In this document: piece by piece, positions 1-39,704 of the stretch | Position numbering within the stretch: position 1 is the stretch's first letter | Layout of the letters: every line of letters begins with the position of its first letter | DNA from: Natator depressus | Taxonomy: Eukaryota | Assembly: GCF_965152275.1 (NCBI RefSeq) | Contig: NW_027439781.1 | Coordinates: 1-39,704 of the forward strand | DNA: 39,704 nt | Direction of reading: 5' to 3' | Program-made: the position numbers and the translations under genes | Notes under the pieces: generated by a model | Database searches by the model: none | What the model was told of the DNA's origin: nothing | The model's input: only the letters and a program-made list of their open reading frames with translations

Positions 1-540
1 GCTTTCACAAACAAGGGAATCTTGAGCAGCAGCAGAGAGGTGATCTTTCCCTCGGTCTGTGGCCCTGGTGCGGCCGCTGCTGGAATCCTGTGTCCAGTCC
101 TGGTGTCCACAATTCAAGAAGGATGTTGATCGATTGGAGTGGGCTCAGAAGAGCCATGAGAATGACTGAGAGATTGGACAACCTGCCTTACGGTATAGGG
201 TCGAGGAACTCCATCTATTTAGCTTAACACAGAGAAGGTGAAGGGGTGACTTGATCCCAGGCTATAAGTACGTACATGGGGAACAAATATGTAATAACAG
301 GTTCTTCAATCCAGCAGAGAAAGGCCTAGCACGATCCAGTGGCTGGCAGCTCAAGTTAGACAAATTCAGACTGGAATGAATTTGTGACAGTGAGAGGACT
401 TAACCACTGGAACAATTCCCCAAGGGTTGTGGAGGTTTCTCCATCCCTGACAATTTTTTAAATCAAGATGGGGTGTTTTTCTAAAAGATCTGCTCTTAAT
501 GGAGGTTAGCAGTAGGGTTCAGAGTTAACAAGATATGAGC
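1..540 (+). mobile_element. CR1 LINE 3'-terminal fragment
   Basis: Matches the 3' end of reptile/bird CR1 elements as I remember them (ctggtgcggccgctgctggaatcctgtgtccag...ccactggaacaattccccaagggttgtggaggtttctccatccctgacaattttttaaatcaagatggggtgtttttctaaaagatctgctc). The boundaries are approximate. Confidence 0.65.
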
Positions 541-1173
541 TACTGTTTCAGGACATTTCTGCCCTGGAGTACAGTGGGGACTCATCCCCATCACCTGCTA
601 TCATTTTCTCCCACCAATGGGCCGCCTCAGCCTGGAGCTGTACAGTGTCATCAGTAAAGTTCAGAGTTAACAGCAGTGTGAGCTTTCATTTCAACTACCT
701 TATCTATACTGGGAATGCTGTCCCTTGCTTATCAGCTGAGCACTTCAGGCTTAGACACCCCAAAAGAGGGATAATGCGGTTGCAGAGCTGGTGGGCAGGG
801 ACTCCCAATTGAGGGGTTCCAGGGGTAGTTGACGGGGAGCGGTTACTGGATCAAGCATAGCCGTGATGGCTAATGTCTCCCTGATTTGGCCCAAATGCAG
901 TAGACAGTCTGGAAAATCTGATGGCCAGAATGTTTTCATGGGTGCCTCACTTCTGACCCACCGACACCCAAAAGCAGACAGACAAGGCGAGGTATCTCAA
1001 AGCAGCTTTATTATAAAAGTGGGAGTTACAAATATTGGGGTTATGTAGCAAAGTCAGGAAGGGATCACCACATTTGGGGAGCAGGGGATCCCCATAATCC
1101 AGCATTAGTGAGTACATGCCAGTCTGAGAGTGTCTCATGGGGGAGACCCCCAATTTTCCTGGCAGGGCTCCCC

Positions 1174-1299
1174 TCAGAGCAGTTTGACCTCAAAGCAGAT
1201 GCAATTGATGCTCTGACAATCGGGGGGCTGGTAGGCACAGGCACAGTCGCAGAGGGGGCAGCAGCGAGGGAAAGGGGGACAGGTGCCGAGCTCCCAGCC
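1174..1299 (-). CDS. Cys-rich membrane protein, last exon. GWELGTCPPFPRCCPLCDCACAYQPPDCQSINCICFEVKLL followed by a stop (TGA at 1176-1174).
   Basis: Acceptor ctctctctgcag|GGC. The four exons join in frame. The 90-aa tail contains 21 Cys. Confidence 0.55.
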   Translation of the reverse strand, partial: GWELGTCPPFPRCCPLCDCACAYQPPDCQSINCICFEVKLL

Positions 1300-1576
1300 C
1301 TGCAGAGAGAGAGAGAGAAAAATATGGGGCTGTTAACCTGCAGGACTACTCGCTACACGATATTAAACAGTGGCTGTTATGTGGCAGGTAGTCCCACAGG
1401 CTGATGTTAAGCAGTGGCTGGTAGCCCACAGGACTACCCGCCGCAAGATATTCAATGGGGGTGTTAATCCGCAGGACTATGCTCCCAGGTTATTTACTAG
1501 GGGGTTGTAAATCCTGACTACCTGCTCCAGGATATGTTATGGGGGCAGTACCCCAAAGGGTTTGGGGGTCACTCAC

Positions 1577-1723
1577 CTGGTGTCGGGGACAGCAGGTGTC
1601 CAGGCAGCGGGGAAGGGAAGGAGGGGCACAGTCACAAGCCTCGACGCAGGCCAGGCAGCAGTGGCAGGGCCCCCCCAGCAGCCCCTTCTCACACCAGGAA
1701 CAGTCAGCGCAGAGTCCACGGGC
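1577..1723 (-). CDS. Cys-rich membrane protein, exon 3. ARGLCADCSWCEKGLLGGPCHCCLACVEACDCAPPSLPRCLDTCCPRHQ.
   Basis: Acceptor ccaccccag|GCC. Donor CAG|GTGAGTGACC. Phase 0 in and out. Confidence 0.55.
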
Positions 1724-1914
1724 CTGGGGTGGACGGGAGGGTGAGAGATGGAAGGGCCAACTCACCCCCTCCCGACAGCTGACCTGCCCAGCCCTGACCC
1801 CGTAGGGCCGCCCCACCTGTGACCCCCTGAATATCCCCCCCGCCTCCCGCTCCACCATATCCCTCCCCACTGCCCCCCAGTATAGACCCCTGCCCCCAGT
1901 CTGTCCCCCCTTAC

Positions 1915-1988
1915 CAGCAGGCACTGGCGCAGTGCGAGGAGGAGGAGGAGGAGGAGCAGGTAGGCGGCCACAGTGATGAAGACAATGG
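1915..1988 (-). CDS. Cys-rich membrane protein, exon 2. Transmembrane segment (S)IVFITVAAYLLLLLLLLALRQCLL.
   Basis: Acceptor ctgcccctcccag|CC. Donor CTGCTG|GTAAGG. Hydrophobic stretch consistent with a transmembrane helix. Confidence 0.55.
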
Positions 1989-2126
1989 CTGGGAGGGGCA
2001 GAAGGAGGGAGCTGGGGGGGCCCGGTGTGGGGGCCTACAACAGGGAGAAACAGGAGAGGGGGAGCAGGTCAGAGAGCCTGGGGGGAGACACAGGGAGGGG
2101 GAGGCAGCGGGGGAGGGGAGACTTAC

Positions 2127-2241
2127 AGCCATTCCTGGATTGGGGGGGATCCTCAGAGTTGGGGTCTCTGCTTGCCCCTAGGGGGCCGCATGGATGCCAG
2201 ATCCCGCATCTGAGACAGACAGACAGACAGATCAGAGCCAT
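2127..2241 (-). CDS. Cys-rich single-pass membrane protein, coding exon 1. ATG at 2241-2239. Encodes MALICLSVCLRCGIWHPCGPLGASRDPNSEDPPQSRNG plus one base.
   Basis: The ATG sits in a (GTCT)n run. The exon ends ...AATGGCT|GTAAGT. Phase 1 out matches the next exon. The start codon is uncertain. Confidence 0.4.
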
Positions 2242-3004
2242 CCCAGCAAGGACTCGGCCCTCTAAGCTGCCCCACGGAACCTCACCCCTATCCCCGAACC
2301 TACTGCCCCCACCGATCCACCCTAGTCCCAAACCTACCAACCCTCATTCCCAAACCTGGGCCGGGAGCGGCCCCAGCGCAGGTCCCAGAGCAGCCGGTTG
2401 CTGCCCGCAGCCACGTGGTTCACTCTGAAACCTACTGACCATGGTGCAACCCAGAGCCGTCCTCAGGCGTGGGGGCCGTGATGGAGGCAGGGCCTCACAC
2501 CCTCATTAACATGCAAACGCGTAGGGGCAAGTCATCTGCTTAATTGATATTAACGACCCCCGGGCCCAGCCCAGGCTCGGTAGACACCAGCTCCTCCTGG
2601 ATATGGGTGGCAACGGGGGCTCCATCCCGCTCATTAATAGTAACGATCGTGCATATTAATTAGACTGCGTCCGCCCCACCCCCTAATTGACATTCATACA
2701 ACATGCAAATTATTTAAAGGGCCCACCCCATATCATTGAAATCTCCTGCATATTGATTAGGCCACGATCGCCCTCGTTAATATTCACATCTCATGAATAC
2801 TGATTAGCACGACCCGCAACAACCCCAGTTCATGAATATTCATGACCCCCCAACACGCCGCTCACCCGCTCGCCGTCGCTGCACCGACATCCCGCGATAC
2901 CCCGCCCTGCTCTCGGGCGTCCCTCTGTTGCCATAAGCAACGGCGCAGGCGGCCTGGCCCCGCCCCGCCGGCGCGACGGGGCCACACGAGGGACTAAAGA
3001 GCCC

Positions 3005-3150
3005 CTTCCGGAGGCAGGGGCTTCCGGAAGTGACGACGGGAGGAGCCGCCATCGCACCGGAAGTAAGCCCTGCACATCGGGAAAGAAACAGACTGCAGGG
3101 GAGGGGAGCGGCAGTGCTACCGGAAATGACCGCCCCGACCGGAAATGGCC
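3005..3150. promoter_or_regulatory. Cluster of ETS/GABP-type CCGGAAGT/CCGGAAAT motifs in a CpG island. Includes the palindrome CTTCCGGAAG.
   Basis: cttccggagg, gcttccggaagtgacg, caccggaagtaagc, ctaccggaaatgacc and cgaccggaaatggcc were read directly from the sequence. Confidence 0.4.
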
Positions 3151-3289
3151 TCAGCCCGCCAGAAGCGAGCAATTGGGGAGGCCCCAGCCATTGAAAGGGC
3201 CCGCAGAGGCCCGTCACTCCCTTCGACCTAGACACGACATCTCACTGGCTGGCTGGTGGGAACCATAGTGACCATAGGGGCGTGTCAAT

Positions 3290-3660
3290 CACGCCTACGT
3301 CATGACTGGCCGATACCATACGGCCAGTCGGAGCAAAGGGCGCAGCTCTGATTGGTCAGGGGCTCCCAGCCGGCGGCATGACGTCACAACATGTAGTCCT
3401 TTTTCGCCAATTGGCTGACACTGCCCAGCCAATCAGAACACAGGGAGGGCGCATGTGGGGGGCGGGGCATATTCTCTCTGGAACGACTGGTCAAGAGCTT
3501 GTAGCCAATCAGCACTCAGGAGTAAAGGTCTGGCCCAAAACATGCAGTGCTGTGATTGGCCCCCAGCCAACCCAAGCCCAGGCAGATGGGGTGCAAGGGG
3601 GAATAAAACGTTGCCTGCGCTCGGATTGGCAGCAGGGCCAACCAATCACAGTGCAGACGT
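3290..3660. promoter_or_regulatory. Array of about 8 CCAAT/ATTGG boxes in alternating orientation, plus CRE-like TGACGTCA (3379-3386).
   Basis: ctgattggtcag, gccaattggctgac, agccaatcagaac, tagccaatcagcac, tgtgattggcc, cggattggcagc, aaccaatcacag. The motif identities are established, but function is inferred. Confidence 0.4.
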
Positions 3661-3714
3661 CTTTGTCTAATTAGAAGACCCCCTCTCTATCACTGGCCAG
3701 GCCTGTCCAGCCTC

Positions 3715-4010
3715 TCTCAACACGTGGCCCCGCCCCTCAAGGCCAGGCCCGTCCCCAGCACCTGACCCCTCCCACAGGCCAGTCCCCGCCCCCAAGGCCA
3801 GACTCGCCCCCAGCACGTGGCCCCTCCCACAAAGCCAGGCCCCGCCCCAAGGCCAGAGTCGCCCCAGCGCATGGCCCCGCCCTCAAGGCCAGGCCCCGCC
3901 CCCAAGGCCAGAGTCGCCCCAGCGCATGGCCCCTCCCCCAGGGCCAGGCCCCGCCCCCAAGGCCAGGCCCCGCCCCATCACGTGGCCCCGCCCCCAAGGC
4001 CAGGCTCGCC
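3715..4010. repeat. Tandem GC-box (ccccgcccc, Sp1-type) repeat with a unit of about 60 bp (aggccaggccccgcccccaaggccagagtcgccccagcgcatggcccc). A TATAAAT motif follows at 4029-4035.
   Basis: Periodicity seen directly. ORFs on both strands here are repeat artefacts. Confidence 0.5.
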
Positions 4011-4569
4011 CCCCGTTACTTATATCACTATAAATGAGAAAATGTCAGAGATTTCTCATCTTGCTCCTAGTGCCCTTCGCCCACAGCCAACCAGAATCTC
4101 CCTCTCACCCGGTCTTCCTTCTGCCTTGCCCAGCAACACGGCCGTTCCGCGGATCTCCATTGGCTCGACGCCGCAGCCAATCAGCAGGTCCGGCGCGAAC
4201 GCGGGCTCACTGGAATGCTGAGAACAAGAACGACCGTTAACTGCTCTACACGCTCGCGCGCGGCCCGGCAGCTGGCGCACGCGCACAACCTCCCTGCAAC
4301 CCAGCCCCCTGCGGCCAGAGCCAAGGGCACATGCGCATTGGAGCTCTGGGCGCGCGCGCTTGCCCGCCCGGCGGAGGAGCGCATGCGCATTCCAGGCGGC
4401 GGTGCGGGGCAGGCGTTCCCTCAGACTGGAGCGGGGGTGCGTCACCCGGCCGGCCCTCGTTGATTATTCATTAGGGGCGGGCTAATTACATGCACATTTA
4501 TTCAGCCTCAAGACCCTAAATTGCTGGAAGTGGGCGTGGCCGTCGAGGTGTAATTAGTATGCATGAACT

Positions 4570-4810
4570 AATGATATGCAAATTAATTCATTAGTCGCTT
4601 CGGCGTGTATGGAAATATGTTAATTAGCTAGTGTCCCAAGAATACGAGAGAGACGCATGCAAATTAGGCAGGGCAGAGAGCGAGGTAATGAGATGCAGAT
4701 TTCTTCACCAGGTGACTGGGCAGTGTATGCAAATGGCTGCAGCTGGGGGCAAAGTCATGAGCCAATGAAGGGGCTGGGTGTTTAGCAGTATGCAAATGAA
4801 TGCAAATAAG
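4570..4810. promoter_or_regulatory. Cluster of five perfect octamer motifs ATGCAAAT (4576, 4657, 4727, 4790, 4800), plus TAAT and CCAAT motifs, in an AT-rich island.
   Basis: Exact 8-mers read from the sequence. A sixth copy is at 2703-2710. Confidence 0.45.
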
Positions 4811-5350
4811 ATGGCGGGCAGGGGGTAGAGGAGGGGCAGGGGCAGGGGCAGGGGCAGGGATAGGGATGGGGATGGGGATGGGGATGGGGATGGGGATGGG
4901 GATGGGGATGAGGATGAGGATGAGGATGGGGATGGGGATGGGGATGAGGATGAGGATGAGTGGTTGTGGGTCGAGAAGGAGGGGAATGGGAGGGGAGCTG
5001 TGGGGGGAAGGGCCAGGGGATAATTTTGGGGGAGGGGCAGGGACAGTTGTGGGGCAAGGTGGAGGGGTGGCTGGGGGGAGCAGGGGATTGTTGTGGGGGG
5101 TGGGGCAGGGCAGGGACAGTTGTGGGGTGAGGAGGAGGGGCAGCTGTGGGGGGGAGGGCCAGGGGATAGTCCTGGGGGGTGGGGCACAGCAGGGACAGTT
5201 GTGGGGGGAGGAGGAGGGGCAGCTGTGGGGGGGAGGGCCAGGGGATAGTCCTGGGGGGTGGGGCAGAGCAGGGACAGTTGTGGGGGGAGGAGGAGGGGCA
5301 GCTGTTGGGGGAGGGTCAGGGGGTAGTCCTGGGGGGGGAGGAGGAGAGGC
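4810..5350 (+). repeat. G-rich tandem repeats: (ggggatggggatgagga)n, then about 4 copies of a 78-bp unit gggcagggacagttgtgggg...gggccaggggatagtcctggggggtggggca.
   Basis: Direct periodicity. G-runs on the + strand. The ORFs here are artefacts. Confidence 0.7.
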
Positions 5351-5523
5351 ATGGGAGGGGTAGTTGTGTGGCGAATGGCAGAGGTTCCAGCGCTCTGGGG
5401 GACCCAGGATGTTTGGGGAGATCTCAAGGTGAGGAGGGGGCTGGGAAGGGGGAATCCCCTCGGTGCGGTGCTAGAGCGTCACCAGTGCCCCCTTTCTCAC
5501 TGCTTTCAAATTCCTTCTCCCAG

Positions 5524-5648
5524 ATGGCCGTGATCTTCCTCTTCAGCTGTTGCTTCTTCCCCAACTTCTTCCTCGCCCTCCGCTGGGCACTGTACCACAC
5601 CCGGGCCTTGGGCATGGACCAGCTGCATGCCATCTATGTCGCTGCCAA
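5524..5648 (+). CDS. TLCD3B: TLCD3B (FAM57B) alternative 5' coding exon 1a. MAVIFLFSCCFFPNFFLALRWALYHTRALGMDQLHAIYVAA plus 2 bases.
   Basis: ATG follows ttccttctcccag. The exon ends GCTGCCAA|GTAAAG, phase 2. The FFPxFFLALRWAL motif matches the TLC-family N-terminus (FAM57A/B). It joins exon 3 in frame (AA+G gives K-LVSS). Confidence 0.6.
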
Positions 5649-6062
5649 GTAAAGTCGCCCGGACTCCTGGGTTCTATCCATGGCTCTGGGAGGAGATGGG
5701 GGCTGGGAGCCAGGATTCCTGGGTTCTATCCATGACTCATGGAGCGGAGGGGGGGTCTCCCTCATCCACAAGTTGGTGCTGGTGGTTCAGAAGTCTCCCC
5801 TATAATCTGCTGATCATAGACCCCACCCTAGAGGTGACTCCAGGGTCACTGGCTCAGCAGGTACCACCTGGAGCCTCCAGCTTAGCACGGGGGGGGGGAG
5901 ACGACACTGCCATCTGTGGGGAGGATTAGCCCTGAGCTGATTTCCCAGGTGCCCCAGGGAAAGGAAGGGGTTAAATACTCACCCCTTCAAGCTGGGCCTT
6001 GACCTTGGTCCCCACCTGCCTGTGCCTGTGCCAGCAGGATTATGGGATTAGACCTAAGTGTC

Positions 6063-6097
<35 letters not shown>

Positions 6098-6099
6098 CG
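6063..6099. repeat. (TG)n microsatellite.
   Basis: gtgtgtgtgtgtgtgtgtgtgtgtgtgtgtgtg. Confidence 0.9.
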
Positions 6100-6952
6100 T
6101 TCCCCTTCTCTGGCCTCCGACACCCCTGCTCCAGCCTGGCTCTGACCAGGGGTCTGGCTCTGACCAGGGGCCTGATCCCCCCCTTTTTAAATCCTGGTTT
6201 CCATTCAGTCCATAGAAAGCCAGTGTAAAGCAGTCTGGGTGCAGCTGGACCAAGCTGTAGGACTCCCTGATGCAGGATATTACTTAGTGAAATGACTAGT
6301 TTCCTAGCTGGTGTAAATCAGTGTCACTCCATGGGCATTTACACCAGTATTCTGGAAAATCTAGATTGAGAACCCCTGCTATCCCTGCCCTGGGCTCCCC
6401 CACCCCACATCTCAGACAATGAGCCCCAATCCTGACCCACAGCCCCTTGCTGTCCAAGCCCTGGGCTCCGTCACCCCCAGCTCTGCTGATGCCCCTCACA
6501 CCCGCCCCCTGCTGGTTGCACTCCCAGCTCTCTTTCCAGTCTCCATTTTCCATTCCCATCCATCCTTTGCACCCCTTTTCCCATTCCCAATGCCCCTCTG
6601 ACTGATCATTGTGACCCCCTTCCCGCCGCCCTCCATCCCACCTCTGGTACAGGACACTCCGTTGCTGTCCCTTTAAGTGCCTCCACCCAGCGCCTGAGAG
6701 CTGCTCCCCGCTCCCCTCCCCTCTCCTCCCTCCCCTCTTCCCCCCTTTCTCTCTGTCACAGCCGGCCTCAGAGCCGCTGCCTGGATCCAAGCAGCCGCTG
6801 CCTGCCCTCCATCACCCCCACTACCATGTGCAGCCCCCAGGCCTCTCCTCCATCCGGCTACAGCAAGGTCGGATCTCAGCCCCACTGATCTCCCCTCATC
6901 CCAACCCCACCCCCGGTCTGTGTGTGTCCCCCCCCCTTCCGCACCCCATCAG

Positions 6953-7078
6953 AGATGTTTCACCCTTGGTGGCTGGGGGCATCGTCTTCCCAGGGCTCTT
7001 CCTGCTGGCCAAGAACAGCCTCAAGCGGCTGCCCTGGCTGCAGTGGGATGAGGCCGACGCTGTCATCATCTCAGCCAG
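6953..7078 (+). CDS. TLCD3B: TLCD3B exon 2 (alternative 5' exon, or a cassette exon). (K/R)DVSPLVAGGIVFPGLFLLAKNSLKRLPWLQWDEADAVIISA(R).
   Basis: Matches human FAM57B isoform 1 N-terminus MLTPMVAGGVVFPGLFLLSKNTLQRLPQLRWEEADAVIVSAR. Acceptor ccccatcag|, donor TCAGCCAG|GTACCC. 126 nt, phase 2 in and out. The nearest in-frame ATG is at 6828. Confidence 0.7.
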
Positions 7079-7089
7079 GTACCCCAGGA

Positions 7090-10000
7090 TGCAGCGAAGG
7101 AGTCAGGGACTGGAGGAGGGATGCAGGGATGGAGGGAAGCAGTCAGGGACTGGAGGAGGGATGCAGGGATGGAGGGAAGCAGTCAGGGACTGGAGGAGGG
7201 ATCCAGGGATGCAGGGAAGGAGTCAGGGATAGAAGAATGAAAAAGGGAAAGAGGCACTGGCATGGGAGGGATGAGTGAAAGGAGGCTGCAGAGGGATGGA
7301 GGGAAGGAGACACTGGCAGGGAAGGAGGCAGTGGAGGGATGCAGGAATGGAGGGAAGGAGGCAGTGGCAATGGCATTGGAGGGATGGAGAGAAGGAGGCA
7401 GTGGAGGGATGGAGGCAGTGGAAGCAGAGGGATGGAGGGAAGGAGGCAGTGGCAGCGGCAGCGGAGGGATGGAAGCAGTGGCGGGATGGAGGCAGTGGAA
7501 GTGGAAGGATGGAGGGATGGAAGCAGTGGCAGTGGAGGGATGGAGAGAAGGAGGCAGTGGAAGTGGAGGGAAGGAGGCAGTGGCAGTGGCGGGATGGAAG
7601 CAGTGGAGGGATGGACGAAAGGAGGGAGTGGAAGTGGAGAGATGGAAGCAGTGGAGGCAAGGAGGCAGTGGCAGTGGAGGGATGGAACCGGTGGAGGGAT
7701 GGAGGGAAGGAGGCATTGGCAGTGGAGGGATGGAAGCAGCAGAGGGAAGGGGGCACTGGCAGTGGAGGGATGGAGGGAAGGAGGCAGTGGCAGGGGAGGG
7801 ATGGAAGCGGTGGAGGGAAGGAGGCAGTGGAAGTGGAGGGAAGAAGGCAGTGGCAATGGAGGGATGGAGGCAGTGGCAGTGGAGAGATGGAAGCAGTGGA
7901 GGGAAGGAGGCAGTGCCAGCAGAGGGATGGAAGCAGTGGAAGTGGAAGGATGGAGAGAAGGAGGCGGTGGCAGTGGATGGAAGGAGGGAGTGGCAGTGGC
8001 AGTGGAGGGATGGACAGAAGGAGGCAGTGGCAGTGGAGGGAAGGAGGCAGTGGCAGTGGAGGGAAGGAGGCAGTGGCAGTGGAGGGAAGAAGGGAAGGAG
8101 GCAGTGGCAGTGGAGAGATGGAGGCAGTGGGAGCGGAGGGAAGGAGGCAGTGGCAGTGACAGCGGAGGGATGGAGGGAATGCGGCAGTGGCAGCGGAGGG
8201 ATGGAAGCCATGGAGGGATGGAGAGAAGGAGGCAGTGGCTGTGGATGGAAGGAGGCAGTGGCAGTGGACGGAAGGAGGAAAGGAGGCAGTGGAAGCAGTG
8301 GAGGGAAGGAGGCAGTGGGAGCGGAGGGATGGAGGCAGTGGCAGTGGCAGCGGAGGGATGGAAGCTGTGGAGGGAAGGAGGCAGTGGCAGTGCAGGGATG
8401 GAGGGAAGGAGGCAGTGGCAGTGGAGGGAAGGAGGCAGTGGCAGTGGAGGGAAGGAGGCAGTGGAAGCAGTGGAGGGAAGGAGGCAGTGGGAGTGGCAGC
8501 GGAGGGATGGAAGCTGTGGAGGGAAGGACGGAAGGAGGCAGTGGCAGTGGACGGAAGGAGGCAGTGGCAGTGGACGGAAGGAGAGAAGGAGGCAGTGGAA
8601 GCAGTGGACGGAAGGAGGCAGTGGAGGGAAGGAGGCAGTGGCAGTGCAGGGATGGAGGCAGTGGCAGCGGAGGGAAGGAGGCAGTGGCAGTGGAGGGAAG
8701 GAGGCAGTGGAAGCAGTGGAGGGAAGGAGGCAGTGGCAGTGGCAGCGGAGGGATGGAAGCTGTGGAGGGAAGGACAGAAGGAGGCAGTGGCAGTGGACGG
8801 AAGGAGGCAGTGGCAGTGGACGGAAGGAGAGAAGGAGGCAGTGGAAGCAGTGGACGGAAGGAGGCAGTGGAGGGAAGGAGGCAGTGGCAGTGCAGGGATG
8901 GAGGCAGTGGCAGCGGAGGGATGGAAACCATGGAGGGATGGAGAGAAGGAGGCAGTGGCAGTGGACGGAAGGAGGCAGTGGCAGTGGCAGTGGAGGGATG
9001 GAGGCAGTGGCAGTGGAGGGAAGGAGGCAGTGGCAGCGGAGGGATGGAAGCTGTGGAGGGATGGACAGAAGGAGGCAGTGGCAGTGGACAGAAGGAGGCA
9101 GTGGCAGTGGACGGAAGGAGGGAAGGAGGCAGTGGAAGCAGTGGAGGGAAGGAGGCAGTGGAAGCAGTGGAGGGAAGGAGGCAGTGGCTGTGGAGGGATG
9201 GAGGCAGTGGCAGTGGCTGTGGAGGGATGGAGGCAGTGGCTGTGGAGGGAAGGTGGCAGTGGAGGGATGGAGGCAGTGGCAGTGGAGGGATGGAGGCAGT
9301 GGCAGTGGAGGGATGGAGGCAGTGGAGGGAAGGAGGCAGTGGCAGCGCAGGGATGGAGGGAAGGAGGCAGTGGAAGCGGAGGGAAGGAGGCAGTGGAAGC
9401 GGAGGGAAGGAGGCAGTGGCAGCAGAGGGATGGAGGCAGCGGAGGGAAGGAGGCAGTGGCAGCGGAGGGATGGAGGGAAGGAGGCAGTGGCAGTGGAGGC
9501 ATGGAGGGAAGGAGGCAGTGGAGGCATGGAGGGAAGGAGGCAGTGGCAGTGGCGGGATGGAGGCAGTGGCAGTGGCGGGATGGAGGGAAGGAGGCAGTGG
9601 AAGCGGAGGGATGGAGGCAGTGGAGGGAAGGAGGCAGTGGCAGTGGAGGGAAGGAGGCAATGGAGGGTTGGAGGGAAGGAGGCATTGGCAGTGGAGGGTA
9701 GGAGGCAATGGAGGGTTGGAGGGAAGGAGGCAGTGACAGTGGAGGGTTGGAGGGAAGGAGGCAGTGGCAGTGGAGGGTTGGAGGGAAGGAGGCAGTGGCG
9801 GGATGGAGGGAAGGAGGCAGTGGCAGTGGCGGGATGGAGGGAAGGAGGCAGTGGCAGTGGAGGGATGGAGGGAAGGAGGCAGTGGAAGCGGAGGGAAGGA
9901 GGCAGTGGAAGCGGAGGGAAGGAGGCAGTGGAGGGATGGAGGGAAGGAGGCAGTGGCAGTGGAGGGAAGGAGGCAGTGGCAGTGGAGGGGACGAGGGAAG

Positions 10001-11200
10001 GAGGGAAGGTGGCAGTGGAGGGAAGGAGGGAAGGTGGCAGTGGAGGGAAGGAGGGAAGGTGGCAGTGGAGGGAAGGAGGCAGTGGCAGTGGAGGGAAGGA
10101 GGCAAGGAGGCAGTGGAGGGATGGAGGGAAGGAGGCAGTGGCAGTGGAGGGAAGGAGGGATGGAGGCAGTGGAGGGAAGGAGGGATGGAGGCAGTGGCAG
10201 TGGAGGGATGGAGGCAGTGGAAGCGGAGGGAAGGAGGCAGTGGCAGCAGAGAGATGGAGGCAGCGGAGGGATGGAGGCAGTGGAATCGGAGGGATGGAGG
10301 CAGTGGAATCGGAGGGATGGAGGCAGTGGAAGCGGAGGGATGGAGGGAAGGCAGTGGAAGCGGAGGGATGGAGGCAGTGGCAGTGGAGGGATGGAGGCAG
10401 TGGCAGTGGAGGGATGGAGGCAGTGGCAGTGGAGGGATGGAGGGAAGGAGGCAGTGGGAGCGGAGGGAAGGAGGCAGTGGGAGCGGAGGGGTGGAGGGAA
10501 GGAGGCAGTGAAAGTGGAGGGGAGGAGGCAGTGAAAGTGGAGGGGAGGAGGCAGTGGCAGTGGAGGGATGGAGGGGAGGAGGCAGTGAAAGTGGAGGGGA
10601 GGAGGCAGTGGCAGTGGAGGGATGGAGGGGAGGAGGCAGTGAAAGTGGAGGGGAGGAGGCAGTGAAAGTGGAGGGGAGGAGGCAGTGGCAGTGCAGGGAT
10701 GGAGGGAAGGAGGCAGTGGGAGCGGAGGGAAGGAGGCAGTGGGAGCGGAGGGATGGAGGCAGTGGCAGTGGAAGCGGAGGGATGGAGGCAGTGGAAGCGG
10801 AGGGAAGGAGGCAGTGGCAGTGGAGGGATGGAGGGAAGGAGGCAGTGGCAGTGGAGGGTTGGAGGGAAGGAGGCAGTGGCAGTGGAGGGATGGAGGGAAG
10901 GAGGCAGTAGGAGCGGAGGGAAGGAGGCAGTGAGAGCGGAGGGAAGGAGGCAGTGGCAGTGGAGGGTTGGAGGGAAGGAGGCAGTGGAAGTGGAGGGTTG
11001 GAGGGAAGGAGGCAGTGGGAGCGGAGGGAAGGAGGGAAGGAGGCAGTGGAGGGAAGGAGGCAGTGGCAGTGGAGGGTTGGAGGGAAGGAGGCAGTGGCAG
11101 TGGAGGGAAGGAGGCAGTGGCAGTGGAGGGATGGAGGGAAGAAGGCAGTAGAAGCGGAGGGAAGGACGCAGTGGGAGCGGAGGGCTGCAGCCATGCACTG
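7090..11200 (+). repeat. 4.1-kb purine/G-rich minisatellite in TLCD3B intron 2. Units of roughly 27-33 bp (ggagggaaggaggcagtggcagtggagggatgg) with sub-variants.
   Basis: Continuous GGA/GGC-rich periodic sequence. It is the source of the 1351-aa and 1454-aa artefact ORFs in the track. Confidence 0.9.
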
Positions 11201-11822
11201 GCTCATGGGGCGAAGGCTGACGGGGGTTCCTTCGTCAGGGCCACGCTTCAGGCAGGAAACAGTGGGGTGTCTGTGCCTGCTGCTGAGGCTGGGGGGTGGG
11301 ACCTGCCAGGCCGGGGAGCAGCCTGCCCTCGTGGGCCACGCACGTCCCCCAGCCGGGGAGGGGCCGGGGCGCGGGGCTGAGGGGGATGGCGGAGGAGGGC
11401 AGCGGCCAGCTGGGGGGGGGTGCTGGCTGCTCTGGACAGGGATGGCCAGGGTGAGAGACCGCAGAGGGGTGACCTGGGAGGCCCTGGGTTTGGATCCCCG
11501 TGGGAGAGGGGGCTCCTGAAGGCTGGATCCCTGTGGGGGGAGGGGCCCCAGGAGGCTGGGGATCCTGCCACCTCTGCTCCCAGCCACACATCAGAGGGGA
11601 TTTCAATGCAGTGACTGGGCCTGTCAGCCCCCCACCAGAGCCATGTGCACCCCCAACAGCCCTCACTAGTCCCCTCTGCACCCCACACATTCCAGAGCAG
11701 CAGTTATGGGCACAGATTAGTGATCATCCTGGAGCCTCGGGCTGGGCTAGTGGGGGGCTGCGGGTCAGGGTTGAGGGAAAAGAGGGGCTGGTCCCGTTAA
11801 CCCTGCGTCCCTCCCCTGCAGG

Positions 11823-11906
11823 CTGGTCTCCTCCATCCAAGCCGTCATGGCCTCCACAGCCGGATACATCGTTTTCAGCTCCTGCCAACACGTTATCGAT
11901 GACCAG
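11823..11906 (+). CDS. TLCD3B: TLCD3B exon 3. (K/R)LVSSIQAVMASTAGYIVFSSCQHVIDD(Q).
   Basis: Acceptor ctgcag|G, donor GACCA|GTGAGT. Matches human LVSSVQAIMASTAGYIVSTSCKHIIDDQ. Confidence 0.85.
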
Positions 11907-11999
11907 TGAGTCTGCTCCCTCCGGCGTGGCCCCCTTTCCTGCCCCAGTCCCTCCCCCCCACTGCCTGGCCCACTCCCTGCCTTGGACTGGCCCGCTCCA

Positions 12000-12260
12000 C
12001 CCCCAGCCTGGCCTGCTTCCCCTGGGCAGCCCGGCCTCACCCACCAGGGGGCGCTGTGGGGTGGGGGTGGGGCGCTTGCTATTGGGGGAGCTCCTGGCTA
12101 CCCCAACCTCAGCATCTCCCAGCAGGGGGCGCTGAGGGGAGGGGCAGGGTGCTGGCTGTGGGGGGAGCTCCTGGCTACTCCAGCCCGGCCTTGCCCAGCA
12201 GGGGGCGCTGTGGGGAGCAAGGCTGTGGTCTCCCTGTCTACGGTGCTGAAGGGCCTGGGA
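12000..12260. repeat. About 3 tandem copies of an 80-bp unit (ccagcagggggcgctg...gggggagctcctggctac).
   Basis: Direct periodicity. Confidence 0.6.
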
Positions 12261-12337
12261 GCTGGGCGGGTCTGTGGCTGCTTTGTTCCACACCGTGGAC
12301 AGGGCCCTTTCCGTGGGCTCCTTTATGAGACTCGGAA

Positions 12338-12830
12338 CTAGGACCCACTGTATGGTGGGGGAGGGCTGGAGCCAGGACTCCTGGGTTCTATTCCTAACTC
12401 TGCCACTGATCTCCTCTTCATGGGGAGCAGAGTGGGTAGGCTGGACAACGCCCCCTCCTGGCGCTGGGCAGCAGAATGCCCGGGAGGCTCCAGCCCCCTG
12501 CCGCCTGCACCAGCCCCTCCCAGTGTCGCTGGCATATTCACCTTCCTCCCCAGAGCTGAGCCGGAATTATCCCCCGCCCGCTCCTGAGCCCTCTCCTGGG
12601 AGCACAGATGGGGCCAGCGAGCTAATCCCCTCGGCCGCGGATCAGCCTGCCCCGCAGCTCTGGGAGGGGAGTGGGGTCTGGTGGTTAGAGCGAGGGAGGC
12701 TGGGAACCAGGACTCCTGGGTTCAACTGGCTCTGGAGGGGAGTGGGGTACAGTGGTTAGAGCAGGATTGGGCTGGAAGCCTGGACTCCTGGGTTCTATCC
12801 CGGCTTTATGAATGGGGTGCCCCCGCAGGC
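12338..12830. mobile_element. MIR/CORE-type tRNA-derived SINE head fragments (tggttagagc ... ggagccaggactcctgggttctattcctaactctgccactga), several partial copies.
   Basis: Similar to the MIR consensus GGAGCCAGACTGCCTGGGTTCGAATCCCGGCTCTGCCACT. Related fragments are at 5655-5740 and 33290-33412. Confidence 0.6.
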
Positions 12831-13029
12831 TGTGTTCCTACATGGACCCCCCCACAACACACTCCAGCTGACTGAGAGATGAGGGCTGGTTTCCATGGCA
12901 GCTGCACCCGCCCCGATCCCCACACTGCACCTGGAGCCTGCAGAGTCCCGAGCCTCTGACACAGCCACTCATGGGCCTGGGGTGGGGGTGTGAGGAAAGC
13001 ATCATGGGAAATCTTACCCCCCCCCCTTC

Positions 13030-13500
13030 CCCTCCGCATCATTGGGCTAGTGCCTCTCACTCCCGACCCGCAGCCCCCTGCTAGCCCAGCCCTGCCCCCC
13101 CCAGCTGTGCCGGTGCCCCTCACTCCCGACCCGCAGTCCCCTGCTAGCCCAGCCCTCAGCCCCTCCAGCCCTGCCGGTGCCCCTCACTCCCGACCCACAG
13201 CCCCCTGCTAGCCCAGCCCTCAGCCCCTCCAGCCCTGCCGGTGCCCCTCATTCCCGACCCGCAGCCCCCTGCCAGCCCAGCCCTGCCCCCCCCTGCCCTG
13301 CCGGTGCCCCTCACTCCCGACCCGCAGCCCCCTGCTAGCCCAGCCCTGCCCCCCCCCAGCTGTGCCGGTGCCCCTCACTCCCGACCTGCAGCCCCCTGCT
13401 AGCCCAGCCCTGCCGGTGCCCCTCACTCCCGACCCACAGCCCCCTGCTAGCCCAGCCCTGCCCCCCAGCTCTGCTGGTGCCCCTCACTCCCGACCCACAG
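13030..13500. repeat. Dispersed minisatellite family, array A. Core ctgccggtgcccctcactcccgacccgcagccccctgc, unit about 60 bp, about 8 copies.
   Basis: Direct periodicity. The same core in reverse complement occurs at 13680-13920. Confidence 0.8.
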
Positions 13501-13679
13501 CCCCTGAATCCTTTGTCCCACTGCAGCATCCTGGGCTGCGGCTCTGGCATGGGGCCTAATCGGCTCACACTGGGCAGAGGCCTCTGTCAGCACAATTTGG
13601 CAGCGGGACTGCAGCATGGGGCGGCGGGGGGGGGGGTGCAGGTGGAGGGGCCGGGGGCCAAGCTTGGAAGGAGGGACAG

Positions 13680-13920
13680 GGCCTATGGCTGGGCTAGCAG
13701 GGGCTGCGGGTCGGGAGTGAGGGGCACCGGCAGAGCTGGGGGGGCAGGGCTGGGGTAGTAGGGGCTGCGGGTCGGGAGTGAGGGGCACCAGCAGAGCTGG
13801 GGGGCAGGGCTGGGCTGGCAGGGGCTGCGGGTCGGGAGTGAGGGGCACCAGCAGAGCTGGGGGGCAGGGCTGGGGTAGCAGGGGCTGCGGGTTGGGAGTG
13901 AGGGGCACCAGCAGAGCTGG
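13680..13920. repeat. Dispersed minisatellite family, array B (gggctgcgggtcgggagtgaggggcaccggcag...). It is inverted relative to array A and forms an imperfect palindrome with arms about 180 bp apart.
   Basis: Reverse complement of array A units. The + and - strand ORFs read the same [10 protein letters not shown] peptide. Confidence 0.8.
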
Positions 13921-14380
13921 GGGGTATCCTCGCTGTGGGTCATGGTTGTGGCTGCCCCATGGGCTGTGGGGGGTGGAGGCGCCTGGCTCGGCTCCGGGTG
14001 GAGGAGGCTGCGTTCCCTATGACCTTGCAGCAGCTGTTGCCCGTCAATACTCCATCGATCCTCCCAGTCCCTACCCACCAGGCCACACTGCCGCCACGCT
14101 CGCCAGCCTGCGCCCCATGGCCTGTCTCCCCCATCCCGGTGAGCAGGCCAGGGCAGGTTACCCCTGCCAGCCCCACCCTCTGCCTGAGGTGCTGCTGGAT
14201 CCCCCAGCCCAGCCCCCCACACAGCTCCCCCCAGGCCCTGGCACTGCAGAGCCCCTCCTCCTGGCAGCTTCCGCTGCCTTGTGTCCCACCCCTCTCCCCT
14301 AGCACCCCCAGCAGGGCCCCACTGCCCCCGCCAGCTTCCCCTGCCCCCGCGGCAGCTCTAACCCCTCTGTCTTCCCCCAG

Positions 14381-14600
14381 GCACTGGCTGACGAGCGCCT
14401 ACACGGAGTTTGCGGTGCCCTACTTCATCTACGACATCTACGCCATGTTCCTCTGCCACTGGCACAGGTACCGGGTGAAGGGGCACGAGGCTGCGGGGCC
14501 CCGCTCGCTGCGCACCGCCACCCGCGCCTTCCTGCGCAAGGAGTTCCTCATGGTGCTGCACCACCTCTGCATGGTGCTGGTGTGCTTCCCCGTCTCCGTG
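14381..14600 (+). CDS. TLCD3B: TLCD3B exon 4. (Q)HWLTSAYTEFAVPYFIYDIYAMFLCHWHRYRVKGHEAAGPRSLRTATRAFLRKEFLMVLHHLCMVLVCFPVSV.
   Basis: Strong match to human HWLSSAYTQFAVPYFIYDIYAMFLCHWHKHQVKGH...KEFLMVLHHAAMVLVCFPLSV. Acceptor cttcccccag|G, donor GTG|GTGAGTGGG. Confidence 0.9.
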
Positions 14601-15560
14601 GTGAGTGGGCCCCGATAGCCGCAGGGGGCTGCACCCCCTCTGCATGGTGCTGGTGTGCTTCCCCGTCTCCGTGGTGAGTGGCCCCCGATAGCCGCAGGGG
14701 GGCCCCCCGATAGCCGCAGGGGGCTGCACCCCCTCTGCATGGTGCTGGTGTGCTTCCCCGTCTCCGTGGTGAGTGGCCCCCGATAGCCGCAGGGGGCTGC
14801 ACCCCCTCTGCATGGTGCTGGTGTGCTTCCCCGTCTCCGTGGTGAGTGGCCCCCGATAGCCGCAGGGGGGCCCCCCGATAGCCGCAGGGGGCTGCACCCC
14901 CTCTGCATGGTGCTGGTGTGCTTCCCCGTCTCCGTGGTGAGTGGGCCCCGATAGCCGCAGGGGGCTGCACCCCCTCTGCATGGTGCTGGTGTGCTTCCCC
15001 GTCTCCGTGGTGAGTGGGCCCCGATAGCCGCAGGGGGGCCCCTGATAGCCGCAGGGGGCTGCACCCCCTCTGCATGGTGCTGGTGGGCTTCCCCCTCTCC
15101 GTGGTGAGTGGGGCCCGATAGCCGCAGGGGGGCCCCTGATAGCCGCAGGGGGCTGCACCCCCTCTGCATGGTGCTGGTGGGCTTCCCCCTCTCCGTGGTG
15201 AGTGGGCCCCGATAGCCGCAGGGGGGCCCCCCGATAGCCGCAGGGGGCTGCACCCCCTCTGCATGGTGCTGGTGTGCTTCCCCGTCTCCGTGGTGAGTGG
15301 GCCCCGATAGCCGCAGGGGGCTGCACCCCCTCTGCATGGTGCTGGTGTGCTTCCCCGTCTCCGTGGTGAGTGGGCCCCGATAGCCGCAGGGGGGCCCCTG
15401 ATAGCCGCAGGGGGCTGCACCCCCTCTGCATGGTGCTGGTGGGCTTCCCCCTCTCCGTGGTGAGTGGGGCCCGATAGCCGCAGGGGGGCCCCTGATAGCC
15501 GCAGGGGGCTGCACCCCCTCTGCATGGTGCTGGTGGGCTTCCCCCTCTCCATGGTGAGTG
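14601..15560 (+). repeat. About 11 tandem copies (73 bp, or 94 bp with an insert) of the 3' end of TLCD3B exon 4 plus its donor (ctctgcatggtgctggtgtgcttccccgtctccgtg|gtgagtgggccccgatagccgcagggggctgcaccc). They fill almost all of intron 4.
   Basis: Direct. Each copy keeps a GTGAGTGG donor and a ...ccgcag|g acceptor-like site. Confidence 0.9.
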
Positions 15561-15700
15561 GGGCCCGAGATCCCCAGGAGGCCGTAAGAAGGCAAGGGGT
15601 GGGACCGAGCCACAGGAGGGAAGTGGGGGTCCTGAGCCCATGAGGGGGCAGGAGGGGGCTAGTTCCCACCAGCTGCCCCTCACCCCCCCTCTCTCCCCAG

Positions 15701-15796
15701 CTGTGGCGCCAGGGGAAGGGCGATTTCTTCCTGGGCTGCATGCTGATGGCCGAGCTGAGCACCCCCTTCGTCTCCCTGGGCAAGGTGCTCATCCTG
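15701..15796 (+). CDS. TLCD3B: TLCD3B exon 5. [32 protein letters not shown].
   Basis: Matches human [32 protein letters not shown]. Acceptor ctctccccag|, donor CTG|GTGAGT. Confidence 0.9.
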
Positions 15797-15799
15797 GTG

Positions 15800-16070
15800 A
15801 GTACCCGCCGGGGGGAGGGGAGGGGAGGGCGGATGCCTGGGTTCTCTGCCCAGCTCGTGGTGGGAGGGGAGTGCCCGGACGCCTGGGTTCCGTTCCCAGC
15901 CGGAGGGGCGGGGGTGCCCGGACGCCTGGGTTCCGTTCCCAGCCGGAGGGGCGGGGGTGCCCGGACGCCTGGGTTCCGTTCCCGGGCGGGGGTGCCCGGA
16001 CGCCTGGGTTCCGTTCCCGGGCGGGGGGCGGGGGTGCCCGGACGCCTGGCTCCCTCACCCCTCTCTCTCC
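15800..16070. repeat. About 5 tandem copies of a 50-bp SINE-B-box-derived unit (ggtgcccggacgcctgggttccgttcccagccggaggggcggg) just upstream of the exon 6 acceptor.
   Basis: Direct periodicity. The unit resembles the ctgggttc B-box region of the MIR-like SINE. Confidence 0.7.
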
Positions 16071-16075
16071 CCCAG

Positions 16076-16384
16076 TACAAGCGGCAGCACACCCTGCTGC
16101 ACAAGGTGAACGGGCTGCTCATGCTGGTGACCTTCTTCTGCTGCCGCATCCTGCTCTTCCCCTACATGTACCGGGCCTACGGGCGCCACGCCGGGCTGCC
16201 CCTGCACCGCGTGCCCCTCGCCCTGCCGCCCGCCTACAACCTGGGCGCCGCCCTGCTCCTGGCCCCCCAGCTCTACTGGTTCGGCCTCATCTGCCGCGGG
16301 GCCGTCCGCCTCTTCCGCCGTGCCCCGCCCACGGACCCCGCCCTGCGCAACGGGCATGGCCCCGGGGGGCGGGCGCTGGACTGA
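16076..16384 (+). CDS. TLCD3B: TLCD3B last exon. [102 protein letters not shown] followed by a stop (TGA at 16382-16384).
   Basis: Matches human [80 protein letters not shown]. Acceptor ctctctcccccag|. Confidence 0.9.
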   Translation, partial: [102 protein letters not shown]

Positions 16385-16660
16385 GAACCCCCGGTGCCAG
16401 GGGCACGGCCTCTGGGGGCGGGCGCTGGACTGAGACCCCCCCAGTGCCACGGGCACCGCCCCCAGGCCGGGTGCTGGACTGAGACCCCCGCCCTGCGCCA
16501 CGGGCACGGCCCCGGGGGGCGGGCGCTGGACTGAGAACCCCCGGTGCCAGGGGCACGGCCTCTGGGGGCGGGTGCTGGACAGAGACCCCCCGGTGCCACG
16601 GGCACCGCCCCCGGGGGCGGGCGCTGAACAGAGACCCCCCCAGTGCCACGGGCACCACCC
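16330..16660 (+). repeat. About 6 tandem copies of a 60-bp unit (gccacgggcacggccccggggggcgggcgctggactgagaacccccggt). They include the last 14 codons and stop of TLCD3B and extend into the 3'UTR.
   Basis: Direct. The first copy is coding, and later copies retain ctggactgaga. Confidence 0.8.
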
Positions 16661-16842
16661 CAGCCTACCTGCTCTGTGCTAAGGGCATATCCTCGGGGGG
16701 GCTCGCTGGCCTGAGCCCCCCTGCCCGTGTGGTGCCATGGGCACAGCCCCAAGGCCCTGGCATGAGACCGTCCCCGCGTGGTGGGCACGGGGTGAACTGA
16801 CATCTGGGGCCAGCGCCCAGAGCCTCAGCTTCTAACGACTTT

Positions 16843-16860
16843 ATTTATTTATTTATTGGG
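16843..16860 (-). terminator. (TTTA)n run. On the - strand it reads AATAAATAAATAAA and is a candidate poly(A) signal for the - strand gene ending at 17726.
   Basis: gactttatttatttatttatt on the + strand. Inference only. Confidence 0.3.
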
Positions 16861-17725
16861 GGCCCTCCCTGGAATTCTCCGGGGGCTGCTGCAGGAGGGA
16901 GTGGGGCCCCCCTTGGACTGACAGGGGCTGACTGCAACCCCCATTCTCAGGGGTCTGCCCAGTAGCACCTGGGGCGGTCCCCCTGGGTGGTGCAGCTCAG
17001 ACACCCCCAGTAATGGGGGAATGAGGTGCAAATCGGGGGGTTGGCTGTGTTGGGAGGCGAGGGTTTAGCCTGGAGATTTGGGGGACCCCTGGGAATCTCA
17101 GGGGGCCACCCAGGGGATTGAATTCCTGCCCCACCAGAGTGTGGGGGGACCCAGCCAGACTCCACCAGCAGACAGTTTGGGTGGACTTGGGGACCCCCCA
17201 CACTGCCCCCCACTGTAGCAATAACCAGGCAGCGGGTGGGGAACTGACCCCCCCAACAAGGACTGTGAGCTCTGCACCCCCCAGCTGCTCGCTGGGTCAG
17301 GATGTATACGGGGGGGGGATTTCCAACCCTGGGGGCTGCAAAGTATTAAAGGAGCCTTGATCCAATGCCAGTGCCGCTGCCTCCGGGTGATTATTACCCC
17401 CCACCCCCCAGACTGCCCCCCAGCCAGTGCCTCAGGGTGATTATGAACCCCCAGCCCCCCAAAACTGCCCCCCAGCCAGCACCTGCAGGGGACTGTTACT
17501 GCCCCCCCCCCCGGGTGCCAGGCACTGGGGATGCCAAGACAATGCAGCTCTTTACTGGGGGGGGCAAAGCTGAACCCTGACATCCTGCAGCTCCTCAGCT
17601 CTGCGTCCTGCAGACCCTAAGAGAGAACAAGGGGGGGGTCACTGCCAGCCTCCCGGCAGCACTGGGGCGGGGGGGGTTGGAGAGGACCAGGCCAGGGAAT
17701 AGGACCCAGGCGTCCGGGGAGACAC

Positions 17726-17817
17726 CTACAGTGTGCTGCAGATCTGGTAGAGGAGGAAGAGCAGGGTCAGCAGGACGGAACCAAGCAGGATGCGGTGCAG
17801 GACTCGGGGCAGGGGAT
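17726..17817 (-). CDS. Small transmembrane protein gene X, last exon. (N)PLPRVLHRILLGSVLLTLLFLLYQICSTL followed by a stop (TAG at 17728-17726).
   Basis: Acceptor ccccccaccag|AT. Phase fits exon 2. Hydrophobic C-terminal transmembrane segment. Confidence 0.5.
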
Positions 17818-17959
17818 CTGGTGGGGGGCAAAAAGGCCAACGTGGGGACAAAGTGGGAGTGCACCCCCCCAAGCCTCCGCCCTGGGGCCAAAGCTTATGG
17901 ACATCGAGTGTGACCCCCCGTCCCCTCCGAAACTACTGCTGGGGCAGAGCTTGGGGGAG

Positions 17960-18300
17960 CCCAGGGCTGGGCTAGCAGGGGCTGCAGGTCGGGAGTGAGG
18001 GGCACCGGCAGGGCTGGGGGCGCAGGGGCTGCGGGTCGGGAGTGAGGGGCACCGGCAGGGCTGGGGGCGCAGGGGCTGCGGGTCGGGAGTGAGGGGCACC
18101 GGCAGGGCTGGGGGGGCAGGGGCTGCGGGTCGGGAGTGAGGGGCACCGGCAGGGCTGGGGGCGCAGGGGCTGCGGGTCGGGAGTGAGGGGCACCGGCAGG
18201 GCTGGGGGGGCAGGGGCTGCGGGTCGGGAGTGAGGGGCACCGGCAGGGCTGGGGGCGCAGGGGCTGCGGGTCGGGAGTGAGGGGCACCGGCAGGGCTGGG
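17960..18300. repeat. Dispersed minisatellite family, array C (gggctgcgggtcgggagtgaggggcaccggcagggctgggggcgcag, 47 bp, about 7 copies), in the intron of gene X.
   Basis: Direct periodicity. Same core as 13680-13920. Confidence 0.85.
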
Positions 18301-18412
18301 CTGGGCTAGCAGGGGGCTGCGGGTCCGGAGCCGGGCGGGAGGTAGCCTGGAGCTGGGGGCAGGACTGAGGGGCACTGTCTGTCTGGGGATCCCTGCCCCC
18401 CCATCCCCTCAC

Positions 18413-18538
18413 TGGCTGCGAAGAACACGGGCTTCTCCCCGATGTAGCGGTAGGTCGCCAGGATCTTGGCTCGGTCGTCGTCGGGATAATCGAACCAGAG
18501 CGGCCCCGGCGCCTGCCACGTCCCTCCCCTCGGCGTCG
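18413..18538 (-). CDS. Gene X exon 2. (A)TPRGGTWQAPGPLWFDYPDDDRAKILATYRYIGEKPVFFAA.
   Basis: Acceptor ttcttggcactgcag|CG. Donor GCAGCCA|GTGAGG. Phase 1 in and out. It is not one of the 60-aa-or-longer ORFs in the track because it is a short exon. Confidence 0.5.
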
Positions 18539-18639
18539 CTGCAGTGCCAAGAAACCAGAGCAGGGAGCCGGCTACGGGGGAAGACGCTCTGGTACGTCAA
18601 GGCCAGGACTCTACTGCTCCGCAACAGGACAGCTGAGCT

Positions 18640-18960
18640 TCGACTTGGTGCTGGCTAAGGGGCCGTGCCACACGATGTCGGGACACAGCAGGCGGCGCTG
18701 GTGACGGGGGGTTCAGCCCGGGGGAGCCGTTTTGGGGGGTCACCCAGCAGGCGGAGCTGGTGACGGGGGGTTCAGCCCGGGGGAGCCGTTTTGGGGGGTC
18801 ACCCAGCAGGCAGAGCTGGTGATGGGGGGTTCAGCCCGGGGTAGCCGTTTGGGGGGGTTGCCCAGCAGGCGGTGCTGGTGACGGGGGGTTCGGGACAGGG
18901 GAGCCGTTTGGGGGGGGGCAGCGCCCAGCAGGCGGTGCTGGTGACGGGGGGTTCGGGACA
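18640..18960. repeat. About 5 tandem copies of a 60-bp unit (caggcggagctggtgacggggggttcagcccgggggagccgttttggggggtcacccagcagg) in intron 1 of gene X.
   Basis: Direct periodicity. Confidence 0.8.
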
Positions 18961-19013
18961 GGGGAGCCGTTTGCGGGGGGCTTGGCCAGCAGTGCTCGGG
19001 GCCTGGCCCTCAC

Positions 19014-19110
19014 CTGTCCCCTGGTCGGTGCTGTTAGGGGAGAGTGGTCTGGCGCTGAGGGTCGTCACCAGCACCCACAGCAGGAGCCATTCTGGAGCCC
19101 AGTGCCCCAT
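19014..19110 (-). CDS. Gene X exon 1. ATG at 19110-19108. MGHWAPEWLLLWVLVTTLSARPLSPNSTDQGT plus one base. Signal-peptide-like.
   Basis: The hydrophobic N-terminus looks like a signal peptide. Donor GGGACAG|GTGAGGGCC. The three exons together give a 104-aa protein with a signal peptide and a C-terminal transmembrane segment. The position, convergent with TLCD3B, suggests C16orf92/FIMP. That is an inference only. Confidence 0.45.
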
Positions 19111-19245
19111 AACTACCTCCAGTTGGGGCGGAGCTCTACCTGGCCACACCCCCTTGGAGTGTGACATCACAATGCCCACAGAGGTCAGGTATGTGCACAC
19201 AGCCCCACCCCCAATGAGCCACGACCCGCCACGTTGGCTGCCACT

Positions 19246-19251
19246 TTTATT
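19246..19251 (-). terminator. MVP: MVP poly(A) signal AATAAA on the - strand (+ strand ttttattg), about 70 bp after the stop.
   Basis: Direct motif at the expected distance downstream of the stop at 19321-19319. Confidence 0.5.
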
Positions 19252-19318
19252 GCAGAGAATAAGGCACACGCTGGGCCGGACAATGGGGTCCCGTTTCCAT
19301 GGGGGAGGGGCGGGGCCC

Positions 19319-19450
19319 TCACTCGTGGTGCCCCGGGGAGGGCCTGGGCAGGACACCCAGCAGCCCCCCAGCCGTGGAGAAGAGGTTGATGGGGGAGGAG
19401 CCGTCGGTGATGAGGGCCGACTGGAGGCCCAGGCCCTGCAGCAGCTTCAC
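19319..19450 (-). CDS. MVP: MVP last coding exon. [43 protein letters not shown] followed by a stop.
   Basis: Matches human [33 protein letters not shown]. Acceptor ctgctccccccag|GTG. Confidence 0.9.
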
Positions 19451-19722
19451 CTGGGGGGAGCAGGGGGGTGGGTGAGTGAGTGGGACCCAGTCCCCAGCCC
19501 CTCCCCCACCCGTGTAAGCTCCACCCGTCCTGGGCCCCACCCGCAGAACCCACCAGCCCCTACTCCACCCACTCCAGCCCTACAGCCAGCTCCGCCCCCC
19601 AGCCCTAGCGCCACCTATGCCAGCACCAGTTTCCTCAGGTCCTGCCCCTAAGCCCCTCCCCCACATGCTCACCCAAGCCTAGCCCCGCCCCACCCTCCTC
19701 TAAGCCCCGCCCCCCGACCCAC

Positions 19723-19911
19723 CTGCAGCTCCGGCCCGGCCAGCGCGATGTCGCGCAGGGTCTCGGGCCCGATGGCTTCCGTCACCTGCTGGAACTTCTT
19801 CACCTCCACCTCGGCCAGCAGCCGGGCCCGCGCCGCCTCCTGCTCGCCCTGCGCCCGGGCGAAGCGCAGCTCCTGCTCCCGCGCCTGGCCCAGCCGGGCC
19901 AGCTCCGACTC
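19723..19911 (-). CDS. MVP: MVP exon. [63 protein letters not shown].
   Basis: Matches human [63 protein letters not shown]. Sites gcgcag| and CAG|GTGGGT. Confidence 0.9.
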
Positions 19912-20078
19912 CTGCGCCCGCCGGGGGGACGGGGGACAGGCTCAGTGCTGCCTGGGCCACGCCCCCTCCCCGGGCTCCGCCTCCCACCCCCGCGGGCCAC
20001 GCCCCCTCCCCGGGCTCCACCTCCCACCCCCGCGGGCCACGCCCCCTCCCCGGGCTCCCCCCAACCCCGCCCACTCAC

Positions 20079-20205
20079 CGTCTCAATGGCGGCTGCCTCC
20101 GCCTTCAGCTTGGCCTGTTCCACGGCCGCCTCGCCCGCGATCCGCGCCGCCTCCGCCTTGGACTGGGCCTCGGCCCGCGCCGCACCGGCGCTCTCCACTG
20201 CCGCG
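20079..20205 (-). CDS. MVP: MVP exon. (S)AAVESAGAARAEAQSKAEAARIAGEAAVEQAKLKAEAAAIET.
   Basis: Matches human [43 protein letters not shown]. Sites cccccccccag|C and ACG|GTGAGT. Confidence 0.9.
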
Positions 20206-20476
20206 CTGGGGGGGGGCCAGACAGGGTCACAGACCCACACATACGCCCCCCCGGTCTCCCAGAGGCCCCCCCCAGCCACTGATCCCCCAATTCTGCCCCC
20301 GGACTCCCCCGCTGCCCCAATCCCACTGCCGGCCGTGGACCTCCCCCCGATCCTGCCCCCTGCCGCTGACCGCCCCGCGACACCCTGCCCCCAGACTCCC
20401 CTGACCCCACCAGATCCCTCCCCTGGCAGCTGGCCACCCTTCCCCTGACCCCCCATCACCCCCCGGGTCCCCCAAC

Positions 20477-20593
20477 CTCAGTGCCTCCAGCTCCAGCAGC
20501 TCCTTCCGGGCCCGCTCAGCCTCCGCCTGGTCCAGGATTTTCTGCCGCTCCAGCCGCCCCCGGGCCTCCTGTTCCAGCCGCTCAGCCTCATGC
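20477..20593 (-). CDS. MVP: MVP exon. (R)[38 protein letters not shown].
   Basis: Matches human [38 protein letters not shown]. Sites tctcccccag|G and CTGAG|GTTGGG. Confidence 0.9.
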
Positions 20594-20669
20594 CTGGGGG
20601 AGACAGGCTGGGATGAGGGGGGCTGTGGGGCAGGGCTGGGGCGGGAGCAGGCCCCTGGGGAGCCTGTAC

Positions 20670-20881
20670 CTGGCGGCCGCCTCCTGGGAGTTGGTGGTGA
20701 TCTCGATGGCCAGCTGGACGCTCCTCTGCAGCGCGTCCCGCGTGCGCTGGTCCACCGGCTCCACGCTCTGGATGTCCACGCTGCTCACCACCAGCCCGTT
20801 CTGGGGGAAGCGCAGGCAGCTCCGCAGCTGCAGCTCCGTGTCGAAGCCAAACACAGCCGAGCAGATGATCCGGTTCGAGTT
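20670..20881 (-). CDS. MVP: MVP exon. [70 protein letters not shown].
   Basis: Matches human NSARIIRTAVFGFE...[47 protein letters not shown]. Sites tccccccag| and GCCAG|GTACAG. Confidence 0.9.
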
Positions 20882-21194
20882 CTGGGGGGAGCAGGGGATT
20901 GTGGGGCACTGGGGGGAGCGGCTGCAGCACCCCAGAACCCCCATATTCACCCTGGCAGGTACAACCGGGCAGCCAGACGTGCGGATGGCCCAGAAGGACG
21001 ATTCCAGGAACCGCAGACAATGGGTCCTGTTTGACCCGGGGAGAAGTGGCGGATGGGGGCTCAGTGGTACCCCAGTTCCAGATTGCACCCTGGGTAGGGC
21101 TGTGCCAGGAGGAGCAGGCCAGGGGGCTTGGGAAGGCGTGGTGGGGGAATGCCAGGGGGGCACGGGAAGGGGTGCAGAGGGGCCCCCCCCATAC

Positions 21195-21339
21195 CTTGTG
21201 GAAGTCGTCGAACGTGACGGAGGCCACGGCCCCACGGATGCGGGAGGCCAGTGCTTTGCAGGCATCACCCACGAAATCCGGGACGCTGAAGAGCCGGGAG
21301 AGCGCCGGGGGGTCAGGGGGCGACGGCACCTCAAAGTGC
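21195..21339 (-). CDS. MVP: MVP exon. (W)[48 protein letters not shown].
   Basis: Matches human HFEV...[35 protein letters not shown]. Sites tgtccccccag|G and AAG|GTATGG. Confidence 0.9.
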
Positions 21340-21639
21340 CTGGGGGGACAAGGCAGTTGGGGGGCTGGGGAACAGGCTTCCCCGGTCCCCCTCCCTGCAA
21401 CCTCCACCCCTCCCAGCCCCACCCCCCTGGGCAGAGGGGGCTGTAGGGCCGGCGCTGGGCCCAGGGGCAGAGCCCCAAGAGTAGCCTGGAGACCCTGAGA
21501 TTGGGGCAGTGCCTGGGCTCTGCAGGGCGTAAGCAGCAGGCTGGGGTGGGGGGTGCCCGACAGGGCCTGTGACACCCCCCTGCTGCCTCCTGCCCTTCCC
21601 CAATCATGGCCCCATCAGCCCCTCTCCCCAGCCCCTCAC

Positions 21640-21837
21640 CAGTTGTAGGCCAGCTGGAGCTGCAGCCGGGCATGGTCGGCCGTCTCGATGGTGACGATGT
21701 CGGCACAGAAGTCAGGGCCCAGCAGCAGGCAGAGTGAGCGCCGGGTGTGGGGGGCCTTGGGCCGCCCCCCTGACAAGCTCAGCACCGTGAACTGCTCGTC
21801 CGGGCCCAGCAGAACCAGCTCCGGGCCCAGCACCACC
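21640..21837 (-). CDS. MVP: MVP exon. (R)[65 protein letters not shown](W).
   Basis: Matches human [66 protein letters not shown]. Sites ccccgccag|G and AACTG|GTGAGG. Confidence 0.9.
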
Positions 21838-21992
21838 CTGCGGGGAGGGGAACATGAGCCCTACACGCCACGGGAGGGAGCCCCAGCGACCCCCAGCCCC
21901 GCTTCCCCTGGGACCCCCCTCCCTCCATGAGCTGCATCCAGCCCCCGACCCAAGTCCCCCTCCCACACACACAGCCACAAGCCCCTGCTCAC

Positions 21993-22231
21993 CTGGCCTG
22001 CCGCTCCCGGTAGTCGTACACCTGCACGGCTGCGTTGTGGGGCACCTGGTAACTCACCACCCGTGTCTTGTCGCGGGGGGGCCCCTCACCTCCCTGGGGG
22101 GGGGCCCCGGAACGGTCAGCCACGGGGTCCCGGCCCGAGGACAGCAGGGCCTCCACGTTGGGGGGCAGCTCCTTCTCCCAGAGCTCCTCGGCCTCCGTCA
22201 GCATGTAGGTGTGGCCGATCACCGCCCGCAC
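21993..22231 (-). CDS. MVP: MVP exon. [79 protein letters not shown](R).
   Basis: Matches human [44 protein letters not shown]...[27 protein letters not shown]. Sites tctcgccag| and GCCAG|GTGAGC. Confidence 0.9.
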
Positions 22232-22371
22232 CTGGCGAGAGGGGGGAGTCCATGCGGGGGCAGGGATATGGGGTACCAGGGGTCAGTGGGGCAGGCCAGG
22301 GGTCAGGGATATGGGGAATTAGGGGTCAGTGGGGCACTGGGGGGCAGGGATGGGGCCGGGGCCCTGCTCAC

Positions 22372-22530
22372 CTTGCCTGTCTTGATGTCGCGCACGTAGA
22401 TGCCCTCGTTCTCGCCCAGGGGGGTGGCCTGGCGCCGCTCCAACACCTCCACCTCCACCGGCGGCACGTACTCCAGGGGCCCCCGGATGAGCCAGCAGTC
22501 GCCCGGCTTCCGCTGCAGCCCACGGCCGCC
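22372..22530 (-). CDS. MVP: MVP exon. [53 protein letters not shown].
   Basis: Matches human [43 protein letters not shown]. Sites acaccctcag| and AAG|GTGAGC. Confidence 0.9.
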
Positions 22531-22539
22531 CTGAGGGTG

Positions 22540-22930
22540 TCGGGATCCCGGTGCCCCTCACTCCCGACCCGCAGCCCCCTGCCCCCCCCGCCGGTGCCCC
22601 TCACTCCCGACCCGCAGCCCCCTGCCCCCCCTGCCGGTGCCCCTCACTCCCCACCCGCAGCCCCCTGCCCCTCCTGCCGGTGCCCCTCACTCCCCACCCA
22701 CAGCCCCCTGCCCCCCCTGCCGGTGCCCCTCACTCCCCACCCACAGCCCCCTGCCCCCCCTGCCGGTGCCCCTCACTCCCCACCCACAGCCCCCTGCCCG
22801 CCCTGTGCCCCTCACTCCCCACCCGCAGCCCCCTGCCTCCCCCGCTCTGCCGGTGCCCCTCACTCCCCACCCGCAGCCCCCTGCCTCCCCCGCTCTGCCG
22901 GTGCCCCTCACTCCCGACCCGCAGCCCCCC
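22540..22930. repeat. Dispersed minisatellite family, array D (ccggtgcccctcactcccgacccgcagccccctgcccccc, unit about 45-50 bp, about 8 copies), in an MVP intron.
   Basis: Direct periodicity. Same core as the arrays at 13030-13920 and 17960-18300. Confidence 0.85.
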
Positions 22931-22956
22931 GCCAGCCCAGCCCTGGACTCCCCCAC

Positions 22957-23082
22957 CTCATCCGAGTCCTCCAGCTTGCTGAGTGCCCGCAGCAGCAGCC
23001 CTTCCTCCTCCGAGAGGATGTAGATGTCTTGGATCCCCTCCTTCAGAGACTCCCCTGGCTGCAGGAAGAACGACTTCTCCCC
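22957..23082 (-). CDS. MVP: MVP exon. [42 protein letters not shown].
   Basis: Matches human [44 protein letters not shown]. Sites ggtccag|GGG and GATGAG|GTGGGG. Confidence 0.9.
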
Positions 23083-23159
23083 CTGGACCAACGAAGGGGG
23101 AGGTCTGTGAGAATTTCCACGGCTACCCAAGAAATGTGGGGAGGGAGCGTAGGCATATA

Positions 23160-25300
23160 GTCTAGGTAATATGGTCATATCATTTACTGTGCATATAAAC
23201 TAGAAAATATGGCAAGATCATGCCTCAATGAATATTTTATTCCTTTTCCCACTTATTGCCAAAGAAACAAGGCAACACCTGCCCAGATAGTCTGAAAAAT
23301 ACAGTTAGACCCACCCGACTCCAAGGTGAGGAGCTGCTTTTTCTATTATTCTACGTGTAGCCTAGAAAATACAGTAACCGCTTGCCTATATTATAGGAAA
23401 TACGGTAACCCCCCTTCCACAATGGCCTGGTCAACCATCACCTTTAAAGTGGAAATACAGTAACATCTGCTCCTATACCCTGAGTAATATGGTACCCCCG
23501 TGCCGCCCCCAGCTGTAGCTGCTCCTATGACCTGGCAACAGACACTTCCCCCACCCATCTATAACTGCAGCTATAATCTGGTATATACGGTAGAAAATAA
23601 AGAAACAAAGACAGTAACAGAAGGCCACTAGCCGTCACCTTCAGCCCCCAACTCAAACCTCTCCAGCACACCATGGAGGATCTACAACCGATCCTGAGGG
23701 GCGACCCCTCGCTCTCACAGATCTTGGGAGACAGGCCAGTCCTTGCCTACAGACAGCCCCCCAACCTGAAGCAAATACTCACCAGCAACCACATACCACA
23801 CAACAGAACCACTAACCCAGGAACCTATCCTTGCAACAAAGCCCGTTGCCAACTGTGTCCACATATCTATTCAGGGGACACCATCACAGGGCCTAATACC
23901 ATCAGCCACACTATCAGAGACTCGTTCACCTGCACATCCACCAGTGTGATCTATGCCATCATGGGCCAGCAATGCCCCTCGGCCATGTACATTGGTCAAA
24001 CTGGACAGTCTCCACGTAAAAGAATAAATGGACACAAATCAGACGTCAAGAATTATAACATTCATAAGCCAGTCGGAGAACACTTCAATCTCTCTGGTCA
24101 CGCGATTACAGACCTAAAAGTGGCTATTCTTCAACAAAAAAACTTCAAAAACAGACTCCAGCAAGAGACTGCTGAATTGGAATTTATTTGCAAACTGGAT
24201 ACAATTAACTTAGGCTTGAATAGAGACTGGGAGTGGATGGGTCATTACACAAAGTAAAACTATTTCCCCATGTTTATCCCCCTCCCCTCACTGTTCCTCA
24301 GACGTTCTTGTCAACTGCTGGAAATGGCCCACCTTGATTATCACGACAAAAGGTTTCTTTCTCTGCTGCTGGTGATAGCTCACCTCACCTGATCACTCTC
24401 CTTACAGTCTGTGTGGTCACACCCCTTGTTTCATGTTCTCTGTGTATATAAAATCTCCCCACTCTATTTTCCACTGAACGTGTCCGATGAAGTGAGCTGT
24501 AGCTCACAAAAGCTCATGGTCAAATAAATGGGTTAGTCTCCAAGGTGCCACAAGTCCTCCTGTTCTTTTTGCGAATACAGACTAACACGGCTGCTACTCT
24601 GAAGCCTGTATATACGGTAGCCAACTCCTAGGTTAACCATACCAGTCTATCCACATCTGTCTCTTTATTTCTACTAATTATGGTAGACAGCCATTCTGGG
24701 CCCCATTCAGCTACCGTACTTACTAGGATACAGGAGGCTACAACAAAGAGGTAATTAGAAGGGTAACTATGAAATACCATAGAGGCACATCATTACCATA
24801 ATTACTAGCATAAATGTGCCCCACAGCTATATCCAGAGCTACTGTAATGTCAGATAAACAAAACTACCGTATATGCTAGAATAAACTTGTACAAACAATA
24901 TTTGGTTACCCTATGTACTAGGATAAACATGCCCCTACAAGATATAGTTACCATATATAATGGTGTAAATACACCCAATGAGATACACATCATTACCATA
25001 GTTACTGACACAAGCCCCTCCCCAACATAAAATGGACTAGCATAAATATTCCTCACATACAGTTGTACTATATTCACTAGAATATAAGTGACCCTTCAAT
25101 CTAAAGTGCCATGGTACTTAGTAGAATACATATGCCCCACAGCACTACCGCATTTAGTGGAATAAATGCGCCCCGGGAGCTATGCAGCCTTACCAGAGGC
25201 AGGGGAACAAAGCCTTCCCTGAACACAGACACAGTACTACGGGTGCTACCGTATTCCCTAAAGCAAAGGTGGCCCCGGAGTTTACACTAGTACCATATTG
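23160..25300. mobile_element. AT-rich interspersed-repeat block in an MVP intron. It contains a Penelope-like element (PLE) fragment: a GIY-YIG endonuclease ORF at 23673-24257, flanked by inverted arrays of a degenerate 50-60-bp unit. The left array carries aatacggtaacc-type motifs and the right array carries gttaccgtat-type motifs.
   Basis: The ORF has a CCHH-like zinc finger (CNKARCQLCPH) followed by a GIY-YIG motif (SVIYAIMGQQCPSAMYIGQTGQSPRKRINGHKSD...KPVGEHF). Coupling of reverse transcriptase with a GIY-YIG endonuclease defines PLEs, which is established knowledge. The reverse-transcriptase part is absent here, so the element is 5'-truncated. Confidence 0.55.
23673..24257 (+). pseudogene. 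5'-truncated PLE ORF encoding the C-terminal GIY-YIG endonuclease domain only. It is unlikely to be functional on its own.
   Basis: 194-aa ORF from the track. The motifs are given in the mobile-element feature above. Confidence 0.5.
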
Positions 25301-25325
25301 TCATGTGTACACATGGCCGCTATAC

Positions 25326-25562
25326 CTTGATCACCTTCTCCTGGCCCAGCTGGGGCTTGCCGTTGGGCCCCACGGGGTCGCACACCACGCAGTACTGGCG
25401 GCTGCTCAGCGTGGTGATGTCCACAATGCCCACCACCTCCTCGTAGACGTTGGGGATGTAGGCCTCACTCTGAGCGAGTGTCACCAGCCACTCCTCCCCA
25501 GTCCGGCGCACCGTGTCCTCCGGGTCCCGGAAGGTCTTGGTGGCGCGGAGATGCAGCGCCCT
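25326..25562 (-). CDS. MVP: MVP exon. [79 protein letters not shown].
   Basis: Matches human [79 protein letters not shown]. Sites ccccatag| and AAG|GTATAG. Confidence 0.9.
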
Positions 25563-26117
25563 CTATGGGGGAAAGGGGAACACGGCCATCAGCATGAGGG
25601 GAGCCAGGTCCTGGCTATTCCCTCCTTCCCCAAGGCCCCCCACCTCCACCCCCATGTCCACCTACTCTCCCCTCCCCCAGATCCCCCTCTTCCCCAGGGT
25701 CCCCCACATCTTCTCCTTGTCCATGGGGTCAACCCCACACTACTCCTTCCCCCCCAGGTCACATCCAGCTTCCCCCAATTTCCTCCCCACCACATGCCCC
25801 CAAGGATCAGAGCCATTTCACACCCTCCCACTCCCTCCCCACCCTGGACTCCCCCATCCCCTCCACTCCCAGACAGCACCATGCCCCAATCTCATCCCTC
25901 CCCACCACCACTCCCCTTAGGGGCAGGGCTGGGAACCCTCTAACCTCAGTCCCGCCCCCTCAGCCAATAAGAAGGCCACCTCACAGCAAGGGAGCTCCTT
26001 CCCCGGGTTGGAAACCCAGCCCCACCCTGTCCTGCCCCCCACCCGGGTGCAGATTGCACACCTGCCCCCCGCCACGGTCACACCGACTGCCACCAGCACC
26101 CCTTGCCCCCCCCTCAC

Positions 26118-26212
26118 CTTCTCCGTCAGCACAAAAGCATCCACAATGTCAACCACCTCCTCAAACACGCCAGGAAGATACGCACCCACTCGCTTCACCA
26201 GCCACTCCTCAC
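26118..26212 (-). CDS. MVP: MVP exon. (G)[31 protein letters not shown].
   Basis: Matches human [31 protein letters not shown]. Sites ccacccag|GT and AAG|GTGAGG. Confidence 0.9.
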
Positions 26213-26239
26213 CTGGGTGGGGGGAGAGAGACATGGCAA

Positions 26240-26680
26240 CAGATCAGGAGTGAGGGGGACCGGCAGAGCTGGGGGGACAGGCCCAGGGCTGGGGGGGCTG
26301 CGGGTCGGGAGTGAGGGGCACCGGCGGAGCTGCGGGGGGGGGGGCAGGGCTGGGCTAGCAGGGGCTGTAGGTCGGGAGCGAGGGGCACCGGCAGAGCGGA
26401 CGGGGGGACGGGCCCAGGGCGGTGGGGCGGGAGCGAGGGGCGCCGGCAGACCGGATGGGGGGACGGGCCCAGGGTGGCGGGGCGGGAGCGAGGGGCGCCG
26501 GCAGAGCGGACGGGGGGACGGGCCCAGGGCGGGAGCGAGGGGCGCCGGCAGAGCGGACGGGGGGACGGGCCCAGGGCTGGGGGGCGGGAGCGAGGGGCGC
26601 TGGCAGAGCGGACGGGGGGACAGGCCCAGGGCTGGGGGGCGGGAGCGAGGGGCACCGGCAGAGCGGACGGGGGGCGGTAC
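26240..26680. repeat. Dispersed minisatellite family, array E. This is a diverged variant (cgggagcgaggggcgccggcagagcggacggggggacgggcccagggc, unit about 60 bp) whose first units are the canonical gggctgcgggtcgggagtgaggggcaccggc. It lies in an MVP intron.
   Basis: Direct periodicity. Confidence 0.8.
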
Positions 26681-26812
26681 CTGTGACCCGCCGGGTCCCC
26701 TCCCGGTCCGTACACTCCTTGCGGGCCCGGAGCCGGATGGCCTGGTTGTGGCGGATGACAGTGGCTTGGATGATTTCCACCACCTCCACCTCGGTCCGCG
26801 GGATGTGGGTGC
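26681..26812 (-). CDS. MVP: MVP exon. (G)[43 protein letters not shown](G).
   Basis: Matches human [44 protein letters not shown]. Sites tcccgcag|GC and ACAG|GTACCG. Confidence 0.9.
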
Positions 26813-26894
26813 CTGCGGGAGGCTGGCGTTAGCCGCGGACGAGCCCGCCCGGCCAGGCTCTGCCCAGGCCCCCAGCCCAGCCCAGCCCACTCAC

Positions 26895-27018
26895 CTGGCC
26901 CCTCAAAGAGGAACTCGTCCCCGGCCATGTACTTCCCACCCTGATCGTCCTCAAAATCCAGCAGGGCCTTGAGGTGCAGGGCGGTGTTCGGCAGGACCAC
27001 CTGCAGGGCCGTGATTCC
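26895..27018 (-). CDS. MVP: MVP exon. [41 protein letters not shown](G).
   Basis: Matches human [41 protein letters not shown]. Sites tctcgcccccag| and CCAG|GTGAGT. Confidence 0.9.
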
Positions 27019-27092
27019 CTGGGGGCGAGAGGGGGCTCAGGGCACGGCTCAGGGCACGCTGGCTCCGGGCCGGGCCTGGGGCTGGGCGTTAC

Positions 27093-27288
27093 CTGCTGGA
27101 TCTCCTCCCCCGGGTAGAGGGGGAAGGGGGGCTGGCTGAGCCGGATCTCCAGGTCCGCGTGCCGCAGCAGCGCCTGCCCCGAGGCATCGAACTGCACCCC
27201 GGCGCCCGGCGCCCGGACCACGGGGTGCAGCACTGTGCAGTAGTGCCGGGGGGGCACCGTCACCATCTTGGCAGGGGGGAAGACGACC
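27093..27288 (-). CDS. MVP: MVP exon. (R)[65 protein letters not shown].
   Basis: Matches human [66 protein letters not shown]. Sites cctgccccgcag|G and CAGCAG|GTAACG. Confidence 0.9.
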
Positions 27289-27459
27289 CTGCGGGGCAGG
27301 GGGAACACGTCAGGGGGTGCTGGGAACCGACCCCCGTGACCCTGGCAGCCCCCCACGGCCCCTCCCCCTGGTCTCCCCCCACCCCGTCCCCTCCCCAGCA
27401 GCCCAACCTCTCTCCCCGCAGCCCCTTGGCCCTGCCCGCCCCAGCTCCTGCGCCCTCAC

Positions 27460-27581
27460 CGCTCATTGTCCTGGCGGATGTAGGTCTGCGGCCCCACCTC
27501 GACGCGGGTCACATTGGAGTTCTGGTCCAGCACGTGGATGTAGTGGTGGGGGGGGATGCGGATGATGGATTCCTCGGCCAT
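27460..27581 (-). CDS. MVP: MVP first coding exon. ATG at 27581-27579. [40 protein letters not shown](R). The exon starts at an acceptor at 27586, so there is a non-coding exon 1 upstream.
   Basis: Matches human [42 protein letters not shown]. Acceptor tgccctgccccatag|CTGACATGG. Donor GAGCG|GTGAGG. Confidence 0.9.
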
Positions 27582-27779
27582 GTCAGCTATGGGGCAGGGC
27601 AGGGGGTTAGCAGCCCCCGGATCAGGCCCACACCTCCAATCCCAGCGACCGGCCGAGCCGCGTTCCCAGGATCCTCTGCGCCAGCCCCGACCGAACCCAT
27701 GGCCCTGGGCACCTGCACTAGGATCCGCCCCCGGGGAGAATTTACCCTCCAGCCAGAGCCCGCCCACTTGACAGCCCTA

Positions 27780-28650
27780 ATCCAAGCGCAAACAGAGCGA
27801 CCGGCCCAGCCCCGTTCCCAGAACCCTCTGCACCAGGGCCGCACCCACGCCCGGGGCGCCCAGGCCGGGACTGACCCCCCTCTCCCGCCACGCCCGGGGC
27901 GCCCGGGCCAGGACTGACCCCCCTCTCCCGCCACGCCCGGGGCGCCCGGGCCAGGACTGACCCCCCTCTCCCGCCACGCCCGGGGCGCCCGGGCCGGGAC
28001 TGACCCCCCTCTCCCGCCACGCCCCACCCAGGCCAGGACTGACCCCCCCCCTTCCTCCACGCCACACCCAGGCCGGGACTGACCACCCCCCCCCTCCACG
28101 CCACACCCAGGCCGGGACTGACCACCCCCCCCCCTCCACGCCACACCCAGGCCGGGACTGACCCCCCCCCCCTCCACACCACTCCCAGGTCGGGACTGAC
28201 CCCCCCTCCTGCCACGCCACTCCCAGGCCGGGACTGACCCCCCCTCCCGCCACGCCGCGCCCGGGCCGGGAGTGACCCCTCTCTCCCGACACGCCCGGGG
28301 CGCCCGGGCTGGGACTCACCCCCTCCTCACGCCACGCCTGGGCCAGGACTGACCCCCCACACCACGCCCGGGGGGCATCCGGGCCAGGACTGACCCCCCA
28401 CGCCACGCCCGGGGTTGCCCGAGCCGGGACTGACCCCGCTCTCCCTCCACGCCACACCCAGGCCAGGACTGACCCCCCTCCATGCCACACCCAGGCCAGG
28501 ACTGACCCCCCCCCCACGCCATACCCGGGGCACCCGGGTCGGGACTGACCCCCCCCCACACACACCCCCAGGCCGGGACTGACCCCCCCCCTCCGTCCAC
28601 GCCACACCGGGGGCACCCGCACCAGGACTGACCCCACCCCAGGATTCAAC
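27780..28650. repeat. About 15 tandem copies of a 58-bp unit (cacgcccggggcgcccgggccaggactgacccccctctcccgc) in MVP intron 1 / the upstream region.
   Basis: Direct periodicity. The ORFs across it are artefacts. Confidence 0.9.
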
Positions 28651-28859
28651 CCCCCCCCACACTAGCCCCAGGGATGCCTGGATACCATCTAGGCAGTGAC
28701 CCAGCTGTGCCAGGGGGAAGGGGTGTCTGAGGGCCCACCCCGGCCAGAGACACAAACATACCAGCTGCTTCCTGCAGGGCCCAGCTGAGACTGAGCCAGA
28801 CCCGCCCCCAGGCTGGGCGGGACCCGCTTAAAGAGGAAACGGAGCCGTCCCGCCCCCAG

Positions 28860-29200
28860 TCCTCAGCCCCCCTTCCCCCATCTCAGAGCCCCCAGTCCTG
28901 GGCCCCCCTCCCCGGCTCACAGCCCCCCCAGTTCTGGGCCCCCCTTCCCCCATCTCAGCCACACACACCCCAGTCCTGGGCCCCCACTTCCCATCTCACA
29001 GCCCCCCCAGCCCTGGCCCCCCTTTCCCCATCTCAGTGCCCCCAGTCCTCAGCCCCCCTTTCCCCATCTCAGCCCCCCCAGTCCTGGCCCCCCTTCCCCC
29101 ATCTCAGAGCCCCCAGTCCTCAGCCCCCCTTCCCCCATCTCACAGCCCCCCAATCCTGGGGCCCCCTTTTCCCTGGGAAGGGATCCCCGATTCACAGCCC
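28860..29200. repeat. About 6 tandem copies of a 58-bp unit (ccccagtcctgggcccccc(t)tcccccatctcagagcc).
   Basis: Direct periodicity. Confidence 0.85.
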
Positions 29201-29639
29201 CCCCAGTCATGGCTTTGGGTAAATTTCCCGGTCATAGGATTTTAAAATCAGAAACGTCGTGATTTCAACTCTTGCACCTGAAACGTCCCGGCGTGGGAAC
29301 TGTAGGGTCCTGACCCAAAGAGGAGGGGCTTTGGGGGGGTATCGGAGGGTTACGGGAGGGGGTCGCGGTACCTCCACCCTCCCTTCTGGGCTGCTCGGTC
29401 CGCACCGCCGCTCCCCGGCCGCCCAGCCCCGCAGGCAGCAGCGCAGGGGGAAGGGTGGCGATCCCGCAGCCCCCTACAATAACCTCGCAGCCCCGCAACT
29501 CGCTCGTGGGTCAGGCCCCAGCTGGAGAGACGCTGGGCTCCCCCGTGCGATCTGGACGGGACCGGGCACGAGCACACGGGACAGGAGCTTGCACGGCCTC
29601 TGACACGTGTGTCGCGGCCCAGGCCCCCGTCATGGGGTA

Positions 29640-30045
29640 TCAGAAAGGGGGCGGGGCAGGGCAATGGGAGGGGGCGGGGCAGCGAGGGGGGCAGGTTGGG
29701 GCAGGGCATGGCACCGGGAGGGGGCGGGACAAGGAGGGGTGCGGCAGGATCGCAGGTGGGGGAGGGGCAGGGTACCAGGAGGGGGCGGGGCAGGGTAGCG
29801 GGAGGGGCGGGGCTAGGAGGGGGAGGGGCAGGGTAGCGGGAGGGGCTAGGAGGGGGCGGGGCAGGGTAGCGGGAGGGGGCGGGCCAAGCAGGGGTGGGGC
29901 AGGGTAGCAGGACGGGAGGGGCTAGAAGGGGCAGAGCTGGGTATCATGAGGGAGAGGGGCTAAGAGGGGCGGGGCTAGGAGGGGGCGGGGCAGGGTGGCG
30001 GGAGGGGGCGGGGCTAGGAGGGGGCGGGGCACCAGCCGACGCTTG
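29640..30045. promoter_or_regulatory. Tandem array of about 10 copies of a 35-40-bp unit, each with a GC box (gggaggggcggggctaggagggggcggggcagggtagc). Sp1-type site array in the MVP/KIF22 intergenic (bidirectional promoter) region.
   Basis: Direct. GGGGCGGGG repeats. Confidence 0.6.
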
Positions 30046-30199
30046 TGCAGTGGGAATGGGGCCCCGCCCCACAGCAGAGCCCGCGAGCGTGGGGTGACCG
30101 GGGTCCCTCGGGTCCGCGCCCGCGCGAGGGGTCCGCAGCGTTTTTGCGAAGCCTTCCGTCCCGCAGGCGCCATTTCACGTGCTCCCCGCGCGCGGTGGC

Positions 30200-30460
30200 A
30201 CCGGCGCATGCGCAGTTCTCTCCCATGTCCCATTGTGCGCATGCGTATATCGCCAGTCCTTTTTTCCTTTCGTTCGCGTCGGCCAAGCGACTCTACTTTC
30301 CCTTAATGCGCATGCTCCGCTGCTTTTCCCTCCCCCCCACCCAGAATTGCGCACTGAGCGTGCACGTTTCTTCCAGTCCCTGATGCGCATGCGCTTTTTG
30401 TTAGTCTCCTCCCTATGACGTCACAGACGCCGCCATCTTGTCCTACCCCTCATGCGCACG
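30200..30460. promoter_or_regulatory. KIF22: KIF22 proximal promoter. Four GCGCATGCGC-type palindromes (NRF1-like) at about 30204, 30236, 30307 and 30385. CRE TGACGTCA at 30416-30423. YY1-like GCCGCCATCTTG at 30429-30440. Inverted CCAAT (ctgattggcc) at about 30527 and a GC box at about 30553.
   Basis: Motifs read directly from the sequence. Their assignment to transcription-factor families is established knowledge, but function is inferred. Confidence 0.5.
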
Positions 30461-30783
30461 CGCCTTCCGCACCTTGTCGCTCCCGCGTCGCTGGGTGCGT
30501 GCGCGGCGCCCCACCCGGCGGGCGCCCTGATTGGCCGGTGTCTGGACAGGGGCGGGGTTAGCGCCAAATACAAACGGCCGCGGGCCGCGCGAGCTGCAGC
30601 GGCCGCCGGACCGGAGAGAGAGCAGGGGCTCGGTGGGCGCGAGGGGCCGGACGGCGGGGAAGGGAGTGGGGGGGCCCGAGGGGGCGGGGCTGAGAGCAGC
30701 TTGTGGGGCGGGTCCCCCGGTCGGGGCAGCAGGTTCCCCCCCACAGCCCGGGCGGGGCGCCCCCTCCCCCCGCGGCGGGCACC

Positions 30784-30938
30784 ATGCCGCCCCAGCAGCG
30801 AGCCGGCCCCCCGGCCCGGGTGCGCGTGTGCGTCCGCCTGCGGCCCTGCAGCCAGGGGGACCCCTGCGTCCGCGGCCTGGACTCCCGCTCCCTGCAGATC
30901 GTCAGCTGGAGGAACAGGAAGGAGACCATGGAGTACCA
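30784..30938 (+). CDS. KIF22: KIF22 exon 1. ATG at 30784, Kozak caccATGc. [51 protein letters not shown](Q).
   Basis: Matches human ...PPPARVRVAVRLRPFVDGT...[26 protein letters not shown]. Donor TACCA|GTAAGT. Confidence 0.85.
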
Positions 30939-31020
30939 GTAAGTGGGGGGGCCCCTGTGCTGAGACACCCCCCCCCCCGACATCACAGCCCTTCCCCCAC
31001 CCCCCTGCTCTGTCCCCCAG

Positions 31021-31149
31021 GTTCGACACCTTCTATGGGGACCAAGCCACCCCAGCATGACGTCTACGCCGGCTCCGTGCAGCCTGTCCTGCGCCACCTG
31101 CTGGAGGGGCAGAACGCCAGCGTGCTGGCCTACGGGCCCACCGGTGCTG
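31021..31149 (+). CDS. KIF22: KIF22 exon 2. (Q)[42 protein letters not shown](G). It contains an apparent 1-bp insertion (gccaCCCCag) that shifts the frame.
   Basis: Matches human [43 protein letters not shown]. The FDTFYG and QHDVYAG segments are in different frames. The exon is 129 nt where frame continuity needs 128. Confidence 0.8.
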
Positions 31150-31230
31150 GTGAGCACGGGGGCGGCCGGGCTGATCCCGGGGAAGGGGGCTGTGGAAGCC
31201 GAGGAACTGATTTCTTGCCTCCCACCCCAG

Positions 31231-31391
31231 GTAAGACGCACACCATGCTGGGCAGCCCAGAACAGCCAGGTGTGATCCCACGGGCGCTGCGGGATGTCCT
31301 GCAGATGACGCGGGAGGCGAGCTGCTCACCCAGGGGTGAGGAGTGGGACTACTCAGTCTCCATGTCGTACCTGGAGATCTACCAGGAGAAG
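31231..31391 (+). CDS. KIF22: KIF22 exon 3. (G)[53 protein letters not shown]. It ends with a GC donor (AAG|GCAAGT).
   Basis: Matches human [31 protein letters not shown]...[11 protein letters not shown]. Acceptor cccaccccag|GT. No GT donor gives the required phase. Confidence 0.85.
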
Positions 31392-32542
31392 GCAAGTATG
31401 GGGGTGGGGTGAGGACAGTACTGGGGGGAAGAACTGTCCAGCCAGCTGCTGGACCCACTGTTGCAGATCCACAGGATGGGTACTAAGACCCCAGCTTTGG
31501 AGCAGTCTCTGGGAGGCCCTCTTCATTGAGCCAGACTCCCAAGGGGTTCCACTCTTCCTCCAGGGGAAGCCACGGGCCTCACCACCTCCTTAGGCCGGAG
31601 GAGCCTGCAGCCCCCCCACTTCCCACGGAGAGCTCTGATCAGTGAGTCCCATTGAGACCCCAGGGGAGACTTGTACAATCTCCGGCAGTATCTGCAGGGC
31701 CACGCTGCCAGTGCTGGCAACAACAGGTTCATTAGCTGGCTGGACAGTGTGGCAAATCCTTGGTTAGCCAGGGAAGGAAGTTACAGCCCAGCCCATCCTG
31801 GTCAGCCCAAGCCCTGTGCCTCTGACCTCCTGTTGGCCCGGTTCAGGTGTGTCCCCAAAGCCCGCAGAAGCCAACCTTTAACCAGCAGCCCCCCCCGGGT
31901 CCTGCGTTCTCCACCTGGGCGAATGCTGCTCGGTCCCTGAGGAGAGGTGGGTTGGCCATGGTCCTGGTCGCTAGGTATCAAAGCCCAGGTGACAGGGATT
32001 GCCATTGTCGTCTTATAAACCCCACTGATGGGACCTAAGGCTCCAGGCAGCTTGGAGACATTCACAGCTGTAGGTTTGCCTACCCTGGGAGCTGACAGAC
32101 CTTCTCCCCATTGCGTGATGGTGCAGCATAGAGGGGAAACTGTGACACACAGGCTTCATCAAAATATGACACAAAATTCCCACTTTATCCCACCTACCAG
32201 TCTGAGTGGGGTTGGCAGGTGTATGTGGGAGTGAACCAGGAGGGAGATGGGCTAGTAGGCTCTTGCTGATCTGAGATGGGCTGATGGGGGATTCCCTCTT
32301 GGTCGGGGGTGGGGAGAGAGAAACTGAGACACCAGGGGACAGGTGGGTGATGCATGTGGAGAAGTGCACTGGCTGGGGCTGGTGAGATGATGGGGTGGGG
32401 AGAATCTTGGCAGTCCAGGATAAGGGTGGGAGGGTGCTGGGAGCCCTGCCTGACTGGGATGGGGGGGGCAGGGGTGGGGCTGCTGGGAACACTGGTAGGG
32501 GGCAGAGCAGGATCCTTCCTCTGATAATCCCTCCAACTCCAG

Positions 32543-32983
32543 GTGCTGGACCTGCTGGAGCCATCCCAGCAGGACCTGCCGATCCGGGAGGACCGGGACC
32601 GGAACATCCTGATCCCGGGGCTGACTGAGCGAGAGCTGGGAGGCTTCGGGGACTTCGAGCGGTACTTCCTGCCAGCTAGCCGCAACCGCACTGTAGCCTC
32701 CACTCAGCTCAACGACCGCTCAAGCCGCAGCCACGCCGTGCTGCTGGTGCGGGTGGCGCGGACCCAGCAGGCGCCCCCCCACCGCCGCCGCACGGCCAAG
32801 CTCTGCCTCATTGACCTGGCTGGCTCTGAGGACAACCGGCGCACTGGCAACCGTGGCCTGCGGCTCAAAGAGAGCGGTGCCATCAATGCCTCCCTGCACG
32901 TGCTCAGCAAGGTGGTGGATGCCCTCAACCAGGGGCTGCCCCGTGTGCCATACCGCGACAGCAAGCTCACCCGCCTGCTGCAG
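32543..32983 (+). CDS. KIF22: KIF22 exon 4 (motor domain). [147 protein letters not shown].
   Basis: Matches human [71 protein letters not shown]...[62 protein letters not shown]. Sites ctccag| and CAG|GTGCGC. Confidence 0.95.
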
Positions 32984-33412
32984 GTGCGCTGGCCGCCGGG
33001 ATCCTCCCCTGGAATAGGGGTGGGGCTGGGGCCAGAGGCTGCAGGGGAGGAATGCACGCTGGGGTCCTATCCTGGGGCAGGGGTGCACACACCAGGACTC
33101 TGCCCTGACACTGCTCCCGCCTGGTATTCTCCAGCAACGGAGCAGGGAGCTCTTGGGCATCAGAGGCTCAGTATCAAAGTCGAACTGGGTCGGGACATGG
33201 GGCCTGGCGCGCAGAGAGCCGAGGGGGACAAAAACCAAATACCGGGGAAGGGGTAGCACCAGATGCACAGTCCCCTGCCCTGCCCAGCTTTGCCAGCGTG
33301 AGGGGACTGGTGCAGGAATCCTGGGTTCTCTCTCAGCTCTGGGAGGGGACTGGGAGCTGGTGGTTAGAGCAGGGGCAGGTGCAGGACTCCTGGGTTCTCT
33401 CTCTCTCCCCAG

Positions 33413-33566
33413 GACTCCCTGGGGGGCTCAGCTCACAGTGTGATCATTGCGAATGTCGCCCCCGAGCAACACTTCTATTTTGACACGCTGAGCACGCTGA
33501 ACTTTGCTGCCAAGTCCAAGCAGGTGGTGAACCGGCCCTTCACCCAGGAGACACTGCAGGCCCCAG
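33413..33566 (+). CDS. KIF22: KIF22 exon 5. [51 protein letters not shown]. Its acceptor lies inside a MIR-like SINE fragment.
   Basis: Matches human [50 protein letters not shown]. Sites ctgggttctctctctctccccag| and CCAG|GTAAGG. Confidence 0.9.
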
Positions 33567-33674
33567 GTAAGGCTGGGCCAGGCCAGGCTGCCCTGTCCAT
33601 GGGGCTAAGGGATCAATGGGGGGGGTGACCCCAGGGGCTGTGCCCAGCCTGGCCTCACCCTTCTCTTCCCACAG

Positions 33675-33774
33675 CTGCACGCAAGAGACCTCATGAGGAT
33701 CCTGGAGCCAGCAGTGCCAGCCCAGGGGCCAAGAGTCCTCACAAGGAGGAACCCCCCGAGGCCAAGCCGCTCAG
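33675..33774 (+). CDS. KIF22: KIF22 exon 6. (A)ARKRPHEDPGASSASPGAKSPHKEEPPEAKPL(S).
   Basis: Sites ttctcttcccacag| and CTCAG|GTGAGG. The phase links exons 5 and 7. This is the low-complexity linker region of Kid. Confidence 0.75.
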
Positions 33775-33860
33775 GTGAGGGGTGGGAGCCCTGGGGAGGG
33801 GGTGTGCAGGGGAGCATGGTGGGAGTTGCTGGGCTAATGGTCAGTCTCCTCTCCCCCAAG

Positions 33861-34035
33861 CTCCCTGCTGCCCCTGGAGCAGCTGGACCCAAGGCTGGTG
33901 CAGCGGCTGCTGGGCCTGGAGCAGCTGGAGAAGCAGCAGGGGGGTGCCGGGCAGAGGCTGCCGCTGCTCAGCACCCCCCGGCGAGAGCGGGTGGCCCTGC
34001 TGCGCCAGCTGGAGGAGACACGCAGCGAGCTGCAG
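33861..34035 (+). CDS. KIF22: KIF22 exon 7. (S)SLLPLEQLDPRLVQRLLGLEQLEKQQGGAGQRLPLLSTPRRERVALLRQLEETRSELQ.
   Basis: Matches human [53 protein letters not shown]. Sites ctcccccaag| and CAG|GTGGGT. Confidence 0.8.
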
Positions 34036-34344
34036 GTGGGTGAGCCCCACATCCATGTGCTGCTCCCCGGGGACCCCCAGAGCCCCGCCTGGCTCCTTGA
34101 GGACTCCCGCATGGCTCCCTGTACCCTTACACCTGACCCTGGGGACCCCTGCATGGTTCCCCTGCACTCTCTAGCCCCACCCAGCTCCTGGGGAACCTCC
34201 ACCCCGTAACCTGTTCCCATAGACAGCCCCATAACCCTTCTCCCATTGCTTCCCTGGTTCCCTCCAGCCCCAAACCCCCTTGTGCCCAGCTGGCCTGTGA
34301 CTGGCCCCAGTGTGCCCTCCCCACTGACCTGGCCTCCCCTACAG

Positions 34345-34477
34345 AAGCTGAAGGAGAGGCAGAAGGAGCTAGAAGCTGTGGCACTGCTGGACAACGCCTG
34401 TCAGCCCAAGCCCCTGCACAACAGCAAAGCCCCCCCCAGGGCCCGCAAACAGGCTGTGGTGCTGCCCCTGCAGCAAG
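34345..34477 (+). CDS. KIF22: KIF22 exon 8. KLKERQKELEAVALLDNACQPKPLHNSKAPPRARKQAVVLPLQQ(G).
   Basis: Matches human KTKQKELEAKMLAQ...[22 protein letters not shown]. Sites cccctacag| and CAAG|GTAAGG. Confidence 0.8.
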
Positions 34478-34539
34478 GTAAGGGGGCTCAGGGCCCCAAC
34501 CCTGGCCTCATCGAACTGCTAGACAGCCCTCTTGTAGAG

Positions 34540-34845
34540 CGAAACCCGGGTGTCCTGGCTCCCAGTGCCCCCCTGCTCTAACCACTGGACCCCACTCCCC
34601 TTCCAGAGCTGGGATGGAACCCGGGTGTCCTGGCTCCCAGTGCCCCCCTGCTCTAACCACTGGACCCCACTCCCCTCCCAGAGCCGGGATGGAACCCGGG
34701 TGTCCTGGCTCCCAGTGCCCCCCCTGCTCTAACCACTGGACCCCACTCCCCTCCCAGAGCCGGGATGGAACCCGGGTGTCCTGGCTCCCAGTGCCCCCCC
34801 TGCTCTAACCACTGGACCCCACTCCCCTTCCAGAGCTGGGATGGA
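34540..34845 (-). repeat. Four tandem copies of a 65-bp unit derived from the MIR-like SINE head (- orientation: ggagtggggtccagtggttagagcaggggggcactgggagccaggacacccgggttc) in KIF22 intron 8.
   Basis: Direct periodicity. The unit is homologous to the SINE heads at 12690-12810 and 33290-33400. Confidence 0.8.
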
Positions 34846-34895
34846 ACCGGGTGTCCTGGCTCCTAGCCCCCCTAACCCTGCCCCCTGCTCTGCAG

Positions 34896-34966
34896 TGCAC
34901 ACCCCCCTTGGGAAGCAGGCCACACCCAGTGGAGATGAAGGGGTCCTGGTCATACAGAGGAAGCAG
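34896..34966 (+). CDS. KIF22: KIF22 exon 9. (V)HTPLGKQATPSGDEGVLVIQRKQ.
   Basis: Sites ccccctgctctgcag| and CAG|GTGAGA. The phase links exons 8 and 10. Confidence 0.7.
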
Positions 34967-35205
34967 GTGAGAGGGGCTGTGCACAGGGTATCTTGGAGGT
35001 GCATTGCTGAGGGCGGCACAAGTGTTGGGGGGCAGTTGAGAGGGCTGGGGCAGTAGGGGGTGGAAACGGGCAGGGTGGGGTGAATGGGGTGAATGGGAGA
35101 GACAGTTGTGCTGTCTTGGGGGGCAGAGTTGGGGGGTGGATTGCTGTGCTGGGGGGCCCCCTGGTAGTGGAAGGTCACTGCCCCCAGCCCATGTCTCCCT
35201 CCCAG

Positions 35206-35412
35206 GGCCAGGCCGATGGGCTGGGGGCTGAGAACCAGGCTCCACCCTGGGAGCTGATGCTGCGCCCTGACCTGCTGGCCCGGAGCCGGGAGAACCTGGT
35301 GGTGCTGCTCAACCAGGGCAGTGCCAAGGAGCTGCGCGCCCTGCACCGCATCGGGGACAAGAAAGCCCAGCTCATCATGGCCTGGAGACAGCTCCACGGG
35401 CCCTTCACCCAG
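35206..35412 (+). CDS. KIF22: KIF22 exon 10. [69 protein letters not shown].
   Basis: Matches human ...[54 protein letters not shown]. Sites ccatgtctccctcccag| and CAG|GTACCT. Confidence 0.9.
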
Positions 35413-35497
35413 GTACCTGCGGGGGGGGCCGGGGGTGAGGCGGGGTCCGCAGTGGGGGGCAAGGGACATGGCCAGTCACTCTGCCCCTCTCTCGCAG

Positions 35498-35557
35498 GTG
35501 GAGGACCTTCAGAAGGTGGAGGGGATGACAGCCAAACAAGTGGCCTCTTTTCTGAAA
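35498..35557 (+). CDS. KIF22: KIF22 exon 11. [20 protein letters not shown].
   Basis: Matches human [20 protein letters not shown]. Sites ctctctcgcag| and AAA|GTGAGT. Confidence 0.9.
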
Positions 35558-35896
35558 GTGAGTGGGGGGGGTTATGGCCTGGGGCAGGGGGGAGGCACTG
35601 ATGGGGGCTGGGCCCTGTGTCAGTGTCGGGGCCATCGTGGGATGGACAAGGGGTGAGGGACAGGGCTGGGGGTGCAGGAGCATGGAGTGCAGGGGGTGGG
35701 GGAAGCAGGGACTGGGGCATGGGGGGAAGCTGTGTGGGTGGTTAGGGACATGGGGGGGAAGCTGTGGGGGGCAGGGTGAAGTGGGGGGCAGGGGTGTGGG
35801 GCTGGTTAGGGGCAGGGGGCAGGGTGAAGTGGGGGAGGCTCGGCTTGGGGGGAAGCTGGGGGGGTCCCACTGCTCTAACTCGCTGCTCTCCCCCAG

Positions 35897-35950
35897 GCCA
35901 ACCTGCTGAGCGCCCTGGGCCATGTCTCGCCCGCGCCCCCCGCTCAATAA
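35897..35950 (+). CDS. KIF22: KIF22 last exon. ANLLSALGHVSPAPPAQ followed by a stop (TAA at 35948-35950).
   Basis: Matches human ANILGLAAGQRCGAS then stop. Acceptor ctgctctcccccag|. Confidence 0.85.
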   Translation, partial: ANLLSALGHVSPAPPAQ

Positions 35951-35951
35951 A
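35946..35951 (+). terminator. KIF22: KIF22 poly(A) signal AATAAA, overlapping the TAA stop codon (cAATAAAggtc).
   Basis: Direct motif. Confidence 0.5.
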
Positions 35952-36339
35952 GGTCTCTGTGTACGTCACCCCGACTCCGCCTCCTCCTTCGCCGGCGCGG
36001 GGACCCCCACCCCAGCACGACCCCTAAGTGTCGGCCGAACGCACGGCACGGGAGGGCCCTCCCCTTTAAGAGGCTCTGCCCCTTTAAGGGAGGCCGGGAG
36101 AGGGGAGCGCCCTGGGGATGGTGCGGTGCGGGCTGCGCGAGCACTACCATCTCCCCGCGGGGGGGAGAGTAGGTCAATGCCCCAGCGTGTCCCTCTCATG
36201 GTACCTTCCACCCTGCCTCGGGGCCAGAGGTCAATCTGGGCGGCCATTTTGTGAACAAGGGGAGGGCGTAGTTACAAGCTAACGGGCTGGGGGAGGAAAA
36301 GGAAACGACCGTTACCAGGGCAAGCGCGCGCCCCGGGGC

Positions 36340-36600
36340 CGTCAGCCAATCAGCACCTTCTTCCTCCAACGGTCACCGTGCGCACTTGCCGACGGGGTGC
36401 TGAGCGCGGAGGGTTTCACCCAATCAGAAGCACCCCACGTGGGGTCGTGTTCTCAGTCTCACTGGAGCGACCAATGGGAGCCCTGCAAGAACCCCACGCC
36501 AAGGACTCCAGCGTCGGCCAATCACTAAAGCCCCCCCTCAGGGAGCCTGTCGCGCGCCGCGAGAGCGTGCGCTGAAGGGGCCAATCAGCGTCGGCGCGGA
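36340..36600 (+). promoter_or_regulatory. Array of five same-orientation CCAAT boxes spaced 50-75 bp apart (36345, 36420, 36469, 36519, 36581) in a CpG island upstream of the next gene.
   Basis: gccaatcagcacc, acccaatcagaag, gaccaatgggagc, ggccaatcactaa and ggccaatcagcgtc were read directly from the sequence. Confidence 0.5.
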
Positions 36601-36722
36601 GGTGTCCTCGCGCCGCTACCTCCTCACTCCCCCCCCTCCCACCTCACTCCCCCCGCCCGCGCGGCGCTGCTCCTGCTCCCCGCTCGCTCCCCCGCCCTCC
36701 CCGGCCCCCGCCCGCCGCCGCC

Positions 36723-36758
36723 ATGGACCCGAGCAACTGGAGCAGCTTCATCTTCCAG
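36723..36758 (+). CDS. First coding exon of an unidentified gene. MDPSNWSSFIFQ, with a perfect Kozak sequence gccgccATGG and donor CAG|GTACCC.
   Basis: Consensus Kozak, an in-frame donor, and the CCAAT promoter upstream. Intron 1 is filled by a minisatellite that runs to the window end. Identity unknown. It does not resemble the MAZ N-terminus, and MAZ follows KIF22 in human. Confidence 0.35.
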
Positions 36759-36899
36759 GTACCCCCGCCCCGCCCCGCCCGCCGCGAGTCCGCGCGGGGG
36801 GGCCGCGCGCCGCCCCCGCCCTCCAGTCCCAGCGGGCGGGGCCGCCTCGGCGGGGGCGGGGCCGCGCGCCGCCCGACACCCGCCGTGCGCGCTCCCGCG

Positions 36900-39500
36900 C
36901 CGCGCCGTCCCCCTCACCCGCCGTGACCCCTCCCGTCACAGGAACCCCTCCTCCAGCGCGTGACCCTCCCCCGCCGGGACCCCTCCCCCACCGCGTGACC
37001 CCTCCCCCGCCGGGACCCCTCCCCTCACAGAGACCCCTCCCCCACCGCGTGACCCCTCCCCCACCGGGACCCCTCCCCTCACAGAGACCCCTCCCCCACC
37101 GCGTGACCCTCCCCCGCCAGGACCCCTCCCCTCCCCCACTGCGTGACCCCTCACCCGCCGTGACCCCTCCCGTCACAGGAACCCCTCCCCCACCGCGTGA
37201 CCCTCCCCCGCCGGGACCCCTCCCCCACCGCGTGACCCCTCCCCCGCCGGGACCCCTCCCCTCACAGAGACCCCTCCCCCACCGCGTGACCCCTCCCCCA
37301 CCGGGACCCCTCCCCTCACAGAGACCCCTCCCCCACCGCGTGACCCTCCCCCGCCAGGACCCCTCCCCTCCCCCACTGCGTGACCCCTCACCCGCCGTGA
37401 CCCCTCCCGTCACAGGAACCCCTCCCCCACCGCGTGACCCTCCCCTCACAGAGACCTCTCCCCGCCGGGACCCCTCCCCCACCGCATGACCCCTCCCCGC
37501 CAGGACCCCTCCCCTCACAGAGACCCCTCCCCCACCGCGTGACCCTCCCCCGCCAGGACCCCTCCCCTCACAGAGACCCCTCCCCCACCGCCTGACCCTC
37601 CCCCGCCGGGACCCCTCCCTTCACAGAGACCCCTCCTCCACCCCGTGACTCTCCCCCGCCGGGACCCCTCCCCTCCCCCACTGCGTGACCCCTCTGACCC
37701 CTCCCGTCACAGGAACCCCTCCCCCACCGTGTGACCCTCCCCCGCCGGGACCCCTCCCCTCCCCCACTGCGTGACCCCTCACCCGCCGTGACCCCTCCCG
37801 TCACAGGTACCCCTCCCCCACCGTGTGACCCTCCCCCACTGCGCGACCCCTCCCCTCACAGAAACCCCTCCCCCACCGTGTGACCCTCCCTGCCGGGACC
37901 CCTCCCCCACTGCGTGACCCCTCCCCCGCCGGGACCCCTTCCTCACAGAAACCCCTCCCCTGCCGCATGACCCTCCCCCCCCACTGCGCTACCCCTCCCC
38001 CGCCGGGACCCCTCCCCTCACAGAAACCCCTCCCCCACCGTGTGACCCCGCCGGGACCCCTTCCCTCACAGAAACCCCTCCCCCACCGGGACCCCTCCCT
38101 CACAGAAAACCCTTCCCCCTCCGCGTGACCCTCCCCTCACAGGTGATCCTCCCCTGCCGGGACCCCTCCCCTCACAGGGACCCCTCCCCCACCGCGTGAC
38201 CCTCCCCCACTGTGTGACTCTCCCCCGCCGGGACCTTTCCCCTCACAGAGACCCCTCCCCCGCCGGGACCTTTCCCCTCACAGAGACCCCTCCCCCGCCG
38301 GGGACCCTCCCCTCACAGAGACCCCTCCCCTCACAGAAACCCCTCCCCCACCGTGTGACCATCCCCCTGCCGGAACCCCTCCCCTCACTGGAACCCCTCC
38401 CCTCACTGGATTACCCTCCCCTCAGCGGGACCCCTCCCCTCACAGGGACCCCTCCCCCACCAAGTGACCATCCCCTCATAGAAACCCCTCCCTGACCGTG
38501 TAACCCTCTGCCGCCGGGACCCCTCCCCTCACAGGAACCCCTCCCCCACCGTGTGACCCTCCCCTCACAGGAACCCATTTCTCCCCTCGCTGGGACCCCT
38601 TCCCTCATAGAAACCTCTTGCCGACCATGTGATCCTCCCGTCGCCGGGACCCCTCCCCTCATAGAAACCTCTCGCCGACCATGTGATCCTCCCCCTCACA
38701 GGAACCCATTTCTCCCCTCGCCGGGACCACTCCCCTCACAGAAACCCCTCCCCCACTGTGTGACCCTCCCCTCACAGAGACCCCCTCCCCCACCATGTGA
38801 CCTTCTCACCTACTGTGACCCCTCCCATCACAGGGACCCTTCCCCCACCGTGTGACCCCCTCCCCCACCATGTGACCCTTCCCTCACAAGAACCCCTCCC
38901 CCACTGTGTGACCCTCCTCTTGCAGGAACCCCTCCCCCACTATGTGACCCTCCCATCACAGGGACCCCTCTCCTCACAGGAACCCTGCTCCCAGTGTGTG
39001 GTACTCGCCTTACAGGGACCCCTCCCCCATCATGTGACCCCTCCCCCACCACCCTCCTCTCACAGCCACCTCTCCCTCTCCGTGTGACCCTCCCCTTACA
39101 GGGACCCCTCTCCCAATCTGTGACCCCTCACTTTGCAGGGAACCCTTCCCCCATCATGTGACCCCTCCCTCACCATCCTCCCCTCACAGGGACCCCTCCC
39201 CCATCATGTTACCACATCGCCTCATAGGAACCCCTCCCCAACCAGCGCGTGACCCTCCCTTCAGAGGAACCCCTCCCAAACTGCGTGACCTCTCCCCCAC
39301 CACCTTCCCCTCTCAGAGACCCTTCCTCCTCCACCCTATGGCCCCACCCCTCACAGAGACTCTCCCCCACTGCACTCCTCCCCCACTCTGTGGCCCCTCC
39401 CCTCACAGAGAGACCCTCTCCTCGTGACCCCACTCTTCAGAGAGAACCCCTCCCCTACCCTTCTGCTCTTTCACCCCATGACCCCTTCCTAGCCCTGTGA
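36900..39500 (+). repeat. 2.6-kb CT-rich minisatellite (units of about 20-35 bp such as gacccctcccctcacagagacccctcccccaccgcgtgaccctcccccgccgg). Higher-order 237-bp periodicity is visible (36936-37154 repeats at 37173-37391).
   Basis: Direct. Identical 72-aa artefact ORFs at 36936..37154 and 37173..37391 confirm the higher-order repeat. Confidence 0.9.
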
Positions 39501-39704
39501 CCCCTCCACCGCCCCACTGCTGCCTTGCCTCCCACTTCTCCATACAACACAGCCCTCCCCCTCCCTGCCTCGACCCTCCTACCCAGGTCCCCCACTGCCT
39601 CATGTCTTCTTCAGACTGCCCTCTGCCTCCCTCCTCTCCTCCATCATGTCCCCGAACCCACTCCCATTGCCTGTTACCATCACAGCCCCTCCTGCTTGGG
39701 TGGG

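What the first reader, a model, noticed from the sequence alone, without database searches (positions are those of the whole stretch)
13030..26680. One minisatellite family (core GGGCTGCGGGTCGGGAGTGAGGGGCACCGGCAG) seeded into introns of three genes, once as an inverted pair
There are arrays of a 47-60-bp unit with the same 33-bp core at five sites. Two are in TLCD3B intron 3, at 13030-13500 in one orientation and 13680-13920 in the other. One is in the small-transmembrane-gene intron 2 (17960-18300). Two are in MVP introns (22540-22930 and 26240-26680). The two TLCD3B arrays are inverted relative to each other, with a spacer of about 180 bp. That gives a long imperfect palindrome able to form a hairpin or cruciform. 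All copies are intronic and within 14 kb of each other. That suggests local spread by gene conversion or transposition of a satellite monomer, or a shared sequence preference.
Basis: seen in the sequence. Interest (0 to 1): 0.55.

Follow-up and report, generated by a model that had tools for sequence, protein, structure and literature searches.

The report
Old turtle intron minisatellite family
Five intron repeat arrays sharing a G-rich 33-bp core are real, but they belong to an old turtle-specific minisatellite family kept at the same sites in distant turtles, and the inverted pair has flipped the DNA between its arms.

Summary
The 33-bp core has 29 matches with at most 3 mismatches (0 expected), all in five arrays: 13050-13506(-), 13687-13924(+), 17962-18330(+), 22548-22945(-) and 26240-26674(+). 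A sixth, degenerate solo copy lies at 6440-6510.

The window is a cheloniid sea turtle. The arrays sit in introns of TLCD3B, FIMP (C16orf92) and MVP.

- **Age.** All five arrays occur at the same sites and orientations in Chelonia, Lepidochelys, Gopherus, Mauremys and Platysternon. They are absent from ostrich and lizard.
- **No recent spread.** 170 of 197 units are closest to the orthologous array of another species.
- **Dispersal.** The same unit is read into gene models of IRF3, SLC7A7 and an IZUMO-domain gene in other turtles.
- **Context.** The region lies near a chromosome end and is 33.5% minisatellite.
- **Structure.** Each unit carries a canonical G-quadruplex motif.
- **Inverted pair.** It is equally old. 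Its 180-bp spacer is inverted in three testudinoids relative to three sea turtles, with outer flanks unchanged. This indicates recombination between the arms.

It is a new member of a known kind (GC-rich, G4-prone intron-filling minisatellites). Interest is modest.

The parts
13050..13506 (-). Array A1, in TLCD3B coding intron 2. About 7.5 units of 61-64 bp (one of 48 bp). C-rich on the TLCD3B sense strand. Left arm of the inverted pair.
   Evidence: Orthologous arrays in Chelonia, Lepidochelys, Gopherus, Mauremys and Platysternon.
13507..13686 (.). Unique 180-bp spacer between the inverted arrays. Same orientation in Chelonia and Lepidochelys, inverted in Gopherus, Platysternon and Mauremys.
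13687..13924 (+). Array A2, 4 units of 60-61 bp. G-rich on the TLCD3B sense strand. Right arm of the inverted pair. Sea turtles have 4-13 units; testudinoids have a single unit.
17962..18330 (+). Array B, in a FIMP (C16orf92) intron. 7 units of 47 bp plus a degenerate edge unit. C-rich on the FIMP sense strand.
   Evidence: FIMP identity. Orthologous arrays in Chelonia (17 units), Mauremys (11 units of 45-49 bp), and degenerate in Gopherus.
22548..22945 (-). Array C. It fills 93% of the MVP intron 22531-22956. 9 units of 39-48 bp. G-rich on the MVP sense strand.
   Evidence: Same intron in all six other turtles.
26240..26674 (+). Array D. It fills 94% of the MVP intron 26214-26678. 8 units of 47-67 bp with the diverged core GGGAGCGAGGGGCGCC. 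C-rich on the MVP sense strand.
   Evidence: The same 55-bp variant unit occurs in Chelonia (about 31 units) and Lepidochelys (about 34 units).
6440..6510 (-). Degenerate, unamplified copy (about 1.6 units) of the family, about 450 bp upstream of TLCD3B coding exon 1 (6957-7079).

Best explanation
These are five old, orthologous arrays of a family so far seen only in turtles and present at other turtle loci too. The family consists of GC-rich minisatellites with an ancestral unit of about 61-64 bp: GGGAGTGAGGGGCACCGGCAGAGCTGGGGGGGCAGGGCTGGGCTAGCAGGGGCTGCGGGTC. The arrays sit in pre-existing introns of TLCD3B, FIMP and MVP, in a GC-rich, minisatellite-saturated region near a chromosome end.

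Shown:
- The arrays were already at these five sites, in these orientations, in the common ancestor of cheloniid sea turtles and testudinoid turtles.
- Since then each array has evolved on its own. Arrays differ by unit deletions (47-bp units in B, 39-48 bp in C, 55 bp in D) and by 2- to 10-fold copy-number change between species.
- There has been no detectable homogenisation between arrays, except possibly between the two inverted arms.
- Every unit carries a canonical G-quadruplex motif, GGGctgcGGGtcGGGagtgaGGGG.
- The segment between the inverted pair has been inverted at least once.

Inferred:
- Arrays grow and shrink by replication slippage or unequal exchange within the array. G4 or hairpin stalling may favour this.
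- The spacer flip arose by recombination or template switching between the arms.
- The arrays are tolerated intron filler rather than functional elements.

The original seeding mechanism is unknown.
For: **Reality.** 29 core matches against 0 expected; arrays.

**Species.** MVP exons are 98-100% identical to Natator depressus MVP, and unique flanks are about 99% identical to Chelonia.

**Orthology.**
- Core matches number 53 in Chelonia, 20 in Gopherus and 7 in Malaclemys, each against 0 expected.
- Arrays lie in the same MVP introns by exon mapping.
- Order and orientation (-,+,+,-,+) are the same in Chelonia, Lepidochelys, Gopherus, Mauremys and Platysternon.

**Independent evolution of each array.**
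- Array-specific unit variants are shared across species.
- 170 of 197 units are nearest to an orthologous array, 21 to a paralogous array and 6 tie. The exceptions are mostly between Chelonia A1 and A2.

**Restriction to turtles.**
- No hit with up to 8 mismatches in the syntenic ostrich or lizard locus.
- No hit in 241 million metagenome records.
- Among 1.84 billion representative proteins, only turtle gene models carry the translated unit.

**Dispersal.** IRF3 and SLC7A7 models of Chelonoidis and an IZUMO-domain model of Chrysemys end in the translated repeat.

**Context.**
- 33.5% of the window is minisatellite, in 30 blocks.
- The loci lie 0.7-1.1 Mb from a chromosome end in four assemblies.
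- The introns exist without this repeat in a lizard, at 228 bp and about 2.1 kb.

**G4.** 16-24 G4 motifs per kb in the arrays, against 4 per kb for the whole window. A G-quadruplex is predicted in the minimum-energy fold of unit dimers from four tested arrays (A2, B, C, D).

**Inversion.** The spacer matches in forward orientation in three sea turtles and in reverse in three testudinoids. Outer flanks stay forward, and the spacer-array junctions moved with the spacer.
Against: - Genome-wide copy number and chromosomal distribution of the family were not measurable. Dispersal rests on three mis-annotated gene models, seen as protein only.
- No turtle outside Chelonioidea and Testudinoidea was available (no trionychid, pleurodire, Chelydra or Dermochelys). 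The age is therefore a lower bound, and the direction of the inversion is unknown.
- Intra-array slippage and a role for G4 are inferred from pattern, not observed.
- The core consensus is unchanged in A1 in all six species, while the spacer differs by 5-14% between the clades. This leaves some room for constraint or biased conversion.
Confidence: 0.8

Rival explanations
1. Recent or ongoing local spread. A satellite monomer was copied among the three neighbouring genes by gene conversion or transposition within this 14-kb region, and the arrays are still being homogenised against each other.
For: Five arrays lie within 14 kb, and the core is identical in A1, B and several other arrays. Some Chelonia A1 units are nearest to A2 units of the same genome.
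Against: All five sites are shared with testudinoids. Each array has private unit lengths and variants that are shared across species. 170 of 197 units are nearest to the orthologous array of another species. The family also occurs in unrelated genes.
Confidence: 0.05
2. Seeding by a mobile element. The unit is the internal or tail repeat of a turtle transposable element. Each site began as an insertion of that element into an intron and later expanded. This concerns origin only and is compatible with the best explanation.
For: The unit occurs at unlinked genes in several turtle species. A solo unamplified copy exists at 6440-6510. Both orientations occur relative to transcription. Known precedent, from my own knowledge: some mouse and human minisatellites arose inside dispersed retroelements.
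Against: The 200-bp flanks of the six copies share no homology beyond the unit itself. In the two MVP introns the array starts 17-26 bp from one splice site and ends 4-11 bp from the other, leaving no room for other element parts. Similarity to the local tRNA-like 76-bp repeat is weak (z = 4.0, with one shuffle scoring higher). Repbase and Dfam could not be consulted.
Confidence: 0.3
3. Functional element under selection. The 33-bp core is kept because it binds a protein or folds into a G-quadruplex that matters. Possible roles are an intronic splicing signal, a recombination-hotspot motif or a chromatin boundary.
For: The core consensus is identical in A1 in six species and in C in the four testudinoids, while the adjacent unique spacer differs by 5-14% between the clades. 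The G-runs vary little outside CpG positions. A G4 is predicted in every tested unit type. Two MVP introns consist almost wholly of the repeat and must still be spliced.
Against: - The orientation relative to transcription is mixed: three arrays are C-rich and two are G-rich on the sense strand.
- Copy number varies from 1 to about 35 at one site.
- B has decayed in Gopherus, and the D core has drifted by 2-4 positions.
- Other, unrelated minisatellites at this locus are also shared with Gopherus.
- With 5-14% divergence, only about 2-5 changes are expected in 33 bp. Zero to five were seen, so the data fit neutrality in a slowly evolving lineage.
Confidence: 0.08
4. Assembly artefact. Repeats were collapsed or misplaced, or the spacer was mis-oriented, in GC-rich sequence that is hard to sequence.
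For: GC-rich tandem repeats are known to trouble sequencing and assembly (PMC6792250). The Platysternon locus holds 12,779 N.
Against: Seven independent assemblies show the arrays at the same sites. Spacer orientation follows phylogeny, with three of three sea turtles against three of three testudinoids. The arms and spacer (under 2 kb) are within the span of single long reads.
Confidence: 0.02

Closest known systems
Intron-filling GC-rich tandem repeats with G4 and inverted motifs in 'hidden' GC-rich avian genes (leptin, TNF-alpha, MRPL52, PCP2, PET100; PMC6792250)
   Same: Both are in sauropsids, in very GC-rich genes whose introns consist almost only of tandem repeats. Both carry G3+ runs able to form G-quadruplexes. 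In both, the same repeat occurs in different introns and in both orientations. The ostrich MVP locus fetched here shows the same general state.
   Different: The sequence family is different and, at this locus, found only in the turtles. Here orthology across two turtle superfamilies was shown.
Human GC-rich subtelomeric minisatellites with G4-forming units, CEB1 and CEB25 (PMC3486850)
   Same: Units are tens of bp long and GC-rich with strand asymmetry. The position is subtelomeric and each unit holds a G4 motif. Copy number is variable.
   Different: Those are single loci. Their G4-dependent instability was shown by experiment, whereas here it is only inferred. No within-species polymorphism data are available here.
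Jeffreys-type minisatellite families sharing a G-rich core (probes 33.6 and 33.15; from my own knowledge)
   Same: Many dispersed loci share a G-rich core. The linker of the turtle unit contains AGGGCTGGAGG and GGGCAGGGCTG strings, which I recall as resembling the 33.6 repeat and the Jeffreys core. This was not tested against those sequences.
   Different: The shared part here is a much longer and nearly exact 33-60 bp unit, which points to common descent of the loci rather than a short shared motif.
Inversions by recombination between inverted repeats, such as plastid inverted-repeat flip-flop and the human F8 intron-22 inversion (from my own knowledge)
   Same: A unique segment between two inverted homologous arms is found in both orientations while the outer flanks stay fixed.
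   Different: The scale is tiny: arms of 0.05-1 kb made of minisatellite units, and a 180-bp spacer. The inversion appears as a fixed difference between clades, not as an observed polymorphism.

Membership tests
Minisatellite | Head-to-tail tandem arrays with a unit of about 10-100 bp and an array length of 0.1 to several kb | tested here: met
   Units are 39-67 bp and arrays 238-457 bp in the window. Arrays reach about 2 kb in Lepidochelys.
Minisatellite | Copy number changes between related genomes | tested here: met
   A1 has 2-15 units, A2 1-13, B 2-17 and D 2-34 across six turtles. Within-species polymorphism was not testable.
G4-forming minisatellite (CEB1/CEB25-like) | Each unit holds four G3+ runs with loops of 1-7 nt | tested here: met
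   The motif is GGGctgcGGGtcGGGagtgaGGGG. Arrays hold 4-11 non-overlapping motifs each, 16-24 per kb against 4 per kb for the window. ViennaRNA places a G4 in the minimum-energy fold of unit dimers.
G4-forming minisatellite (CEB1/CEB25-like) | G4 formation shown in vitro, and G4-dependent instability | not testable with these tools
   Needs circular dichroism or NMR, and genetic assays.
Dispersed repeat family | The same unit occurs at unlinked loci in the genome | tested here: inconclusive
   Three further loci were seen only through gene models that read into the repeat: IRF3 and SLC7A7 in Chelonoidis, and an IZUMO-domain gene in Chrysemys. Their DNA could not be fetched, and no whole-genome count was possible.
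Repeat derived from a transposable element (SINE tail or internal VNTR) | Copies share non-repeat element sequence or target-site duplications | tested here: not met
   The 200-bp flanks of the six copies share no homology beyond the A1/A2 spacer.
Repeat derived from a transposable element (SINE tail or internal VNTR) | Match to a curated element consensus (Repbase or Dfam) | not testable with these tools
   No repeat library is available. A full-text search for the core found nothing.
Long palindrome or cruciform-forming inverted repeat | Two inverted arms with high complementarity | tested here: met
   All 238 nt of A2 pair with A1 at 89%. The fold gives -387 kcal/mol, z = -21.9.
Long palindrome or cruciform-forming inverted repeat | A short or absent spacer, which as I recall is needed for efficient cruciform extrusion and for palindrome fragility | tested here: not met
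   The spacer is 180 bp in the window and 154-180 bp in the other turtles.
Inversion mediated by inverted repeats | The segment between the arms is found in both orientations with the flanks unchanged | tested here: met
   The spacer is forward in the window, Chelonia and Lepidochelys, and reversed in Gopherus, Platysternon and Mauremys. The right flank is forward in all.

The most novel reading that the evidence does not exclude
The 33-bp core may be a functional sequence kept by selection for 100 million years or more. It could be a G-quadruplex or a protein-binding site, for example a splicing aid for introns made wholly of repeat, or a motif that directs recombination near the chromosome end. 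The inverted pair in TLCD3B may be a small recombination switch that still flips within turtle populations.
Probability: 0.08. Interest if true: 0.6.

Novelty: new member of a known kind. Interest (0 to 1): 0.3.

Why it matters
The finding gives a dated example of minisatellite arrays that stay at the same intron sites across two turtle superfamilies while their unit length and copy number drift. It shows that the intron-filling GC-rich repeats described in birds also occur in turtles, as a recognisable sequence family. It also provides a small natural case of an inversion between inverted minisatellite arrays.

In practice, these arrays help explain why the locus is hard to assemble and annotate. 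Three turtle gene models read into the repeat. There is no sign of a new mechanism.

Tried and rejected
- **Metagenome scans.** Exact-match scans of 241 million metagenome records for a 26-mer and a degenerate 21-mer of the core found nothing. This shows only that the sequence is not generic.
- **Literature.** Full-text searches for the core on both strands, and for turtle satellite catalogues, found no description of the family.
- **Translated array as a probe.** The word-indexed search was swamped by proline-rich candidates and gave one hit. The exhaustive search gave two more, plus one unrelated repeat protein, P0136.
- **DNA of a second locus.** Fetching the IRF3 locus failed because that model is not on record. 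No turtle IRF3 with a contig was found.
- **Other look-ups.** Natator and two Mauremys MVP isoforms were not on record.
- **Flank homology.** None was found among the copies, so I set aside a larger shared element or a segmental duplication.
- **Link to the tRNA-like 76-bp repeat.** The similarity is weak (z = 4.0, and one shuffle scored higher), so I did not adopt it.
- **Strong constraint on the core.** Considered and not adopted. Clade divergence in the unique spacer is only 5-14%, and array core consensuses differ from the family core by 0-5 positions.
- **CTCF-like site in the core.** I compared it by eye with the consensus from memory and saw no convincing match. This was not tested with a tool.
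Full report
**Observation.** The 33-bp core GGGCTGCGGGTCGGGAGTGAGGGGCACCGGCAG has 29 matches with at most 3 mismatches in the window. None of 100 dinucleotide-preserving shuffles gave any match. All matches fall in five tandem arrays that Tandem Repeats Finder also reports.

Splitting at a conserved anchor gives the following:

| Array | Coordinates | G-rich strand | Units |
|---|---|---|---|
| A1 | 13050-13506 | minus | about 7.5, mostly 61-64 bp |
| A2 | 13687-13924 | plus | 4, 60-61 bp |
| B | 17962-18330 | plus | 7, 47 bp |
| C | 22548-22945 | minus | 9, 39-48 bp |
| D | 26240-26674 | plus | 8, 47-67 bp, core drifted to GGGAGCGAGGGGCGCC |

The longest units, and the edge units of B and C, share the full form GGGAGTGAGGGGCACCGGCAGAGCTGGGGGGGCAGGGCTGGGCTAGCAGGGGCTGCGGGTC. 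The shorter units are therefore deletion derivatives of a unit of about 61-64 bp. A relaxed search found one more copy, a degenerate run of about 1.6 units at 6440-6510 on the minus strand.

**Inverted pair.**
- A1 and A2 are inverted around a unique 180-bp spacer, 13507-13686.
- Ungapped complementarity reaches 66 nt at 97%.
- With small bulges, all 238 nt of A2 pair with part of A1 at 89%.
- As single-stranded DNA, 13030-13930 folds at -387 kcal/mol, against -248 +/- 6 for shuffles.

A hairpin in single-stranded DNA is therefore plausible. As far as I recall, cruciform extrusion from duplex DNA is disfavoured by a 180-bp spacer.

**Genes and species.**
- tblastn with MVP maps the gene to the minus strand, from 27578 to 19295.
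- The best protein hits are turtle MVPs.
- Exon matches are 98-100% identical to Natator depressus MVP.
- Unique flanks are about 99% identical to Chelonia mydas.

The window therefore comes from a cheloniid sea turtle, probably the flatback or a very close relative.

- TLCD3B coding exons map to the plus strand at 6957-7079, 11820-11906, 14373-14603, 15686-15793 and 16067-16330. This places A1 and A2 in coding intron 2.
- The small gene between MVP and TLCD3B is FIMP/C16orf92 by the Pfam hit on its orthologues. KIF22 lies beyond MVP.
- Array D fills 94% of MVP intron 26214-26678, and array C fills 93% of intron 22531-22956.
- Relative to transcription, A1, B and D are C-rich on the sense strand, while A2 and C are G-rich.

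**Related loci.** I fetched the MVP locus with flanks from these species:

| Locus | Species |
|---|---|
| L001 | Chelonia mydas |
| L008 | Lepidochelys olivacea |
| L002 | Gopherus flavomarginatus |
| L007 | Mauremys reevesii |
| L006 | Platysternon megacephalum |
| L003 | Malaclemys terrapin (cut at a contig end) |
| L004 | ostrich |
| L005 | the lizard Hemicordylus |

- The core has 53, 20 and 7 matches in Chelonia, Gopherus and Malaclemys, against 0 expected in each.
- Exon mapping places arrays C and D in the same two MVP introns in every turtle.
- Wherever the sequence reaches that far, the five arrays appear in the same order and orientation. Gopherus keeps only a decayed B.
- Ostrich and lizard have no match even with 8 mismatches.
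- The ostrich introns are packed with other minisatellites.
- The two introns exist in the lizard at 228 bp and about 2.1 kb without arrays.

The arrays thus colonised pre-existing introns in a turtle ancestor older than the split of Chelonioidea and Testudinoidea. From published time trees as I recall them, that split is on the order of 100 million years old. I did not measure it here.

**How the arrays evolve.** Each array has private variants that are shared across species:
- The 55-bp GGAGCGAGGGGCGCC...GGACGGGCCCAGGGC unit of D occurs in the window and Chelonia.
- The 47/48-bp unit of B occurs in the window and Chelonia, and a 45-49-bp unit in Mauremys.
- The 60-bp GGGGTAGC variant of A2 occurs in the window and Chelonia.

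In a nearest-neighbour test, 170 of 197 units are closest to a unit of the orthologous array in another species. Only 21 are closest to a paralogous array of their own genome, and 6 tie. Most exceptions link Chelonia A1 with Chelonia A2, by margins of one or two bases. This hints at some exchange between the two arms only.

Copy number differs widely between species. For example, D has 8 units here and about 31-34 in Chelonia and Lepidochelys. A2 has 4 here, 13 in Chelonia and 1 in testudinoids.

One third of all departures from the core (53 of 162) are CpG transitions at 6 of the 33 positions.

This is the usual picture of arrays changing by slippage or unequal exchange within the array. There is no homogenisation among B, C and D. 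Other unrelated arrays of the window also have counterparts in Gopherus, so long persistence is not peculiar to this family.

**Is the core constrained?** The majority core is unchanged in A1 in all six species. It differs by 0-5 positions in the other arrays. Mismatch-only divergence of the unique spacer between sea turtles and testudinoids is 5-14%. That predicts roughly 2-5 changes in 33 bp. The data therefore do not require selection, and I do not claim it.

**Beyond this locus.** The translated array was used as a probe against protein collections. The hits are turtle gene models that run into the repeat:
- IRF3 of Chelonoidis abingdonii.
- SLC7A7 of Chelonoidis abingdonii.
- An IZUMO-domain protein of Chrysemys picta.

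One unrelated repeat protein (P0136) also scored. No non-turtle protein among 1.84 billion representatives carries the translated unit.

The family is thus present at other turtle loci and, so far, seen only in turtles. Its copy number is unknown, because this assay only detects arrays that were mis-annotated as coding. The DNA of those loci could not be fetched.

The six local copies share no flank homology. Neither a larger mobile element nor a segmental duplication is therefore visible.

**Context.**
- One third of the window (33.5%, in 30 blocks) is minisatellite, and this family makes up 14% of that.
- The locus lies 0.7-1.1 Mb from a chromosome end in four chromosome-level assemblies.
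- Each unit holds a canonical G4 motif. Arrays carry 16-24 motifs per kb, against 4 per kb overall.
- ViennaRNA predicts a G-quadruplex in unit dimers.

Closely similar states are described for GC-rich avian genes. [quoted passage not shown] Human subtelomeric G4 minisatellites CEB1 and CEB25 are another parallel (PMC3486850).

**The inversion.** I read all loci in the window's orientation.
- The right flank of A2 matches in forward orientation in every turtle.
- The spacer matches forward in Chelonia (98%) and Lepidochelys (99%).
- The spacer matches in reverse in Gopherus, Platysternon and Mauremys.
- The five spacers align at 87% mean column identity once the testudinoid ones are flipped.
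- The junction ...CAGCCCCTG|AATCCTTTGTCCC lies on the A1 side here and in Chelonia. In Gopherus it lies on the A2 side, as GGGACAAAGGGTTC|AGGGGCTGCGGG.

The breakpoints therefore lie inside the arrays. This is what recombination or template switching between inverted arms produces. Such an event also moves inner units from one arm to the other, which would account for A2 having one unit in testudinoids and 4-13 in sea turtles.

The direction of change cannot be set without an outgroup. Assembly error is unlikely, because orientation follows phylogeny in six independent assemblies.

**Verdict.** The hairpin potential is real, and the predicted inversion exists as a fixed difference between clades. 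The idea of recent local spread or gene conversion among the three genes is not supported.

The thing is an old family of G4-prone, intron-filling minisatellites, seen so far only in turtles and present at other turtle loci. It is a new member of a known kind and of modest interest.

Noticed in passing
window 14373-15568 (+); L002 26932-27321; L004 43285-44422: The 3' end of TLCD3B coding exon 3 (...LHHLCMVLVCFPVSVV) together with its GTGAGT 5' splice site is tandemly repeated about 11 more times in the downstream intron, in units of 73 and 95 bp. This makes a row of decoy exon ends. The same exon end is also repeated in Gopherus and, with a 155-bp unit, in ostrich.
   Followed up: partly
L004 15201-19263 (ostrich MVP): A 155-bp unit that holds a whole MVP exon ([26 protein letters not shown]) and its splice site is repeated about 26 times. 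The ostrich MVP gene spans 28.6 kb, against about 8-9 kb in turtles, and nearly every intron holds a different minisatellite.
   Followed up: no
window 7348-11184: A 3.8-kb purine-rich minisatellite (units of about 23/54 bp, GGAGGGATGGAGGCAGTGGCAG, GC skew about 0.7) fills TLCD3B coding intron 1. Overall, 33.5% of the window is minisatellite, in 30 blocks.
   Followed up: partly
window 6440-6510 (-): A degenerate, unamplified copy (about 1.6 units) of the same family lies about 450 bp upstream of TLCD3B coding exon 1. It is the only copy found outside an intron.
   Followed up: partly
window 23000-25200; ORF 23673-24257 (+): An AT-rich insertion (41-49% GC, against about 70% around it) lies in an MVP intron. 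It carries a 194-aa ORF whose sequence looks to me like the GIY-YIG endonuclease end of a Penelope-like retroelement; I judged this by eye from the ORF listing and ran no domain search.
   Followed up: no
window 12657-12795 and 34543-34863: A repeat of about 72-76 bp that looks tRNA-like to me (...GGTTAGAGC...GGACTCCTGGGTTC...) occurs as short tandem arrays at two sites, one in the TLCD3B intron and one in KIF22. So this is not the only family that recurs in the window.
   Followed up: no
window 12027-12217: A 77-bp minisatellite in the same TLCD3B intron weakly resembles the family unit (CAGCAGGGGGCGCTGTGGGGAGGGGCAGGG; local alignment z = 5.5 against shuffles). It may be a distant relative.
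   Followed up: partly
P0001, P0137, P0138 (Chelonoidis and Chrysemys gene models): Three Ensembl/UniRef turtle gene models (IRF3, an IZUMO-domain protein and SLC7A7) contain translated minisatellite units near or at the C-terminus. These are probably annotation errors caused by this repeat.
   Followed up: partly

What the first reader, a model, noticed from the sequence alone, without database searches (positions are those of the whole stretch)
14560..15700. TLCD3B intron 4 is built from about 12 tandem copies of the upstream exon's 3' end plus splice donor
The last 36 nt of exon 4 (ctctgcatggtgctggtgtgcttccccgtctccgtg, encoding LCMVLVCFPVSV), its GTGAGTGGG donor, and about 30 nt of intron are repeated about 11 more times as 73-bp or 94-bp units. 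They fill 14601-15560. The true exon 5 follows at 15701. Every copy keeps a consensus donor, and each also has a ccgatagccgcag|g acceptor-like site. So the intron holds a ladder of decoy splice sites and possible 49-nt pseudo-exons. Later copies drift (gtgcttccccgtc becomes gggcttccccctc), which fits local unequal crossing-over. An exon-donor unit amplified into an intron-filling satellite is unusual, and it sits inside a conserved lipid-metabolism gene.
Basis: seen in the sequence. Interest (0 to 1): 0.7.

Follow-up and report, generated by a model that had tools for sequence, protein, structure and literature searches.

The report
Exon-end plus splice-donor minisatellite, turtle TLCD3B
An intron of the turtle TLCD3B gene is filled by about a dozen tandem copies of the preceding exon's last 46 bases plus its splice donor; the array is real, old and variable in length, but it belongs to a known class of boundary-spanning minisatellites (human F7, CBS, ABCA7; amphioxus "mirages").

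Summary
Window 14555-15568 holds 12 head-to-tail copies (73, 94 or 95 bp). Each copy has the last 46 nt of a TLCD3B exon, a GTGAGTGG donor and one or two 21-22-nt spacer sub-repeats. The array fills 88% of the 1100-nt intron. Splicing 14600|15701 reproduces exactly the annotated Natator depressus (flatback sea turtle) protein.

It is not an assembly artefact. An array with the same exon breakpoint sits in the orthologous intron of Lepidochelys, Caretta, Gopherus, Mauremys and Pangshura. Two Caretta assemblies carry 7 and 13 copies. Pelodiscus (254-nt intron) and Alligator (89-nt intron) have no array.

The arrays show concerted evolution, higher-order duplications and a less homogenised terminal copy. 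In Lepidochelys an array variant has entered the exon copy (Val to Leu).

Best reading: a neutral or nearly neutral boundary-spanning VNTR in a subtelomeric, minisatellite-rich region, with only the first donor used. The decoy acceptors are weak, and any use of a decoy donor meets an in-frame TAG.

The class is already known (F7 IVS7, CBS, IFI6, LMNB2, PDGF, ABCA7, amphioxus mirages). This is a new member, notable for the 46 exonic nucleotides and its persistence across three turtle families. No RNA data could be examined.

The parts
14381..14600 (+). TLCD3B exon (4th in genomic order; 220 nt, phase 1), encoding ...HWLTSAY...LHHLCMVLVCFPVSV
   Evidence: tblastn of orthologs. The junction PVSV|[8 protein letters not shown] is conserved across amniotes. 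The spliced model equals Natator depressus isoform X1 exactly.
14601..14608 (+). Authentic 5' splice site, GTG|GTGAGTGG. It is the first of 12 near-identical donors.
   Evidence: Consensus value about 88 with an approximate Shapiro-Senapathy matrix.
14555..15568 (+). The whole minisatellite: 12 units, each made of 46 nt of exon 3' end, the donor, and one or two 21-22-nt spacer sub-repeats. The first unit spans the exon-intron boundary.
   Evidence: TRF; unit dissection.
14555..14627 (+). Unit 1 (73 bp). It is the functional exon end (CACCAC) plus the first 27 nt of the intron.
14628..14890 (+). Units 2-4 (95, 73 and 95 bp). Cores are identical to the exon except A>C at the 9th nt. Units 2 and 4 are identical. 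Decoy donors at 14674, 14769 and 14842.
14891..15246 (+). Units 5-8 (73, 94, 94 and 95 bp), the first 356-bp higher-order block. Units 7 and 8 carry the GGGCTTCCCCCTC variant. Decoy donors at 14937, 15010, 15104 and 15198.
   Evidence: period 356, 98%.
15247..15568 (+). Units 9-12, the second higher-order block. Units 9-11 are identical to units 5-7. Unit 12 is the terminal copy (CCATG|GTGAGTGG) and runs into unique intron. Decoy donors at 15293, 15366, 15460 and 15554.
   Evidence: The terminal copy is shared with Caretta and Lepidochelys.
15569..15700 (+). Unique intron tail with the polypyrimidine tract and the real acceptor (CCCCTCACCCCCCCTCTCTCCCCAG|). It is homologous to the intron tail of the other turtles.
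   Evidence: Pyrimidine fraction 0.94. Tail identity is 94-97% to other sea turtles and about 82% (with gaps) to Gopherus and Mauremys.
15701..15796 (+). Next TLCD3B exon (96 nt), [32 protein letters not shown]

Best explanation
This is a boundary-spanning minisatellite (VNTR) of the 'mirage' / F7-IVS7 type inside the TLCD3B gene of a sea turtle, most probably Natator depressus.

Origin (inferred). A segment of about 73-77 nt, made of the last 46 nt of the exon, the 5' splice site and about 27 nt of intron, was duplicated in tandem in an ancestor of hard-shelled cryptodiran turtles. The likely trigger was misalignment between the exonic CTGCACCACCT and a near-identical intronic CTGCACCCCCT about 77 nt downstream. 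Pelodiscus still shows this arrangement.

Maintenance (shown by comparison). The array then expanded and has been turned over ever since by unequal crossing-over and gene conversion, in a GC-rich, subtelomeric region that is dense with minisatellites. The evidence is variable copy number (7-13), higher-order blocks, concerted evolution, a poorly homogenised terminal copy, and occasional exchange with the exon copy.

Splicing (inferred from annotated proteins and from the F7 precedent; no RNA was examined). Only the most upstream donor (14601) is joined to the strong acceptor at 15700. The 11 downstream donors are silent pseudo-sites. Any use of them would place an in-frame TAG five codons after the exon end, and the resulting transcript should be removed by nonsense-mediated decay.

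No function needs to be invoked. The array is a tolerated by-product of local repeat instability. One side-effect is that array variants can overwrite the last codons of the exon.
For: - Structure: 12 copies, with the first spanning the junction.
- Splicing model: joining 14600|15701 gives exactly the annotated Natator protein. All annotated turtle isoforms keep the junction ...FP(V/I/L)SV|(L/V)WRQGKGD, apart from one Pelodiscus isoform (P0148) that skips the next exon, and none contains repeat-derived sequence.
- Distribution: the same array with the same breakpoint (...CAGGG(G)|GCTGCACC, -46) is found in Lepidochelys kempii (12-13 copies), two Caretta assemblies (7 and 13), Gopherus evgoodei (9), Mauremys reevesii (10) and Pangshura tecta (12). 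It is absent from Pelodiscus (254-nt intron) and Alligator (89-nt intron).
- Length polymorphism: the flanks of the two Caretta loci are 99.4-100% identical, so 7 versus 13 copies is variation within one species.
- Concerted evolution: within-array core identity is 95-98%, against 85-95% between lineages.
- No constraint on the decoy donors: GT>GC donors occur in 6 of 12, 3 of 6 and 4 of 12 intronic copies in L. kempii and the two Caretta arrays.
- Exchange with the exon: the Lepidochelys exon copy carries the array's CCCCCTC and GTGAGCAG, and its protein reads CFPLSV.
- Seeding microhomology: Pelodiscus has CTGCACCCCCT at intron +33, 77 nt from the exonic CTGCACCACCT. Only 0.06% of shuffles place such a match at +20..+45.
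- Repeat-prone setting: 32% of the window and 67% of the gene span lie in minisatellites. The locus lies 0.6-1.1 Mb from a chromosome end in five chromosome-scale assemblies.
- Weak decoy acceptors (pyrimidine fraction about 0.5) and an in-frame TAG after the exon end.
- Precedent: in F7 IVS7 only the most upstream of several identical donors is used, even against pseudo-sites with a consensus value of 91 (PMC1557585).
Against: - No transcript data were available, so exclusive use of the first donor rests on annotation and analogy.
- In IFI6, CBS and ABCA7 the second or third pseudo-site is used to some extent (PMC1557585; PMC5954066), so some leakage here is plausible.
- The exon-derived part of the intronic copies is better conserved between sea turtles and testudinoids (90-95% for the window; 85-95% over all such comparisons; ungapped) than the unique intron tail (about 82% with many gaps). 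Four of the seven arrays keep every donor intact. Re-templating from the selected exon copy explains this, but selection on the copies is not excluded.
- The copy number in the window's own assembly could not be checked against reads.
Confidence: 0.8

Rival explanations
1. The array is a selected cis-regulatory element. A ladder of strong decoy 5' splice sites, together with G-runs, would bind U1 snRNP and hnRNP H/F. This would tune TLCD3B output through intron retention, unproductive splicing with NMD, or enhancement of the first donor. That role would explain its persistence across turtle families.
For: - The array is present in three families (Cheloniidae, Testudinidae, Geoemydidae) that span the base of Durocryptodira (topology from bioRxiv 10.1101/2021.10.14.464421).
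- All decoy donors are intact in the window, Gopherus, Mauremys and Pangshura, with a consensus value of about 83-90.
- The exon-derived core of the intronic copies is more conserved than the unique intron tail.
- ABCA7 VNTR length does affect splicing of the neighbouring exons (PMC5954066).
Against: - A third to half of the intronic donors (4 of 12, 3 of 6 and 6 of 12) are dead (GC) in Caretta and Lepidochelys.
- Copy number differs almost two-fold within Caretta.
- Pelodiscus and Alligator have an intact gene without any array.
- The gene carries many other minisatellites, including a second one that duplicates its stop-codon end.
- In F7, deleting or adding monomers did not change splicing.
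- Concerted evolution with a selected exon copy explains the conservation.
Confidence: 0.12
2. The array, or at least its copy number, is an artefact of assembling a repetitive GC-rich region (expansion or collapse).
For: - The region is 70% GC and highly repetitive.
- Units 5-7 and 9-11 are identical over 261 nt. This is the kind of structure that assemblers can duplicate or collapse.
- No reads could be inspected.
Against: - Seven independent assemblies from six species show the array in the same intron with the same breakpoint but with species-specific unit variants. Its existence is therefore real.
- Only the exact number, 12, remains unverified.
Confidence: 0.03
3. The copies are coding. 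They could be tandemly duplicated alternative or mutually exclusive exon ends, or a repeat-encoded protein insertion.
For: - tblastn finds LH(P/H)LCMVLVCFPVSV repeatedly.
- A pair of units, 73+95 = 168 nt, preserves the reading frame.
Against: - Read-through from the exon meets TAG after five codons (VSGPR*), and every unit has stops in all three frames.
- Only the 3' 46 nt of the exon is copied, and no credible acceptor or polypyrimidine tract comes with it.
- No annotated turtle isoform contains a repeat.
Confidence: 0.02

Closest known systems
Human F7 intron 7 37-bp VNTR (Borensztajn et al. 2006, PMC1557585)
   Same: - The first monomer spans the exon-intron boundary, so the authentic donor is followed by identical pseudo-donors.
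- It is polymorphic in copy number (5-9).
- Only the most upstream donor is used physiologically.
- The monomers are G-rich.
   Different: - F7 copies only 4 exonic nt, against 46 here. The turtle decoys therefore share the full proximal exonic context.
- The unit is 37 bp, against 73-131 bp here.
- The F7 donor is weak (consensus value 74), against about 88 here.
- The turtle array contains nested 21-22-nt sub-repeats and is shared by three families.
- Splicing behaviour has not been measured in turtles.
Human LMNB2 (100-bp x 10-15) and PDGF intron 4 (81-bp x 16-18) boundary-spanning minisatellites; also CBS IVS13 and IFI6 (6-16) intron 2, as summarised in PMC1557585
   Same: - Unit size (LMNB2, PDGF) and copy number are similar.
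- The donor is reiterated in the intron.
- In LMNB2 and PDGF only the authentic donor is used.
   Different: - In CBS and IFI6 the first two pseudo-sites are also used.
- I know of these examples only from the introduction of that paper and did not compare them sequence by sequence.
Human ABCA7 intron 18 25-bp VNTR (De Roeck et al. 2018, PMC5954066)
   Same: - The VNTR starts at the exon's GT donor, and each unit begins with a donor-like GT.
- It is highly length-polymorphic.
- A one-unit retention isoform and length-dependent splicing changes have been observed.
   Different: - The ABCA7 unit contains no exonic sequence.
- Its alleles reach more than 10 kb.
- It has a demonstrated phenotypic effect in humans. 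None is known here.
Amphioxus 'mirages': minisatellite-like tandem duplications of exon-intron boundaries in Adh3 and globin genes (PMC3087553)
   Same: - Substantial pieces of exon plus the splice signal are repeated in tandem.
- They differ in length between haplotypes.
- They show concerted evolution, with the boundary units excluded from homogenisation.
- Regular splicing is not disturbed.
   Different: - The lineage (cephalochordates).
- Either boundary can be involved (3' or 5').
- No deep cross-family persistence is reported in the passages I read. The turtle array is shared by lineages that split at the base of Durocryptodira.

Membership tests
Boundary-spanning minisatellite (F7 IVS7 / 'mirage' type VNTR) | A tandem array whose first monomer spans the exon-intron junction | tested here: met
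   Unit 1 is 14555-14627: 46 nt of exon plus 27 nt of intron. Eleven further units follow head to tail.
Boundary-spanning minisatellite (F7 IVS7 / 'mirage' type VNTR) | The authentic 5' splice-site sequence is reiterated in the downstream monomers | tested here: met
   GTG|GTGAGTGG is found in 11 copies and ATG|GTGAGTGG in the last.
Boundary-spanning minisatellite (F7 IVS7 / 'mirage' type VNTR) | Copy number varies between alleles or individuals | tested here: met
   Two Caretta assemblies have 7 and 13 copies, with flanks 99.4-100% identical. Across species the range is 7 to 13 copies. This was not testable for the window's own species.
Boundary-spanning minisatellite (F7 IVS7 / 'mirage' type VNTR) | Concerted evolution of the units, with less homogenised edge units | tested here: met
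   Identity is 95-98% within arrays and 85-95% between lineages. The terminal copy is the same in the window, Caretta and Lepidochelys.
Boundary-spanning minisatellite (F7 IVS7 / 'mirage' type VNTR) | Only (or mainly) the most upstream donor is used in mRNA | tested here: inconclusive
   The evidence is indirect. The donor-1 model reproduces the annotated Natator protein exactly, and no annotated turtle isoform carries repeat sequence. No RNA reads were available.
TLCD3B / FAM57B (TLC-domain ceramide synthase) gene | A TLC domain and orthology to vertebrate TLCD3B | tested here: met
   Pfam PF03798, E 2e-13. Turtle TLCD3B representatives are 82-92% identical. The spliced model is 100% identical to Natator depressus XP_074797733.1.
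Tandem exon duplication / mutually exclusive exons | Whole exons are duplicated, each with its own acceptor and an open reading frame | tested here: not met
   Only the 3' 46 nt is copied. The acceptor-like sites have a pyrimidine fraction of about 0.5. Stops occur in all frames.
Intron gain by tandem duplication (Rogers-type model; compare PMC2891723) | The intron is absent at this position in outgroups | tested here: not met
   The intron is present at the same codon boundary in Pelodiscus (254 nt) and Alligator (89 nt), and the junction is conserved across amniotes.
Decoy exons or decoy splice sites that promote intron retention | Copy-dependent intron retention or unproductive spliceosome assembly | not testable with these tools
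   This needs RNA-seq or minigene data. The concept is recalled from the literature and was not tested here.

The most novel reading that the evidence does not exclude
The array is not just tolerated. It has been kept for roughly 100 million years or more in hard-shelled turtles as a functional ladder of decoy donors that sets TLCD3B mRNA output through U1 sequestration, intron retention or NMD. It also acts as a conversion reservoir that repeatedly rewrites the last codons of the exon, as seen in the Lepidochelys Val-to-Leu change.
Probability: 0.08. Interest if true: 0.6.

Novelty: new member of a known kind. Interest (0 to 1): 0.3.

Why it matters
- **A natural test of 5' splice-site choice.** The window offers eleven decoys that match the real site over at least 54 nt (46 of them exonic), apart from one A>C change 38 nt upstream of the donor and two to three changes in the variant copies, and that are stronger (consensus value about 88) than the F7 pseudo-sites. 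Other turtle species provide replicates with 7-13 copies, units of 73-131 nt, and natural GT>GC knock-outs. Only position can tell the spliceosome which site is real, so the locus could test the 'most upstream site wins' rule outside mammals.
- **Intronic repeats can feed back on coding sequence.** In Lepidochelys the exon's last codons and its donor carry the array's variants.
- **A practical hazard.** Spliced aligners and gene predictors can place the exon end on any of 12 near-identical sites, and assemblers can miscount units.
- **Limits.** It does not reveal a new kind of element. There is no evidence that it affects TLCD3B function.

Tried and rejected
- **Assembly artefact as an explanation for the array's existence.** Rejected, because the array is present in six other assemblies.
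- **Coding or alternative-exon reading.** Rejected because of stops in all frames and the lack of credible acceptors.
- **Intron gain by duplication.** Rejected, because the intron pre-exists in Pelodiscus and Alligator.
- **Origin from a dispersed repeat or transposon.** The unit has no other copy in the window on either strand and is derived from the exon itself.
- **Known structured RNA.** An Rfam scan of 13500-17000 gave only a chance-level mir-1224 hit (26 bits against a gathering score of 105).
- **Failed look-ups.** Pelodiscus X4, Natator X1, Emydura X2, Alligator X3 and Malaclemys X1 were 'not on record'. As a result, Pleurodira and Emydidae could not be sampled, and the window's own public record could not be fetched. 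A second cluster listing did not reveal the longer Emydura isoform.
- **The first literature query** failed on syntax.
- **Searches not run.** I ran no further search on hunting for repeat-derived peptides, because a negative result would be uninformative.
- **MaxEntScan was not available.** Donor strength was scored with an approximate Shapiro-Senapathy matrix written from memory. It returns 76 for the F7 site, against the published 74.
Full report
**What is in the sequence.** Window 14555-15568 is a head-to-tail array of 12 units.

- Each unit begins with GCTGCACC(A/C)CCTCTGCATGGTGCTGGTGTGCTTCCCCGTCTCCGTG. These are the last 46 nt of the exon that ends at 14600.
- The unit continues with GTGAGTGG and ends with one or two 21-22-nt sub-repeats (GGGCCCCGATAGCCGCAGGGG).
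- This gives units of 73 bp (x4), 94 bp (x4) and 95 bp (x3), plus a terminal copy that runs into unique intron.
- The 44-nt core is exact in eight copies, has 2 mismatches in three and 3 in one. It occurs nowhere else in the window on either strand.
- TRF scores reach 1546.
- Units 5-7 and 9-11 are identical, so a 356-bp four-unit block was duplicated recently.
- The array occupies 968 of the 1100 intronic nucleotides (88%).

The exon-derived part is 46 nt, however, not 36. The "drifted" variant GGGCTTCCCCCTC follows the higher-order block structure rather than a gradient.

**The gene.**

- The exon and its neighbour encode a TLC domain (Pfam PF03798, E 2e-13).
- The closest proteins are turtle TLCD3B/FAM57B ("ceramide synthase").
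- Ortholog tblastn places the exons at 5524-5648 (alternative first exon), 6955-7078, 11822-11905, 14381-14600, 15701-15796 and 16076-16384.
- The junction ...[14 protein letters not shown]... is conserved from fish to mammals.
- Joining 5524-5648, 11822-11905, 14381-14600, 15701-15796 and 16076-16384 gives a 277-aa protein. It is identical at every residue to Natator depressus isoform X1. The Chelonia, Lepidochelys olivacea and Caretta isoforms of the same length differ at 3 or more residues.
- The window is therefore most probably flatback sea turtle, and the public annotation uses the first donor.

**Not an artefact, and not private to this genome.** I fetched the orthologous locus from other assemblies and dissected each intron.

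| Assembly | Copies | Intron length (nt) |
|---|---|---|
| Window (Natator depressus, probable) | 12 | 1100 |
| Lepidochelys kempii | 12-13 | 1212 |
| Caretta, assembly 1 | 7 | 708 |
| Caretta, assembly 2 | 13 | 1252 |
| Gopherus evgoodei | 9 | about 794 |
| Mauremys reevesii | 10 | 1084 |
| Pangshura tecta | 12 | 1351 |
| Pelodiscus sinensis | none | 254 |
| Alligator mississippiensis | none | 89 |

- In all of these arrays the exon-derived segment starts at the same nucleotide (-46), after ...CAGGG(G). The spacer is built from the same family of sub-repeats.
- A single origin is therefore the parsimonious reading. It would lie at or before the common ancestor of sea turtles and testudinoids, which is the base of Durocryptodira (topology from bioRxiv 10.1101/2021.10.14.464421). 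From my own knowledge of published timetrees this is of the order of 100 million years or more. I did not test the date.
- Pleurodira could not be sampled. An older origin followed by loss in softshells is therefore not excluded.

**Repeat dynamics.**

- The two Caretta loci are 99.4% and 100% identical in unique flanks, while Caretta against Lepidochelys is about 94-97%. The 7 versus 13 copies are therefore length variation within one species.
- The first four units are shared between the two alleles. The longer allele has a run of five near-identical units.
- The mean identity of the 54-nt core among intronic copies is 95-98% within an array and 85-95% between lineages. This is concerted evolution.
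- The terminal copy (GGGCTTCCCCCTC...GTGAGTGG, then GGGGCCCGAGATCCCCAGG) is the same in the window, both Caretta alleles and Lepidochelys. Edge units are expected to escape homogenisation in this way, as also described for amphioxus mirages (PMC3087553).

**Exchange with the exon.**

- In sea turtles all intronic copies read CACCCC where the exon reads CACCAC (His-His, invariant in the alignment). The one exception is Lepidochelys copy 2, which has the exon state.
- In the other direction, the Lepidochelys exon copy carries the array's CCCCCTC and the array's donor GTGAGCAG. The annotated proteins of both Lepidochelys species read CFPLSV instead of CFPVSV.
- Sequence therefore flows both ways between the exon end and the intronic copies. 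Purifying selection appears to filter what stays in the exon. This last step is inference.

**How it probably started.** This is an inference, but a specific one.

- Pelodiscus lacks the array. Its intron contains CTGCACCCCCT at +33, which lies 77 nt downstream of the exonic CTGCACCACCT (10 of 11 bases match).
- Only 0.8% of shuffled introns contain such a match anywhere, and 0.06% contain one at +20..+45.
- The spacing equals the basic unit length (73-77 nt), and the intronic version has the CACCCC state seen in sea-turtle copies.
- A slipped or unequal alignment between these two short repeats would create exactly the observed first duplication.

**Why here.**

- The region is about 70% GC.
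- 32% of the window and 67% of the TLCD3B span lie in minisatellites of period 10 or more.
- In five chromosome-scale assemblies the gene lies 0.6-1.1 Mb from a chromosome end.
- A second minisatellite in the same gene duplicates its last ten codons together with the stop codon.
- Local repeat formation therefore looks indiscriminate with respect to gene features.

**Consequences for splicing (inferred).**

- All 12 donors in the window are strong, with a consensus value of about 88-90 on an approximate Shapiro-Senapathy scale. On the same scale the F7 site scores 76, against a published 74.
- The 18 CCGCAG|G sites are poor acceptors. Their pyrimidine fraction at -20..-4 is about 0.5, against 0.94 at the real site. 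The nearest site lies only 24 nt from the preceding donor. The 49-nt pseudo-exons are therefore unlikely.
- Use of decoy donor k with the real acceptor would add 73, 168, 241 ... 953 nt. In every case an in-frame TAG follows five codons after the exon end (VSGPR*). Such transcripts should be NMD substrates.
- In Caretta and Lepidochelys a third to half of the intronic copies have GT>GC donors. This argues against selection to keep the decoys.
- The experimentally studied precedent is F7 IVS7. There, identical pseudo-sites are functional but silent, because the most upstream site is chosen, and adding or deleting monomers does not change the outcome (PMC1557585).
- In CBS, IFI6 and ABCA7 the next one or two pseudo-sites leak. 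Low-level use of 14674 or 14769 would therefore not be surprising.

**Comparison with what is known, and verdict.**

- Minisatellites whose first monomer spans an exon-intron boundary are documented in human F7, IFI6, CBS, LMNB2 and PDGF (PMC1557585), in ABCA7 (PMC5954066), and as "mirages" in amphioxus Adh3 and globin genes (PMC3087553).
- The turtle TLCD3B array meets the structural criteria of this class. The splicing criterion is supported only indirectly.
- It is a new member of a known kind. Three things distinguish it: the long exonic share of the unit (46 nt), its sharing by three turtle families, and a visible array-to-exon transfer.
- I found no evidence of function. A regulatory role remains a minority possibility (about 0.1).

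**Limitations.**

- No RNA data and no raw reads were available.
- Pleurodira, Emydidae, Chelydridae, Kinosternidae and Dermochelys were not sampled.
- The species label of the second Caretta assembly is inferred from an identical protein and near-identical flanks.
- Donor scores use a matrix recalled from memory.

Noticed in passing
window 16334-16655 (stop codon TGA at 16382-16384): A second boundary-spanning minisatellite in the same gene. The 49-bp (150-bp higher-order) repeat contains the last ten codons of TLCD3B plus the stop codon (GHGPGGRALD*). Further copies lie at 16401, 16502, 16551 and 16600. A duplicated C-terminal end is also seen in Pangshura (L002 10218-10268).
   Followed up: partly
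window 6955-6968: The start of the alternative first coding exon reads ATGTTTCACCCTTGG. Caretta and Lepidochelys have ATGTTTCACCCCTTGG, and other turtles have CACGCCTTGG. One C is missing from the run, which shifts the frame of the MFH(P/A)LVAGG isoform at codon 4. No such isoform is listed for Natator (only X1 and X2, which start elsewhere). This is either a real isoform loss or a homopolymer error in the assembly.
   Followed up: partly
window 7321-11184: A 3.9-kb G-rich minisatellite (periods 23, 31, 40, 54 and 63; GGCAGTGGAGGGATGGAGGCAGT) fills most of the intron between the exons at 6955-7078 and 11822-11905. GC skew there reaches +0.7. Gene length differs by 2.6 kb between the two Caretta assemblies, and only 0.54 kb of that comes from the exon-donor array. 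This array is therefore probably length-polymorphic too.
   Followed up: no
window 13050-13504 and 22548-22933 (+ orientation); 13687-13924, 17962-18300 and 26240-26674 (reverse complement): One repeat family (GTGCCCCTCACTCCCGACCCGCAGCCCCCTGC, units of 43-64 bp) forms at least five separate arrays in both orientations. Two of them form an inverted pair only about 180 bp apart in the intron just upstream of the exon at 14381. It is probably a dispersed turtle minisatellite or transposon-derived repeat.
   Followed up: partly
L004 (Lepidochelys kempii) 11356-11448; proteins P0213 and P0219: The Lepidochelys exon copy has taken over the array variant CCCCCTC and the array donor GTGAGCAG. This gives CFPLSV instead of CFPVSV in both Lepidochelys species. 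The first codon of the next exon also differs (VWRQ against LWRQ).
   Followed up: yes
window 15830-16049: The next intron, just downstream of the donor at 15797, contains 43/35-bp repeats with the motif CGGACGCCTGGGTTCCGTTCCC. The Ensembl models of Chelonoidis (P0005) and Pelusios (P0001) appear to read through into this intron.
   Followed up: no
window 36910-39046: A further block of more than 2 kb of tandem repeats lies near the end of the window, in a strongly C-skewed stretch of about 74% GC. It was not examined.
   Followed up: no
L002 (Pangshura tecta) 9433-9530: The last decoy donor lies only 52 nt upstream of the real acceptor, so the unique intron tail has been almost entirely replaced by the array in this species.
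   Followed up: no

Follow-up and report, generated by a model that had tools for sequence, protein, structure and literature searches.

The window analysed here, a stretch of 39,704 nucleotides from the turtle Natator depressus, carries the gene TLCD3B (FAM57B) on its forward strand. Translation and tblastn exon mapping gave a five-exon model (Table 1) whose product is identical to XP_074797733.1 (“ceramide synthase isoform X1 [Natator depressus]”) and whose stop codon has the position given in the NCBI annotation, which confirms both the gene and the stop codon called in an earlier note on this DNA. In the protein search the turtle TLCD3B sequences matched with E = 1e-120 to 1e-125 and with PF03798, as expected of TLCD3B orthologues, and the turtle matches, annotated as “ceramide synthase”, were 87-92% identical. 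TLCD3B is a non-canonical ceramide synthase that has been investigated in the retina and in the context of 16p11.2 (PMC10387349, PMC8934561).

Two further observations concern the gene as a whole. An alternative first exon, 1B, has a 1-nt deletion right after its start codon (ATGTTTCAC-CCTTGG in Natator vs ATGTTTCACGCCTTGG in Mauremys, Pangshura and Varanus); it shifts the frame of the isoform starting with MFHALVAGG, and no full-length isoform of that type is listed for Natator. Either the isoform has truly been lost, or the indel arose in the assembly. In the turtle loci whose flank reaches MVP (major vault protein), this gene lies tail-to-tail with TLCD3B, on the opposite strand and convergent, and its coding end is found 1.7-1.9 kb past the TLCD3B stop in Pangshura and one Caretta-type assembly. 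At human 16p11.2 many other genes separate TLCD3B from MVP, thus the local gene order differs between human and turtles.

The end of the TLCD3B coding region forms the first unit of a tandem array. Over the whole window, TRF placed this array at 16334-16655 with a period of 49, 6.5 copies, 81% matches and a score of 400, and assigned to it a higher-order period of 150 nt (2.2 copies, 90% matches, score 528); a repeat search returned start-to-start spacings of 49, 101 and 49. When split at the conserved ...GCGCTGGACTGA anchor, the array resolves into units of 51, 49, 49, 52, 49 and 49 nt followed by a partial seventh, and the 60-bp unit of the earlier note is thereby corrected to 49-52 bp. Its placement of about six copies at 16330-16660 agrees with the array proper and falls short of the decayed units, which run on to ~16800. 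The GC content of the array is 79.5%. A 16-nt core, GGGCGCTGGACTGAGA, has six matches at up to 2 mismatches, all of them within the array, where shuffles lead one to expect 0.06, and a 35-nt version of the core occurs three times vs none expected. With head-to-tail units in the range of ~10-100 bp, well above chance both by TRF and by the core-motif count, the array is a minisatellite. An origin of the unit from a dispersed repeat or transposon was discarded, as the unit is found nowhere else in the window.

Later units resemble unit 1 from ~45-48 nt before the stop onwards. As had been claimed, the first copy spans the TGA, and it covers 15-16 codons rather than the 14 proposed. The motif ctggacTGAga, reported as retained in later copies, is kept in units 1-4 only, since unit 5 reads ctggacAGAga and unit 6 ctgaacAGAga. 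Unit 4 shares 94% identity with the coding unit 1, unit 5 shares 96% with unit 2, and this pairing of units 4 and 5 with units 1 and 2 underlies the 150-nt higher-order period. As 150 is a multiple of three, the TGA of unit 4 at 16532 is in frame with the coding sequence, and read-through would repeat the 15-residue tail 50 codons past the true stop. The in-frame copy of the tail is a by-product of the duplication. A role as a back-up stop codon was rejected, because the next in-frame stop is these 50 codons away and not within a few codons. The class of translated coding VNTRs does not apply either, given units of 49-52 nt and a stop in unit 1 that ends translation. As all later copies lie downstream of that stop and are untranslated, in line with the earlier note, the array is without effect on the TLCD3B protein and the ancestral tail is unchanged.

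Table 1. Positions of TLCD3B, its repeats and neighbouring features, counted from the first nucleotide of the window.
Feature	Positions	Strand	Description	Basis
TLCD3B five-exon model	5524-5648, 11822-11905, 14381-14600, 15701-15796, 16076-16384	+	277 aa	
TLCD3B (FAM57B) last coding exon	16076-16384	+	TGA stop 16382-16384	translation, tblastn exon map
Alternative first exon 1B, deletion site	6955-6970	+	1-nt deletion	
Purine-rich minisatellite	7348-11184	+	3.8 kb; units of 23, 31 and 54 nt	
Arrays with core GTGCCCCTCACTCCCGACCCGCAGCCCCCTGC	13050-13504, 13687-13924, 17962-18300, 22548-22933, 26240-26674	+, -, -, +, -		
Exon 3 array	14555-15568	+	periods of 73, 95 and 168 nt	
Unit 1	16334-16384	+	51 nt; sole translated unit, 16 residues and stop	TRF array start, unit table
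Units 2-6	16385-16433, 16434-16482, 16483-16534, 16535-16583, 16584-16632	+	each 49-52 nt, untranslated	
Partial unit 7	16633-16660	+	3' junction of the homogeneous array	TRF, unit table
Old flank with 2-3 decayed units	16661-16800	+	~51-60% identity to the coding unit	
TTTATTTATTTATTTATT element, then GGGG	16840-16857	+	AU-rich-element-like; marks the ancestral 3'UTR just past the array	
Block ctgcaaagtATTAAAggagcct...aatgccag	17320-17385	+	conserved in all ten loci	
ATTAAA, likely TLCD3B poly(A) signal	17345-17350	+	within the conserved block	
Short array	17378-17512	+	units of ~33-57 nt	

The codons directly 5' of the repeat (16313-16340 and the turtle orthologues) vary in length, with the versions TDPAL, KDTAAL, KDTATAAL, KDAATATAAL, KDATSAAL and KEPPAL, a variation that fits slippage within a (GCC/ACC)n tract. 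In the same place the sea-turtle sequence gaccccgccctg looks like a unit-to-unit junction, and given this resemblance a conversion from the array into the coding sequence is conceivable.

Comparison of the C-termini and 3'UTRs of Testudines and other reptiles, which the earlier note had proposed, revealed an ancient tail and an array confined, among the loci examined, to hard-shelled turtles. In the alignment the tail LRNGH...ALD* was found in every turtle and squamate sampled. Its turtle form is common to Natator, the pleurodire Pelusios, Mauremys, Pangshura, Platysternon and Gopherus, with PLHNGHGPGGQALD in Pelodiscus, and the squamate form VLRNGH(R/P)...(Q/K)ALD is present in Varanus, Anolis, Notechis, Pogona and Tiliqua. 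The (R/K)NGH motif also occurs in salamander, frog, caecilian, lungfish, bichir and sturgeon, and the tails of mammals (primates, marsupials), birds and alligator are the divergent ones. The turtle tail indeed differs from the human tail, as stated earlier, but according to this alignment the difference reflects mammalian, bird and crocodilian divergence and not a turtle novelty. Among seven turtle species the coding unit is 88-100% identical. Furthermore, Varanus komodoensis and Tiliqua scincoides carry the tail with the identical ctggactga ending; TRF found no tandem repeat downstream of their TLCD3B stop, and their downstream sequence has no similarity to the coding unit above chance. By these comparisons the tail is older than the repeat.

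At the DNA level, TLCD3B loci from nine other assemblies were compared, a set to which pleurodires, emydids, chelydrids and Anolis do not belong. An orthologous array that starts at the same codons, 45-48 nt before the stop, is present in seven hard-shelled turtle species of four families. TRF counted 10.9 copies in Chelonia mydas, 14.2 in each of two Caretta-type assemblies, 13.9 in Mauremys reevesii, 4.4 in Pangshura tecta and 4.7-5.6 in Platysternon, and ~12 units were counted by the anchor in Gopherus flavomarginatus. Copy number at this orthologous locus with shared flanks thus varies between the seven turtle species from 4.4 to 14.2, figures to be read with the proviso that GC-rich repeats can be mis-assembled; within a species, the two Caretta-type assemblies agree on 14.2. 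The 3' junction cccagcctacctgctctg (..cctcccag[c/g]ct[a/c]cctgctctg..) is common to Natator, Chelonia, Caretta, Platysternon, Mauremys, Pangshura and Gopherus. In all hard-shelled turtles examined, the distal decayed units (Natator 7-9, Chelonia 12-14, Mauremys 14-15) are orthologous. The shared junction together with the shared decayed units argues for a single origin. In the softshell turtle Pelodiscus sinensis no array follows the stop; one decayed half-unit reached a local alignment score of 26 vs 16.2 ± 2.7 in shuffles, a score of 26 being attained by 18 of 2000 shuffles.

A landmark beyond the array allows the same comparison with squamates. In Varanus and Tiliqua only 47-53 nt separate the stop from the conserved TTATTTATTTATT(GGGG) element, vs 384-837 nt in six hard-shelled turtle species, among them Natator with 456 nt, and Gopherus keeps only a degenerate copy of the element. 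This spacing implies that the array is an expansion inserted between the stop and a landmark of the ancestral 3'UTR. Overlapping UUAUUUAUU nonamers are typical of AU-rich instability elements; the TTTATTTATTTATTTATT(GGGG) element contains such overlapping nonamers, and its minus strand reads as repeated AATAAA.

The units have not stayed unchanged. The nearest neighbour of a non-coding unit was found in the same species for 37 of the 56 units compared across seven species, in the same family for 12 and in another family for 7; units are thus mostly closest to units of their own species, a sign that turnover is still going on. Within-lineage homogenisation is further evident from higher-order repeats of 150 nt in Natator, 128 nt in Gopherus and 98-99 nt in Pangshura and Chelonia. 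Units at the edges are orthologous: unit 2 of Natator matches unit 2 of Chelonia at 98% identity, and unit 8 of Natator matches unit 13 of Chelonia at 94%. In every species the cleanest units adjoin the coding sequence and the decayed ones are distal, an apparent polarity. Nearly all Mauremys units are 82-90% identical to the coding unit. Most units of Caretta, Chelonia and Gopherus are of a diverged type (gtgccacgggcac or gtgccatgggcac) and are closer to each other than to the coding unit.

The position of the array within the transcript was derived from the sequence that follows it. The ctgcaaagtATTAAAggagcct...aatgccag block is conserved in all ten loci, both squamates included, and encloses the ATTAAA of Table 1, which is the only ATTAAA between the TLCD3B stop and 20.5 kb, an interval that has no AATAAA. 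This ATTAAA, 960 nt past the stop, is therefore likely to serve as the TLCD3B poly(A) signal and the surrounding block as the site of cleavage, which would put the whole array inside the 3'UTR. Just past the putative poly(A) site there is a short array with GGGTG(A/C)TTAT...CCCCCAGCCAGC in its units. Arrays of this type, with a length that varies by species, are found in Natator, Chelonia, Caretta, Mauremys, Platysternon and Gopherus, and Pelodiscus has a GGGTGTGATCCCAGCCAGTGCCCCC array at the matching position.

A hairpin or otherwise structured element was considered on account of the suggestive gtgccacgggcac palindrome and rejected, since folding of the single-stranded DNA gave z-scores of -0.2 to -1.0 vs shuffles. 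The Rfam search gave no match above chance, the only hit being SNORD23 on the minus strand (19.6 bits vs a gathering score of 64, E = 0.33), and the sense strand has no G-quadruplex motifs, even with loops of up to 12 nt. From the lack of structure, Rfam family and G-quadruplex, which is evidence from absence, and from a copy number that varies threefold between species, we infer that the array is neutral or nearly so. A recognisable consensus including the GCGCTGGACTGAG core is kept across the four families, and this could stem from selection on a 3'UTR motif or from homogenisation.

The stop-codon array is not unusual in its surroundings. The window, with a GC content of 65.6%, contains 23 minisatellite arrays, this one included, which cover 32% of it. 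In the six chromosome-scale assemblies (Mauremys, Pangshura, Chelonia, Gopherus and both of Caretta type) the orthologous loci are 0.6-1.1 Mb from the end of a macrochromosome; a GC-rich and subtelomeric setting, typical of minisatellites but not obligatory, is thus found through the orthologues, the Natator record being an unplaced 85-kb contig. GC-rich, repeat-rich subtelomeric regions have been documented in chicken, and some of the gene clusters studied there were likely in such regions before the divergence of turtles and birds (PMC9021737).

A second array in TLCD3B combines the final ~46 nt of exon 3 with the GTGAGT donor and 25-45 nt of intron. In Natator it comprises 12 copies of the exon-end motif, with 11 candidate donor copies downstream of the authentic donor, and these decoy donors could affect splicing. 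It is also present in Chelonia (19 copies), Mauremys, Pangshura, Platysternon and Gopherus, numbers 6 vs 12 copies in the two Caretta-type assemblies and is absent in Pelodiscus, Varanus and Tiliqua, so that its taxonomic distribution equals that of the stop-codon array. Taken with the subtelomeric orthologues, the 23 local arrays, the exon 3 array among them, speak for a mutational process of the region that turns any sequence it meets, even exons, into arrays. Most of TLCD3B intron 1 is filled by the purine-rich minisatellite (GGCAGTGGAGGGATGGAGGCAGT), which has a strong GC and AT skew. Moreover, five arrays in both orientations share the core GTGCCCCTCACTCCCGACCCGCAGCCCCCTGC, which is suggestive of an element that forms arrays at scattered places and may descend from a transposon.

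Taken together, the array is very probably a GC-rich minisatellite of the VNTR type in the TLCD3B 3'UTR that was seeded by a duplication of the coding end with its stop and has undergone neutral turnover since. A segment of ~50 bp, reaching from ~15 codons before the TGA to 5-6 nt into the UTR, would have been duplicated in tandem in an ancestor of the hard-shelled turtles (Durocryptodira), and an initial decayed copy may be older than their divergence from softshell turtles. The array would then have expanded, contracted and been homogenised independently in each lineage, with slippage, unequal exchange and gene conversion as the likely mechanisms, and its persistence since that ancestor probably exceeds 100 million years by our own estimate. 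The earlier note had left open whether the tail was captured from a minisatellite or had seeded one; seeding is borne out by the same array at the same codons in seven hard-shelled species and by the greater age of the tail. In a capture, a pre-existing minisatellite would have extended into the gene, or the gene would have been read into it, giving turtles a new C-terminus, as could be suspected from a tail that is unlike that of primates, marsupials, birds and alligator and that equals the first array unit. This is hardly credible, as squamates have the same tail and ctggactga without the repeat, Pelodiscus has the tail without the array and the NGH motif is older than tetrapods. The squamate and Pelodiscus loci refute the capture, and the tail without a flanking repeat, as in Varanus and Tiliqua, is what the earlier note had named beforehand as evidence against it. 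Equally small is the chance of an assembly artefact or of independent origins in different lineages: GC-rich repeats are hard to assemble and the copy numbers may be inaccurate, but eight independent assemblies share the 5' start, the 3' junction and the decayed distal units.

The more substantial alternatives concern what has maintained the array. The coding unit, held by selection, might act as a lasting template that re-seeds the array through duplication or gene conversion. This would account for the lack of decay and would suit the near-identity, in Natator, of unit 4 to the coding unit and of unit 5 to unit 2, the resemblance of nearly all Mauremys units to the coding unit and the gradient from clean units next to the coding sequence to decayed distal ones in every species. 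On the other hand, diverged-type units dominate in Caretta, Chelonia and Gopherus, and their closeness to one another rather than to the coding unit implies that most amplification occurred inside the array; we regard such self-renewal as possible, if unlikely. Persistence in four families with a conserved core, between the stop and conserved 3'UTR elements, might instead mean that the units are multimerised protein- or RNA-binding sites kept by selection in hard-shelled turtles. This appears quite improbable in view of a copy number that ranges freely from 4 to 14, species-specific unit sequences, no structure beyond composition and no Rfam family, and of a region that also produced the exon 3/intron array and 21 more arrays, as a regional mutational process would. 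Somewhat less doubtful, yet still improbable, is a selection-anchored minisatellite in which coding unit 1 is the lasting re-seeding template and, alternatively or additionally, the tail copies form a dosage-tunable 3'UTR regulatory module.

A minisatellite seeded by the coding end can be set beside known systems. Classical GC-rich minisatellites (VNTRs) cluster near chromosome ends, and the TLCD3B array resembles them in its head-to-tail units of ~50 bp, its 79.5% GC, the copy-number differences between species, the internal higher-order duplications, the within-species homogenisation and the subtelomeric position of its orthologues. It differs from them in that it was founded by the coding end of its host gene, stop included, rather than by an anonymous sequence, and in that the variation is seen between species. 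Human SLC6A3/DAT1 has a 3'UTR VNTR with a 40-bp repeat; the TLCD3B array likewise consists of units of tens of bp between the stop and a putative poly(A) signal, but starts inside the coding sequence and is derived from it. Human CEL has a 33-bp coding VNTR in its last exon, and the TLCD3B array too is a last-exon repeat that overlaps the C-terminal coding region. In contrast to CEL, its 49-52-nt units are not divisible by three, each carries a stop and translation covers only the first, hence a change in copy number leaves the protein unaltered.

The array is thus an ordinary, if old, minisatellite, mildly unusual in that its founding unit is a coding end with a stop and its start has been fixed since the hard-shelled ancestor. 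For annotation of GC-rich, repeat-rich regions in turtles it carries the warning that tblastn can place the tail of a protein on a downstream pseudo-copy and that array length differs widely among species, perhaps also among assemblies. It may serve as a length marker that tells turtle species apart. Its consequence for the biology of TLCD3B is little, as the protein is unchanged. Nevertheless, it provides a clean, dated example of a minisatellite born from the end of a coding exon without harm to the gene, since every copy brings a stop codon of its own, and it shows that the 5' boundary of an array can be held in place over very long times if it lies inside a sequence under selection.

Follow-up and report, generated by a model that had tools for sequence, protein, structure and literature searches.

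The window, that is, the whole 39,704-nt stretch of DNA from the flatback sea turtle Natator depressus analysed here, contains a compact gene on the minus strand between the 3' end of MVP and TLCD3B. Listed from MVP towards TLCD3B, the features of this interval are as follows.

19321 to 19319, minus strand: TGA stop codon of MVP
19246 to 19251, minus strand: poly(A) signal AATAAA of MVP
19111 to 19185, minus strand: conserved block in a three-turtle alignment, candidate core promoter or 5' UTR
19014 to 19110, minus strand: putative FIMP exon 1, coding; ATG at 19110-19108; ends in phase 1 before GTGAGG
18539 to 19013, minus strand: intron 1, 475 nt, GT..AG; indel-rich between turtle species
18686 to 18980: intron 1 minisatellite, period 59 bp, 4.9 copies, 89% matches (Tandem Repeats Finder)
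18413 to 18538, minus strand: putative FIMP exon 2, 126 nt; ectodomain core PLWFDYPDDDRAKILATYRYIGEKPVFF
17818 to 18412, minus strand: intron 2, 595 nt, GT..AG
17962 to 18300: intron 2 minisatellite, period 47 bp, 7.2 copies, 97% matches (Tandem Repeats Finder)
17730 to 17817, minus strand: putative FIMP exon 3, 88 nt if spliced at CT/GTAGGT; juxtamembrane and transmembrane part ILLGSVLLTLLFLLYQICS (17791-17735)
17617 to 17729, minus strand: proposed intron 3, 113 nt; donor GTAGGT, acceptor ...TTCTCTCTTAG (AG at 17618-17617)
17530 to 17616, minus strand: proposed exon 4, 3' end approximate; coding part 17616-17595 and 3' UTR
16106 to 16384 (start approximate), plus strand: last coding exon of TLCD3B, C-terminal part of the TLC domain (PF03798, 51.1 bits)

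By tblastn with a human MVP sequence, the coding exons of MVP were placed at 27578 to 19319, minus strand, an assignment that Pfam Vault and MVP_shoulder matches support independently. Because the TLC-domain exons on the plus strand end at 16384, the gene in between is convergent with TLCD3B. A possible ATTAAA signal lies at 17345, on the TLCD3B side. With both neighbours found, the placement given in the preliminary description, wedged between MVP and TLCD3B and convergent with the latter, is borne out, and the order is kept in turtles. In Lepidochelys olivacea (OZ222860.1) and Malaclemys (CM051161.1) the identical order MVP(+), FIMP(+), TLCD3B(-) was found: MVP precedes FIMP on its own strand, and a TRAM_LAG1_CLN8 gene follows on the other. 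In human, C16orf92 is convergent with TLCD3B/FAM57B, DOC2A lies upstream of it and nine genes separate MVP from C16orf92; the upstream neighbour of the turtle gene is MVP, unlike in human.

The minus-strand exons 19110-19014, 18538-18413 and 17817-17726 together make 315 nt and read as 104 aa followed by TAG, exactly the protein quoted in the preliminary description, and the introns that separate them run GT..AG. The donors of introns 1 and 2 are both GTGAGG, and the acceptors are CTGCAG/ and the pyrimidine-rich ...TTTTTGCCCCCCACCAG/ (...CCACCAG). The minisatellites reported for both introns were recovered by Tandem Repeats Finder at the positions listed above. Compared with L. olivacea, exon 1 is 91.8% and exon 2 97.6% identical, both free of indels. 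In an alignment of the locus from three turtles, exons 2, 3 and 4 carry no indels and exon 1 a single in-frame 6-nt difference, and the introns contain dozens to hundreds of gapped positions. Nei-Gojobori dN/dS values among the three turtles range from 0.7 to 1.4, calculated from only 3 to 12.5 synonymous changes. These few changes show no purifying selection within turtles; reproductive proteins usually evolve fast. Over longer distances, the resemblance of the turtle protein to those of human, frog and caecilian reveals constraint on residues 43-107.

On Kyte-Doolittle plots, the protein has a hydrophobic, signal-peptide-like segment at residues 8-20, encoded by exon 1, and near its C-terminus a single transmembrane segment, residues 84-102; in the alignment the two fall on the corresponding regions, signal and transmembrane, of the human FIMP precursor. 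The layout claimed earlier, a signal peptide plus a single-pass type I protein similar in size to human FIMP, thus agrees with what was found: the segments are arranged as in human FIMP, and the turtle protein of 104 or 110 aa compares with 110 aa in human. An N-glycosylation sequon, N26-S-T (residues 26-28), is encoded at 19035-19027 in exon 1. The four-exon gene product would be a 110-aa type I membrane protein with a signal-peptide-like segment, an ectodomain of ~60 residues with one N-glycosylation site, the W-F-D-Y loop and a short helix after it, a single transmembrane helix and, in the cytoplasm, the 6-residue tail VCRTQS.

Both forms of the protein match Pfam PF17672 (FIMP, 'Fertilisation-influencing membrane protein') above its curated gathering cutoff of 25 bits, the 104-aa form with 57.9 bits (E 1.4e-15) and the 110-aa form with 59.9 bits (E 3.3e-16). 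By BLASTP, the turtle protein is 38% identical to the human FIMP isoform 1 precursor NP_001103129.1 (110 aa; E 3e-22). A search of a large protein collection returned three relatives, all from turtles: a 110-aa protein of L. olivacea (91% identity), that of Malaclemys terrapin, RefSeq XP_053881009.1 'fertilization-influencing membrane protein' (77% identity), and the FIMP of Lepidochelys kempii. The closest relatives are turtle proteins that carry this RefSeq name. The preliminary description had proposed orthology to C16orf92/FIMP and a protein homology search against the orthologues as the check; that search found the homology, and the Pfam match, the identity to human FIMP and the RefSeq names of the nearest relatives all speak for the proposal. 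We accordingly read the compact minus-strand gene between MVP and the convergent TLCD3B as the protein-coding FIMP (C16orf92) orthologue of N. depressus, with a probability of about 90%.

The wider distribution of the family was surveyed with a profile built from two sequences of the turtle set, the Natator protein itself being left out. Searched against 1.84 billion representatives, the profile matched 43 proteins at E<=1e-3, of which 16 were looked up and 12 of these were named. Those looked up, FIMP or 'C16orf92 homolog' proteins, come from mammals (primates, pig, marsupials and platypus), lizards (Sceloporus, Podarcis, Zootoca and Varanus), snakes (Pantherophis, Crotalus and Laticauda), a caecilian and a frog. 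They also include LOC106705789, an uncharacterised coelacanth protein that the turtle profile detects at E 3.5e-5. This range of matches indicates that the FIMP family is widespread across tetrapods. FIMP is a sperm membrane protein that mouse sperm–egg fusion needs, and it was presented as mammalian in the original paper (PMC7196805); PSI-BLAST surveys have already placed it outside mammals (PMC9482655, PMC13192804). FIMP is also already annotated in reptiles, with a RefSeq-named orthologue in other turtles, lizards and snakes.

The exact 104-aa sequence was found by look-up as CAM5072691.1, 'unnamed protein product, partial [Natator depressus]'. All 104 residues are identical, and the entry is a deposited model of the same locus, unnamed, flagged partial and without the six-residue tail of proposed exon 4; the 110-aa Natator sequence was not found in the protein collection by exact look-up. 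The gene, the family and its presence in turtles are thus already known from public databases and the literature, and the finding is correct and ordinary. It gives the unnamed partial protein of N. depressus the name FIMP and a likely complete model of 110 aa and four exons; its practical value is small and it opens no new question.

The turtle set used for comparison comprised the 110-aa models of Caretta, L. olivacea and L. kempii and the RefSeq models XP_053881009.1, XP_042703815.1 (Chrysemys), XP_074985145.1 and XP_073202444.1. These sea-turtle and other turtle models are 77 to 94% identical to the Natator protein and have the same exon layout, and as models they differ from one another: some have 102 aa and three exons, others 110 aa and four exons, one is an intron-retaining model of 226 aa, and one of 139 aa has its first exon in the MVP 3' UTR. 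The disagreement (102, 104, 110, 139 and 226 aa) is explained by the short form taking as its stop codon what is simply the beginning of intron 3.

If exon 3 is left unspliced at CT/GTAGGT, the frame reaches the TAG at 17728-17726, giving 104 aa, and this TAG occupies positions 2-4 of proposed intron 3. When the donor is used, the 22-nt coding part of exon 4, G GTC TGC AGG ACG CAG AGC TGA, adds the tail VCRTQS, and the spliced four-exon product has 110 aa and the C-terminus ...CSTLVCRTQS. In the exon 4 3' UTR an AGTAAA poly(A) signal lies at 17556-17551, where Malaclemys has AATAAA. The exon-3 donor, the exon-4 acceptor, the frame of the tail, the TGA stop and the poly(A) signal are kept in three turtles; the body of intron 3 differs from that of Malaclemys by 65 gapped positions, and its donor and acceptor are kept in L. 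olivacea and Malaclemys. Of the preliminary three-exon model, exons 1 to 3 stand, and the number of exons is most likely four: a conserved fourth exon with coding part 17616-17595 had been missed, as had the overlap of the TAG stop with a splice donor.

Addition of the tail extends the Pfam alignment from position 122 to 127 of the 130 profile positions and raises the score from 57.9 to 59.9 bits. An equivalent tail, VCRMQS, ends the 110-aa models of Caretta (CAM4569635.1), L. olivacea (CAM4566601.1) and L. kempii (CAM4678247.1). Ten of the 12 aligned proteins continue for six residues beyond the membrane segment; in one lizard this tail is eight residues long, and in the 102-aa Malaclemys model it is missing. 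The mouse Fimp gene is split into four exons, with the transmembrane segment encoded by an exon 3 of 88 bp (PMC7196805); judged by sequence conservation, the turtle gene has the same four-exon layout with an 88-nt transmembrane exon 3. Human FIMP/C16orf92 isoform 1 (110 aa) has the same length as the turtle four-exon form and mouse Fimp (4930451I11Rik) has 111 aa, and both are built like the turtle form, from a signal peptide, an ectodomain, a single transmembrane segment and a tail of six residues. Were exon 3 skipped, the frame would lead to a 95-aa protein without the membrane segment, a hypothetical turtle form that resembles the secreted isoform of mouse. From the conserved splice sites and tail, the four-exon, 110-aa form is probably the main product, and under this exon structure the 104-aa form is the reading with intron 3 retained.

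When a phase-2 intron that starts with GTRA or GTAG is retained, the split codon is followed directly by TRA or TAG. Since an immediate stop after the junction is thus automatic for such introns, the TAG is no argument for the 104-aa form. For the same reason a special regulatory role for the stop within the exon-3 donor was dismissed, as every phase-2 GTRA/GTAG intron stops the frame at once when retained.

Upstream of the gene, the preliminary description had put the ATG only about 130 bp downstream of the MVP poly(A) signal, and the spacing was measured as ~135 nt (19251-19246 to 19110). An overlap of the FIMP promoter with the MVP 3' end, which had been proposed from this spacing, is plausible. 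It gains support from the conserved block upstream of the ATG and from the first exon of L. kempii XP_073202444.1. In the block, which covers the ~75 nt ahead of the ATG, identity is 95.6% with L. olivacea and 87.0% with Malaclemys, a CRE-like TGATGTCA at 19169-19162 is invariant in the three turtles, and a GC box, CCGCCCC, lies at 19131-19125. As a hint of testis expression, the CRE-like element is only suggestive. The L. kempii model starts METGPHCPGPACALLSAIKVAANVAGRGSLG, which is the translated MVP 3' UTR across its AATAAA; an overlap with the MVP 3' end is thus present in at least one of the automated transcript models.

The block also contains a conserved in-frame upstream ATG at 19167-19165, 19 codons upstream, with the frame open in between. 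The true start codon would depend on the transcription start, and the upstream ATG would add 19 residues if the transcript begins above it. The extra N-terminal stretch in the L. kempii model (METGPHCPGP...) was considered as a conserved coding exon and rejected, as its frame is shifted by a 1-bp difference and closed in the window.

Three other explanations of the locus were weighed. The gene may be FIMP with the three-exon, 104-aa form as its main or only product, intron 3 being kept and no cytoplasmic tail following the membrane segment. The deposited Natator model is indeed the 104-aa sequence, the RefSeq models of Malaclemys and Chrysemys (102 aa) and Caretta XP_074985145.1 end ...STM, and the TAG is kept in three turtles. 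However, the Natator model is flagged 'partial', and the TAG lies inside a good donor, GTAGGT, and would hence be conserved anyway. The acceptor, the 22-nt coding piece, the stop codon and the poly(A) signal are conserved as well, the six-residue length of the tail agrees with most tetrapod orthologues, the tail raises both Pfam coverage and score, and mouse has four exons with an exon 3 of 88 bp. An exclusively or mainly 104-aa product is thus unlikely, and the four-exon form is preferred.

It is far less probable that Natator has only a decaying or non-coding remnant here, such as an lncRNA or MVP read-through, whose ORF survives merely through recent divergence from functional relatives. 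The turtle dN/dS of ~1, based on few substitutions, would allow relaxed constraint, and one L. kempii RefSeq model begins within the MVP 3' UTR, but Natator, Caretta, two Lepidochelys species, Malaclemys and Chrysemys all have an uninterrupted frame, and the splice sites are all intact. The exons are indel-free, apart from the one in-frame 6-nt difference in exon 1, and the introns are not, and all residues invariant among the aligned tetrapods are retained; an Rfam scan of 16300-19600 gave no match, which also counts against a non-coding remnant. Long spurious ORFs are frequent in GC-rich DNA, as the ORF lists show, and the DNA here has 65.6% G+C, yet a chance ORF with chance GT/AG dinucleotides is refuted, to the point of being negligible, by the Pfam E value of 1.4e-15, the human FIMP BLASTP E value of 3e-22, the orthologue identities of 91% and 77% and the conserved synteny.

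The core (F/W)-F-D-Y-P-D-x-D...I-G-E-K-P is common to human, mouse and turtle FIMP. In human, a cryo-EM study of the TMEM95–FIMP complex in 2026 described FIMP residues 62-75 as a loop, in which F69, D70 and Y71 hydrogen-bond to K67, W90 and R70 of TMEM95, and each of the mutations F68A, F69A and Y71A eliminates the binding of human FIMP to TMEM95; in the following helix of FIMP, V82, F85 and I86 pack against TMEM95 (PMC13192804). As a sequence search of our PDB copy returned no solved FIMP structure, the interface residues were taken from the text of the preprint. The turtle residues W47-F48-D49-Y50 (18497-18486, exon 2) align with human F68-F69-D70-Y71, and over the whole interface human F68, F69, D70, Y71, V82, F85 and I86 correspond to turtle W47, F48, D49, Y50, T61, Y64 and I65. 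Turtle FIMP, only 38% identical to the human protein, thus has W for F68, T for V82 and Y for F85. In the alignment of 12 tetrapod species F48, Y50, D52, I65, G66, E67 and G87 do not vary at all and D49 hardly varies, and W at position 47, a conservative F-to-W change, is common to other sauropsids, a caecilian and platypus.

TMEM95 binding and the requirement for fusion are known for human and mouse only (PMC7196805, PMC13192804). Because the interface positions align and F48, Y50 and I65 are invariant in 12 species, the turtle protein most likely has the same function as mammalian FIMP; by analogy, it would most likely be a sperm acrosomal-membrane partner of TMEM95 in a larger fusion complex. 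On the mammalian model, FIMP would be made in spermatids and placed in the acrosomal/equatorial sperm membrane (PMC7196805, PMC13192804, PMC13192892), its aromatic W/F-F-D-Y loop would bind a conserved basic surface of TMEM95, and the pair would work in a multi-protein sperm complex for sperm–egg membrane fusion (PMC13192892).

TMEM95 homologues were searched with a human TMEM95 sequence, an exact match to PDB 7UX0 over residues 17-138, and the best 120 of the 201 matches were all mammalian. TMEM95 has been traced back to amphibians (PMC9482655). A broader proposal, which we put forward tentatively, is that FIMP, usually regarded as a 'mammalian' fusion factor, may be a working TMEM95 partner in turtle fertilisation and, given the coelacanth match, may itself be as old as the base of the lobe-finned vertebrates, with sauropsid transcription perhaps starting no more than ~115 bp from the poly(A) site of MVP or arising by MVP read-through. 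If true, a sperm gene would be coupled to the 3' end of the housekeeping gene MVP. The TMEM95-binding motif of human FIMP, defined in 2026, is retained in sea turtles, in agreement with the published surveys (PMC9482655, PMC13192804).

The minisatellite in FIMP intron 2 (17962-18300) has dispersed relatives elsewhere in the window. Allowing up to 3 mismatches, there are 30 copies of the 28-nt core GTGCCCCTCACTCCCGACCCGCAGCCCC, against none expected by chance. They are grouped into five arrays that lie in the TLCD3B region and in introns of FIMP and MVP, and both orientations are represented. Across the arrays, which are located as follows, the unit length ranges from 43 to 64 bp.

Arrays of the GTGCCCCTCACTCCCGACCCGCAGCCCC core
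13050-13504, array
13687-13924, array
17962-18300, array in FIMP intron 2
22548-22933, array
26294-26388, array

Two further minisatellites overlap the coding sequence of TLCD3B. The array at 14555-15568 (+) has periods of 73, 95 and 168 bp, with approximately 97% matches. Its repeat unit takes in the 3' end of a coding exon of TLCD3B (the final ~50 nt, ...LHHLCMVLVCFPVSV), the GTGAGT donor and ~22 nt of intron, and therefore the exon–intron junction itself is repeated about a dozen times, with a splice donor that looks intact. The same junction array is present in both L. olivacea and Malaclemys. At the 3' end of the gene, a 49-bp minisatellite of 6.5 copies (16334-16655, +) starts within the final ~50 coding nucleotides and extends across the stop codon (16384) into the 3' UTR.

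On the other side of FIMP and MVP, the gene at 30531-35601 (+) contains kinesin-motor exons (Pfam PF00225, 148.9 and 70.9 bits) as well as a C-terminal helix-hairpin-helix piece, and is most likely KIF22. This KIF22 candidate is arranged head-to-head with MVP, approximately 3 kb from the first MVP coding exon. The resulting turtle order, TLCD3B-FIMP-MVP-KIF22, differs from that of human 16p11.2, where MAZ/PRRT2/PAGR1 stand between KIF22 and MVP, and where MVP is set apart from C16orf92 by nine genes, from CDIPT to DOC2A. In the snake FIMP cluster, the 104-aa Crotalus adamanteus protein KAK9397576.1 is recorded as 'major vault protein-like'. This name may have been transferred from an adjacent MVP gene, which, if so, would hint that MVP and FIMP are neighbours in snakes too.

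Upstream of FIMP, an in-frame ATG (19165-19167, -) lies 19 codons 5' of the start codon, contained in a conserved TGATGTCA element. The frame between the two is open in all three turtles (Natator depressus, L. olivacea and Malaclemys), but the differences among them are mostly non-synonymous, which argues against a coding role for this upstream frame.

An MVP intron harbors a 194-aa ORF (23673-24257, +) with a GIY-YIG-like motif (...VIYAIMGQQCPSAMYIGQTG...). It scores 20.6 bits against the Pfam GIY-YIG model, slightly under the cutoff of 22.6, and probably derives from a Penelope-like retroelement of which it is a remnant. Around it, the sequence from 23.3 to 25.2 kb is richer in AT than the remaining window.

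Follow-up and report, generated by a model that had tools for sequence, protein, structure and literature searches.

The one-base frameshift in KIF22 of the flatback sea turtle assembly is most likely a homopolymer consensus error

KIF22/Kid of other vertebrates, a kinesin-10, combines an N-terminal motor with a C-terminal helix-hairpin-helix domain. In turtles, the gene belongs to a conserved MVP(-)/KIF22(+)/MAZ(+) neighbourhood, and the locus described here shares both the domain order and the neighbours. In vertebrate assemblies, false indels and missing sequence are documented to concentrate in GC-rich 5'-proximal exons (Kim et al. 2022, Genome Biol 23:204, PMC9516821). In the cases reported there (e.g. 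zebra finch PCDH17), a conserved gene is intact apart from one single-base indel in a GC-rich 5' coding exon, and its annotation is distorted. KIF22 of the flatback sea turtle, Natator depressus, is similar in all these respects. However, the published cases, which reads confirmed, come from assemblies of an older kind (Sanger, Illumina or CLR), whereas Natator KIF22 comes from a HiFi/hifiasm assembly and is known from the assembly sequence.

We analysed a 39,704-nucleotide stretch of Natator DNA (the window). It belongs to an unplaced contig of 85,035 bp and carries MVP (minus strand), KIF22 (plus strand) and the start of MAZ. The assembly was made by hifiasm in Hi-C mode from PacBio Revio HiFi reads, and its reported QV is 65-70 (PMC12448945). 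GC content is 60-75% across most of the window, which is crowded with GC-rich minisatellites. It is 70% at 30701-31400; an earlier note on this DNA had called the region around KIF22 exon 2 GC-rich.

We built a gene model by tblastn with turtle KIF22 proteins followed by splice-site inspection, and obtained 12 coding exons between 30784 and 35950, all on the plus strand. Exon 1 (30784-30938, 155 nt) starts with the ATG at 30784 and ends with GAG TAC CA in phase 2, before the donor gtaagt. Exon 2 (31021-31149) lies between the acceptor cccccag and the donor gtgagc. It is entered in phase 2 and left in phase 1, which requires 128 nt, but it measures 129 nt as written. Exon 3 (31231-31391) encodes GKTHTMLG...IYQEK and is followed by a GC-AG intron (GC donor at 31392-31393, AAG/gcaagt). 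Exons 4-7 (32543-32983, 33413-33566, 33675-33774 and 33861-34035) have AG acceptors and GT donors and are intact, and so are exons 8-12 (34345-34477, 34896-34966, 35206-35412, 35498-35557 and 35897-35950, the last including the TAA stop). The earlier note had described the 11 exons other than exon 2 as intact with good splice sites. Intact they are, and the acceptors are AG throughout, but the donors are GT with one exception: intron 3 has a GC donor, which is common to Platysternon, Chelonoidis and Eretmochelys. The gene occupies the orthologous position. MVP lies upstream on the minus strand, as in other turtles, and the sequence downstream of KIF22 in Caretta, Eretmochelys and Chelonoidis, where a MAZ-like zinc-finger gene is found, aligns with the window at 35.7-39.7 kb. 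A processed pseudogene is ruled out by the twelve exons with introns in syntenic position.

The surplus base of exon 2 lies in a run of four C at 31050-31053, and deletion of any one of these C restores the frame. The site reads AAGCCACCCCAGCATGACG in the CCCC form, as written, and AAGCCACCCAGCATGACG is its counterpart. In the incoming frame, translation meets a TGA at 31058-31060, directly after ...DQATPA, giving a 64-residue product without P-loop; this product matched no Pfam family. Kinesin sequence continues 3' of the site, where 33 codons in the next frame join exon 3 (GKTHTMLG...) correctly. The CDS of the 12-exon model is 1,840 nt long (3n+1) as written; with one C removed it is 1,839 nt long and forms an uninterrupted 612-aa ORF. 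What the earlier note had reported for exon 2 (an extra C in gccaCCCCag, 129 nt where the flanking phases need 128, a TGA right behind DQATPA and a kinesin homology split over two frames) was thus borne out.

The corrected product is a complete kinesin. It matches the Pfam family Kinesin (PF00225) over residues 35-333 (E = 3.7e-97), with a full motor including the P-loop GPTGAGKT, and its C-terminus matches the helix-hairpin-helix family HHH_3 (PF12836) over residues 539-590 (E = 5.6e-12). Its best protein matches are KIF22 of turtles: identity is 91% to the Gopherus and Chelonoidis proteins, 99% to the partial Eretmochelys protein and 73% to Pongo over the motor. By contrast, the window KIF22 as written is truncated at codon 64, unlike KIF22/Kid of other vertebrates. 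An exact-sequence look-up showed that the model with one C deleted is identical over all 612 residues to XP_074797727.1, which bears the title 'LOW QUALITY PROTEIN: kinesin-like protein KIF22 [Natator depressus]'. Because the corrected product is identical to the RefSeq protein and has the full motor domain, its resemblance to KIF22 is not due to chance. NCBI uses the LOW QUALITY PROTEIN label for a model that has been repaired against its own genome sequence. If the label carries this usual meaning here, the frameshift is already known to the NCBI annotators. The RefSeq record, which does not differ in sequence from our corrected model, is silent on whether the extra base is an error or a variant. 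The finding is in any case an ordinary one, already flagged in RefSeq.

We compared the window with the KIF22 loci of three Caretta caretta assemblies, two Eretmochelys records, Platysternon and Chelonoidis. In the exon 2 alignment, only the window reads CCCC: the three Caretta assemblies, the Eretmochelys chromosome copy, Platysternon and Chelonoidis all read CCC, and the turtle proteins all read ATQ(H/Q)D across the site. The indel is a change in the length of a mononucleotide run, which is C3 in six orthologous sequences and C4 in the window. Over the 12 exons (1,840 coding nt), the extra C is the sole indel relative to Caretta, while substitutions number 56-57. The pairwise dN/dS of the repaired window CDS versus Caretta is 0.30 overall and 0.19 for the motor domain. 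No further lesion of KIF22 was found in the 12 exons, at the splice sites, among indels versus Caretta or by dN/dS. The lesion thus stands alone, as expected of an artefact, and the rest of the gene is intact and under purifying selection.

These data bear on whether KIF22 has been lost in the flatback lineage, in which case the frameshift would be a fixed disabling mutation. Such a loss would fit the ORF as written, which stops after 64 codons, before the P-loop. However, a pseudogene should carry several disabling mutations or show relaxed constraint. KIF22 carries one lesion, its 12 exons and splice sites are intact, and its dN/dS of 0.19-0.30, a pairwise measure that is blind to very recent relaxation, is lowest in the motor (0.19). 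Moreover, an intact second copy of the gene is present on the contig (see below), and KIF22 has been kept in all other sea turtles. Pseudogenisation of KIF22 in Natator is therefore highly improbable.

The frame could in principle be restored during expression, by programmed +1 ribosomal frameshifting near GCA UGA C (..DQATPADVY..), by transcriptional slippage on the C run or by alternative splicing. In favor of recoding, a +1 shift at the stop codon would alter two residues only (QH to PA). However, the orthologues are in frame with CCC, which leaves no conserved shift site, and the 106 nt starting at the site are no more stably folded than shuffled sequences (z = +0.47). Antizyme-type shifts use the motif UCC UGA U, and the motif at the KIF22 site differs. 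With neither a conserved shift site nor a stimulatory fold, we rejected programmed +1 frameshifting of the antizyme type. Rescue by splicing fared no better: the AGs upstream of QHD (31045-31046 and 31054-31055) are in the wrong phase and conserved residues flank the site (..DQAT/QHD..). Because these residues abut the site and the AG phases are wrong, splicing cannot mend the frame without loss of conserved motor sequence. We also rejected a start at the downstream ATG (31035, MGTKPPQHD...), which would delete the first ~60 motor residues and whose model is absent from the protein collection. Restoration of the frame in expression by any of these routes is scarcely credible.

The MVP-KIF22 block occurs twice on the 85,035-bp contig, which may reflect a true duplication, two haplotypes or an artefact of assembly. 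The block in the window will be called copy A; the second block, copy B, lies outside the window and is known from its annotated proteins. The KIF22 of copy B (XP_074797729.1 / CAM5072696.1, 612 aa) is intact and not flagged, and its run at the exon 2 site is deduced to be C3, as in the orthologues. The only residue that differs between the two KIF22 proteins is Ser359 of copy A (codon AGC at 33710-33712, plus strand), which is Gly in copy B and in other sea turtles. An intact KIF22 is present on the contig whether the extra C is an error or real.

We used the MVP (major vault protein) gene of the window as an internal control for sequence quality. It spans 19319-27581 on the minus strand, with 16 coding exons and an intact 849-aa ORF identical to XP_074797730.1. 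Its 2,550 coding nt have a GC content on a par with KIF22, and we found no error in them. The MVP of copy B (CAM5072695.1, 566 aa) is identical to the window MVP over its first 506 residues and out of frame thereafter. Deletion of one C from the C6 run in exon 10 of the window MVP (21749-21754, minus strand; G6 on the plus strand) reproduced the frameshifted tail of CAM5072695.1 exactly. The corresponding C6-to-C5 change in copy B is read back from the protein. Copy A thus combines an intact MVP with a KIF22 that has one C too many, whereas copy B combines an intact KIF22 with an MVP that has one C too few. Over ~3.4 kb of comparable coding sequence, the two copies differ by two homopolymer frameshifts versus one substitution. 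Between real alleles or young paralogues, one would expect mostly substitutions, with few frameshifts in conserved genes. The ratio found here, two frameshifts to one substitution, resembles that left by long-read consensus errors.

Two KIF22 and two MVP models on one 85-kb contig are also what one would see if the extra C were real and confined to one of two KIF22 sequences. The affected sequence would then be a decaying tandem duplicate, or the contig would hold two haplotypes end to end, one of them with a heterozygous loss-of-function allele. The substitution at residue 359 supports this possibility: Ser versus Gly looks genuine, so that the copies are more than one sequence plus noise, and they could truly differ in the extra C as well. 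The high overall QV of HiFi assemblies and the error-free window MVP argue in the same direction. A heterozygous null would moreover be tolerable if Kif22-null mice are partly viable. Ohsugi and colleagues reportedly found in 2008 that about half of the Kid/Kif22-null mouse embryos die early and that the survivors are viable. Judged by this viability, the 'essential mitotic kinesin' of the earlier note is an overstatement as to 'essential', although the identification as the kinesin KIF22 stands. On the other side, a real lesion in KIF22 would need the second, independent homopolymer frameshift, in MVP of copy B, to be real too, with two frameshifts to one substitution. A single MVP-KIF22-MAZ block is present in the three Caretta assemblies, KIF22 shows no further signs of decay, and indel noise is evident in the same exons of sister assemblies (see below). 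We consider a real lesion in one copy or haplotype unlikely. A very young tandem MVP-KIF22 duplication undergoing reciprocal decay (of KIF22 in copy A and of MVP in copy B), with its resolution caught near the start, would be very unlikely. Were the extra base real, it would mark either a loss-of-function allele that is tolerated or a mitotic kinesin duplicate in decay, a case of modest interest.

The Eretmochelys imbricata records of KIF22 come from the same project and the same technology as the Natator sequence. On the chromosome-scale record OZ223916.1, five single-base indels fall within ~300 nt in exons 1-2 and none in exons 3-12, and the annotated protein wanders through wrong frames. 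These indels are found at 4855-5223 of the retrieved locus. On the unplaced scaffold CBCUCG010000017.1, a 200-N gap replaces exons 1-3, exons 9, 10 and 12 each contain a 1-nt insertion, and the RefSeq model is LOW QUALITY and partial. In the retrieved locus of this scaffold the gap is at 9207-9406 and the exon insertions are within 12104-13248; CORO1A-like and BOLA-like genes, not MVP, lie upstream of the gap. As in Natator, the Eretmochelys lesions are single-base indels in exons that are otherwise 97-100% identical to the window. Unlike Natator, Eretmochelys has CCC at the exon 2 site, and its lesions lie elsewhere and number several per copy. The annotation of the locus is also disturbed in other sea turtles: MVP is labelled LOW QUALITY in Lepidochelys kempii, and in Caretta one annotation has a truncated MVP and one source flags KIF22 as LOW QUALITY. 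Other apparent indel errors, as expected if the extra C is an artefact, are thus found both in the contig (MVP of copy B) and in equivalent assemblies (the five plus three indels and the N-gap of Eretmochelys).

We conclude that a consensus error in a homopolymer, from sequencing or assembly, is the most likely source of the extra C, with a probability of about 80%. A C3 run at 31050-31053 would have been overcalled by one base, and the overcall would have survived into the contig consensus, in a stretch of 70% GC that is rich in minisatellites and assembles poorly. The true gene almost certainly reads GCC ACC CAG CAT GAC (..ATQHD..) and encodes a normal 612-aa kinesin-10. A homopolymer assembly error had been the first choice of the earlier note. 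It is supported, indirectly, by CCC in every orthologue examined and by the extra C being the sole CDS indel versus Caretta, and it is further backed by the intact second copy, the MVP frameshift of that copy, the indels of the sister assemblies and the LOW QUALITY label. The sequence context also favours an error, as the KIF22 CDS contains 30 runs of at least four C or G. Some facts speak against an error. HiFi homopolymer errors would usually be expected in runs longer than four bases. Errors are not rampant in the window copy, since the equally GC-rich coding sequence of MVP is free of them. The Natator assembly is, furthermore, HiFi-based with a reported QV of 65-70 (PMC12448945).

The KIF22 lesions of Natator and Eretmochelys resemble noise in the consensus, in GC-rich sequence that is difficult to assemble; in Caretta, the locus is ~0.7 Mb from a chromosome end. 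The frameshift matters mainly as a quality-control point. Gene-loss scans of sea-turtle genomes would score the KIF22 of Natator, and that of Eretmochelys too, as inactivated, and the high genome-wide QV reported for these HiFi assemblies is no guarantee of accuracy on small unplaced contigs such as this one. One extra base can also yield a chimeric ORF in automated annotation. The ENA protein CAM5072693.1 (723 aa; 30455-31149 of the window, plus strand) starts from an upstream ATG that is not in frame (MRTRLPHLV...), passes through exon 1 in a wrong frame and reaches the true KIF22 frame only 3' of the extra C. The extra base is what produced this chimera, an artefact of annotation.

Exon 1 also varies in length among turtles. 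In the window and in Caretta, it is without 24 nt (eight codons, ..SLAEPRRA..) at 30784-30830, a gap that is in frame. These eight codons are present in Platysternon, Chelonoidis, Gopherus and Dermochelys and absent from Cheloniid sea turtles.

Self-BLAST of the window detected tandem arrays only, and no segmental duplication inside the window. At 1-19 kb, a search with a CDIPT sequence gave no match, and the long ORFs found there are repeat-derived. A purine-rich 4-kb minisatellite occupies 7087-11184, with units of ~23, 31, 40 and 54 nt (e.g. TGGAGGGATGGAGGCAGTGGCAG), a GC skew of ~+0.7 and an AT skew of ~+0.5. Several of its frames are open for >1,000 codons, which looks like an effect of the repeat rather than coding sequence. 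A second tandem array, at 14546-15582, is built of 73/95/168-nt units that are 95-100% identical, each holding an exon-like piece with a donor-like end, GTGGTGAGTGG (…CTCTGCATGGTGCTGGTGTGCTTCCCCGTCTCCGTG/gtgagtgg). The 3' end of the window is filled by a C-rich tandem array of 18/35/53-nt units at 36910-39050 (CCCCTCCCCTCACCGGGA and similar), which includes an exact repeat of a 237-nt stretch (36964-37143 = 37201-37380). All three forward frames of this array are open and would encode Pro/Thr/Ser-rich 'peptides'. Alignment with other turtle loci places it downstream of KIF22, where those loci have a MAZ-like zinc-finger gene. Finally, intron 8 of KIF22 contains a tandem repeat at 34543-34863 (4.3 copies of 76 nt, 97% matches), and the LOW QUALITY RefSeq model of Eretmochelys takes part of the equivalent repeat as coding (..ELGWNPGVLAPSPANPAPCSA..).
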